Origin: Macrostomum hystrix
Taxonomy: Eukaryota > Animalia > Platyhelminthes
Direction: 5' to 3'
DNA length: 64,000 nt
NCBI GenBank assembly: GCA_950097015.1
Contig: CATNEN010000002.1
Location: 3,596,001-3,660,000 of the forward strand
The notes below the pieces were generated by a model, which was not told where the DNA came from, did not search any database, and saw nothing but the letters and a program-made list of their open reading frames with translations. Shown in pieces: positions 1 through 64,000 of the stretch. The position numbers and the translations under genes are program-made. Within the stretch, counting starts at the first letter, position 1. Each line of letters starts with the position of its first letter.

Positions 1-736
1 TCTAAGCCGGGCTGCTGCTGCTCATTGAGTGCCGACAGCAGACTGGGCAACTGTTATACCTAGAACGGGCCGGACTGTGTAATGTGACAATCTTTTCCTT
101 GGTCAATCTACATGTAAAAATGGTCTAAATCAACATACCATGGTACTTATAGAAGACTAGATTTATATTCATCCTTTCTCACTCGTTTTTTGTATCTAGC
201 TTGTTCTGAAATTTTGGTATGTGAAAATTGCCAGGAAAACAATCGGCTGCAAAAACAGAGCAACACTGATGAGATGAGATAACATGTTTCATAGCAAATG
301 GTACCCAAATTATCATCGACACACTGTGTTAAATCTGTAGCTCCCCAGTCAGGTCTGTTTGGGGTCGAAAAGCCTTCATAATTGAGCGTCAGGACAGTAA
401 AGTACGTTTCTTATTTTGCAGAATGCAGGTCACATTTCAGCGTCAGTTTCGTTACTGGCTTTTTTATTCTAGTCTTTTATCACTAACAGTTTAAACACCA
501 ACAGTAGCTGTTTTTTTATTTTAATTATTAGGCTTTGATTGGGTTCAAAAATAAATAGTAAGTACTTTCAATTTGCTATTGTGAAAGCAAATATTATTGT
601 TTTCTTTATTACTACTTTTCTCGCTGTGAGATAAGAATAAAAGTTTTTTCCAAGTGTAGCAGCAAGTTTTATTCGATACTAAACTGACGAAATAGTTTTG
701 AGCATAGCTACAAGCGTAGTCGAAACCCAAACTATA

Positions 737-1640
737 CTGTCTAACAAAAGTTCTTGTACGGTTGCTTCTGTTGCTTCTAGTATCCATAATTTCCATCCGA
801 TTCAAATGAAAATTAGTGCAAATCAAAGCTGGGAATCCCTGCAACATTTTCTGTTTCACCGTATTTTTTATTCTGGAGTGGCTCGGAACAGCTTGCCGTT
901 TAGCACAGACAGGTCGAATAAAAAGTGACAGAATGACATAGAGCAAGCAGTCTATGGCCAACTTTCTTCACGCGCTGACAAACTCCACAGAGTGTCTAGG
1001 AAGCCTTCTGTCGATCGATCGCTCTGTGTGTGGGGTTTGCTTTACTTCTTCACAGATAATCAGATATGGTCATTGGTGACAGAATTCGTTGCCGCAAATT
1101 TGGTCGCATAGTGCTGAACAGTAGATTTTGGCACGACGAGATGGTTTGCAATCCTGCCAAGCGACCAGCCTGCGTCCTCTCGAAGCGAAACGATTCTCCA
1201 ACGAATTTCTTGGCTCACAACAGGCATGTCTCTCAGAAAGGGCAAGTTAAGTCATGGAACTTTGCGAGGAAGCACAGGGTTATACAGTGTGCGACAGTTT
1301 AGGCCATAGACATGTCGCGTGGGGTGAAGAAGTAAAGCAAACCCCACACACAGAGCGATCGATCGACAGAAGGCTTCCTAGACACTCTGTGGAGTTTGTC
1401 TGCGCGTGAAGAAAGTTGGCCATAGACTGCTTGCTCTATGTCATTCTGTCACTTTTTATTCGACCTGTCTGTGCTAAACGGCAAGCTGTTCCGAGCCACT
1501 CCAGAATAAAAAATACGGTGAAACAGAAAATGTTGCAGAGATTCGCAGCTTTCATTTGCACTAATTTTCATTTGAAACGGATGGAAATTATGGATACTAG
1601 AGGCAACAGAAGCAACCGTACAAGAACTTTTGTTAGACAG
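737..1640 (-). mobile_element. Non-autonomous Tc1/mariner-type DNA transposon (internal deletion derivative)
   Basis: Inverted arms 737-1053 and 1324-1640 (317 bp each, a few mismatches), TA on both outer sides (735-736, 1641-1642). The 270-bp core encodes only a transposase-like N-terminal HTH. Confidence 0.8.
1060..1227 (-). pseudogene. Truncated Tc1-like transposase N-terminal HTH fragment
   Basis: MPVVSQEIRWRIVSLREDAGWSLGRIANHLVVPKSTVQHY matches the paired-like HTH pattern of Tc1/Tc3 transposases. No DDE domain follows. Confidence 0.7.
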
Positions 1641-2694
1641 TATAGAAAAAATGTCAAGCATAGCTAAAAGCGTTATGCTCGAAAATTGTTAAAACTAAAA
1701 AAGAATGACTTCAAGCGTTATTGGATTCGAAACTAACTGAACTGTTCGAGCACACATAGCTATTAGCAATATTTTATTTTCAAAACGAAATAAAATTGTT
1801 TTTAGCATTGCTCCAATCGTTATTTGATTCAGAACTAGAAGAAAATATGTTTGCACAGCTAGAAAAGTTATTCGTTTTGCATTTTTACTTTATTTGAGCA
1901 TTTGCTTTATTTGAGCAAAGTGATTCAAAACTAAATGAAGACTGTTTGAGCATGCGTAGCTTTTAGCGTCTTTTAACGAAAGAAAAGTGCTACGAGCATA
2001 GCTGCAATCGTTATTAGATTCAAAACTAGGAAAAAATATTGTAATCCTAGCTAATAGCATTATTTGCCAACCGAAGCGTTTATCGAGGGTAAAGCGTGAA
2101 TAGCCGAGCGAAAAGCATGAATTATCATGCTTTATCGATACCGGAGAATGAAAAAATTTGGGAAATCAATATTATCGAGTGAGAATCATAAATGATTGAG
2201 CGGAGAGCATGATTTATTGAGGGAAAAGAATAAATTATTGATGAAAAATCGTGAATTTTTTCGAGGAGGTATCATTATTTTTTTTAACGGGCTAGAATGT
2301 ATTATCGAGGGGTAGCATGACAAATTGAGATGGTAGCATGATTTTACAAGGGTAAGCATGATTAGGGTGTAGCATAAATTATTCACGGGCAGCATAAGTT
2401 ATCGAGGACACAGCATTTATTAGTGTCGGAACTTAATCAAATGTGAGAGTGGTACGATTTATTGTGATGTTTGCATACAGGGGTGGGAGCAAGATTTTTC
2501 GAGAGGGTAGCATGATATATCAAAGGGTCGCATGATTTATTGAAGAGATATTAAGTAAAGATAAGCAGAGTTGTGAAGTTGTACATTTAAAGTTACTCTT
2601 CTTCTCATGGCTTTATAGCATGAACTTCTTCTCCCCAAGGGGCTCTTGGTTGCTAGTCTTCTATATATATATTTATTTTATTATTATTTTTTTT

Positions 2695-3040
2695 TATATA
2701 ACTAAAGATGAAAACTATCTATATATATGTATGCGCGATCGATTTTCTCAAAAACGGCTTAACCGATTTTCACTATTTCTTCACCAAAAGATGCCAAATA
2801 TGGGGACAATTATACTCGTATTTTTATTAAGCTTAAATTTATTGCTAAAGGGATTAAATATTCGAAAAACTGTTTTAGATAGGATTTTTAATGCATTCAA
2901 TCAGAGCCAGTTTTGTCAACGTGCACACCACTGCCAATTTTAATGATTGCATCAGGGCCAGTTTTGTTAAAAGTGAGTACACTGATAAGAATTTCACTGT
3001 GTCAACCCCACTGGCGAGACAGTCAGTGCGAATTTATTTA
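2695..3040 (+). repeat. Dispersed repeat (family X), possibly a Helitron-like 5' segment
   Basis: 2830-3040 matches 15230-15465 on the opposite strand (taatgattgcatcagggccagtttt; cagtcagtgcgaattt). 2695-2880 has a diverged homologue at 6820-7030. Confidence 0.55.
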
Positions 3041-3804
3041 TAAATAGATTGCATCACATCTTTTCACACCCATGTCAGAATTTCACTGACTGCCGCTAAA
3101 TTGGAATTGCATCGTCAACTTGCGCAACACTCCCTAGCTGACTGAGTTAGAAGCCTGCACGATCTGGACAGAACCTAAGTGTACTCTATTTGTACAAAGC
3201 CAGAACTTTGAGAATTCATTTTATAAGGCTAATTTTTGCCTCCACAATCCAACAGTCGGAGTAGCCGATGTGTAGGCACTAGGAATAGGTTAGGCTAGGC
3301 AAGGCGAAGTGTCCTTGGTTCGACTCTGCACTGCGTCAAATATTTGAAATAATTTTCAGTCAGTAGTGATGGATGCAAAGCAAATTTTTTAATTTTAATT
3401 TTGGAAATAAGTGGGAAATTTTTAATTCCCTTATGCCAAACCAGAGTTTGAATCATGGCTAAACCCGAGTTTGAATCAAGGCTAACCCAGAGTTTTAATC
3501 ATGACTAAACCAGATTTTGAATCATGGTTAAACCAGGGTTTAAATCATGGCTAAACCAGAGTTTAAATCATGGCTAAACCAGAGTTTGAATCATGGCTTA
3601 CCCAGAGTTTGAATCCTGGCAAAATCAGAGTTTGAATCATGGCTAAACCAGAGTCTGAATCATGGCCAAACCAGAGTTTGAATCATTGCAAAAACAGAGT
3701 TTGAATCATGGCCAAACCAGAGTTTGAATCATAGCCCACCAGGGTTTAAAACATGGCGAAACCTGGGTTTGAATCTTGGCTAACCCAGCGTTTGAAAAAT
3801 CAAC

Positions 3805-4092
3805 GTCAACTGGGGAGTCATCATCAAAATGGGGATCATGGTGAACTGGGGGATAATCGTCAATCGGAGGATCTTGGTAAACTGGGGGATAATTGTCAAC
3901 TGGGGGATCATTGTCAACTGGGGGGTAATGGTCAACTGGGGGATAATCGTCAACTGGGGGATCATGGTAAACTGGGGGATAATTGTCAACTGGGGGATCA
4001 TTGTCAACTGGGGGATCATCATCAACTGGGGGATCATTGTGAACTGGGGGATCTTTGTCAACTGGGGGATAATTGTCAACTAGGGGATCATT
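3805..4092 (+). repeat. 18-bp minisatellite (CAACTGGGGGATCATTGT)n; also ~5121-5408 and ~6437-6724
   Basis: About 15 copies per unit, repeated at the 1316-bp offset. Confidence 0.9.
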
Positions 4093-4274
4093 GTTGCTAT
4101 AAAAGTCTGTAAATTCAGCTGCTAAAAAGTATATACTAGACGAATTAAAAGTATTTCTGCTCCCCGAAGGGGGGCAAAACATGCTAGTCATTTAGACTAA
4201 TTTTCAGCCAGTAGTGATTGAAGATTATTTAAATTTATTTTTTTCATTTCGTAAATAAAATATCATAAATCATA

Positions 4275-5110
4275 GCAAATCTGAGTTTGAATCATTGCAA
4301 CAATAGAGTCTGAATCATGGCTAAACCAGAGTCTGAAACATGGCTAAACCAGAGCTTGAATCATGGCTAAACTGGAGTCTCAATCATGGCTAAACCATAG
4401 TCTGAATCATGGCTAAACCAGCGTTTGAATCATGGCTTGCCCAGAGTTTGAATCCTGGCAAAATCAGAGTTTTAATCATGACTAAACCAGATTTTGAATC
4501 ATGGTTAAACCAGCGTTTGAATTATGGCTAAACCAGAGTTTGAATCATGGCTAAAGCAGACTTTGAATCATGGCTAAACCAGAGTTTGAATCATGGCTAA
4601 ACCAACGTTTGAATCATGGCTAACCCAGAGTCTGAATCATGGCTAAATTTGAATCAAGGCGAAACCAGAGTTTGAATCATGGCCAAACCAGAGTTTGAAT
4701 CATGGCTAAACCAGAGTTTGAATCATGGCTAAACGAGAGTCTGAATCATAGCTAAACTAGAGTTTGAATCATGGCTAAACCAGAGTTTGAATCATGGCTA
4801 AACCAGAGTTTGAATCATGGCTAAACCAGAGTCTGAATCATGGCCAAACCAGAGTTTGAATCATGGCTAAACTAGAGTCTGAATCATGGCTAAACCAGAG
4901 TTTGAATCATGGCTTACCCAGAGTTTGAATCCTGGCAAAATCAGAGTTTGAATCATGGCTAAACCAGAGTCTGAATCATGGCCAAACCAGAGTTTGAATC
5001 ATTGCAAAAACAGAGTTTGAATCATGGCCAAACCAGAGTTTGAATCATAGCCCACCAGGGTTTAAAACATGGCGAAACCTGGGTTTGAATCTTGGCTAAC
5101 CCAGCGTTTG
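4275..5110 (+). repeat. 23-bp minisatellite (AAACCAGAGTTTGAATCATGGCT)n; also ~3430-3790 and ~5590-6425
   Basis: Direct inspection, period 23 (e.g. 4800 and 4823). No unique spacers. Confidence 0.9.
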
Positions 5111-7487
5111 AAAAATCAACGTCAACTGGGGAGTCATCATCAAAATGGGGATCATGGTGAACTGGGGGATAATCGTCAATCGGAGGATCTTGGTAAACTG
5201 GGGGATAATTGTCAACTGGGGGATCATTGTCAACTGGGGGGTAATGGTCAACTGGGGGATAATCGTCAACTGGGGGATCATGGTAAACTGGGGGATAATT
5301 GTCAACTGGGGGATCATTGTCAACTGGGGGATCATCATCAACTGGGGGATCATTGTGAACTGGGGGATCTTTGTCAACTGGGGGATAATTGTCAACTAGG
5401 GGATCATTGTTGCTATAAAAGTCTGTAAATTCAGCTGCTAAAAAGTATATACTAGACGAATTAAAAGTATTTCTGCTCCCCGAAGGGGGGCAAAACATGC
5501 TAGTCATTTAGACTAATTTTCAGCCAGTAGTGATTGAAGATTATTTAAATTTATTTTTTTCATTTCGTAAATAAAATATCATAAATCATAGCAAATCTGA
5601 GTTTGAATCATTGCAACAATAGAGTCTGAATCATGGCTAAACCAGAGTCTGAAACATGGCTAAACCAGAGCTTGAATCATGGCTAAACTGGAGTCTCAAT
5701 CATGGCTAAACCATAGTCTGAATCATGGCTAAACCAGCGTTTGAATCATGGCTTGCCCAGAGTTTGAATCCTGGCAAAATCAGAGTTTTAATCATGACTA
5801 AACCAGATTTTGAATCATGGTTAAACCAGCGTTTGAATTATGGCTAAACCAGAGTTTGAATCATGGCTAAAGCAGACTTTGAATCATGGCTAAACCAGAG
5901 TTTGAATCATGGCTAAACCAACGTTTGAATCATGGCTAACCCAGAGTCTGAATCATGGCTAAATTTGAATCAAGGCGAAACCAGAGTTTGAATCATGGCC
6001 AAACCAGAGTTTGAATCATGGCTAAACCAGAGTTTGAATCATGGCTAAACGAGAGTCTGAATCATAGCTAAACTAGAGTTTGAATCATGGCTAAACCAGA
6101 GTTTGAATCATGGCTAAACCAGAGTTTGAATCATGGCTAAACCAGAGTCTGAATCATGGCCAAACCAGAGTTTGAATCATGGCTAAACTAGAGTCTGAAT
6201 CATGGCTAAACCAGAGTTTGAATCATGGCTTACCCAGAGTTTGAATCCTGGCAAAATCAGAGTTTGAATCATGGCTAAACCAGAGTCTGAATCATGGCCA
6301 AACCAGAGTTTGAATCATTGCAAAAACAGAGTTTGAATCATGGCCAAACCAGAGTTTGAATCATAGCCCACCAGGGTTTAAAACATGGCGAAACCTGGGT
6401 TTGAATCTTGGCTAACCCAGCGTTTGAAAAATCAACGTCAACTGGGGAGTCATCATCAAAATGGGGATCATGGTGAACTGGGGGATAATCGTCAATCGGA
6501 GGATCTTGGTAAACTGGGGGATAATTGTCAACTGGGGGATCATTGTCAACTGGGGGGTAATGGTCAACTGGGGGATAATCGTCAACTGGGGGATCATGGT
6601 AAACTGGGGGATAATTGTCAACTGGGGGATCATTGTCAACTGGGGGATCATCATCAACTGGGGGATCATTGTGAACTGGGGGATCTTTGTCAACTGGGGG
6701 ATAATTGTCAACTAGGGGATCATTGTTGCTATAAAAGTCTGTAAATTCAGCTGCTAAAAAGTATATACTAGACGAATTAAAAGTATTTCTGCTCCCCGAA
6801 GGGGGGCAAAACATGCTAGTATATACTAAAAGGGAAAATTGTCTATCTGTGTCAATTCACTCAATGTAAAAAACTGGTCTTGTCGTGGATCTGGCAAACG
6901 CATTGTCTGATTTTTGCGAATCTTTCTCCAAAGAAAGAAAAATATTTCACTCACTTAACGAGATGGTACACAATAATTTTCTAAGCAGTTCCTTCATTCT
7001 AAAGGCATTAAATATTCTAAAAGCAAACATTTTTTTGCTTTAATTTTACGTTCTTTTTTATCTTAAGTATCGGGCCTGACACTGTCAGTTTATTATATTG
7101 CATCAGCGCTTTTTCTCGCCCGCGCGTGCTTTAGTAGCACTGAGGGCCGATACTCTCTGTGAGTTCATCACTGTTTTTAGCACCCGTACGTGCGTTTATA
7201 TATGGCGATAGTGATATTGGTCTCAGAATCCTGATTTTCGCTGACGGGCCTCTTCAGGGATCGATTCCGCCAAAGCCGCCGCGGCCAACGTTGTTCGAGT
7301 AGGCGCTCCCGCAAAGCCAGAAAACGCCTCTTTGCCACGCTAGCCCGGGCCCCGCCACGCTTGAGGGCTCAGGGAATGCAAGACGGCCACCTTGTCGGAG
7401 GATGCCTGCCTTCCGACAGGCATCCGGGAAGTGTTTGGGATTAAGGATGACAGTATTTGGGATCAGGGATGATATTGTCGGAGATCA

Positions 7488-7555
7488 GGGGGTGAGTTGC
7501 AGAATGGTGTAACACGTTTGCTTCTCGCACCAAGGTCCCTGAGCTCGATTCCACA
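7488..7555 (+). mobile_element. tRNA-derived SINE family 1, head fragment
   Basis: gggtgagttgcagaatgg...ctctcgcaccaaggtccctgagctcgattcc matches the heads of the other copies. Confidence 0.6.
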
Positions 7556-7974
7556 GCTCATTGAGTAGGTTCGGACTGTTGGTTTCGGTAGACTGAGAAT
7601 TATATTTGAGTAGGCTGGGAATTTTTGCTTGAGTAAGCTAAGACTCTTTATTTGAGTAGGCTGAGACAGTTTACATGAGTAGGCGAAGCCTCTTTATTTG
7701 ACTTTATTTGAGTAAGAAGCACTCTCTTCTCACTTCTCTCGCGTGTTGGATAAGACAAACAAACAGGCCGTGCGCTTTAATTGGTTTTTAGCTGCGATGT
7801 TGAACAATTTTAAACGAACCAAAAACGTATTCTGGTACATTTTGAGAGGAGAGAGGTGGGCGCGAGTAGCGAGAATATCCCTCGAGGCCGGTAGAGCAGG
7901 CAAGGTATGGTCTTGAGGTGGGTGGGCGAACTTTGATGGCATCTTAGCACGGCGGTTCAGGCAAATAAGGCTGA

Positions 7975-8135
7975 CCCTTCGATAACTTTTGCTGACTCCT
8001 CGATAATTTATGCTGTCCCGACGATAATTTATGCTGTCCCGTCGATAAATTATGCTGTACCATCGATAATTTATGCTGTCCCTCTATATATCAAGCTAAC
8101 CAGCTAACCCCTCGATAATTTGATGCTTTCCTCTT
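7975..8135 (-). repeat. Degenerate ~22-bp array (tcgataatttatgctgtccc), same family as the GTAGCATGA arrays
   Basis: Five to six visible units, reverse complement of the 2060-2540 and 11080-11220 motifs. Confidence 0.65.
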
Positions 8136-8354
8136 AATAATAATAATAATAATTGCAGGAGGGCTGCGGACAATGACACATACTTAGGTGACACTAGACC
8201 CACAGCCAGCGAGGAGGCAATTCTGCCCATTTCGCTGACTCCTAAGCACACACGCACACAAATACCGTCCGCGTGAATGTGGCCTCGCCGTGAAATCGAA
8301 CTTAGGGACCGTGGTGCGAGAGGCAAATGCGTTAACCGCTCTGCCACTGACCCC
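8136..8354 (-). mobile_element. tRNA-derived SINE family 1, internally deleted, with (ATT)n tail
   Basis: Minus strand starts ggggtcagtggcagagcggttaacgc (A box TGGCAGAGCGG), has a B-box-like gttcgatttc, and ends in an ATT repeat at 8136-8152. Confidence 0.75.
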
Positions 8355-8883
8355 CATATGCTTTCCCCTTCTTTACATAACGTTTTTATCTTGACATCTT
8401 GCGGTGGAAACCTTAATTTTCATGCTGTCCTGCCATCCAATGTATATATTTTTTACTTGCGAATACGCTTCAGAACATTATCAAACGATAGGCAGTCTCA
8501 GCGTGCCACGTCAATGCTAGATTTTACCATAGACAGCGTGCATCAACGGCCTAAAATGCGTGCGTCAATGACCGTTATCAGCACGCAAACTTAGAGTGCA
8601 TTTATTTGAGCTCAAAACGTAGTAAGAATTAACGGTACAACAAGGGGATTGTTGTTGGTGTTTACGAAATATTAACGGCGACAACATTTTCATAGCAGTT
8701 TGCATGGCATACTCCAGATGACCGTGTGTGGCATTGTCAAGTAGAAATGTCACTTACTCGTGCTCTTATTAGAACTTAAGCAGCTCACTTAAGGTTGAAT
8801 GTGCAGTTCTCAAAATGTCCACCAAAGTGGAATGACAGCGCTGGAGCTCCAGCGTTGCCATGGGTCGAACTTGTCACACAAAC

Positions 8884-10385
8884 TTACTGCACCACCTGAC
8901 TGGAGGGAAGCTGAAGCGTGGACTGCTGCGCATGCGGCGTCGATGCGCCGGTGACCCCTGGAACTGTCAGATGACAGTTGACATGCCGGATGACACCGTC
9001 GGGGGTGGGCTCAGCTGATCTCTGCGGCGGCGGCGGCCCTGGAATTGCTACCACGCCCGTCTGTTGACGCCCGTACAGCGATCCGGATAGAGCGTCTGAC
9101 ATCTTCCCCATGTCCGTTGCCTTCCGCTTCCCATGCGTGAGGTACCTAAAGTGCGATTGAAAGTAGTTACTCATGACGTTGACATGTTCACTTTGTTAGT
9201 GCAAAGCCCGTCATATATGGGTACTCACCGTTGCACAGTCTTTGCCTCCTTGTGGCCAGTAATTTTGCAAATTTGCTCCAGCCTGAATCCTGCCTGGTGA
9301 AGGTCCGCAATCACAGTTGGCCGAATATTGTGCGGCGTGTAGATCTTTGACAGGGCAGCTTTCGTTGAGATAGTCTTCATCATTCCGCCAACGGTATTCA
9401 CCCCGGCTGGCTGTTTCGTGTACCATGGGCCCCCAGCTGCAGAGGACTTCTTCGGTGTCAGAAGCAGCGGAGATCCTTCCGTCTCAGCGTCACCCAGAGC
9501 CTCCCGTCGCTTCTCGAGGTAAAGCCGCAGTGCCTGCACTGGACATTGCGTCGTCCCAGTGGCCTTGATCACCGCATCTCTGTTGTCACTCATGGCTCCG
9601 GCATTGAGTTCCCGTCCCAGATTCTTCTGCAACCCTGTGCGAAGCCGGACTAGAGTGCCACAGTCGGCATTGTCCTCGAACACCAGACTGTCCGAATCCA
9701 ATCCACGGAACCATTCTCTCCCACGCTGGCCGAAAAAGTAGATGAGGACAAAGTATACCTCGTGCAACAGGGTCGTCGGCGACGCACGGTCAAAGTACCG
9801 CGCCAACCTGCCCTCATCTTCCTCACTGATGGCCTCGTAATGGTTGATCCGTCCACCAGCCTTTAGAAACATTCGCGCCACCGCCTTCAAAGCCAGATTG
9901 GCTGCGTGGAACTTGTCATTCTCGATTATGTTCAGAGACCTAACCCTCCGAAAGTAGCGGAAAAGTCCAGCTCTCGCACAAATCAGAGATGTCGGAGCGT
10001 ACAGAGAACCGTCTTCCTTTCTTAGTGTGGCGTAAAACAGTCGCAGCTTGCAGGCCAGTTCATCCTCACTGCACAAATCGATGTCGAAAGGCAAAAATGC
10101 GTTTGTCGTCAGGAACTGCTTGAATCGTTCGACTGCAGCGATCTCTTTTCTCTCGGTGGACACGACCTTCGTATCCTCGTATTGCTGCGCTGCAATTGCC
10201 TCCAAATCCGCGGTAGAGTCGTCTGGCAGTAACGCACAGAGTTCGTCCAGGGTGGGACATTCAAAATCTTCATACATTTCCTTCTCCACCACGTCGTTCA
10301 GCTGGAAGAGCTCCCTCTGGAGTCGAATCTCGTCCATGGTCAAGCCAGATATGCACTCATTCGGCCAGTGCATTAGGTTGATCAT
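8884..10385 (-). CDS. Crypton-type (DUF3504-like) tyrosine recombinase, at least 2 exons (10385-9229, 9145-~8888)
   Basis: Motifs LRLFYATLRKEDGSLY, FFGQRGRE (Arg), CPVQALRLYLEKR, WYTKQPAGVNT, HNIR (HxxR) and TGHK. An 83-bp GT-AG intron at 9228-9146 joins TVQ-R to Y-LTHG...KMSDAL and supplies the catalytic Tyr. Confidence 0.85.
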
Positions 10386-10825
10386 GTCGAAATCTTATCT
10401 ACTCAAATGCGTTGGGGCTTGCGCCTTAAGCCAGCCTGACCGCCCAAAAACATGGGCGTGCGCCAACGCACTTGTCTATGGTCGAAAGAGTAAGGACGGA
10501 TCGATGCGGAAACGGCCTCTCATTGTACACTTTTGGAGGGGTTTTTTCCCAGCCACCAATGAAGCCTGATTGTTGCACGCCTTTACTGTCTATGTCCCGA
10601 ACCCCGCCAGCTCGTCTCGCTGTCTTACAGCCTTCCCCAAACTGAGTTCTCTTGCTGCCCTAAGTCAGGCGGTCTACTTTTGGACCATAGACATTTCGGG
10701 CGTGCACCAATCGACAAAATAATCGATTGCTGCACGCCCCGCGAGACCGCTGGCTATATCCGCTCCGTGAGACTGATTGTTGCACGCCCCAACTGTCTGT
10801 GGTCCAAAAGTATACAATGCCAGTG

Positions 10826-10908
10826 ATAAACGGCTATGAGTGCTGCAATGTTTTTAACCGAGGGCGCGTAACTCGGTTAAAAACATTGCAGCACTCATAG
10901 CCGTTTAT
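10826..10908. repeat. Perfect 37-bp inverted repeat with 9-nt loop
   Basis: ataaacggctatgagtgctgcaatgtttttaaccgag / ggcgcgtaa / ctcggttaaaaacattgcagcactcatagccgtttat. Confidence 0.95.
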
Positions 10909-10932
10909 TACTATATCATTGGATAATGCTGT

Positions 10933-11029
10933 TAACGCACTGCTTTCTCGTGCACCAACGAGCAGAGACACGAGTGCGCTTCGCGCATTCGTGTCTCTGC
11001 TCGTTGGTGCACTCAAAAGCCGTGCGTTA
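10933..11029. repeat. Second long hairpin (30-bp core stem, one mismatch, 3-nt loop; imperfect outer stem)
   Basis: 10950-10979 pairs with 10983-11012; taacgcac (10933) pairs with gtgcgtta (11022). Confidence 0.9.
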
Positions 11030-11069
11030 CCTAACCATTGTATTCGCAGGGCATTTGCAAGGCTTACAG

Positions 11070-12165
11070 AGGTAGCATGGATTTTCGAGGGGAAGCATGA
11101 ATTGTCGAGGGGATAGCATGAGTAATCGAAGGGGTAGCCTTAATTTTTTAGGAGTTATTTCGGACAATAGAACGAGAGGCATAAATTATAGAGCGGTAGC
11201 ATGCTTTATCGAAAGGGTAACATTATTTTTATTGACACACTGAAAACTTTTGTAAATTGTACAGATTAGACTTTCATATTTCTCAATTTTAGTCAGACCC
11301 CTCCTCCTCCTTTCTATCTCTATATAAAACTGCAGTCTATATATGGTCACAAGTTGTCTCGAATTCGATCATTGTGCTGTTTTATTCATCTAGCTCCGAA
11401 GTTTATTGGAGATAACACTATTATTATTTTTTCTTAATAGGCTTTTTGGGTACATTTAACTGGTAATAGTAAGCGAATTCGATTAGCTACTGTCGAGGCA
11501 AATGTTTGTTAGGTTAATAGTTATTCTCGCTCTGAGAAAAAAATAAAATAGTTTTTCGAGTAGCAACAAGTGTTTTTCGATACAAAACTGGGAAAAGAAT
11601 TTTCGCTGCCAGCGTTTTTAGATTCACAAATATAAGAAAATTCCTTCAGCAAAGCTATAAGCGTTTTTCATAATATATTTTAACTTTTTTCTAGCATTCT
11701 TGCAAGCACTATTCTATTAAATTCCAAGCTAAATGAAGACTGTTGGAGCATACTTGCTGTTAGCAAGTTTTTCGAGCATTGCTACAATCATTTTCAATTC
11801 AAGACTAAGAGAAAATACTGTTTTATAGCTGATTCCTTTTAAAATAAGCGTATTTTTAAGCAGGACAGTTAAGAATAATTTTTCAATATTTCCAAAGTAA
11901 TTTTTAAAGAAAACAGGAAACTTAAAAATAATAGCTAGATATCCATAGATAGCAGGCATGATATATCAAGTAAATGGCAAAAGCATAGGTATTTGAAGGT
12001 GTTGCATAAACTATTGAGAGGGTTGCATGATCTTTTGAAAGGTAGCTAAATTATCGAGGCATTATAATGAATTATCAAATGAGTAGCATGAGTTATAGAG
12101 GGTTATTATGATTTATCAAAGGGTAGCATTGGTTGACAGAGTGAAAACCTTTCGTAATTGCACAG
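11070..12165 (+). repeat. Two copies of the AT-rich/GTAGCATGA repeat family (11070-11270, 11520-12165)
   Basis: Both end in a shared block gacaNaNtgaaaacNtttNgtaa(a)ttg. The internal block matches 600-2540. Confidence 0.55.
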
Positions 12166-13387
12166 ATTTATCTATGCGGCTACAAGCTCCCCATAGTCTC
12201 CCCATAAGCTCCCCATAGCTGCTAGAATTGTAACTGTTCCCAATAATGACGGTTTCCCTGATTCTCCATCCTTTGGACAAAAAGTAATTCCTCAAAGTTT
12301 TCATTTTATTCACACTAATAAGTAAAACAACACGAGATATCATTTTTGGCTAAAAAAGAACTGATGTGGTCATCAAAATTTAATAATTTTTGTGAACGTA
12401 AAGCAAAGTTGTGTTATTAAAAAATGCATTCCCTAGGCTTTTCCCACACTGCAGATTCTGAGAATAAGCATTTCCGGAACCATTATGGCGTTGCCATTCT
12501 TGCCATAATACTTAAGCATTTGTGCATGCCGATTGCTAGCAAACATCTTCAATCTCAAATAAGGTATATGGTTCTCCTGCGGATATTATTTCTATTCGGC
12601 TTAAAAGGCAGTTATTACCTTGCTGGGCTGTACTAAATACTATTTTGTGCTAAGTAGTCCCAGGAGGTAAAAAGTAGAAAAACACGATCGTCGTTGTAAA
12701 GCCGATCTCGATTGTGGCTACCTCAAGCTCACGGCCAGAGACCTTGCCTATGTGCGCGCCCAGGCCTTGAAACTTGCCTTCTGATGCTTTTCTCTAACTC
12801 TGGCGTATATTGTTTCTATTAATGTTGTTGTTGTTGCGTTAACTAGGCTTGATGATGAAGCGATCTTATGTTTAATAAGGATATAACGTTTTTTTTAACT
12901 GAGGCTTCATTTTATGTAAGCAAAATAAATTATCCATGGCCTTATGATGGATTAATTAGTTAAACGATGAGGATATTTAAATCTGTAATATCGTACTATT
13001 GTACACGTTTTAACGCGCAGTTTTACGATAAAGTTTCTTTTTCGTACTTTCATCGAAGATTCACATGATCAGCTCTTAGCTGAGAAAGAGTTTCACATAT
13101 TTTCGTCGATTCCAGTCATCTTCAGTTCAGTAATGTATTTGTTTTAGTGCTGTAATAGGTCAGACATTTTAAAACACTTCAGATGCTTAGTTTTTAATCC
13201 ATTTTCACAAATGGGCTAAAACTGTACGGCGCGCTGACATGTGGGCCTTCGTCAACAAGATGGTTGATCTCGACTCCAGATATTCCTGATGCGCATGCCT
13301 TAGCTCCAGCCAATAGCGACCAGCGAAGTACTCACTCTATTGGTTGTCGCCTCGCTCTCCACCTCAGCAGTCCACTATAAGACCCGT

Positions 13388-13397
13388 TGCTATAAAT
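13388..13397 (+). promoter_or_regulatory. Candidate TATA box of the Ig-domain gene
   Basis: GCTATAAATA about 105 nt upstream of the ATG at 13499. Confidence 0.45.
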
Positions 13398-13498
13398 ATG
13401 GACACTTGCAGCAGAAATCTAGGCAAGTTTAGGCGGAGTTCTATCTTCAATCTTTGAGACATTAATTAGAAATTATTTTCAACCAGCAGCGCAAAGCC

Positions 13499-16400
13499 AT
13501 GGGCCAGCCAGCAGTTGTCCTTGCCTGCCTATTCCTTGGCCTTCTGTTGTCGCCAATGAGCGCCAACGCCCAAGATCCGGCCGTCAACGACACCATTCAG
13601 ATTAGTACGTTCTGTTGTTATTTACAATAGCTTCCGATTACTTTACTGGCAAGTTTTTTCTGTCTTCAATTTTCAGACGAGACCGTCGCACCGACACTGT
13701 CTGGCACAATGAGATACTCGAGTCCTGTACCGCTCGTTAAGGTCCCACGTGAGTTTTGTTCATGAGATATAGTTTTTAGGGATTTCTTGCATATGCTTTT
13801 TTAATCCAATAACAAATCTGAGATGTGCTGTCTACGAGCAATAATTAGAAATCCTTCAATCATTATTTTATAGTCTAATGAGTAACTTCTAGTGTTTTGA
13901 TACTAGAAGCTAATGGTCAATAAGCGGCTAGTTGTTTAAAAGGAAGTAGTTGGACACGAAATTATGAATGTGAAAAGACAAGAAACCAATGTGTGAGCCA
14001 GTTGCAAGTATATGCTTTAGTACGTTTTGATAGAAAATACACTAGAAACGATAATAGTTGTTAATCTAATGCCCTGCACACAAGGGCTTGCACAAGTAAA
14101 GATTTCTCTAAAATCTCAATAATTTGATCAATTAGAGCTGATTTGTGCACGCTTTTATTACTCTGAAACCAATAAATGAATCTCTATTTTGCGATAAACT
14201 GCTCACAGTAATCCTGTAATTACGAAAGTTTTTCAGTCTGTCAAACAATGCTACTTCTGATAAATCATACTACAGCTCTATAAGTCATGCTACTCCCTTG
14301 ATAATTCATTATACCCCCCTAGAAAACGGATGCTACTCACGTGATAAATCATGCCACATCTAAGAATCATGTCGCACTCAAATAATAAAGCTACTTTTTT
14401 CCTCGAAAAATCATGCTACCCAATCAATAAAACTTGCTACCCATTTAATAAATCATGCTACCCCTAGAAAGCTTATGGTGGCCCCTTAATAAATCAAAGC
14501 TAACCCAAATCCATTCCTGCACCCCTGGATAATTTCTGCTACTCTTTTGATGAATCATGCTACCCCTCAATTTATCATGTTACAACTCAATTAATCATGT
14601 TACCACTCGATAATTTATGCAACCCGCTCGATAACTTGCACTACATGTCGATAAATCGCTTTCCCTAAAAAATTTCTGCTACCCTTCGACAATTTCCAAT
14701 ACTCTTGAAAAAGCATGCTCCCCTTAGACGATTTCTTTTTTCGTCGCTAATTCATGCCTTCCTCTCGATAAATTTTCCTTCCCTCTTAAATCTTCATGCT
14801 AACACCTCGATAATTGATGCTTTACTTAGATAATTAATGGTTTATCATTGTTGATTTACATCAATGGATAATTTACTTCCACCCACAGTAATGGTTGTCC
14901 TACTTTCAGTTTAGTAACGGGCTAAGAAAGTGGCAGTTATTATTTGCAAAAATGTGTCAATCAAGTGACATGGGGTAAACGACTGGTTTTGTACATTTGT
15001 GGACATTGCAGCGGCTAACCCTAGATCGCGAGGAGGAGGTCCGAACTGGGGTAAGAGTGTTAGTGTGATAAGGCTGGGTTGAGCGAGCGAGTGGATCAAT
15101 AGTTCAGCCAATTGGAGGGCTCGCTACCATTGAGCAATATATCATTGAATTGAAGTCTGCTTTGCACATTTTACTAATTCAATTCTAACACACACACACA
15201 CACAGGTGAGAAAAGCTGTGATGTAACATATTTATAAATTCGCACTGACTGGAGTCTCGCTAGTGGAGTTGACACAGCTATGCACAGCTATGCACAATTC
15301 TTTTCAGAGTAGTCACCTTAAAAAACTGGCCCTGATGCAATCATTAAAATTGGCTGTGAATTGCGCGTTGAAAAAAGTGGCGCTGATTGAGTTCTGTAAA
15401 AAACCTAGAACAGTTTTTCCAATATTTAGTCCCCCTTAGCAATGAAGTCAAGCTTAATAAAAACACGTGTGCCGATTCGGACGAACTTCTTACTAAGAGG
15501 TTTGGAGTTCTAACTTCAGCCGGAAGGAAAAATATGTGGCCTTGGGCAAGACAGTTTTGAAGCCTTGAAGAGGTCACGGTCAAGCCTTTGGACTGGTTGG
15601 CACAAACAAGTTGCATATAGTCTTTGTTCTATGCACTCTTTGTTTCGATTTCCACTTTCAGAGAAGCCGCCCGTACCGAAATACATCATTGCGGAGAAGA
15701 CTCTCATCAATGGCGGGCGTCAGTGGTTGTATTGCTACGATGAAAACGCTGTGCCGCCAGCCAAGGTCTGGTGGGATGTTTGGTGGAAGAATGCTACTAC
15801 AGTTCCTGGCGTGGTTGTAAGTGTTCTGGATCTTAAAGTATTGAAATTATTTTGTACAAGATTGACGACGTTCGATTCGCCGCCTGTGAAAACTCCACTT
15901 CGGGAGTAAGACCCCCCAAAGGCAGAGAGCTTGCATTTGTCATAGCTGGCCAACAATAAAGGTTGTCTGACAAAGCGTCAGTCAATCACACGAGCGCGTG
16001 CAGGTGTACACCTGCACTGTAAATTACACTCAGCGGAGCAACTGAGCAGACCCACGCTACCACACCGCCAGTAAAAAATGTTATTAGGATGCACACAGAT
16101 ACTTAATAATAAGAAAAATAATAACACTATTTATAATAAGAAAATTCATAATATCAACTAAACAAACAATAGTAATAATATATTAATTGCAAGAGGGCTG
16201 CAGTCAACGGCACATAATTTGGTGACACTATACCTGCAGCAAGCGAGGAGGCAATTCTGCCCATTCCGCTGACTCCTGAGCACACAAGCACTCAGATACT
16301 GTACGCAGACACACGCTCACACAGGTGTGTACATCGCCCTGAATTTCTCATCGTCAGGCAGTGTACACTCTCAATTTGCCTCGGAGGTCGGCCCTCAAGG

Positions 16401-19400
16401 GCATCCTCTGCGGCTGCGCCCCAAATGAATGTGGCCTCGCCGCGGAATCGAGCTCAGGGACCTTGGTGCGAGAGGTAAATGCGTCAGACCGCTCTGCCAC
16501 TAACCCCCACGGGCAGTAGACAGACTGTGTAGACAGACACGGATGCTTGCACAGGCAAACTCCTTCCAGGTTGTATTACTGTTCCACCTCAAAATTCAAT
16601 GTAGCCTTTTGACTAGCTTCACACATTCCGAATTTATTTTAACAGTTGGCTGACGAGGGTCAGATCGGAAACCGAAGCTACGCGAACATTACTTTTATTA
16701 TGGACAAGCGCGTACACCAGCTGCCCTTCACTTGCAATGCGAAAAACGACGTTGCGCACGAAACCAAGTCGTTCAACATGCGCTTCGAGTCGATGGACTG
16801 TAAGTTTATTTACGGATTTTTGACTTAATGTGTATAATATTATATAATGACTTTTTTCACTTTTTTCTCTTTATGGCCTTTTAACTTTAAATAAGAAATA
16901 CTTCGTTTTGATAGTCTACCTCGACCCTTCATAAAAATGTGTCTGTAAAAATTCGGATCCTCAGACGATCCACTGCAGCTGAAGATCATCGTGAAAGACA
17001 CTTACGGCATGATGTACAAAGTGCAAAACGACAGCCTCGCGGTGACCGACACTGTCTACTCTCCGATGGACCAGTTCGGCACGACTGGATACGGCTACTA
17101 TGACCCGAATGTGATCATATACTGCCACATGACTGGAAATCCGTACGGCACGGACCTGGAGCTGGTGCACGATGACCCATACACAGCGTCGGACGTGCCT
17201 CTAGTAATAAAGCAATGCGAAAATATGCAGGTAGCGGCGAACATTGTCTACTGTCGGGTGCCAAGCTACGATTGGTACGCCGATTACCAATGGCAGTGCC
17301 GAGCTAAACAACAGAATCCCGAGACCAAAGCCGTGACATCCTACACAAAAAAGCTCGACTTTGTGAAAGTGGAGTCGAAAATCCGCATTCGCATGAAGTA
17401 TTACAAGTGGTACAGCTACAATAACCGCTACCTCACGTTCTACATGACCCGCGGTGGAGTGGCGCTGATCCGATGCGACGCTAAATACGATGAGTAAGAA
17501 TGCCCGAACAGCAAAAGAGCTAGTCCGCGCTCTGATTGGCCCGTGGTTGTACGATGATCTAGGAGGAGTTAGGGTGGCTGGGAGAACATCATTTACTATT
17601 TAGCTATTTTTGTTATAACATAATTGGAATTAACTTTTAAATATGCGTTTTGAACGGCGGATGAAGTTTTATCGTATTTTGCATATACTCGTATAACAAT
17701 TGGAGCGGAGTAGTGGTGGTCTTGACATGATTTGGAGAAAAACTGAGAGACTGAGGTTAGTGAGGTTAGTAGAGACTAGGCAACATTTATTGCCTGGATA
17801 GTTTTTTGAATCCATCAAATACTGCAGATTCGATCAACTCACAGAAACAAGTCTCTTATCGAAAATAGAATTTCTTTTATTAGACCTGAGCGTCGTAAAG
17901 AAATTTTTGTTTGCTCACTGCATCTTACTACTACAATATCAGCTGTTCTGCTTTTTCCATTCTGAAGGGGCGGTCGAGTCTCTGAGATCCCATTCCCGCA
18001 CCAGTACGAGTTCTATCTAGTCGGCCAGAGCGGACTTCCTCACTACGCCAAGCAGGAGGGCAACACTCTGACAATCAGCGACATCCCTGACACGCTCAAC
18101 AACAAGGAGATTGTCTGCTTTGTCCGACCTCAGAATGCTTCCGAGATTCCTTCGCAGGGCATCGGGCAGCGCTACTTTAAAATCATTGTGTTCAGTAAGA
18201 ATTAGAGATACACATTGGCGACACTTGTTTTCGTTTCATTCCTGCACCAATGTCCCTGAGCTCGATTCCGAGGCTTCGGGGCTTGTCGTGCCATTTATGC
18301 CCTTGAGAGCCGAACCCCAAGGTACATTGAGAGTGTACACTGCCTGAAGAAACTTCAAGGCAGATACGATCACCTGTGAGTTTGTGCCTGTATACAGTAT
18401 CCATGTACCTGTGCATGTTCAGAAGTCAGCGAAATGTGCTGAATTGTCTCTCCGTTGGCTGCGAATCGGGAATCGTTTCTTCTTGGCTGAGGTTTGGCAA
18501 ACTCCCGACCCCCAGATTAGTGCCTGAATCTCTAAGCACAGGCCTACTAAATCTTTGTGAGTTAAGAGACCAAAGTAGTGAGTCAGAGAACCAGTCTGTG
18601 AGTCCGTACAGAAAGAGATCGGCCGGTTTAGAAGGAGTCCCACCAGCCTTCCACTAAGATAATGTTCGCACACCATCGTTTTCTCTAGCGATTCCCGAGA
18701 GGCCCAACATCGTCGTCACAATGAAGGACACCGTGAACTCTTCGTTGATCATTCGAAATCCGGACACCGTCGATTTGCGCCGCGATGGACCACCGATTGA
18801 GCTGACCTGCACTCTGCAGAACTACGACGCAGAAATGGATATAAATTTAGAACCAAATCGCTATTCAGACGTATATCGCTACCTGGACTGGGTCAAGGTA
18901 GGTTAAACTGGAAAGCCCTGTTAATAGCCGTTCTATTTCGAATATTTTTGCAAGCATCCATTCACACACACACTCACAAAAGTGCAAGAACTTCAATTGC
19001 CTCTACGATGAGAGGGAAGCCGGCACTGCCACCGAGGTTTCCGGCATGAAAAAGCGTTTCGAGGGCGGCAAAGTGACGCTGACGCTGCAGACTGGCTCCG
19101 TGGAAAATTCGGGCGTTTTTATGTGCGTGGCCGTCAGGTCATTCATCAACGTATCGGGGGTTGAAGATCTGCTTATTATTCAGTCGGTGCCCATCAAGGC
19201 TTTCGTGCTGAGTAAGAACTTTTCGCGCAACATGATTCTGCCGGAAGCTGTGAAAGCTAATTCGGATTAGGTTCAGTTATAATGTAGTAAGCTTCAAGAT
19301 TGCATCATGAGAGACGCGTTCAAGGCCGTTGTCGAAGATTCCGTTCCTGTCACATTTTCCAACTTAGTAGCTTGGACAATGTTTGTTAGGAGGGGGTGAG

Positions 19401-21020
19401 TGGCAGAGCGGTCTCAGTTTCTCAGAGCACCAAGATTCCTGACCGAACTCGCGGCATGCCCAGACTAACTTGGGGTGCAGCCGCAGCGAGAGGGTTTAAG
19501 GGTCTTGCTGTACAATTGGCACGCTTTAGGGCCAGCTTAAAGGTGCAGTAAGATAGTACTTTACCTGAAATCAGGGTCTGTGTACATCATCTGTGTACTG
19601 TGTGCTCAGGAGTCAGGGAAATGGGCTTCGCTCAGAATTAGGGTTCGCTTTATTTCCGGGTACCCTGGGGATACTCTGGTCAACTGGATCGACCAGCTGC
19701 TGATTTCAGTTGATTTGGTTCGATGATTGACCATAGGTCTCCATTCTGGAGTCTTAAGTTGACATCCCTAAGTGCGTTAGTCGGGCTAACGTACGTTAAA
19801 CCTCGACCCCTTAGCCCGACCTGGCGAAATCGACGATGAGGAAAAGAGTTACGGCAGGATATCCATCACGAAGTCGGGCAAAGGCGACATTTATTTTGAA
19901 TGCCTCGTTGCCGGCTACCCGTACCCGGATCTGGATATTACCAGGCGCGACGCGGACAATGTTCAACTGGAGACCCCAAGGTGGATCAGGCAGTTTGAGA
20001 AGGCCTACCACACCAATTCGAGCTCCAACATATACGGGTCGCAGCTAGTTTACAAGTGAGTGTTTAGATTTAGAAGCATTGTGGTTTAATGAATTGAAGT
20101 ACACAAACAGATTCTAAAGGCTATTCTAACACCCCTTCCATTTCAGACTACCAAAAGGTAAGTAAAGGACATCAACTCGCTTGCTCAATCGGAAAGGAGC
20201 GATAAGGAAGTAACACAGCTGGTAGATAGGTTTGTGAACTTGTTACTCGTTTTATCTAGATTGATTGGTTCAACCAATCAGCGCGTGTGGTTGAAGCCTT
20301 GTGATTAGAGCGTGAAAATCTCGACTTGAAGGTCGGAAGTTCGATTCCCGACTCCAATAGCGAACAATTTGTGTTCTTTAGCAATACACTTATCTTTAAA
20401 TTGCTTCACTTCATACATTTGTTACATGGGTACCAGCATTAGGTGGGGTAATTGAGGGTGGTGTGGCGTCTGCCCAGTCCATGGACTTAATGGTATAAGG
20501 CCTTAATAGCCTTAATAAAATATTATTCATTATTATTATTGGTTATTGTGTGATATTTGTGGAAAAATAATCAATAGAGAAGCCAAAATATAGCTTGTGA
20601 GGCTGTTGAAATAATCAAAAGTAAAAAAACGGTATCAATACGGGAAAAGAGAAATGATTCCTGTTTTCCCATTGGCTGAAAGACATCACGTAAGTAGGTT
20701 TTCCGTGTGCTAAAAATAGTATGGGCAGTCCATGGAACTTCCGCGAAGAAATCGAATCGCCTAGCAAGCACAAAGTCAATACTGACACTAGAATTCATTT
20801 ATCTAAGCCAGAATATATTCTAAGGAAAGCTAGGCAGAAGGTGTTGCCTGAAGTGACACACTGCATTTTGACTCCCAAATTTTCATCGCTTCACACCTTC
20901 ACAACTGCAGAGAACATCGGCCGCGACAACGCGTATGGCACCTACGTGTGCTCCGCTCAGAACTCTCTCGGCAAGGCGGAATTTAAGAGCACCTGGGACG
21001 CGGAGAGAGCGTCATTCTGA
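13499..21020 (+). CDS. Secreted immunoglobulin-superfamily protein, ~678 aa, five Ig-like domains, no TM segment
   Basis: Phase-consistent exons 13499-13604, 13677-13748, 15662-15816, 16646-16799, 16965-17493, 17968-18194, 18689-18897, 18989-19211 (acceptor may be 6 nt earlier), 19815-20055, 20147-20157, 20911-21020, totalling 2037 nt. Signal peptide MGQPAVVLACLFLGLLLSPMSANA. Cys pairs include LYC..PPAKVWW/FTCNAKN and FECLVAGYPYP/YGTYVCSAQNSLG. Confidence 0.8.
14215..14830 (-). repeat. Minus-strand copy of the GTAGCATGA repeat family
   Basis: Many atcatgctaccc units. 14215-14285 is the reverse complement of the 12105-12165 terminal block. Confidence 0.65.
15230..15465 (-). repeat. Family X dispersed repeat (homologous to 2830-3040)
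   Basis: Reverse-complement match by eye over ~200 bp. Confidence 0.65.
16187..16508 (-). mobile_element. tRNA-derived SINE family 1, near full length
   Basis: Head gtggcagagcggtc...ctctcgcaccaaggtccctgagctcgattccgcggcgaggccaca, body gagtgtacactgcctgacgatgagaaa, 3' gagtcagcggaatgggcagaattgcctcctcgc. Confidence 0.8.
18240..18470 (+). mobile_element. SINE family 1, diverged and 5'-truncated
   Basis: gtccctgagctcgattccg, gagagtgtacactgcctga and gaagtcagcgaaat blocks. Confidence 0.6.
19391..19630 (+). mobile_element. SINE family 1, diverged
   Basis: gggggtgagtggcagagcggtc head and ctcaggagtcagggaaatgggc block. Confidence 0.6.
20283..20500 (+). mobile_element. tRNA-derived SINE family 2 with CORE-like domain
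   Basis: B box ggaagttcgattccc, then gtgttctttagcaatacacttatc...tgcttcacttcatacatttgttacatgggtacc. Homologous to 39490-39690. Confidence 0.55.
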
Positions 21021-21456
21021 TGAGCCGACTCTGATTGGCTGATAAAGAAAAGTACACACGAAAACCGAAGTAGCACGAAATATACTTTTACATCATGTAC
21101 TCGATTTAAAATTTCATTGGCTGGTACTTTTTGATTATGAAATATATTATCTGAATCTAAGGCAATATGAATAAAGCGAAAAAACTGCGTTTTAAGTTGC
21201 CAACAAAGTTCTTGCAGCAATCAATAAATGCTTTTGAGATTGTTTATGAGCAAATCTAACTTGTTGCTACCGCTATTCGCATTATGCCCCAATTGACATT
21301 CGCGACTAAATATAGATGCTAGATATTTATTGGTCCTGCGACAGTCATCCTGGACAAGAACCTCGCCAGGACTATGAAGGAAAAATGACAAAAATTGCTG
21401 ACTAAATTCAGACTTGTGCAGCCTCGCCCATTACCAATGTCCACTTCAGCAGGCTA

Positions 21457-21630
21457 TTCACCTGTTCACAGCTTGTATGTGTTCACCTGTTCACAGCTTG
21501 TATGTGTTCACCTGTTCACAGCTTGTATGTGTTCACCTGTTCACAGCTTGTATGTGTTCACCTGTTCACAGCTTGTATGTGTTCACCTGTTCACAGCTTG
21601 TATGTGTTCACCTGTTCACAGCTTGTGTCT
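21457..21630 (+). repeat. 25-bp tandem repeat (GTTCACCTGTTCACAGCTTGTATGT)n, ~6.5 copies
   Basis: Period 25 (21481, 21506, 21531). Confidence 0.95.
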
Positions 21631-21963
21631 GTTCTCCTATTCACCTATGCACCTATTTACCTATTCACCTATTTCTTTGACCACCAATTCACTTATTCAC
21701 AGCTGAATCTGTCCGCTTGTTCACTGTTATCTTATTAATCCACCAACACCAGCTAACACCACGAATTCCAATACAGGTCTGACAAAACTGCTAAACCCAG
21801 TTGGTCAAAAAAGTTCTTTTTCCGTTAAAGGACTGTTGAACGCATAGTCATTGCTATAATTAGCTAAGGGAAAATCCGCGAAAAATTCCTGGAAATGCGC
21901 TGGATAGAAATTGGCTGAGTAATATTTTTTATTTTCACTCGTCAAGATTTCTCGTAGACGGCC

Positions 21964-24780
21964 ATGACGGCTTTCGGTGTCAAGCTTCGGTGCCCGAATC
22001 TGTTGTGTGTTTTGAGCGAGTTGGAACAAGCCGGAGCCAGTCCGAAACTGATGAATCGGAAAGTTTCCCGGAAAATTAAGCCGCCACGTGGAGATCCAAA
22101 CAAGATTGTGTGGACACGATCGCTGATCAACCAAGCAGAGACGGATTCTGTCGAGATGCTTTGGTTGATGCAGCGGGTCGGGCTCCATTCAGCTACGTGA
22201 CCTTTTTATTTCAGGCAATCGCTGACGCGAATACTCGAGACCAGAGCTGCTTGAAGGCGATGGACACGGTGGCAGCTAAGAGCAGGTGTACGTAGTAAAG
22301 TACGTCATGCTGAGGATCTCCGATCACCATCTTAGAGTGAATCTCTGCTTCAAGGCAGCCGTGAGTGCAGCTGCTCATTTCAAGTGGCCAGTGATGAAGT
22401 ACTTTGACAACGCAATTGCTGACAAGGAGCTAGAAGAAGCTGTTTGGTCCAGCCTCTGCAAATCCGCAGCAGCCAATATGAGCTGCTCAACTCTGAATGC
22501 CATTCTCAACACGAGAGCAGCTGCTCAGTACTCAAGTAGAGACCCGTCAGCTGATGCCGCAGCCATTCCACCGGACTGGCTCACGAAGGACTCTCCCCTG
22601 CTCGCCTTGCTCTCGCACCTAACCGTCTCTGGGGACAACTCAATCCTGGATTGCACTCTGGCTCAGATGCAGCCAGCTCAGGTGGCACAGCTGCTCTGCC
22701 TCTCCATCAGACGCGGCCACGTTCCACTGGCTGCAACTCTGATCGACTGGAAAATTCAGCTGCGAAAACATCGACCTGCGAGACAGCAGCGGGTCCACAG
22801 CGCTCATGCTGGCAGCGGACGAAGGACACCATGAGCTCATCGAGCAGCTGCTGGACGTCGGTGCGTCAGTGGATGCTGAGGATGTCGTAGGTCGGACGGC
22901 ATTGTTGCGAGCTCGCACAGCGGGTCACGCCAGAGCCTCCAAGGCTCTCACAGACCGAGGAGCCAAGTTGGGTCAGCGAGATGAGCCAAATGAAATTCGC
23001 GAGTCCACAGCTTGTCGAGAGCATTGCAGGATTCTCAGATACGAGCGCATGTACATAAAATATTGCTGGCTTAGCTGTGATTACAGAGATAAATTGCGCA
23101 GAGAGAAAGTGTAAAAATGTATATATGACTGTTTACTTAAACTAGCTACAAATGACTGATCAAACCGCAAGTAACTTTGTCTTTTTGTCGAGTTGACGCA
23201 AAAGCAATGCCTGAATTGTATCACAAAAATCTTGCCTTTTTGTTAAGTGCAGGTCCCCTCCAAATCGGAACAAAAGCCAGTTATCGATCTGTCTTCGCTG
23301 CTCCGCGAGTCAGGATTCACTGAGGAGCGGACCCTCTGTCTCTAGCAGCTGGCTGACAGTCTGGAAGGAGTCGCTCGAGTCCTGGGACAGGCAGATGACG
23401 GGCAGCTTCGCGGAGGGCTGGGCCAACAACCTGCAGCAGGTGAACGGCAGGACCGCGGCAGACTCCGACATTGACTGGACTGTGCTAGAAGCAAGACAGC
23501 GATTTCATCTGGATTGCGGCTGCAACGGACGGAGCGAGATCAGCTGTTACGATGCCGTCAGGCTGAGGTTATAAAAGGCCACGCCATTGTGCAGGTCGGA
23601 TCTGGTGAGTCTGATGAGGCCTATAAGAGGCTGCACCATCATATTCAGATTTAGAACTCTGCGTTTGGAAACGAAGACTAGCAAATTTAGCCTCTTTAGA
23701 AGAAAAAGTAAAGAAATTTTTTTCGCTGAAATTCCCACCTTATTTACCTTAGCTAGTAAATTAGCTCCCCGGAGCTAATATATTGTCCCCGTCAAATTGT
23801 CCCTTCTTAGTTAGAAACTTAATGAGCTGAAGGTGGCAAATAAGGGGGGAAATGCATTGAGTTGCCAAAAATTATAATCTAGCAAGCAAGTTGTCAAACT
23901 TCGTTTGAAAAAATGCCTGTTTGACGAAAATTAATAATTAGTCAGGCAGCCAGCCTGCAGTGTCAACTCCTGCCAGCGGCTCTCGGCCCTCACTAGACAT
24001 CTGCCAAGCGATGCAGTGCTGCAGCGGACTCCGCCCTCTCAGGACGAAGACACTGCTGCCCGAATGCCCACTCATATTCGTCCACCTGGTCCGAGCAACA
24101 AGGCCGAATCAGAGAAACGAGCTCAGGGTCAGCTTCAGCTTTCATGAGAAGAAGATCATGCGAAGTCTGAGTACAGTTCAAGGCCAGCTTTTTTTACTGA
24201 TCAAGTTCATATTTAAGAGATATTTGCCTCGCACGTTGGCAACGCCTGGACTCAAGACCTACCATGCCAAGACTCTGCTCTTCTTTATGCTGGAGAAGCA
24301 CCTCGGCGACGCGAACGAAGCGTGGCAGCCACAGAATCTGGTGGCTCTACTGGAGGAGTCCCTCGACATGATGCTGAGCTTCATCGACTCCAGCATCTCG
24401 CCCGATGAGTGCATGCCGCACTTCTTAATGCCTGACGCTCCGATCTACTTCAAGAACGCTGGAATCGGAGGCGAGTTCGAAAACACGAAGCGGACTGCCG
24501 TCATCGGCGCTGCCGTCTGAGCCGTCATCGGCGCTGCCGTCTGAGCCGTCATCGGCGCTGCCGTCTGAGCCGTCATCGGCGCTGCCGTCTGAGCCGTCAT
24601 CGGCGCTGCCGTCTGAGCCGTCATCTGCGCTGGGTGGGGTGTGGTCCGGATGGGCGGGCAATGAGCCAGGAGCAGACATAGGTGACCGACAGCGTGTGCG
24701 AGCCGCCCTTCGCTTCTGCATGTACTTCCTCATCCAGAGGCACCTGTGATGCTGTGCATCCTGCTCCTCCATATGCAGCT
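21964..24780 (+). pseudogene. Ankyrin-repeat + Mab21/cGAS-like nucleotidyltransferase (cGLR-type) gene, disrupted
   Basis: Ankyrin: NIDLRDSSGSTALMLAADEGHHELIEQLLDVGASVDAEDVVGRTAL (~22770-22960). NTase motif TGSFAEGW...DSDIDW (23398-23478). Mab21 C-lobe ELRVSFSFHEKKIMRSL...LKTYHAKTLLFFMLEK...W...CMPHF (24120-24430). Lesions: frameshift ~22768, TAG 23343, frameshift ~23390, TAA or frameshift ~23572, repeat insertion ~24495. Confidence 0.8.
24495..24625 (+). repeat. 24-bp tandem repeat (GCCGTCATCGGCGCTGCCGTCTGA)n, ~5.5 copies
   Basis: Exact units seen directly. The first unit brings an in-frame TGA (24518-24520) into the Mab21 frame. Confidence 0.95.
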
Positions 24781-25029
24781 GACAGCAGAAACGTGGTGCG
24801 CTGGAATGACCGAAACAAAACTTTACCTTTGTGTCTCATGTTAACAGTGGCACCGTAATTATTACTCTTTTTAGAGGCGAAGCTATTACCCTACAAAACG
24901 TACGGCCAAATGAAAAAGAAGATTCGTGTACATCACTGTACAGTTTAAGTCTCTTGACAACATGCCTATGAAATGCCAACCTAGAACTCTTCATTATCAT
25001 GCAAATAACGAAGGCAATCTTAACATTTG

Positions 25030-25335
25030 TCCGATCTACGTCCGGAATTTTGTCCGGCTCAATTGCGGTTGAACAGGCGGGAGACAAAGCGGATGAAAGT
25101 TCCGGACAAAATACATTTTCGCCCTACTTTCATCCGGACTGAAGTCCGACTTTTCGTCCGCTCTAAGCCGGTCAAAAGTTCGGATCAAATTGCGGATGAG
25201 ATCCGGATCAAAAGTGGCTTGCGAAACCCCTTTGTCCGGATTTGGCCCGGAATTTGTCCCGCATTTTCGTACGGAAAGGAGCCACAAAGCGGACAAAAGC
25301 AGACGAATGGCGGACAAAATCCGGACTAAAAAGCC
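25030..25335. repeat. TCCGGA-rich segment with imperfect inverted motifs (possible MITE)
   Basis: tccggaattttgtccg (~25044) versus cggacaaaatccgga (~25311), plus many internal tccg/cgga motifs. Confidence 0.35.
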
Positions 25336-28279
25336 AAGCGGGCTTGACTTGACAATGGAGAGATCCTTGGCTACCTTCTTCATGCGCATGTTGATAAAAA
25401 ACTGGCAGAATCTCCTGGATGGCCAGTGCGCTCCGAAATCTGCAGTCATAGGAGGATCGCCGGATAACATACTCTGCATGCAATCCAACTCACATTAGAG
25501 TGAATAAACTTCCACCCGAATCTTCCACCCGTAGAACAACAGACCACGGTTTTCCTTTACTGACACTTTAAGACTCCAAATAACACTAACTAATTAGGAC
25601 AGAGACAAATGTAGACCATACAGCGGCGATGGCTAACTAGTCACATGAGTGGGAGCTAGATACTTAGCCTAGTAACTAGTGACTCGCTTCACTCTCCCTG
25701 TTCAAATGAAATTGATACAGCGAAACGATTACGTCCAAATCGGCCTCCAGACACTTCTGAGAAAGAAACTCAGGGGAGAAACGGCTGTAGAGGCCTGCTG
25801 GTGCAGTGGCTTCTAGCGCAGTATCTAGGTCTTTCACCTCAACCCGACGAATGTGGCTGTCGCGCCAAAATCTGTCTCCAGGCTGTGACTTGTGCAGTGG
25901 ATGCCTTGGCAGAGGGCTGCTGGTGCGTCTGGTTCGTCGTCCAAGTTGGTCTTAGTCTCTAGGATCCGTGTGTGGCGAGCTTCCGGGAGGGCTGATGGTA
26001 CAATTTCCTCAGGATTGGCTTCCATTTCAGCCTCATCGGCTGCGGTGGGTCGGATAGTCTCTTGCAGGACTCCGTAGTCGCAGTCTAGCGGAGGCGTGTC
26101 TGGTCGTCGTGACAGCGCGTATCAATATCAATTATCAATATCCCATCCACCATGGATTGGCGATCGGTGACTCAAGTAGAGACTCTTGTTTGTCGATTTC
26201 GCCTAGGACCAATTGCTGATTGTGTCACAGCTCCACGCCATAGAGCAGGATAATGTGGCAGCGCATGTTTCAAGTGCACCGCAAGACCTAGCACAACCAC
26301 CTGCCTGTTGTCACCCAGAAGGCATCAATTTTCTTGTCGGCCATATTCTCCAAAGGCTTCCTCGGGCTAGCCAGATGCTGCAACTGCTAGATGCTGAGCT
26401 CCATTCTGGGTACGCCTGGTGGAAACTCTTTGCTTGTACTATTGACACCAATGAAAACCTTGTACAACTTTCGGATTCTCACAGTCTGTTTATCTCGCTT
26501 GACGATCAAGCAAAAATTCTTTAACAACTCTTTTAATGAATTTTTTCCTAGCCTCCTATTTGTAAAGAGCCACTATTTGACCTTTACGGTCGCTATACAG
26601 TCGCTATAATTGGGACAGGTGTACGCAGCAATTACAAAATATTATTGTTTTGTCGTGCTGTTGGTAACTCTTTTTAGTGAAAAAACGGTTGTATTTTTCA
26701 TTTTACGCTACTGTGAGTAGGCTGCTATGTACGCGCTATTCTTGCGTCTAAACGGCTGCGCTGCTAGTCGCTTGTAATATCGATCGTTAGGTTTTTTGAG
26801 GTTTTAATAAATCTCGTATTAGAAAGACTAATGTGCGCGATCTCGCGTCATTTATTATGTTTGTCTGGTTCAAGCGAACCCACAAATATTGCCTTCCGCG
26901 AAGCAATTTAACAATTATTATTTATCTTTTTCTATGGCCATCTAAATTTCTGCCGTATCTGTATCGATAACCACCATATGTCCGCTTGATTTTATAATGT
27001 GCAATCTTTAGTGAGCAAGCATCAGCATCTCTAAATTTGTGCCCCCAAAGCACTAACAACGAAGCACGATAATTTGGCACTAAGTCGGCGAAAGCAGCAG
27101 CGAGACATCATTTTATTCAATTTATCGTAAATTGCAACGACGAGGAAAAAGAAAAAACTGCGCGAAAACACGATATACTAAATAGAATGGCTGGAATAAA
27201 ATACTCCCACCAGGGAGAAGTGGGTGTACCCCCCAGCGAGACAGGTGAGGGGATCTGTGCGGCGGGGGGATGCGCACAGAGCAAATATGCTTGGACACTA
27301 AAGCCGGTTTGCTTACGTGCGAGCCCAGAGCAAACCGCAGCATTAATGCCCCCAAGGCACGCGCAGTCTTCCTCCTCGTCGAAGACTGCGCGGAGTAAGC
27401 TCCTTGTCGAACACCAGCTGCGGCAAACTTGTCGTGTAGGAAGCAGTCCAGGTGCCTCCCTGTCAGCAGGCGTAAGCCGCCACTTCCGTTGGCATAGGAT
27501 CAAATCGGTGACTCCGCTGACTGCAATCCGCTGGCGCGGATGTGTCGCTCGACTGCAGTCACCGAGCACAGGCTCGCTGCCACGTCAATCTCGGCAGCAG
27601 TGCCATGTGTCTGCGCTCCTTGAATTGGATAGTCTTGCCGAAATCGCAGCGCAACACCAGACCCTGGATGGTACGAGCAGGTCGGCGTGCCGCGAAAGGT
27701 CCAGGCCCTTGCCAGTTCGCAGTAGCAGGCTGTACTTTCGCAGCATTACCCATTAACAGCAGATGGTCACAGCCCAGCAGGCCAGCTGCATTTTATCGGA
27801 TTCGTTCACTAGTCGTCGCATCTCCATCACTGGCCGCTTTCTGTTCACGCGCAGCCGTGGCCGGTTTAGCGCTGTGTAGGAGGAGAACCGCTGAAGCGTG
27901 CTTAGTCAGGTCCGGCGCCGAGTTAATCCTGAAACAGTGATACAGGGAGCTGTAGACGGCCGAGATGCTACTGTAGGCAAGTAGCCGCGTGCCGATCAGG
28001 CTAGCAAAATAGTTCAGCAGACTCGTGACTTGCAAGACACCGGGTCGCAGCCGGTACGGCGGCAGAGACGTGCCACTCGCGCACGTGCCTGTTGACCGCC
28101 TGTGACGACCTCGGTGCGTAGGCGTCGCTCACCAGCGACGCGGCGCGCCCTCTAAGAGAGTCTGATGCAGCTGTGCGGCCCTAAAATTAAGAAAGGAGGC
28201 GGTCGCCGAGCCAAAAGCATGCTGATGCAGTGATTGCAGGATGCTTGGTCACACAAACCATGACAGCGCTTGAATGGTT

Positions 28280-28550
28280 TGTGCCTCATCTCTCCTGTGC
28301 CTCATCTGTACCGTGTCTCATCTCTCCCGTGTCTCATATCTCCCGTGTCTCATCTCTCCCGTGTCTCATCTCTCCTGTGTCTTATCTCTCCTGTGTCTCA
28401 TCTCTCCCGTGTCTCATCTCTCCCGTGTCTCATCTCTCCTGTGTCTTATCTCTCCCGTGTCTCATCTCGCCCGTGTCTCATGTCTCCCGTGTCTCACCAC
28501 TCCCGTGTCTCATCTCTCCTGTATGTCTCATCTCGCCCGTGTCCCCCGTG
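28280..28550 (+). repeat. 16-bp satellite (TCTCTCCCGTGTCTCA)n
   Basis: Period 16. The same family occurs on the opposite strand at 52075-52400. Confidence 0.9.
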
Positions 28551-29283
28551 CTCCCCGCTGTCGTATTCTAAGTTCTCTCTTTGGCCCGCTAGCTAATAAC
28601 TTTGCCTAATCCTGTTTTACACATCTAACCATGAAAAGTCTCGAATTGTTCCATCTTCCATATTTTGCTATTGCTTACAATTTGCGCATTGCTCCAGAAC
28701 TGAGTGGCGCGACCTGCTGGCTATAAATAATTTTTTACTTCGTAGGTGAGCGCTTTATTAACTCGTATGTCAACTGGAATAGTAAAACTACAGAAAAAGT
28801 ATGAAAGGACTATATGTGTACTTAATATATATTTATTTATTACGTAGTAGTACAAGTCTCAGCAAATTACTTATCTTCTTTTACACCAGTGAAAACAATC
28901 GACTAAGTGTAAGCGGCAATGGCTATATAAAAACAATAGTTTCTGTACTCGTCATAAGCTTATGTTGTTATCCCAGGAATTGTCAAACAGTCTAATCGAA
29001 CAAAAAATAAAACACTCGTCCAGAGCCACTTAGAAATACTTATTTATCAAACCAGTAACGCAAGATAATCCAACTCTGTAGGGTAGGCTTTTGATGTGCA
29101 GAAAAACCAAAAAAATACGTCTGCAGAACATAAGACGTTATGGGAAAGAGTCCTACAGCAATTAGCCTGTAGATGCGATAAGAAAATCACCAGTGAACCG
29201 TCTTTCGCACCGCAAAAAGTGTATAAAAAGTTGTGCCAACATAGGTAATCATTATTTCGCTGTCCCACAACAACAGAATAAGC

Positions 29284-30636
29284 ATGAGACTCGTTCTCAT
29301 TTCTGTGCTTGCCCTGTGCACCCTAGCTACTGGCACGGGTCTTGATGAAGCCGTAAGCGAGAGCATTGACAGCAATGCTGAGATCGTGATTAGAACAGAA
29401 GAAACAGCACTCGATTTGTTAGCCAGTCCCACGAACACCAGAGACTTGGGGATCGCGAAGGACTCACTGGCGGCCACGAAGGAGTTCGTTGAGTTCTTTA
29501 ACTCGCAAATCTTCGAGAAAGTTGGAAACGTCACAAAAATAGCCGAGGTTGTTTCGAAGGTGTTCAGCTTTGTCACCTCCATCATCGACCTCATCCAGGG
29601 TGTGCAGGGTGGAGAGTCGGCCGAGATGAAGTTCCTTCGCGAGCAGTTTGCCCAGGTGCACGCCAAGCTCGACAGCATTGCTCTGCAGCTCGATGACGTG
29701 AAGAGGCTGATCGAGTGGCGAACCACTCGAGTGATTTACGCCAACTACGAGACCTTCATCATCGCCGCGAGCTCCATCCTCAACAACTACGTGGCAGCGC
29801 CGGAGACCTCTCGGGAGGTGCTGAAGCGTCAGTTCCTGGCTGCATTCCAGCACAACCCTCTGGCTCCTCTGCACCTGTACCAAGCGATCGTTGAGAAGGA
29901 CTTTGTGATCTCTGAGAACCTCGGTGCTGCAGTGGTTCACTACACCCAGAACCACAGGCGGCACACGATCAACTTCCTGCTGGCCATGCAGCGCCTGATT
30001 ATGAGGGGTGCCCAGCTGGAGATCGCCTACGAGAAGATGGTTCACGGAGATGCTGCCGGAAACGTGGCCAAGACCGTCTGGAATGGCCGCATGGAGAAGC
30101 TTCTTATCCGCATGATGAATCTGGAAAATGAAGTGAAGAACAAGTACCACACCCAGATGAGTTCCGACATTGATCGCGTCATCCTTGACAACAGGCACCT
30201 TAGCAACCAGGACTTCTCCGGTCATATGTACCGCTTCCTCGCTGATAAGTTTGACCATCGTTACTGGTTTTCCCTGGCTTACCAGGATGTGAGCGGAGGT
30301 GACAGGCACTGGGTGTCCTACTGCGGCGGTGATATTCGCTTCAGGACCCACGGAAGCCGCAATGTCGTTCTGGCCAGCGCTGACCCGAAATCCTCCAGGT
30401 TCAGCCAGCCTAGGGGCAACGCCGCTCTTGACGCCGCTCAGCGCGAAGGCTCCGGAGCACACGCCGAGTCGTGGACGAATCTGATTCGCTCCAAGATCGG
30501 CAACAGCTGCTCCGACGCCGCGTTCGTCGGCTCGATCTGCTGGGGCTGCAACGTGTGGTTCACCATGCGCGGAGACCGCTACGTCTACAGGAAGATGAGC
30601 AACCGCGGCGACATCAACACCATCATCTTCGGTTGA
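29284..30636 (+). CDS. Secreted ~450-aa coiled-coil protein, cephalotoxin/rapunzel-like (paralog 1)
   Basis: Uninterrupted ORF with signal peptide MRLVLISVLALCTLATG, an amphipathic/hydrophobic segment, ESAEMKFLREQFAQVHAKLDSI coiled coil, and a C-terminal domain ending IIFG. Family call is by recall only. Confidence 0.9.
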   Translation: MRLVLISVLALCTLATGTGLDEAVSESIDSNAEIVIRTEETALDLLASPTNTRDLGIAKDSLAATKEFVEFFNSQIFEKVGNVTKIAEVVSKVFSFVTSIIDLIQGVQGGESAEMKFLREQFAQVHAKLDSIALQLDDVKRLIEWRTTRVIYANYETFIIAASSILNNYVAAPETSREVLKRQFLAAFQHNPLAPLHLYQAIVEKDFVISENLGAAVVHYTQNHRRHTINFLLAMQRLIMRGAQLEIAYEKMVHGDAAGNVAKTVWNGRMEKLLIRMMNLENEVKNKYHTQMSSDIDRVILDNRHLSNQDFSGHMYRFLADKFDHRYWFSLAYQDVSGGDRHWVSYCGGDIRFRTHGSRNVVLASADPKSSRFSQPRGNAALDAAQREGSGAHAESWTNLIRSKIGNSCSDAAFVGSICWGCNVWFTMRGDRYVYRKMSNRGDINTIIFG

Positions 30637-31474
30637 TGGCATCGAGTATTGTTGTCGGCAGAGTTTTAGGAAATTTTGTGAGAGTAATAATCTGAAACAG
30701 ATTAATAAAGACGTAACAAAATATTTTATTGGTATATCGGCTCTTAAACAAAAACTCAATTTGTTTTTTTAAGGCAAGTGTTTATTTTTTATTATGAATT
30801 TCTTTAGTGCAGTGTCTCTTGCAAAACTATTAATTAAAATTTGTGAATAAAATCTGCTGAACTCAATAATTTACTCCAGTAAAACACAAATGGAGTTTTA
30901 GAAGGCAATAAATTCAAACTAATTGACGGATTTGTCTCGTATGTTTTTCAAATAGTGCTTTGCATTAGCGCTATTTAGGAAAGTTTACATTTTATATTTT
31001 TAATTAGAAAATAGTGATTTTAAATTTTAGGAAATTTAAGAATCTCAAGCGAGTCTCGTTTGATAAATACTTATGTTACTACGAGCGTAACTGTATGGAG
31101 TACAAAAGTATTAAAGTGGCGCTTCTGTAACAGAAGTGAGACACTACAGAGTTTTTTCCTCCGATAATATTTTTTGTTTTTTTGGAATGTAACTTGTAAG
31201 CAGTCGAAAAATGTTCCGTTTGTTCTTAAATATATGTATCCCGTACTTTAGAAAAGTTTTGTAAAAAATCTGCCGTCAATTTCAATAAGCGTTAACTTTA
31301 AAGCAAAGAATATAACGTTGGACTTAAAACACTTAACGGCTTAAATCCATCACCAGCTGTTTATTTATTTAATACGCTCGAAAAAATCTTGAAACCAAAA
31401 GTCCTACTTAGCAGAATAATAAGCGGTGTCTGTTTTTCAGATTATTACATGCTAATTTCACAACAGCATGCATC

Positions 31475-32812
31475 TCAACCGAAGATGATTGTGTTGATGT
31501 CGCCGCGGTTGCTCATCTTCCTGTAGACGTAGCGGTCTCCGCGCATGGTGAACCACACGTTGCAGCCCCAGCAGATCGAGCCGACGAACGCGGCGTCGGA
31601 GCAGCTGTTGCCGATCTTGGAGCGAATCAGATTCGTCCACGACTCGGCGTGGGCTCCGGAGCCCTCGCGCTGAGCGGCGTCAAGAGCGGCGTTGCCCCGA
31701 GCCTGGGTGAAGCGAGTGGATTCGGGATCTGCGCTCGCCACAACAACATTGCGGCTTCCGTGGGTTCTGAAGCGAATATCACCGCCGCAGTAGGACACCC
31801 AGTGCCTGTCGCCTCCGCTCACATCCTGGTAAGCCAGAGAGATCCAGTAACGACGATCGAACTTATCAGCGAGGAAGCGATACATATGACCGGAGAAGTC
31901 CTGGTTGCTAAGGTGCCTGTTGTCAAGGATGACACGGTCGATGTCGGAACTCATCTGAGCGTGAGTCTTGCTCAGGACACCGTTCTCAACCTGCTGCATG
32001 CGCGTAAGCAGCTTTTCCATGCGACCATCCCACAGAGCCTGGGTCACGGTGGCGGCGTGGGTTCCGTGGACCATCTTCTCGTAGGCGATCTCCAGCTGGG
32101 CACCCCTCATGATCAGGCGCTGCATGGCCAGCAGGAAGTTCATCACGTGACGCCTGTGGTTCTGAGTGTAGTGAACGACGGCCACACCGAGGTTGTCAGA
32201 GATTGTGAGGTCAGTCTCCACGATCGCTTGGTACAGCTTCAGCGGGGCGATCGGGTTTTTAGTGAAGGCAGTGAGGAACTGACGCTTCAGAACCTCCCGC
32301 GAGACTGGGTCGTTGGCTGACACGTAGCTGTCCAGCAAGTGAGTAGTGGCAACAATGAAGTTCTCGTAGTTAGCATAGGTCGCACGAGTGGTCTGCCACT
32401 CGATCAGCCTCATCACCTCCTCGATTTTCAGTGAGATGCTGTCTAGCTTGGCGTGGACCTCCTTGAACTGTTCACGCATGAACTTGAGCTCTGGAGACTC
32501 CTGCGCTCCGATGCCAAGGATGAGGTTAATGATCGAGATGACGAAGGACAGGACCTTGGATACGATCTGTGCCACGATGTAGACCTTCGGGAAAGCCTTG
32601 AAGATGTCAGAGTTAAAGATGTCGACAAAGTTTTTGACGGCCTCCAGCGCCTTCTTGGCCGTCTCGAGGTCATCGTTCACTGGCAGCGCCATCATTTCCC
32701 CGGCCGTCTCCTCAATCCTGAGCACCAAGGCGCCATGGTCTTCCTGGTTGGCCACCTCGGTAGCGTAAGCCGCAGCGCACAAGGCGAGAAGTCCCAACAG
32801 AATCAGCTTCAT
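31475..32812 (-). CDS. Secreted 445-aa coiled-coil protein (paralog 2)
   Basis: Signal peptide MKLILLGLLALCAAAYA. Diverged N-terminal half; C-terminal ~160 aa nearly identical to paralogs 1 and 3. Confidence 0.9.
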   Translation of the reverse strand: MKLILLGLLALCAAAYATEVANQEDHGALVLRIEETAGEMMALPVNDDLETAKKALEAVKNFVDIFNSDIFKAFPKVYIVAQIVSKVLSFVISIINLILGIGAQESPELKFMREQFKEVHAKLDSISLKIEEVMRLIEWQTTRATYANYENFIVATTHLLDSYVSANDPVSREVLKRQFLTAFTKNPIAPLKLYQAIVETDLTISDNLGVAVVHYTQNHRRHVMNFLLAMQRLIMRGAQLEIAYEKMVHGTHAATVTQALWDGRMEKLLTRMQQVENGVLSKTHAQMSSDIDRVILDNRHLSNQDFSGHMYRFLADKFDRRYWISLAYQDVSGGDRHWVSYCGGDIRFRTHGSRNVVVASADPESTRFTQARGNAALDAAQREGSGAHAESWTNLIRSKIGNSCSDAAFVGSICWGCNVWFTMRGDRYVYRKMSNRGDINTIIFG

Positions 32813-32859
32813 TGTCCAGGCCTTTCTGCTCTACAATTTCAGCGTTCATATTTTCTAGT

Positions 32860-32870
32860 AAATTTATAGC
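32860..32870 (-). promoter_or_regulatory. Candidate TATA box of paralog 2 (GCTATAAATTT)
   Basis: About 50 nt upstream of the ATG at 32812. The identical 11-mer occurs on the + strand at 33191-33201. Confidence 0.5.
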
Positions 32871-33558
32871 CTCATCTAGAAAATTCGCGTCCCTTCGGCC
32901 AGCAGATTTACTTGTCTCACGGGTTGTCAGACGGATTATTGCACCATTCCGACATTGGGTGGACCCTTCCTGTCAGACAGATTAGGACCGCTGACCACGT
33001 GGTCCAGTCCCAAGGCGAAAGAAACCTTGTGACTGAGTTCGAAGATAAGACTGCTAGAAGAAGCGATTTTTAACAACAGAATTGTTGCTGTCTCTTGACA
33101 TTTTTTGACCCGATACAAAAAGCCACAGTCGAAAGGCTACAGATACAAAAACTTACCATAATATCATACCAAGTCTGTAAACTAGATCAAGCTATAAATT
33201 TAGTGCTTGTTTAGATAATCAAAAATTTCTGAGGCTCATATAAAACCAATCGATGCCAGTAATAACCGGCTCGGACAAGAAACTTTGCAACTTGCATAAT
33301 CCACCTCAAGCACATGGAAAATAGTCAGATGGTGAGTTCCGATCATAAAACTGTCACACAGACTCAAACAGAGAACCATAGGCCCCAGGACAGCGACACT
33401 GCATATCAACTACTCTGACAGGTGATTTCTGGAAAGGAAAAAATACAGAAAATTGACAACTGATAAGAGCTCGAGGTAGCAGATAACTTCAAAGTGATTT
33501 GCTATAAGACAGAACTAACAGGCATTTGTTCTATCCGATCGGCGAACACGAGATAGCC

Positions 33559-34875
33559 ATGAAGCTGCTACTGCTTACCCTGTTGGCACTGAGCGCGGCT
33601 GCCGGGAACCACGCGGGCCGCACCGATGTCATTGTTAGGACAGAGGAAGCTGACCTGGACGCCTTGTCTGTTCCCTTCAACCGGGATCTGGAGATTGCCA
33701 AGGCTTCACTCGAGGCCGTGAAGGAGTTTGTCGAGCTCTTCAATTCCGATCTTTTTGAAAAGTCTGGCGTCAAGGAAATAGCCGAGGTTGTTTCGAAGGT
33801 GTTCACCTTTATCACCTCCATCATCGACCTCATCCAGGGTGTCCAGGGTGGAGAGTCGGCCGAGATGAAGTTCCTTCGCGAGCAGTTCGCCCAGGTGCAT
33901 GCCAAGCTCGACAGCATTGCTCTGCAGCTCGATGACGTGAAGAGGCTGATCGAGTGGCGAACCACTCGAGTGATTTACGCCAACTACGAGACCTTCATCA
34001 TCGCCGCGAGCTCCATCCTCAACAACTACGTGGCAGCGCCGGAGACCTCTCGGGAGGTGCTGAAGCGTCAGTTCCTGGCTGCATTCCAGCACAACCCTCT
34101 GGCTCCTCTGCACCTGTACCAAGCGATCGTTGAGAAGGACTTTGTGATCTCTGAGAACCTCGGTGCTGCAGTGGTTCACTACACCCAGAACCACAGGCGG
34201 CACACGATCAACTTCCTGCTGGCCATGCAGCGCCTGATTATGAGGGGTGCCCAGCTGGAGATCGCCTACGAGAAAATGGTTCACGGAGATGCTGCCGGAA
34301 ACGTAGCCAAGACCGTCTGGGACGGCCGCATGCAGAGGTTGCTCACGCGCATGCAGCAGCTGGAGGCCGATGTGAAGAACAAGTACCACACCCAGATGAG
34401 TTCCGACATTGATCGCGTCATCCTTGACAACAGGCACCTTAGCAACCAGGACTTCTCCGGTCATATGTACCGCTTCCTCGCTGATAAGTTCGACCATCGT
34501 TACTGGATCTCTCTGGCTTACCAGGATGTGAGCGGAGGCGACAGGCACTGGGTGTCCTACTGCGGCGGTGATATTCGCTTCAGGACCCACGGAAGCCGCA
34601 ATGTCGTTCTGGCCAGCGCTGACCCGAAGACAACTCGCTTCACCCAGGCTCGGGGCAACGCCGCTCTTGACGCCGCTCAGCGCGAGGGCTCTGGAGCCCA
34701 CGCCGAGTCGTGGACGAATCTGATTCGCTCCAAGATCGGCAACAGTTGCTCCGACGCCGCGTTCGTCGGCTCGATCTGCTGGGGCTGCAACGTGTGGTTC
34801 ACCATGCGCGGAGACCGCTACGTCTACAGGAAGATGAGCAACCGCGGCGACATCAACACCATCATCTTCGGTTAA
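33559..34875 (+). CDS. Secreted ~438-aa coiled-coil protein (paralog 3)
   Basis: ATG at 33559 (MKLLLLTLLALSAAAG signal peptide). Middle region near-identical to paralog 1. Confidence 0.9.
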   Translation: MKLLLLTLLALSAAAGNHAGRTDVIVRTEEADLDALSVPFNRDLEIAKASLEAVKEFVELFNSDLFEKSGVKEIAEVVSKVFTFITSIIDLIQGVQGGESAEMKFLREQFAQVHAKLDSIALQLDDVKRLIEWRTTRVIYANYETFIIAASSILNNYVAAPETSREVLKRQFLAAFQHNPLAPLHLYQAIVEKDFVISENLGAAVVHYTQNHRRHTINFLLAMQRLIMRGAQLEIAYEKMVHGDAAGNVAKTVWDGRMQRLLTRMQQLEADVKNKYHTQMSSDIDRVILDNRHLSNQDFSGHMYRFLADKFDHRYWISLAYQDVSGGDRHWVSYCGGDIRFRTHGSRNVVLASADPKTTRFTQARGNAALDAAQREGSGAHAESWTNLIRSKIGNSCSDAAFVGSICWGCNVWFTMRGDRYVYRKMSNRGDINTIIFG

Positions 34876-35459
34876 GCGGCAATAGCTTCTATTTTCATTG
34901 TGGTTGTGGATCTGGTTGGCATTGTTCGTGGTTCATAGATTTTCGCGTAAATAAAACCTTGCATTCACAGTAATGCCCTAGGTTAATTAAAGGCGTGCGC
35001 AATTAAAATGCCTTTTTTTGCTAATGCAGTATTCGTTTTTGATTGTGAATCAAGCTAGGCGCGGTATTTTAGTTTAGTTTTGACAACTTTTTTCTAACTG
35101 AACATTGATGGAGCTCGATACGGAGCAGTTTAACTTGATCAACCTGAGCAGTTTCAGCAGTGCCACACTTCAGGTGTTCTCATCAGAGGAAAATTTCTAA
35201 TGAAAATTATAGCATATTTTAAAACTAAAAAATCTGCTCCAAGACTGACGATTGGTAATAATTTTCCTTTCGTTTAGTCAGACACTGCTCTGTAGGGCCG
35301 TTATTCTTTCAGCTGCGTGAAATGTTTAACAATTCATGAAGCAATCTCAAGGAATTATCACCGACGATTATTCGCTGAATGCGTAGTCTTTACTTTTGGC
35401 ATTTCCATCAAAGTCAGCGATGGCTCGTACAATTATATTTAATATTTGACAATGTTACG

Positions 35460-35820
35460 TGAGAACCTTATAATTAATAAATTAATTATAAATTAGTTTA
35501 AATTATCATGGTGAATAATATTGTGAATAATTATTGTAATTATTATTTTTTTAATTTAATCCAATTTAAAAAATCTATAATTTCTAGAAGTATTCTAAAA
35601 AATGATTTAATTTTCTGTATTAATTTTTTCTATCGTTTTTTTCTATTATTTCTATTACTTTGAATTTATTTTTTAATATTTTATGATATCATAATAATAT
35701 AATATATAAAGATAATGATGATATTTTAATAAAAAAATAAATTGAATTACTGAATTAAGTATATTAACTTTTTTAATTATTACAAAATATCAATGAGCAT
35801 GTGTAATTATAATTAAGTTT
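35460..35820. repeat. AT-rich low-complexity tract
   Basis: Very high A/T content with no clear period. Confidence 0.6.
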
Positions 35821-35992
35821 CACGACAACTCGAGTCATGAAAACCGGAAGTTACCGGTTGACACGACAAGCTATACAAACAATAAATGAATCAATATAGT
35901 TACAAGACTGATAAGCTTAAATAGGAAACCCGCTGAGGAATACCAGGCAGGAAGCAGCGTCACTTTTTCTTCATTGCAGCATTCGCTAGCCG

Positions 35993-36115
35993 AGGGGGAG
36001 GTGAGTGGCAGAGCGGGCTAACGCGTTTGCCTCTCGCACCAAGGCCCCTGGGCTTGATTCGGCGGCGTGGTCACATTCATGGGGGTCTTGTGCAATTTTC
36101 GCCCACAGCCCTGCT
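35993..36115 (+). mobile_element. SINE family 1, 5' part
   Basis: ggtgagtggcagagcgggctaacgcgtttgcctctcgcaccaagg head. Confidence 0.7.
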
Positions 36116-36914
36116 GAAATAGTAATTATTATTGTTGTTGTTTGCTAGCGTAGCTGCTGGAGAATCAGGCGTCGATCATGTTGGCCTCGAGGGCCATCGG
36201 TCCGCAGGATAAGCCTCAGGGCACCAGAAAGAGCACCAGACCACTGAGGTAGATAATATGCTGACCGTGCAAAAATTCGGTTGACTGACCGTCAGCGCCT
36301 CGGCAGAGGATGACGGCCTCTGTTGCCCGGCCCACAGAGCACACCGGTCTTTTGCGCGTTCTGATCACCAACCTGATGTGCAAGTGTGCCCAGCTTTGCC
36401 TTGGACGCGCGCCCAAAAACGGTGACATATTTTTGCACAACTATAATAAAGGCAAAAAGATTTAGTCCGATCAATATGAGACAGAGCAGTTGATGCAGCG
36501 CAAAGAAGGTGGGTCATATATTTTTCATGATCAGTGTATTTTGCTTATTTTGCGAGTCGCTAATCCACTATCGCCAAGAATAGCTAAGATTATTTCGCGA
36601 GCTGGTAAGAATACAGTTAGACGTCGCACTTATCAAAAGCTCAGCAGTTTGAGAGATGAGATTGTGCACCTGTTCGGACGGTGTCATTTTAATTGGCGTG
36701 CTGTGTCCAAAAGTTCTACTCGTATGATTAGACAAGCTTGTATGTCCTTTGGATTTTTGTTCTGTCCTTAGATGACTTTCGATAGGTAGTTACCAGTGAT
36801 CGCAGTAACATGCTGTTGGAATATTTTGATACGTACTGCGTGCACATTGCGTACCATTAGAATCAGTCCCACAATGTCTAAGATATTTAAACTGTACAAG
36901 AGCGGACAAAGGCT

Positions 36915-39900
36915 TTATTCAACTGGTGGCAGAGTTGGACCACGCTGTCCGCGCCTTGGACGGTTAAGCTTCGGTCGCGTCTCGTCTAGAACGTCGGCCT
37001 TGTCGCCGGGTGGCTTCGACCGTGCCGGCGCTCCGACTGTTGCTGCTTCACTAGGAGATTGGATGACTGGGGGACCTGGATTCAACAAGGGATCGCGAGA
37101 GGTGAGGTGAGAGGTCCACGTCTATTCGGTAAAATTAATTTTTAGAAATTCGACGCTCTAATATTGAGTGTATTTGAGTGTAATATTGATTTTTAATCAG
37201 ACCTGCTTGTGGGGTGACTCCCGACTGCTCAAGTCTCTCCAGCAGCGCAGCCGGAGTGTCATCTGAAGTCGGAGGCGGCGTTGGCAGATCGTCAACCGAA
37301 CTGACACCGGCTAGGAGAGCATCGTCCAGCGGCAGATGGATGCTCTCCTCTGACATTTGCGACACGATTTCGGCGTCATCCGAATCGTCATCTTGAGATT
37401 TCTGAATTATTAATGTGAAAAAAAACAGAACAGTGCGGACGTTAGAGTGGTCGCTATGGTCAATAAGCTTCACTCGTCGCTATGACCAATGTATCCATTA
37501 GTTTAGGGGGTCGGTAGCGGAGCGTTTGAATTTCGCACAAAGGTCCCTGAGCTCGATTCCGCGAGGCCAAATTTATTCGGGGCGCTTGGGGAGAAGGCTT
37601 GGGGGGCTTGTCGTGCAATTTACGAGATTGAGGGCCAACCTCCAAGGCACAGTGAGAGTGTACACTGCCTGACGACGAAAAATTCTGGGTAGATGTACAC
37701 ACCTGTGTGAGCGTGTGCGTGCGTACAGTATCTGAGTGCGGGTGCGGGTCCACTGTCTCCAAATGATGTACCATCGCCCGCAGCCCTACTGTAATTATTT
37801 TTATTATTAACCATTGGTTTCGCTGACTCCTGTGACTTCATCCTCGACTGTCGTTTCTCTTCTAAACTTGTAGGCGGCCGCGAAGCCTGTTGCGTTTGAA
37901 TTTCTTTCTCTGCAGACTCCGCGGTTGTCATGTGAGCTGTCTCCAAGGCCACAGAGGCTTCTGTGGTCGATGACAGCTCAGTCTCAGCGATGACAGCTGT
38001 TGGCTTTGAACCAGTGTCTCCAGAATCACCCGCGCCCTTGCTGCTTGATCGTCGCGTTGGCTTTGAACGCATCAAATTGGTGAGAGCTGATGTCGGTCGT
38101 TCCTTGCTCACGGCCTGAAAACAAAGGTTGCGTTTTTAGGGATTGTTTTAGGAAGAATAGTTCCAATCTCTATTGAGCACTACACATATACGAACGTACC
38201 TGGATGACAGTCTTGAGCAGCTTCGGTGTCGGCTCCCTCTCCTTGATGACCTCCTCGACGGGGACGCTCTTCTTCTCGGTCTTGGTCGCCTTGCCCTTCG
38301 TCAAAGTCTTCTTCGCTCGCTTCCTCAGCAGCGCGTAGGCCTGCGGATAGTCCTGCATGGCCTCTTCAAAGTCCGCCTTTGACAGCGTGAACAGCGTCGC
38401 GAAGCCCTTGGACCGGACGTCCGCCGTTCTACGGTTCCCACCGGAGAGGCTCATGAGTGAGATCTCGCCGAACACCGAGCCCTCCTTCAGTGTGACGAAC
38501 ACGATGCTGTTGTTTGGGCCGCCAACCACCTCCACCTGGCCGTTCATGATGATGTACATCTCCATGCCGACCTCGCCCTGAAATTAGTGGGCATTTAGTT
38601 TGCTTTAAGAATAGTTAGACGTTAACAGTAGGACTGCAAATTATTTTGCCGCCCAATTTTATACCGTTGGGAGAGAATTTCTTCCCCCCCCCAGAAAATA
38701 TTTTGCCAGCGCCTAATTAACAACGTTTGGTGGTGACTGATTGGTTGACAAGACTAGACGATGGTGTACTGTGGTTGAGCTGCACTTAATATTTTGGCTT
38801 GATCAGTGAAATTGGAGAAATTCGCGTCCATAGTGGCCTAGTTCCACCTGCTGTAGCCCTTGAAGGTCCAGCAGTCCGTCTAGATAAAGGTTGATGACCA
38901 CAGAAGATGGAGATGATGAAGGCATATTCGGGTGACATGCTGACAAATTTTAAAGGACTTGCAAGGCCGCACTGAGGCACAGTGCTAATTCGTGAATAGG
39001 GGAATATGAAACACACCAGCGCATATGGTAAAAATCTGACCTTCGGCCAGAACCGTTGCATATCTCGACAGTCTAAAGAGCTGGCGACTTGATTATTATT
39101 TCAGAAGATGCGCAACAAAAAGTTGGCCCGTGTTCTTGAGTTTCGTGTGCGTGCGTTGCTCTGTTTGGGTGCAGCAAAAATAACTGCCCCCCTTTGTTGT
39201 TCTAATTGTTCTACTGTTAAAAAGCTACCGTTTCGATAGTTTATTTACCGTAACTTTGTAAGGTAAGATTACACACCTTTCTACAGATGTAATCACCAGG
39301 TAAGTAGAGCACAGGCTTCAGCTTCAATATGAGGTCCGAGAGCAAAGCTCGTTCACAGTCCTGCATGACAATAGGGCTTGCTTGCTTAAGATACTTCGTA
39401 GCTTAAAGATTGATAATATGGCTTAGCAACAACAGCGATAATAATATTATTATTAATAATGATAATTCGTCCGCCGTTCTATTAATAGGGAGCCTAGTCG
39501 TTAGTGCGTCAGACTCACGACTTGAACGTCGGGGGTTCGATTCCAGACTCCATTGGGACAATTTTGTGTCCTTTAGAAAGACACTTAACTCTGCGTTGCT
39601 TCAGTTCACCCAGCTGTTAAATGGGCACCAACATCAGCTGGGATAATTGAAGGTGGGTGTGGCGTCCCCACAGGACTGAACAGCCTTCAGATGCGCCGCG
39701 CAATAGCTGCGGCTGTGCTGTCGGCTGCACATCTGGCTTAATCGGGGCAGGTTTAATGAATAATAATCAAAAAAATTATTACATAATAATAGCGAGTGGG
39801 GACAATTTGACGCGTGAAAATTCCTCTGAACCTGGACCGCAAACACGAAGTCGTAAATTGGCTCTAATATCCTCACCTTGGGTGCTGGCCCTCACGGCAA

Positions 39901-42900
39901 CCCCCCAAGCCTTCTCTCCGCGGCTGCGCCCCAAGTGAATGTGGCTTCACCGCGGAATCGAGCTCACGGACCTCTCGAAGGGCGAGAGGCAAACGAGTCA
40001 GCCGCTCAATCACGCAGACACAGGCTTGCACGTTGTCAAGTTCGAGCTGGCTCACGAGATTCTAATTTCAAGAATTAGGAGCAAATAAGGTAGGAAGGAG
40101 TAAAAGAAAGTTACCTGAAACAATGACACCTTGCTGAGAATGGCGAAGTGCACACTGATAGCTAGATCTGTCTTAAGCTTCTTTGGCAGGCCTTCGAGAA
40201 GACTGTTCTCGTCTGTGTTTGGCGATGTTTGCGTATTGTTAGGTAATGTGACACTGCATTATGGGATTTACAAAGCAGTCTTACAGTTATTCCATTGGGC
40301 CAGGATAAACATGTTTTCTAGCTACAATATACTGTATTTATTAAATACTTTTGTCTACTAATACATAGCCTCTAATCTACATAGCCTCTAATCTACATAG
40401 CCTCTAATCTACCCAGTCTCTAATCTACATAGCCTCTAATCTACCCAGTCTCTAATCTACATAGCCTCTAATCTACCCAGTCTCTAATCTACATAGCCTC
40501 TAATCTACATAGCCTCTAATCTACCCAGTCTCTAATCTACATAGCCTCTAATCTACCCAGTCTCTAATCTACCCAGTCTGTAATCTACCCAGTCTCTAAT
40601 CTACCCAGTCTGTAATCTACCCAGTCTGTAATGTACCCAGTCTGTAATGTACCCAGTCTGTAATCTACCCAGTCTGTAATCTACCCAGTCTGTAATCTAC
40701 CCAGTCTGTAATGTACCCAGTCTGTAATCTACCCAGTCTGTAATCTACCCAGTCTGTAATCTACCCAGTCTGTAATGTACCCAGTCTCTAACCAATAATT
40801 TCAGGCATACCTAGAGTTTTCTGCTGTTCCCAGTTGTAGTCAAACCAGGTTCGAACCTTATCCAGCATATAATCTGGCACATTGAGGCTTTTCATGTACC
40901 AGGTGGTGATGTCCATTGTACTCCTGTAATTAGTCTTGTTGGCACTAGCAGCTTGAACAATTTCGCCAATCTGAAATACGATAAAATATTAAGAAATTAA
41001 TTGGTTTTTTGAAAAAAAACATTACCCTGACAATGCCGCAGTTTCACCTGTCCAATTAGCAACGCGAACACAAATATCCCAGACAGCCAGTAGCACGTCA
41101 TGAACAGGTGCTCAATGTAGTTTGTCGGCTGCGGATTGTTCCCAATGTTCGTGGCAAGAGAAGTTGCAAAGTAGAAGCAGTATACATACCTGCAGTTGTA
41201 TTGCGATATTCTATCACTTTTTCTTCACGTGATCTGTCACTCATGTGGCTAATTATCACTTGCTAGTTGATGTAATACAAACCAACAGGCGAACTGGCCT
41301 GCAAATTATCTGTCACATTGACAGCAAATCTTCATAGACATTGACAGACAAATTAAATTGACAGACACTTTGACAGACACATTGACAGACACATTTGCAG
41401 ACAAAAAACACAAATTGACAGACACTTTGACAGAAAAATTGACAGGCAAATGACAGACAGCATTGACAGACAAATTGAGAGACACATTGACATACACATT
41501 GACAGACACATTGACAGACACATTGACAGACACTTTGACAGACACATTGACAGACACATTGACAGACACATTGACAGACACATTGACAGACACATTGACA
41601 GACACTTTGACAGACACATTGACACACACATTGACAGACACATTGACATACACATTGACACACACATTGACATACACATTGACAGACACATTGACAGACA
41701 CATTGACAGACACATTGACAGACACTTTGACAGACACATTGACAGACACATTGACAGACACATTGACAGACAAATTGACAGACACTTTGACAGACACATT
41801 GACAGACACATTGACAGACACATTGACAGACACATTGACAGACACATTGACAGACACTTTGACAGACACATTGACACACACATTGACAGACACATTGACA
41901 TACACATTGACACACACATTGACATACACATTGACAGACACATTGACAGACACATTGACAGACACATTGACAGACACTTTGACAGACACATTGACAGACA
42001 CATTGACAGACACATTGACAGACACATTGACAGACACATTGACAGACACTTTGACAGACACATTGACACACACATTGACAGACACATTGACATACAAATT
42101 GACAGACAAATTGACAGACATTTTGACAGACACATTGACAGACACATTGACAGACACATTGACAGACACATTGACAGACACATTGACAGACACTTTGACA
42201 GACACATTGACACACACATTGACAGACACATTGACATACACATTGACACACACATTGACATACACATTGACAGACACATTGACAGACACATTGACAGACA
42301 CATTGACAGACACTTTGACAGACACATTGACAGACACATTGACAGACACATTGACAGACACATTGACAGACACATTGACAGACACTTTGACAGACACATT
42401 GACAGACACATTGACAGACACATTGACAGACACTTTGACAGACACATTGACAGACACATTGACAGACACATTGACATACACATTGACATACACATTGACA
42501 GACACATTGACAGACACATTGACAGACATTTTGACAGAAACATTGACAGACACATTGACAGACACATTGACATACACATTGACAGACACATTAACAGACA
42601 CATTGACAGACACTTTGACAGACACATTGACAGACACATTGACAGACACATTGACAGACACATTGACAGACAAATTGACAGAAACATTGACAGGCTAATT
42701 GACAGACACTTTGACAGACACATTGACAGACACATTGACAGACACATTGACAGACACATTGACAGACACATTGACAGACACTTTGACAGACACATTGACA
42801 CACACATTGACAGACACATTGACATACACATTGACACACACATTGACATACACATTGACAGACAAATTGACAGACATTTTGACAGACACATTGACAGACA

Positions 42901-45900
42901 CATTGACAGACACATTGACAGACACATTGACAGACACTTTGACAGACACATTGACACACACATTGACAGACACATTGACAGACACATTGACAGACACATT
43001 GACAGACACTTTGACAGAAACATTGACATACACATTGACAGACAAATTGACAGACATTTTGACAGACACATTGACAGACACATTGACAGACACATTGACA
43101 GACATTTTGACAGAAACATTGACAGACACATTGACAGACACATTGACAGACACATTGACAGACATTTTGACAGAAACATTGACAGACACATTGACAGACA
43201 CATTGACAGACACATTGACAGACACATTGACAGACACTTTGACATACACATTGACAGACACATTGACATACACATTGACAGACACATTGACATACACATT
43301 GACAGACACATTGACAGACACATTGACAGACACATTGACAGACACATTGACAGACACATTGACAGACACATTGACAGACACATTGACAGACACATTGACA
43401 GACACATTGACAGACACATTGACAGACACATTGACAGACACTTTGACAGACACATTGACAGACACATTGACAGACACATTGACAGACACATTGACAGACA
43501 CATTGACAGACACATTGACAGACACATTGACAGACACATTGACAGACACATTGACAGACACATTGACAGACACTTTGACAGACACATTGACACACACATT
43601 GACAGACACATTGACAGACACATTGACAGACACATTGACAGACACTTTGACATACACATTGACAGACACATTGACACACACATTGACAGACACATTGACA
43701 TACACATTGACAGACACATTGACAGACACTTTGACAGACACATTGACACACACATTGACAGACACATTGACATACACATTGACACACACATTGACATACA
43801 CATTGACAGACACATTGACAGACACATTGACAGACACTTTGACAGACACTTTGACAGACACATTGACAGACACATTGACAGACACATTGACAGACACATT
43901 GACAGACACATTGACAGACACTTTGACAGACACATTGACACACACATTGACAGACACATTGACATACACATTGACAGACAAATTGACAGACATTTTGACA
44001 GACACATTGACAGACACATTGACAGACACATTGACAGACATTTTGACAGAAACATTGACAGACACATTGACAGACACATTGACAGACACATTGACAGACA
44101 TTTTGACAGAAACATTGACAGACACATTGACAGACACATTGACAGACACATTGACAGACACATTGACAGACACTTTGACAGACACATTGACACACACATT
44201 GACAGACACATTGACAGACACATTGACAGACACATTGACAGACACTTTGACATACACATTGACAGACACATTGACAGACACATTGACAGACATTTTGACA
44301 GAAACATTGACATACACATTGACAGACAAATTGACAGACATTTTGACAGACACATTGACAGACACATTGACAGACACATTGACAGACATTTTGACAGAAA
44401 CATTGACAGACACATTGACAGACACATTGACAGACACATTGACAGACATTTTGACAGAAACATTGACAGACACATTGACAGACACATTGACAGACACATT
44501 GACAGACACATTGACAGACACTTTGACAGACACATTGACACACACATTGACAGACACATTGACAGACACATTGACAGACACATTGACAGACACTTTGACA
44601 TACACATTGACAGACACATTGACATACACATTGACAGACACATTGACATACACATTGACAGACACATTGACAGACACATTGACAGACACTTTGACAGACA
44701 CATTGACAGACACATTGACAGACACATTGACAGACACATTGACAGACACATTGACAGACACATTGACAGACACATTGACAGACACATTGACAGACACATT
44801 GACAGACACTTTGACAGACACATTGACAGACACATTGACAGACACATTGACAGACACATTGACAGACACATTGACAGACACATTGACAGACACATTGACA
44901 GACACATTGACAGACACATTGACAGACACATTGACAGACACTTTGACAGACACATTGACACACACATTGACAGACACATTGACAGACACATTGACAGACA
45001 CATTGACAGACACTTTGACATACACATTGACAGACACATTGACATACACATTGACAGACACATTGACATACACATTGACAGACACATTGACAGACACATT
45101 GACAGACACTTTGACAGACACATTGACAGACACATTGACAGACACATTGACATACACATTGACATACACATTGACAGACACATTGACAGACACATTGACA
45201 GACAAATTGACAGACAAATTGACAGAAACATTTGCAGACAAAAAACAAAAATTGACAGACATTTTGACAGAAACATTGACAGGCTAATTGACAGACACAT
45301 TGACATACACATTGACACACAAATTGACAGACAAATTGACAGAAACATTTGGAGACAAAAAACAAAAGTTGACAGACATTTTGACAGAAACATTGACAGG
45401 CTAATTGACAGACACATTGACAGACAAATTGACAGACATTTTGACAGAAACATTGACAGGCTAATTGACAGACATTTTGACAGAAACATTGACAGACAAA
45501 TTGACAGACACATTGACAGACAAATTGACAGACATTTTGACAGAAACATTGACAGGCTAATTGACAACTACAAACTCTTAGAAAAGTATGAAATTTATAC
45601 GGTCAAAGACGCACTCACGCAGTAACATTGGTTGCCGGATCGTAAACCCAGGTGTTGGAGCCCAAGCCCTCCCACTTGGAAACCTGATAAAAAATGCACG
45701 CTTCCACGTGGATGATGAAGATCATGTACAATATGGTGCGCACAATCCGAATCACGTGACCATTCTTGGCCATTTTGTCCAGCATGTCGAACAATTGCCA
45801 GAAGGCCTGTAACTGCAGATTGGGGGAATGAAATGCTTAGATCCCATTTGCCTGCCCCAGTGTGCTTCATAACTAATTCTGCACTAGATTAAGTCGACAA

Positions 45901-48900
45901 AAAACTTTCGATTTAGGGAGGAAAATTTCCCTTGACAATTTTGGCTCTGAAGTGTTCTCTTCTCTTAGAAGAGCAGAAATCGAAGGCAGGGATTCGCTCA
46001 GCTCTATTCTGGCTGGGTTGGCTAAAAGTGCATTCTGGGAAACTAATTTCTGCCAGACAAATTACATAGAAATTTTAAGAGGAGAGATAAAAAGCTTTGG
46101 TGGGGATAAAGAGGCCGCTGCATATGAGACTCATGACATTTCCAAGACGTACCTTCAACAGTCGTGGAAAGCGCACAATGGGCAGAATGCCGGTGGCAAA
46201 GTACAGCAGGTCGGTGGGCGCCAGGGCTGCCAGATCCAGCTTGAAGTCTGTCTTGGCCATGTAGTGCTGGCGGCATGCTTTGGGGTCTTTCTGTTCGGGT
46301 TTGGTGGGCGATTGAAATATTGCCGTCTGATCTTCTTAGAGTTGAGAGGAGAGATCGATTTAAACTAAAGAGAATTGTGGAGAGAGTGAGTGGCAGAGCG
46401 GTTAACGCGAAAGCGTGCCTCTCGCACCAAGGTCCCTGAGCTCGATTCCGCGGCGAGGCCACGAGACGCAGCCGCGGAGAGAAGGCTTGAGGGCTTGTCG
46501 TGCAATTTTAGCCCTTGAGGGCCAACGTCCAAAACGCAGTGAAAGTGTGCACTGCCTGTGACGATGAGAAAGTTGTGAGTGTGTGCCTGCGTACAGTAGC
46601 TGTGTGCGTGTGTGCTCAGGAGTCAGCGGAATGGGCAGAATTGCCTCCTGGCTGGCTGCGGATCTAGTGTCGTCATGCAGATTTGAGCAGGGGATTACTA
46701 AAAAGGCTCGAGAATTTTGGGGAGATTTTGTTATGGACACGTTATATGGCTCAAAATTTGTCCCAAAAATGCACATAATCTTCAAAGCATGAACTCCGAA
46801 TAATCCAAAACCTTGGTTCCTTAGTACATCTGTATGTAAGCATATAGAAACCTAAGTTTTACAGTTTCAAAACAGAGCCAGGCCGACTCGTATGAGCGAG
46901 ATACATTGGGACAAGCCGAGCTCTGTCTCTCAAAGGCTGACGAAGTTCTTGGATGAATGCGCTGAATTCAATTACAGATAGCTGAGGACTGGGAAAATTC
47001 GTTGGGGTAGAATTGCATGGAAACAAGGTTCATTTCTAAGAGCACAGGACTGCTAAAAAGCTTGTTGCTTGTCTTCGTTGGATAGGCCTAACGAACTTTG
47101 CTTCATATCGGCCAGTGGCAGCTGAGTTTGCGGAATTTAAATTAGAAACGAAAATGCTGCTTGTGAGAACTAAACATTAATTGATGCCACTTTCTAATCG
47201 CTTTCTGAACACCCCGCCTCACAGTTTGAACCTCAAACCGAGTCATTTTTCTACCCCTTTTAACACACACCTCACGCCTGACCCTCAACCCCAGTATTTT
47301 TTCTACCCCGTTTAACACCCACCTCACGCCTGACCCTCAACCCCAGTAACTTTTCTACCCCTTTTAACACCCACCTCACGATTGACCATCAACCCTAGTT
47401 ATTTTCCACCCGTTCAACACCCACCTCACGCCTGACCCTCAACCCCAGTATTTTTTCTACCCCGTTTAACACCTACCTCACGCCTGACCCTCAACCCCAG
47501 TAACTTTTCTACCCCTTTTAACACCCACCTCACAATGGGCCATCAACCCCAGCCTTTATTCACGCTTTATTCCAGTATTTTACCCTCTTTTAGCACCCGT
47601 CACGTGCGTTCAACCCTTGCCAGAGTTTTTTTACCTCGAGAATTCCTTGATTGACAAATCTGATTCGCATCTTGAAGAAAATGTCCAGAATGTAGATAAA
47701 ATCCGCTACATAGTCAAGGCAGAGCCAAGCCACCCTGCCAGTCGAATTCGGCTCGTCGTAAATTGTGAAAGTGGATCGAAGCGGAATAGCGAAATAGTTG
47801 TAAGCCATCGCGACAGTCAGTAGACAGAGCCAAAGAAGGTACGTAGTGCCTGTGTTAGTGTTTCAGTTTCAGGATTTAGGATTAAGCGCAATGTTCAAGA
47901 CTTAAAGAAGCTCTCATGGTACGAGCTACCAAGAATTTAGGCAGAGAGGTTGGTTTTGGGTGTTTTGAATTTGATGGTGGGTTGAAGTGTGAATAATGGG
48001 GCGGTGGGTTAAAGTGTCGAGAATGGGGTGGTGGTTAGTTGAAGTGTCGAGAATGGGGTGGTGGGTTGAAGTGTGAATAATGGGGCGGTGGGTTGAAGTG
48101 TGAATAATGGGGCTGGGGGTTGAAGTGTCTAGAATTGGGGTGGTGGGTTGAAGTGTCTAGAATGGGGTGGTGGTTGTTGGAAGTGTCGAAAAAGAGGTGG
48201 TGGGTTGAAGTGTGAATAAAGGGGCGGTGGGTTGAAGTGTCGAGAATGGGGTGGTGGGTTGAAGTGTCGAGAATGGGGTGGTGGGTTGAAGTGTGAATAA
48301 AGGGGCGGTGGGTTGAAGTGTCGAGAATGGGGTGGTAGGTATTAGTATCAATAATTTCGTACAGAAGCGTTATATAGCTGTAAGTGAAGAGCGTGGTTGG
48401 CATGGCTTCGCTAGATTTATTTGGTAATTTTTTTCTGACAAATATTCAAATCCACGCTTGTTTGAGTCATCCAGTTCATGCGTACTCGAAGCTAGCTTAG
48501 AACCATTGCATGATTTACTTTTCCCATGTTTTCTATATACTCGTATTTTTCTCTCCCGAAACTTTTCTGACGAAGTTTTGCTACAGATTTTTGTCTGTCG
48601 CATTCGAATCGTTCCAGCGTGCAATTATGCGATGAGTAAGTAGTATTTAGATCAGAGTTAAGATGCTACTGCTCACGGTGTCATCAATATTAAGCAATGT
48701 ATCACAATGTCAAGAAGGCAAATCACGACATCTCAGTGGAAGGAAGCAATGAAAAATGTGTTTGATACTGCGAGTTAGTCATCAAGCACAGATTTACAAA
48801 AAAGACAAACGTGCAAATAGTGAGCAGCTTAAGACACACCTTGCGGATCGACCGTACTGGGCCAGCGCACAGCCGGCAGACTGATTGTCCAACGGCAAAG

Positions 48901-51545
48901 GCGACACTCGCGCCGCTTGACAGCCTCACCCGAAGCTCCGTCAGCTTCATCAGCGTCGTGTACCAGATCTTCCAGGTGCTGCTGCTGCTGTTTATTTTGC
49001 TCCGTCTTGGTTTCTGCAAGAAAGGTTTGAGAAAGAATTTCAGATGATTTCAAAGCAGTTATTGCGCGACTCTTCCAAAAGCTCCGTACAAATGTTCAGT
49101 CCATGGACTGTAGAGGCCACCTCAGCCATTCGATGTTCTGAATCAAATTATTTAAACAAGTGAGCTGACGGTGAGCAACTTGAATTGATTCAAGTGTCTC
49201 CCTTTTGCTGAGAATTAAACTCTCGTTCAGAACTGAACATGAGCAGCTCAAACCACTGTACTTTAAGCTCCACAAGAAGAATCCGCCATACGGGAACTCG
49301 GCAACAAAAACAGTTTCCACTGGGGGCTGAAACTGTTCTGAAATCGCTAGAAGTGTCTTTACCAGTGACCGACGATTCATCCTCGGACTCTGATTCTGTC
49401 AACGGTTGGACTGTGCTAGCGCGCAGGCTGCTGGCGCGGGTTTCAAAGCGACGCCGAAGCTGCCGAAGGCGTTCGCTCATGGCTTCGCTCAGTACGGAGG
49501 AAGAGCGGCGGCTGTTGTATCGTTGGTCATCGATGGAATGGAGCGGAGAAGTCAGGTTGCAGAGAGAATTGCTTTTTAGTGTGAAGGAATATAAATTAAA
49601 GGATTAAAATTCAGGGGAGCCACAGGATAATGACTAAAATCCAGCGAGGAGGCAATTCTGCTCATTTTGCTGACTCCTAAGCACAGACACACACAGATCT
49701 GTACGCAGCTACACAATCACACAGGTGTGACAATCTGCCCTGACTTTTTCATCTTGGAGGTTGATCCTCCAGGGCGTAAATTGCAGACGTCCTCGGGTCC
49801 TTGTCGTGAAAGGAAAGGTTGGGCCTGTGTCTTGTACTCATCCAGCTTTTGTTACCTTAAGTAGCTCATATTAATATTTGTAATACGCATTTATGAGTTG
49901 TTGTTACGTCATCGCGAATGCTCACATTTCAGGAATTGTCAGCGAGCTTCCACTGACGCTGGACATTTCAATGTCTCCTCCGGAGGCGGCCGATTTTTTC
50001 TCGAAGATTTTGCTCGCTCTAGTCTCGCTGGCATCCTCAAGGCCGCGATCCACTTCTGTAAAACAGAATTAAACTATGAAATCGATCAGATATTTTTGCT
50101 TGCGTCAGAGACACCGATTGTGGATGATTTTCCCTAACTTATTTTTACCATACTCAATGTAGGAGCTCCAGGTGGTTCTCGAATCTGACGAAAATCCCCC
50201 TTCATCAAGCATCTGTCCTATGTAGTTTGAGACCAACGGGCTGTCGGCCTTCACTGACGATCGAATCAAAGGTCTTCGGCCGGTCGTTCCTCCACTGCTG
50301 CCAGCATCGGTTGACGTGAGTAGTCGTCTCACAATGCGACGCTGAAAATTAGCCTGCAGCTTGTGCAGGTAGATGTCATAGTCCTCAATACTTGCCGAGT
50401 CGAAGCTCAACTGGCTAAGGCTACGAGTCGTGGCGCTGCGTCTTGGACGGGGGTGTCGGTTGCCCATGGCTTGCCGGGTTTTGAGTCTGTGCTCAACAGT
50501 CGCTTCATTTTAAAAAAAGTTTTCCGTTTTTGTTTCCGGAAAGGAGCTTCTTGCTCTGGATTGGCCTTCGAAATTGGCCACTCACAGCCTTCTGAAGTCT
50601 CTGGTGCGTTTCCGTACATCTTTTCGCCATAAGAGCAGTTTTCTCTACGTTTATTACTTTTAGTAGTATTGATGAAATTAAGCTGCGCGGAACTCGTAGC
50701 AAATAACGCTAATGTTATCCGGTCACTTTCTAAACAGTAGAAGAATCCGCTCCGCTCCAGTTGCTTTTTAGCAACTCCTGAGTCTGAGTCTCCTGAGTCT
50801 GCATATCAACGTACCTGCCAAGCCTGTCATCAGCAGAACAACCTTGGCTCCTAGCTTACCATAAATAAAAAAAATAATGGCAGGAGGGCTGCAGACACTG
50901 ACACATCATTTGGTGACGCTACACCCAGCCAGCGCTGAATCCTGAGCACACAGATACCGCACACAGGTGTCACAAGACGTGTACATCTGCCCTGACTTTC
51001 TCATCGTCAGGCATTGTGCACTCTCACTGTGCCTTGGAGGTTGGCCTTTAAGGGCGTAAATTGCACGACAAGCACCCAAGCCCACAAGCCTTCTCTCCGC
51101 GGCTGCGCCCCAATTAAATGTGGCCTCGCCGCGGAATCGAACTTACGTACCTTGGTGCGAGAGGCAAACGCATTAACCGCTGTGCCACCAACCCCCCACT
51201 AGGCTCGACCTTATTTCATCCCCTCTCTGTCGTCACTACAGTGCCGCCACTGAATCGGTCGAACATCTTTTCAACAGTCCGAATTTGGTGCAGACCTGAG
51301 TGCACCAACTGCTGATAGAACTGCACTACGCACTATTTTTTGACAAAAACTATCGCCATTTAAGTCCAAAGGGAACTTCACCGGAACCCCAAAGTCCAGC
51401 TCACCTCGTGGCACAGCTAGGCTAGAGCCCGCTGGCTTGTCACCGCTCATCACAATGGGCGAAGCCTCTTGGACTGGTTCAACCGATGGAGCTTCGTCCA
51501 CGACGAGAATAGGAGGATTTCTGGCAGCTTGCTCCGGCAGCGATA

Positions 51546-51579
<34 letters not shown>

Positions 51580-51622
51580 CTGCTGCTGCTGCTGTTGCTG
51601 CTGCTGCTGTTGCTTCTGCTGC

Positions 51623-51711
<89 letters not shown>

Positions 51712-51915
51712 CTTCTGCTGAGCCGGCATCGGTGGAGGGCTGGTGATTTCCAGCTCTTCAACCGTGAAGCCTAGGTTAGCGATTCCCAATTGATAATTGT
51801 CTGCGTCATCGGTGCGAAGGCTTTCAATAGACTGGCGGAGATTGCCAGACGAGCTGGTCTGCGCCTCTGTCGCAGTCTGCAGCTGCTGTCTCTGCTGCTG
51901 GCCTTTTCCGGGCAT
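36915..51915 (-). CDS. Cyclic-nucleotide-gated channel beta-like subunit (TAX-2/CNGB type), copy A
   Basis: Core exons 47849-47635 (S1-S2), 46290-46153, 45812-45619, 41189-41048 (pore SLATNIGNNPQP), 40970-40811, 40212-40115, 39360-39277 and 38577-38200 (CNBD, FGEISL...NRRTAD), all phase-consistent. N-terminal polyQ exon near 51915-51330 and C-terminal exons ending at TAA 36915-36917. Terminal exon boundaries are approximate. Confidence 0.88.
37505..37810 (+). mobile_element. SINE family 1 in a CNG-A intron
   Basis: ggtccctgagctcgattccgcgaggcc, gagagtgtacactgcctgacgacg, ending cagccctactgtaattatt. Confidence 0.7.
39490..39690 (+). mobile_element. tRNA-derived SINE family 2 with CORE-like domain
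   Basis: B box ggggttcgattcc followed by gtgtcctttagaaagacacttaactctgcgttgcttcagttcacccagctgttaaatggg, which parallels the MIR/CORE consensus as recalled. Confidence 0.6.
39880..40025 (-). mobile_element. SINE family 1, 5' part
   Basis: caagccttctctccgcggctgcgccccaagtgaatgtggcttcaccgcggaatcgagctc. Confidence 0.7.
40365..40792 (+). repeat. 16-bp satellite grading from ATAGCCTCTAATCTAC to CCAGTCTGTAAT(C/G)TAC
   Basis: Period 16 with a visible variant gradient across the array. Confidence 0.9.
41330..45565 (+). repeat. 12-bp satellite (CATTGACAGACA)n, ~4.2 kb, in a CNG-A intron
   Basis: About 350 units with recurring variants (ctttgacagaca, cattgacataca, ttttgacagaaa). It produces the spurious 300-1400-aa ORFs. 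Confidence 0.97.
46384..46690 (+). mobile_element. SINE family 1, near full length
   Basis: A box gtgagtggcagagcggttaacgc, B-box-like gagctcgattcc, complete body. Confidence 0.8.
47235..47550 (+). repeat. ~52-bp tandem repeat, ~6 copies
   Basis: accctcaacc recurs at 47281 and 47333. Confidence 0.85.
47985..48340 (+). repeat. ~27-bp tandem repeat (GGGTTGAAGTGTCGAGAATGGGGTGGT and variant)
   Basis: Two alternating variants visible. Confidence 0.85.
49615..49800 (-). mobile_element. SINE family 1, 3' part
   Basis: ccagcgaggaggcaattctgctcattttgctgactcctaagcac. Confidence 0.6.
50870..51200 (-). mobile_element. SINE family 1, near full length
   Basis: Head and body blocks present, ends gcaggagggctgc next to an A/T-rich tail. 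Confidence 0.75.
51546..51721 (-). repeat. Coding (CAG/CAA)n polyglutamine tract, ~58 codons, in the CNG-A N-terminal exon
   Basis: In frame with [12 protein letters not shown], which is homologous to [12 protein letters not shown] in copy B. Confidence 0.8.
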
Positions 51916-52074
51916 TGCGTGTTTTCTAGATCGGAAAATTGCGCAATATTTTCGTGCAGGCAGCCAATGTTAGTTAATGTCAAAGCAGTTTTAAACCAAT
52001 CAATAAATCGGCAAAGCTATTCAATCTATAAATATTTCCATACTGAAAAAATATTCCGATTAGACACGGAAAAT

Positions 52075-52400
52075 GTGAGACAGGGAAGAGATGAGAAATT
52101 TGAGAGATGACACAGGTAAGAGATGAGACAGGGGAGAGAAGAGACAGGGAGAGATGAGACATGGGAGAGATGAGACGGGAGAGATGAGACGGGAGAGATA
52201 AGACATGGGAGAGATGAGACGGGAGAGATGAGACGGGAGAGATGAGACATGGGAGAGATGAGACATGGGAGAGATGAGACGGGAGAGATAAGACATGGGA
52301 GAGATGAGACATGGGAAAGATAAGACACTGGAGAGAAGAGAGAGAAGAGAGATGAGACGGGAGAGGTGAGAAATGGGAGAGATGAGTCATGGGAGAGTTG
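52075..52400 (-). repeat. 14/16-bp satellite (GAGATGAGAC[AT]GGGA), reverse complement of the 28280-28550 family
   Basis: Direct inspection. Confidence 0.85.
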
Positions 52401-54274
52401 AGACAGGTTGCCACCACATTAAAAATTATGAGTGTTGCTTGGATTGCTTGGGTGTGCCTTCCTTAAGTCTCTTCGCGTATTTCGATCAACTCGCGCCTCT
52501 CATTTTCTAATGAAAAAACTAATCCACTTAGCTACTAGTGCGACTACTAATCCACTTATTCACCGAAGTAAACGAAAAGAAACTCTAAAAATATACCGGA
52601 AAAAATACTTGGGTTCACTGTTACCTGAACCTTACCTGAGCCGATGAACAAGCGATGAGTTGCAGGATTTAAAAACTAAATGAATATCGAAGCAATCTTC
52701 AAATGGCGGCGACTTCAAAGGAGCTGTCTATTCGAGAAAATGTAGCGGCACAAGAACCGGTTCAAAGTAGAAATCTCCAACGAGAGTTATAAATGTAGTC
52801 CCAGTTTTTCTTGTCTCGACGATGAGAAATGGGATGGGGAAGACATGCCGGGGAGGTTGAGCTCGAGAAGGCGTTTCGTGAGCGTGCACTTTGAGCAATG
52901 CAAAAAGGCAGGGAAGAAATTTTTCAGATTGAAAGGCCGCAAGGAGACGGCGAGTAAGTAAGAGAAGGAAGACAGAGAGAGCTGAGCATGGTCGGATCAG
53001 GGCGAGCTTACTGCCGGGGGTAAGGATGTGCAGGTGACAGAAATTTTTCACGGCGTCTTTCACTTCCATTTCCTCTCTTCTCCCTTCGTTCCCGTTTCTC
53101 CCATCCAGAGCTGGCCTCATCCGGCTTGAATCCGGCTTTAAGGGAATTTATCCTGTGTGCGGGAAATCAACCAACAAACTAAAATCCCCTTGGACAGCAA
53201 AAACAGCCCCGCTAGCAACCGACGGACCGGAGCCAATTAGCCAGGCTGCTCAGTGCTCAGAATTTGCTCATTGTAATCGTATACCATACAATCCAGTATT
53301 TTTGCATTTTCTCAATTTTTAGCTCTCCTTTTGTTTTGCAGTTAATGGTCACGTCAAGCTTCTCATCATCACTACTGCTATAATTACAGATCACGATTTG
53401 ACTCTCTCAAGGTTGGCTGTTTCGAAGAAACGACCATTAAAAGAATGATGATGAACATTGAGCATTGCGGTTTCTTGTTTTACTGAGTAGTTGCTAGTTG
53501 TTTCACTTCCAGGAAAATGGAAACTCATCCATCAATTCATCCCCAATTAAGGTTTGCAGGTTGGTAGCTAGAGCTCCAGAATTATGACCAATGACCAATG
53601 GATTTCGAGTGTCAGCCTACCCCAGTCAAAGGACTAAACAGCTAATACAGAGTCTTTGATGATTCAGCACGCGCTTCATCGACGCGGGAAAGTGAGCAAT
53701 CGTGTCCTTGTCCCTGTCCTCTGGGGGATATTGAACACGCTGCTGGTACAGGAAGCTTTCAGCTTGCTCCAATGCGTGTTTTTTTTCCACACAAACGCAA
53801 TTTATTTGCTATGATCGCGTTCATATGATCAACTAGTATACTCAAAAAGTTACAACACAAAAGCTTTTTATGATTTATTGAAATAGAAATAGTACTTTTA
53901 TGTTTATAGAAATACAAAGACAGGCTTGATTCTTGAAATACTTAGTCGTGTCGTGCCGTGTGTATGTAGTTTTATTTCTATTCTAGAGCAGATAAGGGCA
54001 GTGCAAAAATTACACTCATTTTCTTTATTTTCTACATTATTTTCAATGAGTAACAAACTGTTCATGAGGTGTCGAAACAAGTCCAAATATCTATTCAACG
54101 CGCGGTAGAGTAGACTCTCGCTTCTCATTCCTCAAGGACACGTTTTTAGTGGTCTCATCTAGAATAGAGATGCTGTGTGATGGTCCTTGCTTTCTTGTTG
54201 TGCCTGTAAATACAATTAGTATGCATGACAATTTTACTTTTGGTAGCTTTGACCCGATTGTCGTCCAATGTATG

Positions 54275-54450
54275 CCCTAGAGGACCAACCTCCAAGGCAC
54301 AGTGAGAGTGTACACTGCCTGCCAATGAGAAAGTCGGGACAGATGTACACACCTGTGCAAGCGTGTGCTCGGGAGTCAGCGGAACGGGCAGAATTGCCTC
54401 CTCGATGGCTGCAGGTCTAGTGTCACCAAAATGGTGTACATTTGCCCTCA
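54275..54450 (+). mobile_element. SINE family 1, 3' part
   Basis: ccaacctccaaggcacagtgagagtgtacactgcc...gagtcagcggaacgggcagaattgcctcctcg. Confidence 0.75.
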
Positions 54451-54499
54451 CCGGACAGAACTGAATCTGTCCGGTAAGCTTCGTGAACATATTTTTATT

Positions 54500-57400
54500 A
54501 GAAGAAAGACTGAGAGGTTCTAACATGTGATGATCGACAATGAACACACCTTTCGACTCTTTCATTTGCTGCAGCTTCTCGAGCAGTGCTCCGGGTGTGT
54601 CATCCGAGCTCGGAGGCGGTGTCGGAGCCTCTCGAGTGCCTTCCGTTTCAGCCGGCAAGTGGATGCTCTCCTCCGACATTAGCGAGTCGTCATCGTCGTG
54701 ATTTTCAACCTTTGAGTTGAGTTGATTTAATGACTTGCCAGTTCGTAAAACGAAAATAAAACTAATAACAAATTGCAAGATATGTTAGCCGCAAGTCTTA
54801 CAATAGCCTTGGTCTTCGAGAACCAATGTATCCCCGTATTTGACATTTTCGAATTTTTCGACTCCGATGCCGGCGTTGTGAGCGACGCTGCAGCTGCTCT
54901 CGCCGCCACAGCAGACGCGGTGGCAGTCATCATTTCCGAGCCTCGCCGAGATTTCGACGACTTTTGAATGAACTTTGTGAGCGCCGATGTAGGCCTTTCC
55001 TTACTGACAGCCTGTAGGAAAGAATCACCTTCAAGCTGTCCATGTGCTCAAGTTGAGGCGGTGCACCATTAAACAATAATAGTAAAAGCTTCAGTGACAA
55101 GTCTAACTTCAAATACTAGATCTTGCCAATATCTTCTTTGGGTGTGAGTGGCAGATTGGTCTAACGCGTTCACCTCTAGCGCCAAGGTCCCTGAGCTCGA
55201 TTCCGCGGCGAGGCCACATTCCTTTGGGGCGCATCCGCAGAGAGAAGGCTTGGGGGCTTGTCATGCAATTACTTAAGAGCCCTGAGGGCCAACCTCCAAG
55301 GCACAGTGAAAGTGTACACTGCCTGACGGTGAGAAGGTCAGGACAGATGTACGCACCTGTGTGAGCGTGTTCTCAGGAGCCTGAAGGTCTCTGAAGGTCC
55401 TTGGGCACTCTATGGGCGCGTCCTTTGGCGATAGACGACCCGCAACCAGCGCAGCGAGGAGGCAATTCTGCCAATTTCGCTGACAGCTGAGCACGTGCTC
55501 ACATTTGTGTATGCACGTAAGCGACGTACCTGGATGACGGTCTTGAGCAGCTTCGGTGTCGGCTCCCTCTCCTTGATGACCTCCTCGACGGGGACGCTCT
55601 TCTTCTCGGTCTTGGTCGCCTTGCCCTTCGTCAAAGTCTTCTTCGCTCGCTTCCTCAGCAGCGCGTAGGCCTGCGGATAGTCCTGCATGGCCTCTTCAAA
55701 GTCCGCCTTTGACAGCGTGAACAGCGTCGCGAAGCCCTTGGACCGGACGTCCGCCGTTCTACGGTTCCCACCGGAGAGGCTCATGAGTGAGATCTCGCCG
55801 AACACCGAGCCCTCCTTCAGTGTGACGAACACGATGCTGTTGTTTGGGCCGCCAACCACCTCCACCTGGCCGTTCATGATGATGTACATCTCCATGCCGA
55901 CCTCGCCCTGTTGAGATTTCAGAAATTTTGCACGCATTGTCAATCCAGGTTAGTGAGGCCTCTTATCTGCCAGTCATGATGGGATTTACCTAAAATAATA
56001 TAATATTTATAATTTGCTTGAGGACTGTGCGCAATGGTGCATCGTTTGGTGACAGTAGACCCGAAGCCAGCGAGGAGGCAATTCTGCCCGTTCTGCTGAC
56101 TCCTGAACACTGTGTCTCAGAGGTTGTCCCTCAAACGAACGATAACGAATTAACCGCTCTACCACGCACCCCCTATAAGCATTTACCAATCTAAGTGAGT
56201 GAAGTTGCTGTCTCACCTTTTTGCAAATATAATCGCCGGGAAGGTACAGCACCGGTTTGAGTTTTAAAATCAGGTCGGATAGTAAGGCTCTCTCGCAGTC
56301 CTTAAATTGTGTGAAAAATCTGAGCATCATTGGCATTGTCTAATTAATTCTTAATTTTATTATTTCTATGAAAATCTACTGACCTGAAACAATGACACTT
56401 TGCTCAATATGGCGAAGTGCACATTGATTGCTAAATCTGTCTTGAGCTTCTTTGGAAGGCCTTCGAGTAGGCTCGTTTCGTCTGCGAATTGTTGAAGATT
56501 GTTCGCTAGTGGCGGCATCGAGATTCACCGAACTCGAAGTGGCTGGCGACTTACCGAGAGTTTTCTGCTGCGTCCAGTTGTAGTCAAACCAGGTGCGCAC
56601 CTTCTCAATCATGTAGTCTGGCACATTGAGGCTCTTCATGTAGAGCATTGTGGCGTCCATCTGAGCCCGGTAGATAGTCTTGTTGGCGCTGGCAGCTTGG
56701 ACAATTTCGCTGATCTGGAAGAAGGTGCGCAAGTGGATGGCTTTATCGAAAAATTCGACACATCGTCAGGCTGTGAAAGACGGTATTCGAAGTAATAAAA
56801 AAAGTGACAAAACTTCCTCTGCTCTTTTACTACTTTGCCCGTGCTTTTGACTGTGGTGACCCTTAAATGGGCCGTTTTTAGCCTCTCATCTTTGCATATG
56901 CGTATGTTTGACTGGGATTCGGGCGGGGGGAAGCAATACAGTCGATAAAAGCTGTGCTTGTGTCACGTGGAGTGGTCCAGTTCGACTACAGCAATTTTTT
57001 GCTTAACTGCAAAGCAAAATTCTTACCTGTCCGATGAGTAGGGCAAAAACGAACACGCCAGCCAGCCAGTAGCTAACCATAAAGGCCTGCTCGAGCACAT
57101 TGTTCGGCTTGGGATTATTCCCCACTGAACCAGCGGTCTTTGTAGCAAAGTAGAAGCAGTAGATGTAGCTGCGGGATGTGGACAGTCGCTGTAAACTCTT
57201 CAGAGACTTCAAAGAAAATGAAAACCTGTCTCGGTCTCGACACTTACGCTGTGACATTCCACCGGACGTCGAACACCCAGTCGTTGATGCCGAAGCCTTC
57301 CCAGCGAGATACGACATAATAGAAGCAGGCCTCCAGGTGGATTATGTACATCATGTAGATGAGGGTTCGGGCGATCCGCACGGCGTGACCATTCTTGGCT

Positions 57401-60400
57401 ACCTTGTCCAACAGATCGAAAAGATTCCAGAAGGCTTTCAACTGGCGATGGAAATAATTAGATGGGATAATTTATTTCTGGTTTGCTTTTTTCACAGTGG
57501 AAAGAACACGCTGTTTTCCCCTTCGGGACACGAAGGGGCAGTTTAAAATAGCCCCAAATTGCCTCGGGTTTAGCCTCGGGTTAAAATACCCGAGTGGTCT
57601 TTCTATTTTTAAACAAAAATCTCAACAAATTTACGAACCTTCAGCAGCCGGGGAAACCGGACAATTGGAGACACCCCGATGGCAAAGTAGAGCAGATCCA
57701 GGGGCAGCAGTGCCAGCAGGTCCAGCTTGAAGTTCAGCCGGCTGAAGTAGCGGCTGCGACAGACTGCGGTATTTTTCTATTGAGGATTTGGACGCTGAGA
57801 ATTGATTCAGTCTTACAGAACGCCAAGTTTCGCAAGCTAACTTATGGTTTCATAGGCCTTAGAGACTTGAAAGATAGCGGCAGACTCCACGTCTTATCTG
57901 ACGGCGAACCACGCACTCTCAATCTCACCCAACGCTACAAAATCATTATCCCCTCGAGGGAAGACGCTAGCGACCACTGGAACCACCAGGAGGTCCACTG
58001 CTATACGGACGGATCCCTTAAAGACGGCCTTGCCGGCTTTGGGGTCTGCATCCTGATCAACGGCCGCATCGTCGCCACGCATGCCCAACATACTGGAAGA
58101 CTTTCCACGGTCTTTTAAAATGAAATCCTTGCCATCAGCTCCTGCGCCGCAGAGCTGAACGCCAGGAATACGAGAGGAGAGACTATCATCATCCACTCTG
58201 ACAGCCAAGCGGCCTTACAAGCCCCTTGCCGCACCACCACGTGCTCCCGGACAGTCGCTGATTGTGCCCGACAACTCAACCTCCTGGCCAGTAACAACAC
58301 GGTCAGGCTGAGCTGGATCCCAGGGCATGCGGGCTTCCCAGGGAACGAGCGGATTCCCTTGCCAAGCAAGGTGGCTCTGGCTCTCTCCTGGGCCCTGCTC
58401 CCCTGGTCCCGATCCCCATCACGGCCATCAATCGCCTGATTGATGACTGGGCTGAGTCGCTCCACAGGGACAGATGGGCGGGCACCCAGAACTGTCGGCA
58501 ATCCCGTGCCGCAGTTCCGCGCCCGTCTCGCAGGCTTAGGAACATCCTTTTGAACCAAAACCGGAAGGATATCCGCGCCCTCGCCATGACCCTAACGGGC
58601 CACGGCTACCTCGCTAGGCACTGTTTCCTCCGAGGCGACCTTGAGAGTGAACTCTGCCCATTCTGTGAGTACGACAACGAAGATGCTGAGCACTTTGTGT
58701 GTCACTGCCCTTTCTTTAACAGAGAACGGCTACGCTACCCCGGTCCCAACCCGTCTATGGACGAGATCCTCCGGGCCAGTTCCTCCGGGCCACAAGACGA
58801 GCCACGTTCTTCCCTACGGAAGACAACGCTGCAGGACGGACCGGCGGACCACCCTGACCCGCCCCGCGCCCTCGCCTGTCTGCGGGCCGACAGGGGTTAG
58901 CGGTATGGGCGATTCTCGCCTCCCCGCTGTGTCCATGGACCACCCTGCAGCTAAGTCAAAGGATGGTTTCATACTCTAAAAGAGGATAGAGTACGTCTTA
59001 ACTCTGAATATTTTAAATAAATAGTTGAAGTGACTTCAGCAGAAATCGAACTGGGTCAGGAAATTTGTGTGCTTTGTCACCTTTGTGTGTGTTTAGCATA
59101 AATTCGCTGTTAATTTTGTTTTCGATTCCAACATCGCAAAATGATGGGTTCCCTAATAATTTGGACTGGTACGCTCGCAGTATTGTCACAGGCCATAGAA
59201 CTCCTGACGTTCACCCTTTCAAAAAGGCTGCACTCCCAAGGACCCAGGTTTAAAAAGAGAGACATAAAATTTTGATGCACCGTGTGCTAAAGTCATGGAT
59301 ATTATTAATTATTAATTATTACAGGAGGGCTGCGGGCAATGGCACATCATCTGGGGACACTAGACCCGCAGCCAGCGAGGATGCAATTCATTGACTCTTG
59401 AGCACACAGATACTGTACGAAGGCACACACTCACAGGTGTGTACATCTGCCCTGACCTTCTCGTCGTCAGGCAGTGAACACTCTCACTCTGCCACTGAGG
59501 TTGGTCCTCAGAATTTTAAGACAAGCCCCCAAACCTTGACTCCGCGGCTGCATCCCAAATGAATGTGGCATCACCGCGGAATCGAGTTCAGGGCATTAAC
59601 CTCTCTGGTACTCACCCCCTACGCTAAAGTGAATTTTAAGTACATTTCATGGGGCTTTCAAACCTACTAGCAGTAGCATCCGAAGCGCATTCACCTCAAT
59701 AATTCCGTTATTGACGAAGCGGATTCGCATCTGTATGCCGATGTCTATGGCATAAACTAGGTCGGAAACGTAGTCCAAGCAGAGCCAGACAATTCTAACA
59801 GCCGAATTGGGTTTGTCGTAGATTGTGAATGTAGACCGCAGAGGGATCGTGAAATAGTTGTAGCCAACGGCTACCGTGAGCAGACTCAACCACACCAGGT
59901 AGGCGGTACCTGTAGGCAGATATTTGTGCTTGTTTTTATGCCTTGAAGCTGTCCATCTTGTCTAAAGACATTAAACAATGAGACTAACTAATGCCTCAAA
60001 ACTTACTTTGAGGATCAATGCTGCCTGTGAATAATCTCAGGAGACAATCGCACCTCTTTGAGGCGGTCTCATCTCCGGCCTCTTCAACAGCTCCAGCGTC
60101 AAGTTCGTTGGTGTCCACAGCAGCGGAATCAGTTGTCGGCTTGTGGACTGCATTGCCTGACTTTGAGTCTGAGAATTAGAGCAAGTATTGACCTTTATCT
60201 GAGCTGACTTTGATGTGAAAATGACCAGTTTACACATTAATAACTGCATCAGCAAACACATTGAAATGTGGAATTAATCCCACATCCACATCAACATCCA
60301 CATCTACATCCACATGCACATCTACATCCACATCTAAATCCACATTCACATCTACATCCACATCCACATCCACATCCACATCCACATCTACATCCACATC

Positions 60401-63400
60401 CACATCTAAATCCACATCTACATCCACATTCACATCTACATCCACATCCACATCCACATCCACATCTAAATCCACATCCACATCCACATCCACATCAACA
60501 TCTAAATTCACATCCACATCCACATCTACATCCACATCCATATCCACATCTACATCCACATCCATATCCACATCTACATCCACATCCACATCCACATCCA
60601 CATCCACATCTACATCCACATCCACATCTAAATCCACATCTACATCCACATTCACATCTACATCCACATCCACATCCACATCCACATCTAAATCCACATC
60701 CACATCCACATCCACATCAACATCTAAATTCACATCCACATCCACATCTACATCCACATCCATATCCACATCTACATCCACATCCATATCCACATCTACA
60801 TCCACATCCACATCCACATCTACATCCACATCCACATCCACATCTAAATCCACATCCACATCCACATCCACATCAACATCTAAATTCACATCCAAATCCA
60901 CATCTACATCCACATCCATATCCACATCTACATCCACATCCATATCCACATCTACATCCACATCCACATCCACATCTACATCCACATCCACATCTAAATC
61001 CACATCCACATCTACATCCACATCCACATCTAAATCCACATCTAAATCCACATCCACATCCACATCCAAATCTACATTCACATCTACATCCACATCAACA
61101 TCCACATTCACATTCACATCCACATCCACTTCCACATCCACATCTACATCCACATCCCCTTCCACATCCACATCCACATCCACATCCACATCTAAATCCA
61201 CATCTAAATCCACATCCACATCCACATCCAAATCTACATTCACATCTACATCTACATCTAAATCCACATCCACATCCACTTCCACATCCACATCTACATC
61301 CACATCCCCTTCCACATCCACATCCACATCCAAATCCACATCTAAATCTACATCCACATGCAGATCCAGATCTAGATCCATATCCACATCTAAATCCACA
61401 TCCACATTCAGATCCAGATCTAGATCCACATCCACGCCTTCAACCTGTCGCGGTGGAGGTGTCGTCAGTGTCAGACTCAGTCAGCGGCTGCACGGTGCTC
61501 TGCCGCAGGCTGTTGGCTCGTGACTCGAACCGACGCCGGAGCTGCAACAATTTGTCGCTCATCGCTTCGCTCAGCACGGAGCTGCTGGACACTCTTCGAC
61601 TGTGTGGAAGAGAAATTCGTTTGTATTTATGAACGGCATTGTTAAAAATCTTTAGTGCGTAAATTTAATTTTGTTACATTTCTTAGTAACATTGTGTGCA
61701 ATTAAATTAACGACTTTGTAGGGGCAAGTTCAACTGATAATCATCAATTTCGTAATTCTTGACTCTGAACGGTTTGATTCGTTATAATTAAATTAAAAAA
61801 ATGATGCGACTTACTAAAATACTTATCTTTAAAATATAAAAGATTCCAGAACAAGCCAATTTTGCCATATCTTAAACTAGCGACTCCTTATCGTTAATCC
61901 GTTAAAAACTGCATTAAACGATTTGGGTTTGAAATTCGATTTTTACTCGTTATGATGGAATTCATTTCTTGTGTCAACAACCGTGTACTTATACAGAAAT
62001 CTTCAAAATTACTTTTTCGTTTTTTATCTTGCTTAATTTTTGTTTTTTCGCTACATTTTCAATTAAAAACGGGACTTTCTCCGTTTCAGTTAAAAATGCA
62101 GATTTAAAACCGGCTAACAAAGTAGGTCAACTGCTGTGGACAGTTTTAAGAAAAATACATGGGGAAAGAACTGCTTTCCAAGCTGCAACAGCAGGTGTAG
62201 CTAAAGTCACAGGTGACAGTCATTATCCTTGTTATCAATAGTTTGCAGTGATTTGTATTCACAATCCTTAGCCTTAGCCTCAGACGTGCATAAAAAATCT
62301 CAATAGAAAGGTGGCTCTTGAAGGTCTCAATTAGCGACAATGATACAAAAGGATTGTCGCGATTCAAGAAGATATATTATTATTACTGTCAAGGCTTTGT
62401 TCAGAACTAAAAGCCTTGCCTGAGTCTGCAGACTGGCTGTTAGCGAAGATACATTCGGGTGTTGAATGTGCTGTTAGCGAAGATACATTCGGGTGTTGAA
62501 TGTGCTGTTTGTAAATGTTTGTTCGGGTGTTGAATGTGTTGTTTGTAAATATTCGTTCGGGTGTTGAATGTGTTGTTTGTAAATGTTTGTTCGGGTGTTG
62601 AATGTGCTGTTTGTAAATGTTTGTTCGGGTGTTGAATGTGTTGTTTGTAAATGTTTGTTCGGGTGTTGAATGTGCTGTTTGTGAGTGTACACTCGACTGT
62701 TGAATGTGCTGTTTGTAAATGTTTGTTCGGGAGTTGAATGTGCTGTTTGTGAGTGTACACTCGACTGTTGAATGTGATGTTTAAAAATGTTTGTTCGGGT
62801 GTTGAATGTGCTGTTTGTGAGTGTACATTCGGGTGTTGAATGTTCCGTGGCAGAAGCAACTCACGGATCAACGCAGGTCACACTCAGCGAGTCCATGGTG
62901 GTCTGAGAGGCGCTTAAATCAAAGCTGGCCTTCTTGCTAGCGGTGCGATTGCTAAGACTTGGCCGCTGACTGGAGCTGGAGTGGCTCGTGGTTGATTTTC
63001 GTCGGTCAGTTAAATTGTCAGCGACACCTTTTTTCGTAAGTAAGTGATTTAAGTTAGCTCCGAACTTCACTAATCGCTGATTAATTGACTGTAAAGAGCG
63101 GTACCCCACGGACCAAGGTCCCTGAAATCGATTCCGCGGCGAGGCCACATTCATTTTGGGCGCAGCCGCGGAGAGAAGGCTTGGGGGCTTGTCGTGCAAT
63201 TCACCCCCTGGAGGGCCAACCTCCAAGGCACAGTGAGAGTGTACACTGCCTGACAATGAGAAGGTCAGGACAGATGTACACACCTGTGTGAGCGTGTTCT
63301 CATGAGTCTGCGGAATGGACAGAACTGCCTATTTGTTGGCTGCGGGGTCTTCTGCAACCAACTGATGTGCCATTTCCCACAGCCCTCCTGCAAATTACAG

Positions 63401-63670
63401 TAATTCCCACAGATCCTACCTGGCAAATCTCCTATTACCGATGGCGCAGCTGTTCCATCGCTGGTGGTTGGCGAGGCTGTGTCTTCTACAATAAGCGGCA
63501 GAGACGGCGGCGGTGGCGGCGTCGCTGCGTCAAAGTCCTCAACGGTGAAGCCTAAATTGGCAACGCCGAGAGGCGGGCTGGTGGGGTCCTTCGCGGCTCG
63601 GTCTGGCTCGCTCGTCATCATGCCGCTGACGCTAAGGAGGCCTTTGGGCGTCAAAGAATCAGATTTTTTT
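54500..63670 (-). CDS. Cyclic-nucleotide-gated channel beta-like subunit (TAX-2/CNGB type), copy B; true 5' end and last exon uncertain
   Basis: Core exons 59909-59695, 57776-57639, 57441-57248, 57168-57027 (pore [12 protein letters not shown]), 56714-56555, 56481-56384, 56300-56217 and 55907-55530 have the same lengths as in copy A (215, 138, 194, 142, 160, 98, 84, 378 nt). Homologous N-terminal exons at ~63670-63430 and ~61599-61445; C-terminal [12 protein letters not shown] and MSEESIHLP exons at ~55010-54500. Confidence 0.88.
55140..55385 (+). mobile_element. SINE family 1, 5' two-thirds
   Basis: gtgagtggcagattggtctaacgcg...ggtccctgagctcgattccgcggcgaggccacatt. Confidence 0.75.
56020..56175 (-). 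mobile_element. SINE family 1, deleted copy
   Basis: gccagcgaggaggcaattctgcccgttctgctgactcctgaacac and ttaaccgctctaccac. Confidence 0.6.
57890..58990 (+). mobile_element. 5'-truncated non-LTR retrotransposon (I/Loa-group-like) with RNase H and CCHC knuckle, in a CNG-B intron
   Basis: [17 protein letters not shown]...EILAI...[11 protein letters not shown]...[12 protein letters not shown] (RNase H) and [10 protein letters not shown]...[19 protein letters not shown]. Premature TAA at 58116-58118 and frameshifts. Confidence 0.85.
59315..59620 (-). mobile_element. SINE family 1, near full length, (ATT)n-type tail
   Basis: caggagggctgcgggcaatggcacatc...aatgtggcatcaccgcggaatcgagttcaggg. Confidence 0.75.
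60280..61435 (+). repeat. 6-bp microsatellite (ACATCC)n, ~1.15 kb, in a CNG-B intron
   Basis: Direct inspection, with higher-order variants (acatctaaatcc). It produces the spurious ST/DV/HP ORFs. Confidence 0.97.
62455..62850 (+). repeat. 34-bp tandem repeat (GTTGAATGTGCTGTTTGTAAATGTTTGTTCGGGT)n
   Basis: gttcggg recurs at 62521 and 62555. Confidence 0.9.
63105..63405 (+). mobile_element. SINE family 1, near full length
   Basis: ccaaggtccctgaaatcgattccgcggcgaggccacattc...cagccctcctgcaaattac. Confidence 0.8.
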
Positions 63671-64000
63671 CTAAGGACTCCGTGACAGCGCTTGTCTGTC
63701 TCTCGATCTCGATCTCTTTATCCTTGTCTTTCTATCAATCTCTTCTCGGCTGTCTATCAATTTGTCATTGGCTCTATATCAATCTCTCCTCGTTTCTCTA
63801 TTAATTTGTCCACATCCTCATTCACATCCATATAAAAATAACCCACGATGGACCTGTAATTCTTACAGGTTAACTTACCTTATCAAACGCAAGGGCCAGT
63901 TATGTTAAAGATTTTTTCCTTCCAAAGACAAATCCCTGCGTTTAGTTGATAAAATATAAATTGATCATCCCAGTAAAGGATCTGTAGATCGATGGATGCC

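What the first reader, a model, noticed from the sequence alone, without database searches (positions are those of the whole stretch)
38200..55907. Exon-precise homogenisation of the cyclic-nucleotide-binding exon between otherwise diverged paralogs
The CNBD exon of copy A (38200-38577) and copy B (55530-55907) differ at only one position I could find in 378 nt (38209 a versus 55539 g). Identity stops within a few nucleotides of the splice sites. The adjacent 84-nt exon encodes 27/28 identical residues yet differs at most third positions (GAC TGT GAA CGA GCT TTG versus GAC TGC GAG AGA GCC TTA). So a recent conversion copied the ligand-binding exon only. That could come from homology limited to the exon or a cDNA template, and would keep ligand sensing uniform while pore and termini diverge (inference).
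Basis: partly seen in the sequence, partly recalled or inferred. Interest (0 to 1): 0.75.

Follow-up and report, generated by a model that had tools for sequence, protein, structure and literature searches.

The report
Gene-converted exon in flatworm channel paralogs
Two neighbouring, anciently duplicated ion-channel genes of the flatworm Macrostomum hystrix share a letter-identical copy of the exon that binds cyclic nucleotides, because that exon was recently copied from one gene to the other; this is a clean example of interlocus gene conversion, a well-known process.

Summary
Two tandem minus-strand CNGB/TAX-2-like channel genes lie 17.3 kb apart (copy A about 37225-51891, copy B about 54566-63672). 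They share a 387-nt block, the 378-nt CNBD exon plus 3+6 splice-site bases, that is 386/387 identical. The one difference is synonymous (ACT/ACC). The eight other well-bounded exon pairs are 67-86 % identical with saturated dS, and introns are unalignable. The adjacent 84-nt exon is 27/28 identical in protein but about random at third positions. The 220-Mb assembly holds only these two copies.

Macrostomum lignano has separate orthologs of A and B, so the duplication predates the species split. In the CNBD exon, protein site patterns flip from orthology to species grouping, so the homogenisation is younger than the split.

Best explanation: interlocus gene conversion confined to the only exon long enough (378 nt against 215 nt or less) to offer recombination homology between introns that share none.

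A cDNA template is neither needed nor supported. The idea that conversion keeps ligand sensing uniform is weak, because the binding core is protein-identical in the M. lignano paralogs too.

This is a known kind of event, and earlier notes of this scan report it at other loci of this genome. Interest is low to moderate.

The parts
38200..38577 (-). Copy A, 378-nt CNBD exon (beta-roll, phosphate-binding cassette, B/C helices and post-CNBD linker); the homogenised tract
   Evidence: PF00027 E=1e-12. 377/378 identical to copy B with dS 0.011. Canonical cag|...|gtacgt boundaries.
55530..55907 (-). Copy B, 378-nt CNBD exon; the homogenised tract
   Evidence: Same as for copy A. Interspersed-repeat fragments lie 18 nt downstream (55415-55511) and 86 nt upstream (55993-56110).
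38194..38580 (-). Full identity block in A (exon plus 3-nt acceptor and 6-nt donor); outer limit of the tract
   Evidence: BLAST 99.74 % over 387 nt; flanks unalignable.
55524..55910 (-). Full identity block in B
39277..39360 (-). Copy A, 84-nt exon (start of the CNBD); not converted. B counterpart 56217-56300
   Evidence: 27/28 aa identical, 61/84 nt identical, longest identical run 5 nt.
37932..38114 (-). Copy A, exon after the CNBD exon, only 85 nt downstream; not converted. B counterpart 54826-55011 lies 518 nt downstream
   Evidence: The first 12 residues are identical in protein but differ at silent sites, and the rest is about 33 % identical. This bounds the tract tightly on the 3' side.
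40115..49511 (-). Copy A, seven upstream exons: preS1 49363-49511, S1-S2 47635-47849, S3-S4a 46153-46290, S4b-S5 45619-45812, pore-S6 41048-41189, C-linker 40811-40970 and 40115-40212
   Evidence: All have AG/GT boundaries and are 67-86 % nt identical to B, with longest identical runs of 11-21 nt. dS is 0.8 to saturation.
56384..61599 (-). Copy B, seven upstream exons: 61445-61599, 59695-59909, 57639-57776, 57248-57441, 57027-57168, 56555-56714, 56384-56481
   Evidence: Orthologous to M. lignano P0376.
37225..37401 (-). Copy A C-terminal exon block (B counterpart 54566-54712); diverged
   Evidence: About 63 % aa identity with indels.
51721..51891 (-). Copy A N-terminal block (B counterpart 63502-63672); diverged
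   Evidence: 33 % aa identity around one conserved short motif.

Best explanation
This is interlocus (non-allelic) gene conversion between two tandem, same-strand, anciently duplicated CNGB/TAX-2-like channel genes of Macrostomum hystrix, 17.3 kb apart. A break in or beside the CNBD exon of one copy was repaired from the paralogous exon of the other copy. The copied tract is at least 378 nt and at most about 387 nt. It ends at the exon edges because the flanking introns share no homology that a heteroduplex could extend into. This exon was affected because it is by far the longest block of conserved sequence (378 nt against 84-215 nt for the others). It is the only one clearly above the roughly 200-bp homology that efficient conversion needs. 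Shown: near-identity at silent sites against saturated neighbours, only two copies in the genome, the duplication older than the split from M. lignano, and homogenisation younger than that split. Inferred: the repair mechanism; copy A as the more likely donor (4 informative residues against 2); and that this event is the latest in a series rather than a single one.
For: A 386/387 identity block is bounded by unalignable introns. dS is 0.011 against 0.8 to saturation in 11 other exon blocks, and the third-position P value is about 1e-36. The genome holds only two copies, so there is no third donor. M. lignano P0287 is the ortholog of A and P0376 of B; for the S4b-S5 exon, P0287 is 62/65 to A and 42/65 to B, and P0376 is 43/65 to A and 55/65 to B. 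Protein site patterns give 33 orthology and 0 species sites in six other exons, against 0 and 2 in this exon (Fisher p=0.0017). The M. lignano paralogs differ at 7 of 13 residues (95-107) where the M. hystrix copies are identical. This is the longest exon, and the other exons now share perfect runs of only 5-21 nt. Conversion mainly occurs above about 80 % identity, and its minimal efficient processing segment is about 200 bp (PMC3924818). Tracts of a few hundred bp are typical (10.1101/135152). GC3 is 0.88 against 0.60 and 0.67 in the rest of the two genes, as expected for GC-biased conversion.
Against: There is no read-level confirmation, and the assembly was Pilon-polished with short reads (PMC10468722), which could erase a few true differences inside the block. 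The GC3 excess is not specific. One distant, unconverted CNG gene shows a similar excess in this exon (0.75 against 0.55) and others have high GC3 throughout. The species-grouping evidence rests on two amino-acid sites, and no M. lignano DNA could be obtained. If the exon had been as diverged as its neighbours before the event, conversion would have been very inefficient, so earlier rounds must be assumed.
Confidence: 0.85

Rival explanations
1. The conversion was a one-off event between exons that had already diverged like their neighbours, rather than the latest of recurrent homogenisations. This is a variant of the best explanation about timing.
For: In M. lignano residues 95-107 differ strongly between the paralogs, so homogenisation has not been continuous over the whole exon in every lineage. 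The GC3 signal is not specific.
Against: At 70-85 % identity with perfect runs of at most 21 nt, conversion is strongly disfavoured (PMC3924818). A single tract covering the exon from first to last base would also be a coincidence. M. lignano A and B are protein-identical over 113 of the exon's 126 residues.
Confidence: 0.3
2. The repair was templated by a transcript or cDNA: a spliced mRNA or its reverse transcript from one paralog served as donor, which would make the tract exon-precise.
For: Identity ends at the splice sites. Earlier notes of this scan report exon-limited tracts at other loci of the genome (unchecked).
Against: The adjacent exons, contiguous in a cDNA, are unconverted, and both introns are retained. 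Identity includes donor positions +3 to +6 ('acgt'), which are absent from a spliced template. None of the 8 other exon pairs matches 4/4 there, though chance P is 0.08. Lack of intron homology alone explains the exon precision.
Confidence: 0.05
3. The near-identity is an assembly or polishing artefact: one locus really carries a different exon and consensus building made the two alike.
For: The assembly was made with canu from PacBio reads, haplotig-purged and polished with Arrow and Pilon. Short reads lying wholly inside the block would map to both copies.
Against: Reads from a 25-30 % diverged exon would not cross-map. A 387-nt block between kilobases of unique intron is spanned by any long read. 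One difference survives. Both copies sit in intact gene models with canonical splice sites. The assembly has no third or haplotig copy.
Confidence: 0.04
4. Nucleotide-level purifying selection, for example on an RNA structure, an embedded RNA gene or extreme codon bias, has kept the exon identical since the duplication without any conversion.
For: The exon has high GC3.
Against: There is no excess RNA structure (z = -0.05) and no Rfam match in the exon. The equally constrained 84-nt exon is random at third positions. The poorly conserved linker (residues 95-107) is also identical, although it differs between the M. lignano paralogs. An ordinary CNG paralog pair in this genome is 85 % identical in this exon.
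Confidence: 0.01

Closest known systems
Interlocus (non-allelic) gene conversion between tandem paralogs, as reviewed in PMC3924818 and measured in 10.1101/135152
   Same: A short tract of a few hundred bp is near-identical at silent sites inside otherwise diverged duplicates. The copies are nearby and on the same strand. The process depends on homology length and identity, and the tract is GC-rich.
   Different: The paralogs are very old (dS saturated, duplication older than a deep split within the genus), so the tract is a lone island that coincides with one exon. Most described cases involve younger duplicates in which introns are converted too.
Homogenisation of the ligand-binding exon in paired immune receptors (CEACAM N-domain exon, PMC2832619 and PMC7042247; Siglec-11/16, PMC5701461; KLRC/NKG2, PMC3210942)
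   Same: Conversion is confined to the exon or exons encoding the ligand-binding domain, while the signalling and other parts of the paralogs stay diverged.
   Different: In those receptors the binding domain evolves fast, and conversion plausibly keeps the partners in step. Here the binding core is under such strong purifying selection that it is protein-identical anyway, including in the M. lignano paralogs. No comparable selective rationale is shown.
CNG channel beta-type subunits (vertebrate CNGB1/CNGB3, nematode TAX-2)
   Same: The nearest named relatives of both genes are annotated CNGB1, CNGB3 or TAX-2. Their M. lignano orthologs carry Ion_trans plus cNMP_binding domains.
   Different: This is a lineage-specific duplicate pair in Macrostomum. 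No function has been tested and no conversion has been reported for this family.
Other exon-limited conversion cases noted by this scan in the same genome (GABA-B-like receptors, SORD, a channel pore exon, VPS4)
   Same: The same pattern of single long exons homogenised between old neighbouring paralogs (AI notes that I did not re-test).
   Different: Different gene families. At the channel locus noted earlier the pore exon was homogenised, whereas here the pore exon is among the most diverged (68 % nt identity) and the ligand-binding exon is homogenised.

Membership tests
Interlocus gene conversion | A tract with far lower divergence than the flanking paralogous sequence, beyond chance | tested here: met
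   386/387 identity against 67-86 % in other exons and unalignable introns. Third-position P is about 1e-36.
Interlocus gene conversion | Identity extends to silent sites, so protein-level selection cannot explain it | tested here: met
   dS 0.011 against 0.8 to saturation. The 84-nt exon with 96 % aa identity has 26 % third-position identity.
Interlocus gene conversion | Phylogenetic incongruence: the tract groups paralogs by species while the flanks group them by orthology | tested here: met
   At protein level only: 33 orthology and 0 species sites in six other exons, against 0 and 2 in this exon, p=0.0017. The nucleotide-level test was not possible.
Interlocus gene conversion | Both loci verified independently of the assembly (reads spanning unique flanks) | not testable with these tools
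   No read data were available. The assembly method is given in PMC10468722.
GC-biased gene conversion history | GC3 raised in the converted tract relative to the unconverted parts, and more so than in unconverted homologs | tested here: inconclusive
   GC3 is 0.88 against 0.60 and 0.67. Distant CNG genes show differences of +0.20, +0.10, -0.11 and +0.03 for the same exon.
cDNA or retro-mediated conversion | Co-conversion of adjacent exons and/or precise intron loss | tested here: not met
   The neighbouring exons are unconverted, and introns of 699/309 nt and 85/518 nt are retained.
CNG channel, beta-type subunit | Cyclic nucleotide-binding domain (PF00027) C-terminal to a six-TM pore domain (PF00520) | tested here: met
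   PF00027 E=1e-12 on the exon, with Ion_trans hits on two TM exons below the curated cut-off. The orthologs P0287 and P0376 carry PF00520 plus PF00027.
CNG channel, beta-type subunit | Nearest characterised relatives are beta (CNGB1/3, TAX-2) rather than alpha subunits | tested here: met
   The top named hits are CNGB1, CNGB3 or TAX-2 from molluscs, nemerteans, flatworms and nematodes. The other CNG genes of this genome are at most 49 % identical in this exon.
CNG channel, beta-type subunit | Modulatory subunit that needs an alpha partner (function) | not testable with these tools
   Requires expression and electrophysiology.

The most novel reading that the evidence does not exclude
Exon-limited homogenisation may be unusually pervasive among old paralogs of Macrostomum hystrix; this scan has now noted several unrelated loci. 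It might reflect a lineage-specific property of repair, such as a very high interlocus conversion rate, short-homology tolerance or transcript-templated repair, rather than the ordinary background process.
Probability: 0.07. Interest if true: 0.65.

Novelty: new member of a known kind. Interest (0 to 1): 0.3.

Why it matters
The value is mostly practical. It is a very clean, tightly bounded conversion island (378-387 nt) in paralogs older than a deep split within Macrostomum. Domain or whole-gene trees of these channels would therefore be misleading unless built exon by exon. It also illustrates how exon length and intron turnover decide which part of an old duplicate can still be homogenised. 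Biologically, the two beta-type subunits share an identical ligand-binding domain and post-CNBD linker but have different pores and termini. Conversion is not needed to explain the identical binding core. Together with the other cases noted in this genome, it suggests that a genome-wide survey of interlocus conversion in Macrostomum would be worthwhile. I found none in the searchable literature.

Tried and rejected
1. GC-biased conversion as proof of a long conversion history. The within-gene GC3 contrast is strong, but controls on four distant CNG genes of the same genome show it is not specific. I kept it only as suggestive.
2. A second case in the CNG genes on contigs C11 and C37. Their CNBD exons looked alike in protein but are 85 % identical in DNA, against 65-81 % elsewhere. 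This is ordinary conservation, and I used it as a comparator.
3. RNA structure or an embedded RNA as the cause of identity. Fold z-score is -0.05 and the exon has no Rfam hit. The one sub-threshold hit (isrG, 51516-51747) lies over the CAG/poly-Gln stretch of copy A's N-terminal exon and is probably a low-complexity artefact.
4. A third donor copy: none in the assembly.
5. Independent assemblies or close relatives found through the exon peptide: nothing above about 73 % identity in the 69-220 aa length class or among the 50 % representatives. Macrostomum lignano orthologs were reached only through a bridge query.
7. Donor-site identity as evidence against a cDNA template: 4/4 positions match, but chance P is 0.08, which is not decisive.
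Nothing in the window looked human.
Full report
**What is there**

The window is G000:C2:3596001-3660000 of a 220,453,370-base assembly in 42 contigs. These figures match the published Macrostomum hystrix assembly: about 220 Mb, 42 contigs, inbred line SR1, canu on PacBio reads, Purge Haplotigs, then Arrow and Pilon polishing (PMC10468722). Earlier notes of this scan name the same species. My own searches fit this. The nearest proteins are flatworm and other spiralian CNGB-like channels, and single exons are up to 95 % identical to Macrostomum lignano proteins.

Self-comparison in DNA and in translated minus-strand frames shows two tandem genes on the minus strand. Copy A spans about 37225-51891 and copy B about 54566-63672. 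They share 12 collinear homologous coding blocks. For nine exon pairs I fixed the boundaries. All have canonical AG/GT sites, and all have equal lengths in the two copies except the first pair (149 against 155 nt). Intron lengths differ widely between the copies, for example 4429 against 79 nt and 699 against 309 nt. The introns do not align apart from copies of an interspersed repeat.

**Check of the observation**

The 378-nt exon (A 38200-38577, B 55530-55907) is 377/378 identical. Identity continues only over the 3-nt acceptor and the 6-nt donor, giving a 387-nt block (38194-38580 / 55524-55910) with 386 matches. The one difference (38209 A against 55539 G on the + strand) is the third base of codon 123, ACT against ACC, and is synonymous.

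The exon encodes profile positions 14-89 of the 89-position cNMP_binding domain (E=1e-12). That covers the beta-roll, the phosphate-binding cassette and the C-terminal helices, followed by about 40 residues of linker.

Everything else is old:
- The other eight well-bounded exon pairs are 67-86 % identical in DNA, with longest perfect runs of 5-21 nt.
- dS of the 11 other homologous blocks is 0.8 to saturation, against 0.011 for this exon.
- On the 3' side, copy A's next exon starts only 85 nt away. Its first 12 residues match copy B in protein but differ at silent sites, which bounds the tract tightly.
- The chance of at least 125/126 matching third positions at the background rate of 0.50 is about 1e-36.

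The assembly holds just these two copies. The next CNG genes are at most 49 % identical in this exon, so no third donor exists.

**Rivals to conversion**

Selection on the RNA or DNA sequence fails:
- The exon folds no better than shuffled controls (z = -0.05).
- It has no Rfam match.
- The equally constrained 84-nt exon is free to vary at silent sites.
- An ordinary pair of CNG genes in this genome (contigs C11 and C37) is 85 % identical in this exon, against 65-81 % elsewhere.

An assembly artefact is unlikely. A 387-nt block between kilobases of unique intron is spanned by any long read, and reads from a 25-30 % diverged exon would not cross-map during polishing. Short-read polishing could have removed a few true differences inside the block, so 1/378 may be a slight underestimate. 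I could not check reads.

**Evidence from a related species**

I used a Schistosoma hit as a bridge query restricted to its CNBD, then the M. lignano hit itself as query. This gave two M. lignano proteins.
- P0287 is the ortholog of copy A. Its S4b-S5 exon is 62/65 identical to A and 42/65 to B, and its pore exon 44/47 to A and 30/47 to B.
- P0376 is the ortholog of copy B. The same exons give 43/65 to A and 55/65 to B, and 33/47 to A and 44/47 to B.

The duplication therefore predates the M. hystrix / M. lignano split. Across six other exons, 33 amino-acid sites support orthology grouping and none supports species grouping. In the CNBD exon the counts are 0 and 2 (residue 85 R against K, residue 106 P against Q). 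Fisher p = 0.0017.

The two M. lignano paralogs differ at 7 residues, all within positions 95-107 of the exon, where the M. hystrix copies are identical. So M. hystrix homogenised this patch after the split. The shared M. hystrix sequence is A-like at four of these residues (95, 98, 100, 101) and B-like at two (103, 104). Copy A is the more likely donor, or more than one event contributed; this is inference.

Whether M. lignano also homogenises the exon at silent sites remains open.

**Mechanism**

The best explanation is interlocus gene conversion between same-strand copies 17.3 kb apart. The tract is limited to the exon because the introns offer no homology.

The reason it is this exon is probably length. 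At 378 nt it is by far the longest conserved exon (the others are 84-215 nt). It is the only one well above the roughly 200-bp minimal efficient processing segment. Conversion also drops sharply below about 80 % identity (PMC3924818), and tracts of a few hundred bp are typical (10.1101/135152).

If the exon had been as diverged as its neighbours, conversion would have been very inefficient. I therefore think earlier rounds kept it similar, so this event would be the last of a series. That is inferred, not shown.

The GC3 of the exon (0.88 against 0.60 and 0.67 in the rest of A and B; Fisher 3e-10 and 8e-7) fits GC-biased conversion. The control is not clean, however. Across four distant CNG genes the same exon differs from the rest of its gene by +0.20, +0.10, -0.11 and +0.03.

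'A recent conversion copied the ligand-binding exon only' holds. 'Homology limited to the exon' is the sufficient explanation.

A cDNA template is not needed. The neighbouring exons are unconverted, the introns are retained, and identity includes four intron bases of the donor site. None of the 8 other exon pairs matches 4/4 there, though chance P is 0.08. For a single exon a cDNA template cannot be excluded.

'Keeping ligand sensing uniform' is weak. The binding core is protein-identical in the M. lignano paralogs as well, so purifying selection alone is enough. The visible protein effect of conversion in M. hystrix is confined to the 13-residue linker patch.

**Comparison with what is known**

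Conversion confined to the ligand-binding exon is well described for paired immune receptors: CEACAM (PMC2832619, PMC7042247), Siglec-11/16 (PMC5701461) and KLRC (PMC3210942). I found no report for CNG channels or for Macrostomum.

Earlier notes of this scan describe the same pattern at other loci of this genome: GABA-B-like receptors, SORD, a channel pore exon and VPS4. I did not re-test them and do not count them as support. They do mean that the scan found this kind of thing before on other DNA of this genome.

**Procedural notes**

Nothing in the window looked human.

**Verdict**

This is a new member of a known kind, with interest 0.3.

Noticed in passing
window 41357-45566 and 60280-61435: There are large intronic minisatellites in both channel genes. 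A 12-nt unit repeated about 352 times fills almost the whole 4429-nt intron between the S4b-S5 and pore exons of copy A. A 6-nt-based array (reported with periods 24 and 30, about 1.16 kb) sits in a different intron of copy B, between the preS1 and S1-S2 exons. The two arrays are only about 62 % alike.
   Followed up: partly
window, e.g. 8134-8356, 16164-16509, 37522-37808, 46386-46671, 50864-51196, 55139-55383, 59299-59593, 63100-63393: An interspersed repeat of about 200-330 nt has at least 15 copies in the window, in both orientations, mostly in introns. Fragments lie 18 nt downstream (55415-55511) and 86 nt upstream (55993-56110) of copy B's converted exon. A break from such an element could have started the repair, but that is speculation.
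   Followed up: no
window 3342-6820: This is a complex tandem array. A 2070-nt unit is repeated at 99.2 % identity (3435-5504 against 4751-6820), with internal shorter-period repeats.
   Followed up: no
window 29447-30634, 31475-32563, 33689-34876: Three copies of a segment of about 1.1-1.2 kb. Two are direct at 94 % identity and one is inverted at about 84 %. They overlap the toxin-like coiled-coil cluster noted by another reader.
   Followed up: no
L010+L014 (G000:C11:3885000-3904999) and L011+L015 (G000:C37:2618000-2637999): A second pair of CNG channel genes lies on different contigs. Their CNBD exon is 85 % identical in DNA, the C-linker 81 % and the TM region 65 %. This is ordinary graded conservation, not conversion, and I used it as a comparator.
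   Followed up: yes
window 51516-51747 (+): A sub-threshold Rfam hit to the bacterial sRNA isrG (41 bits against a gathering score of 100). It lies over the CAG/poly-Gln stretch of copy A's N-terminal exon and is probably a low-complexity artefact.
   Followed up: partly
P0287, P0458, P0459 (M. lignano proteins): The public M. lignano models look imperfect. P0287 carries about 38 extra residues between the two C-linker exons, which looks like a retained intron. P0458 and P0459 lack 4 residues inside the CNBD beta-roll.
   Followed up: no
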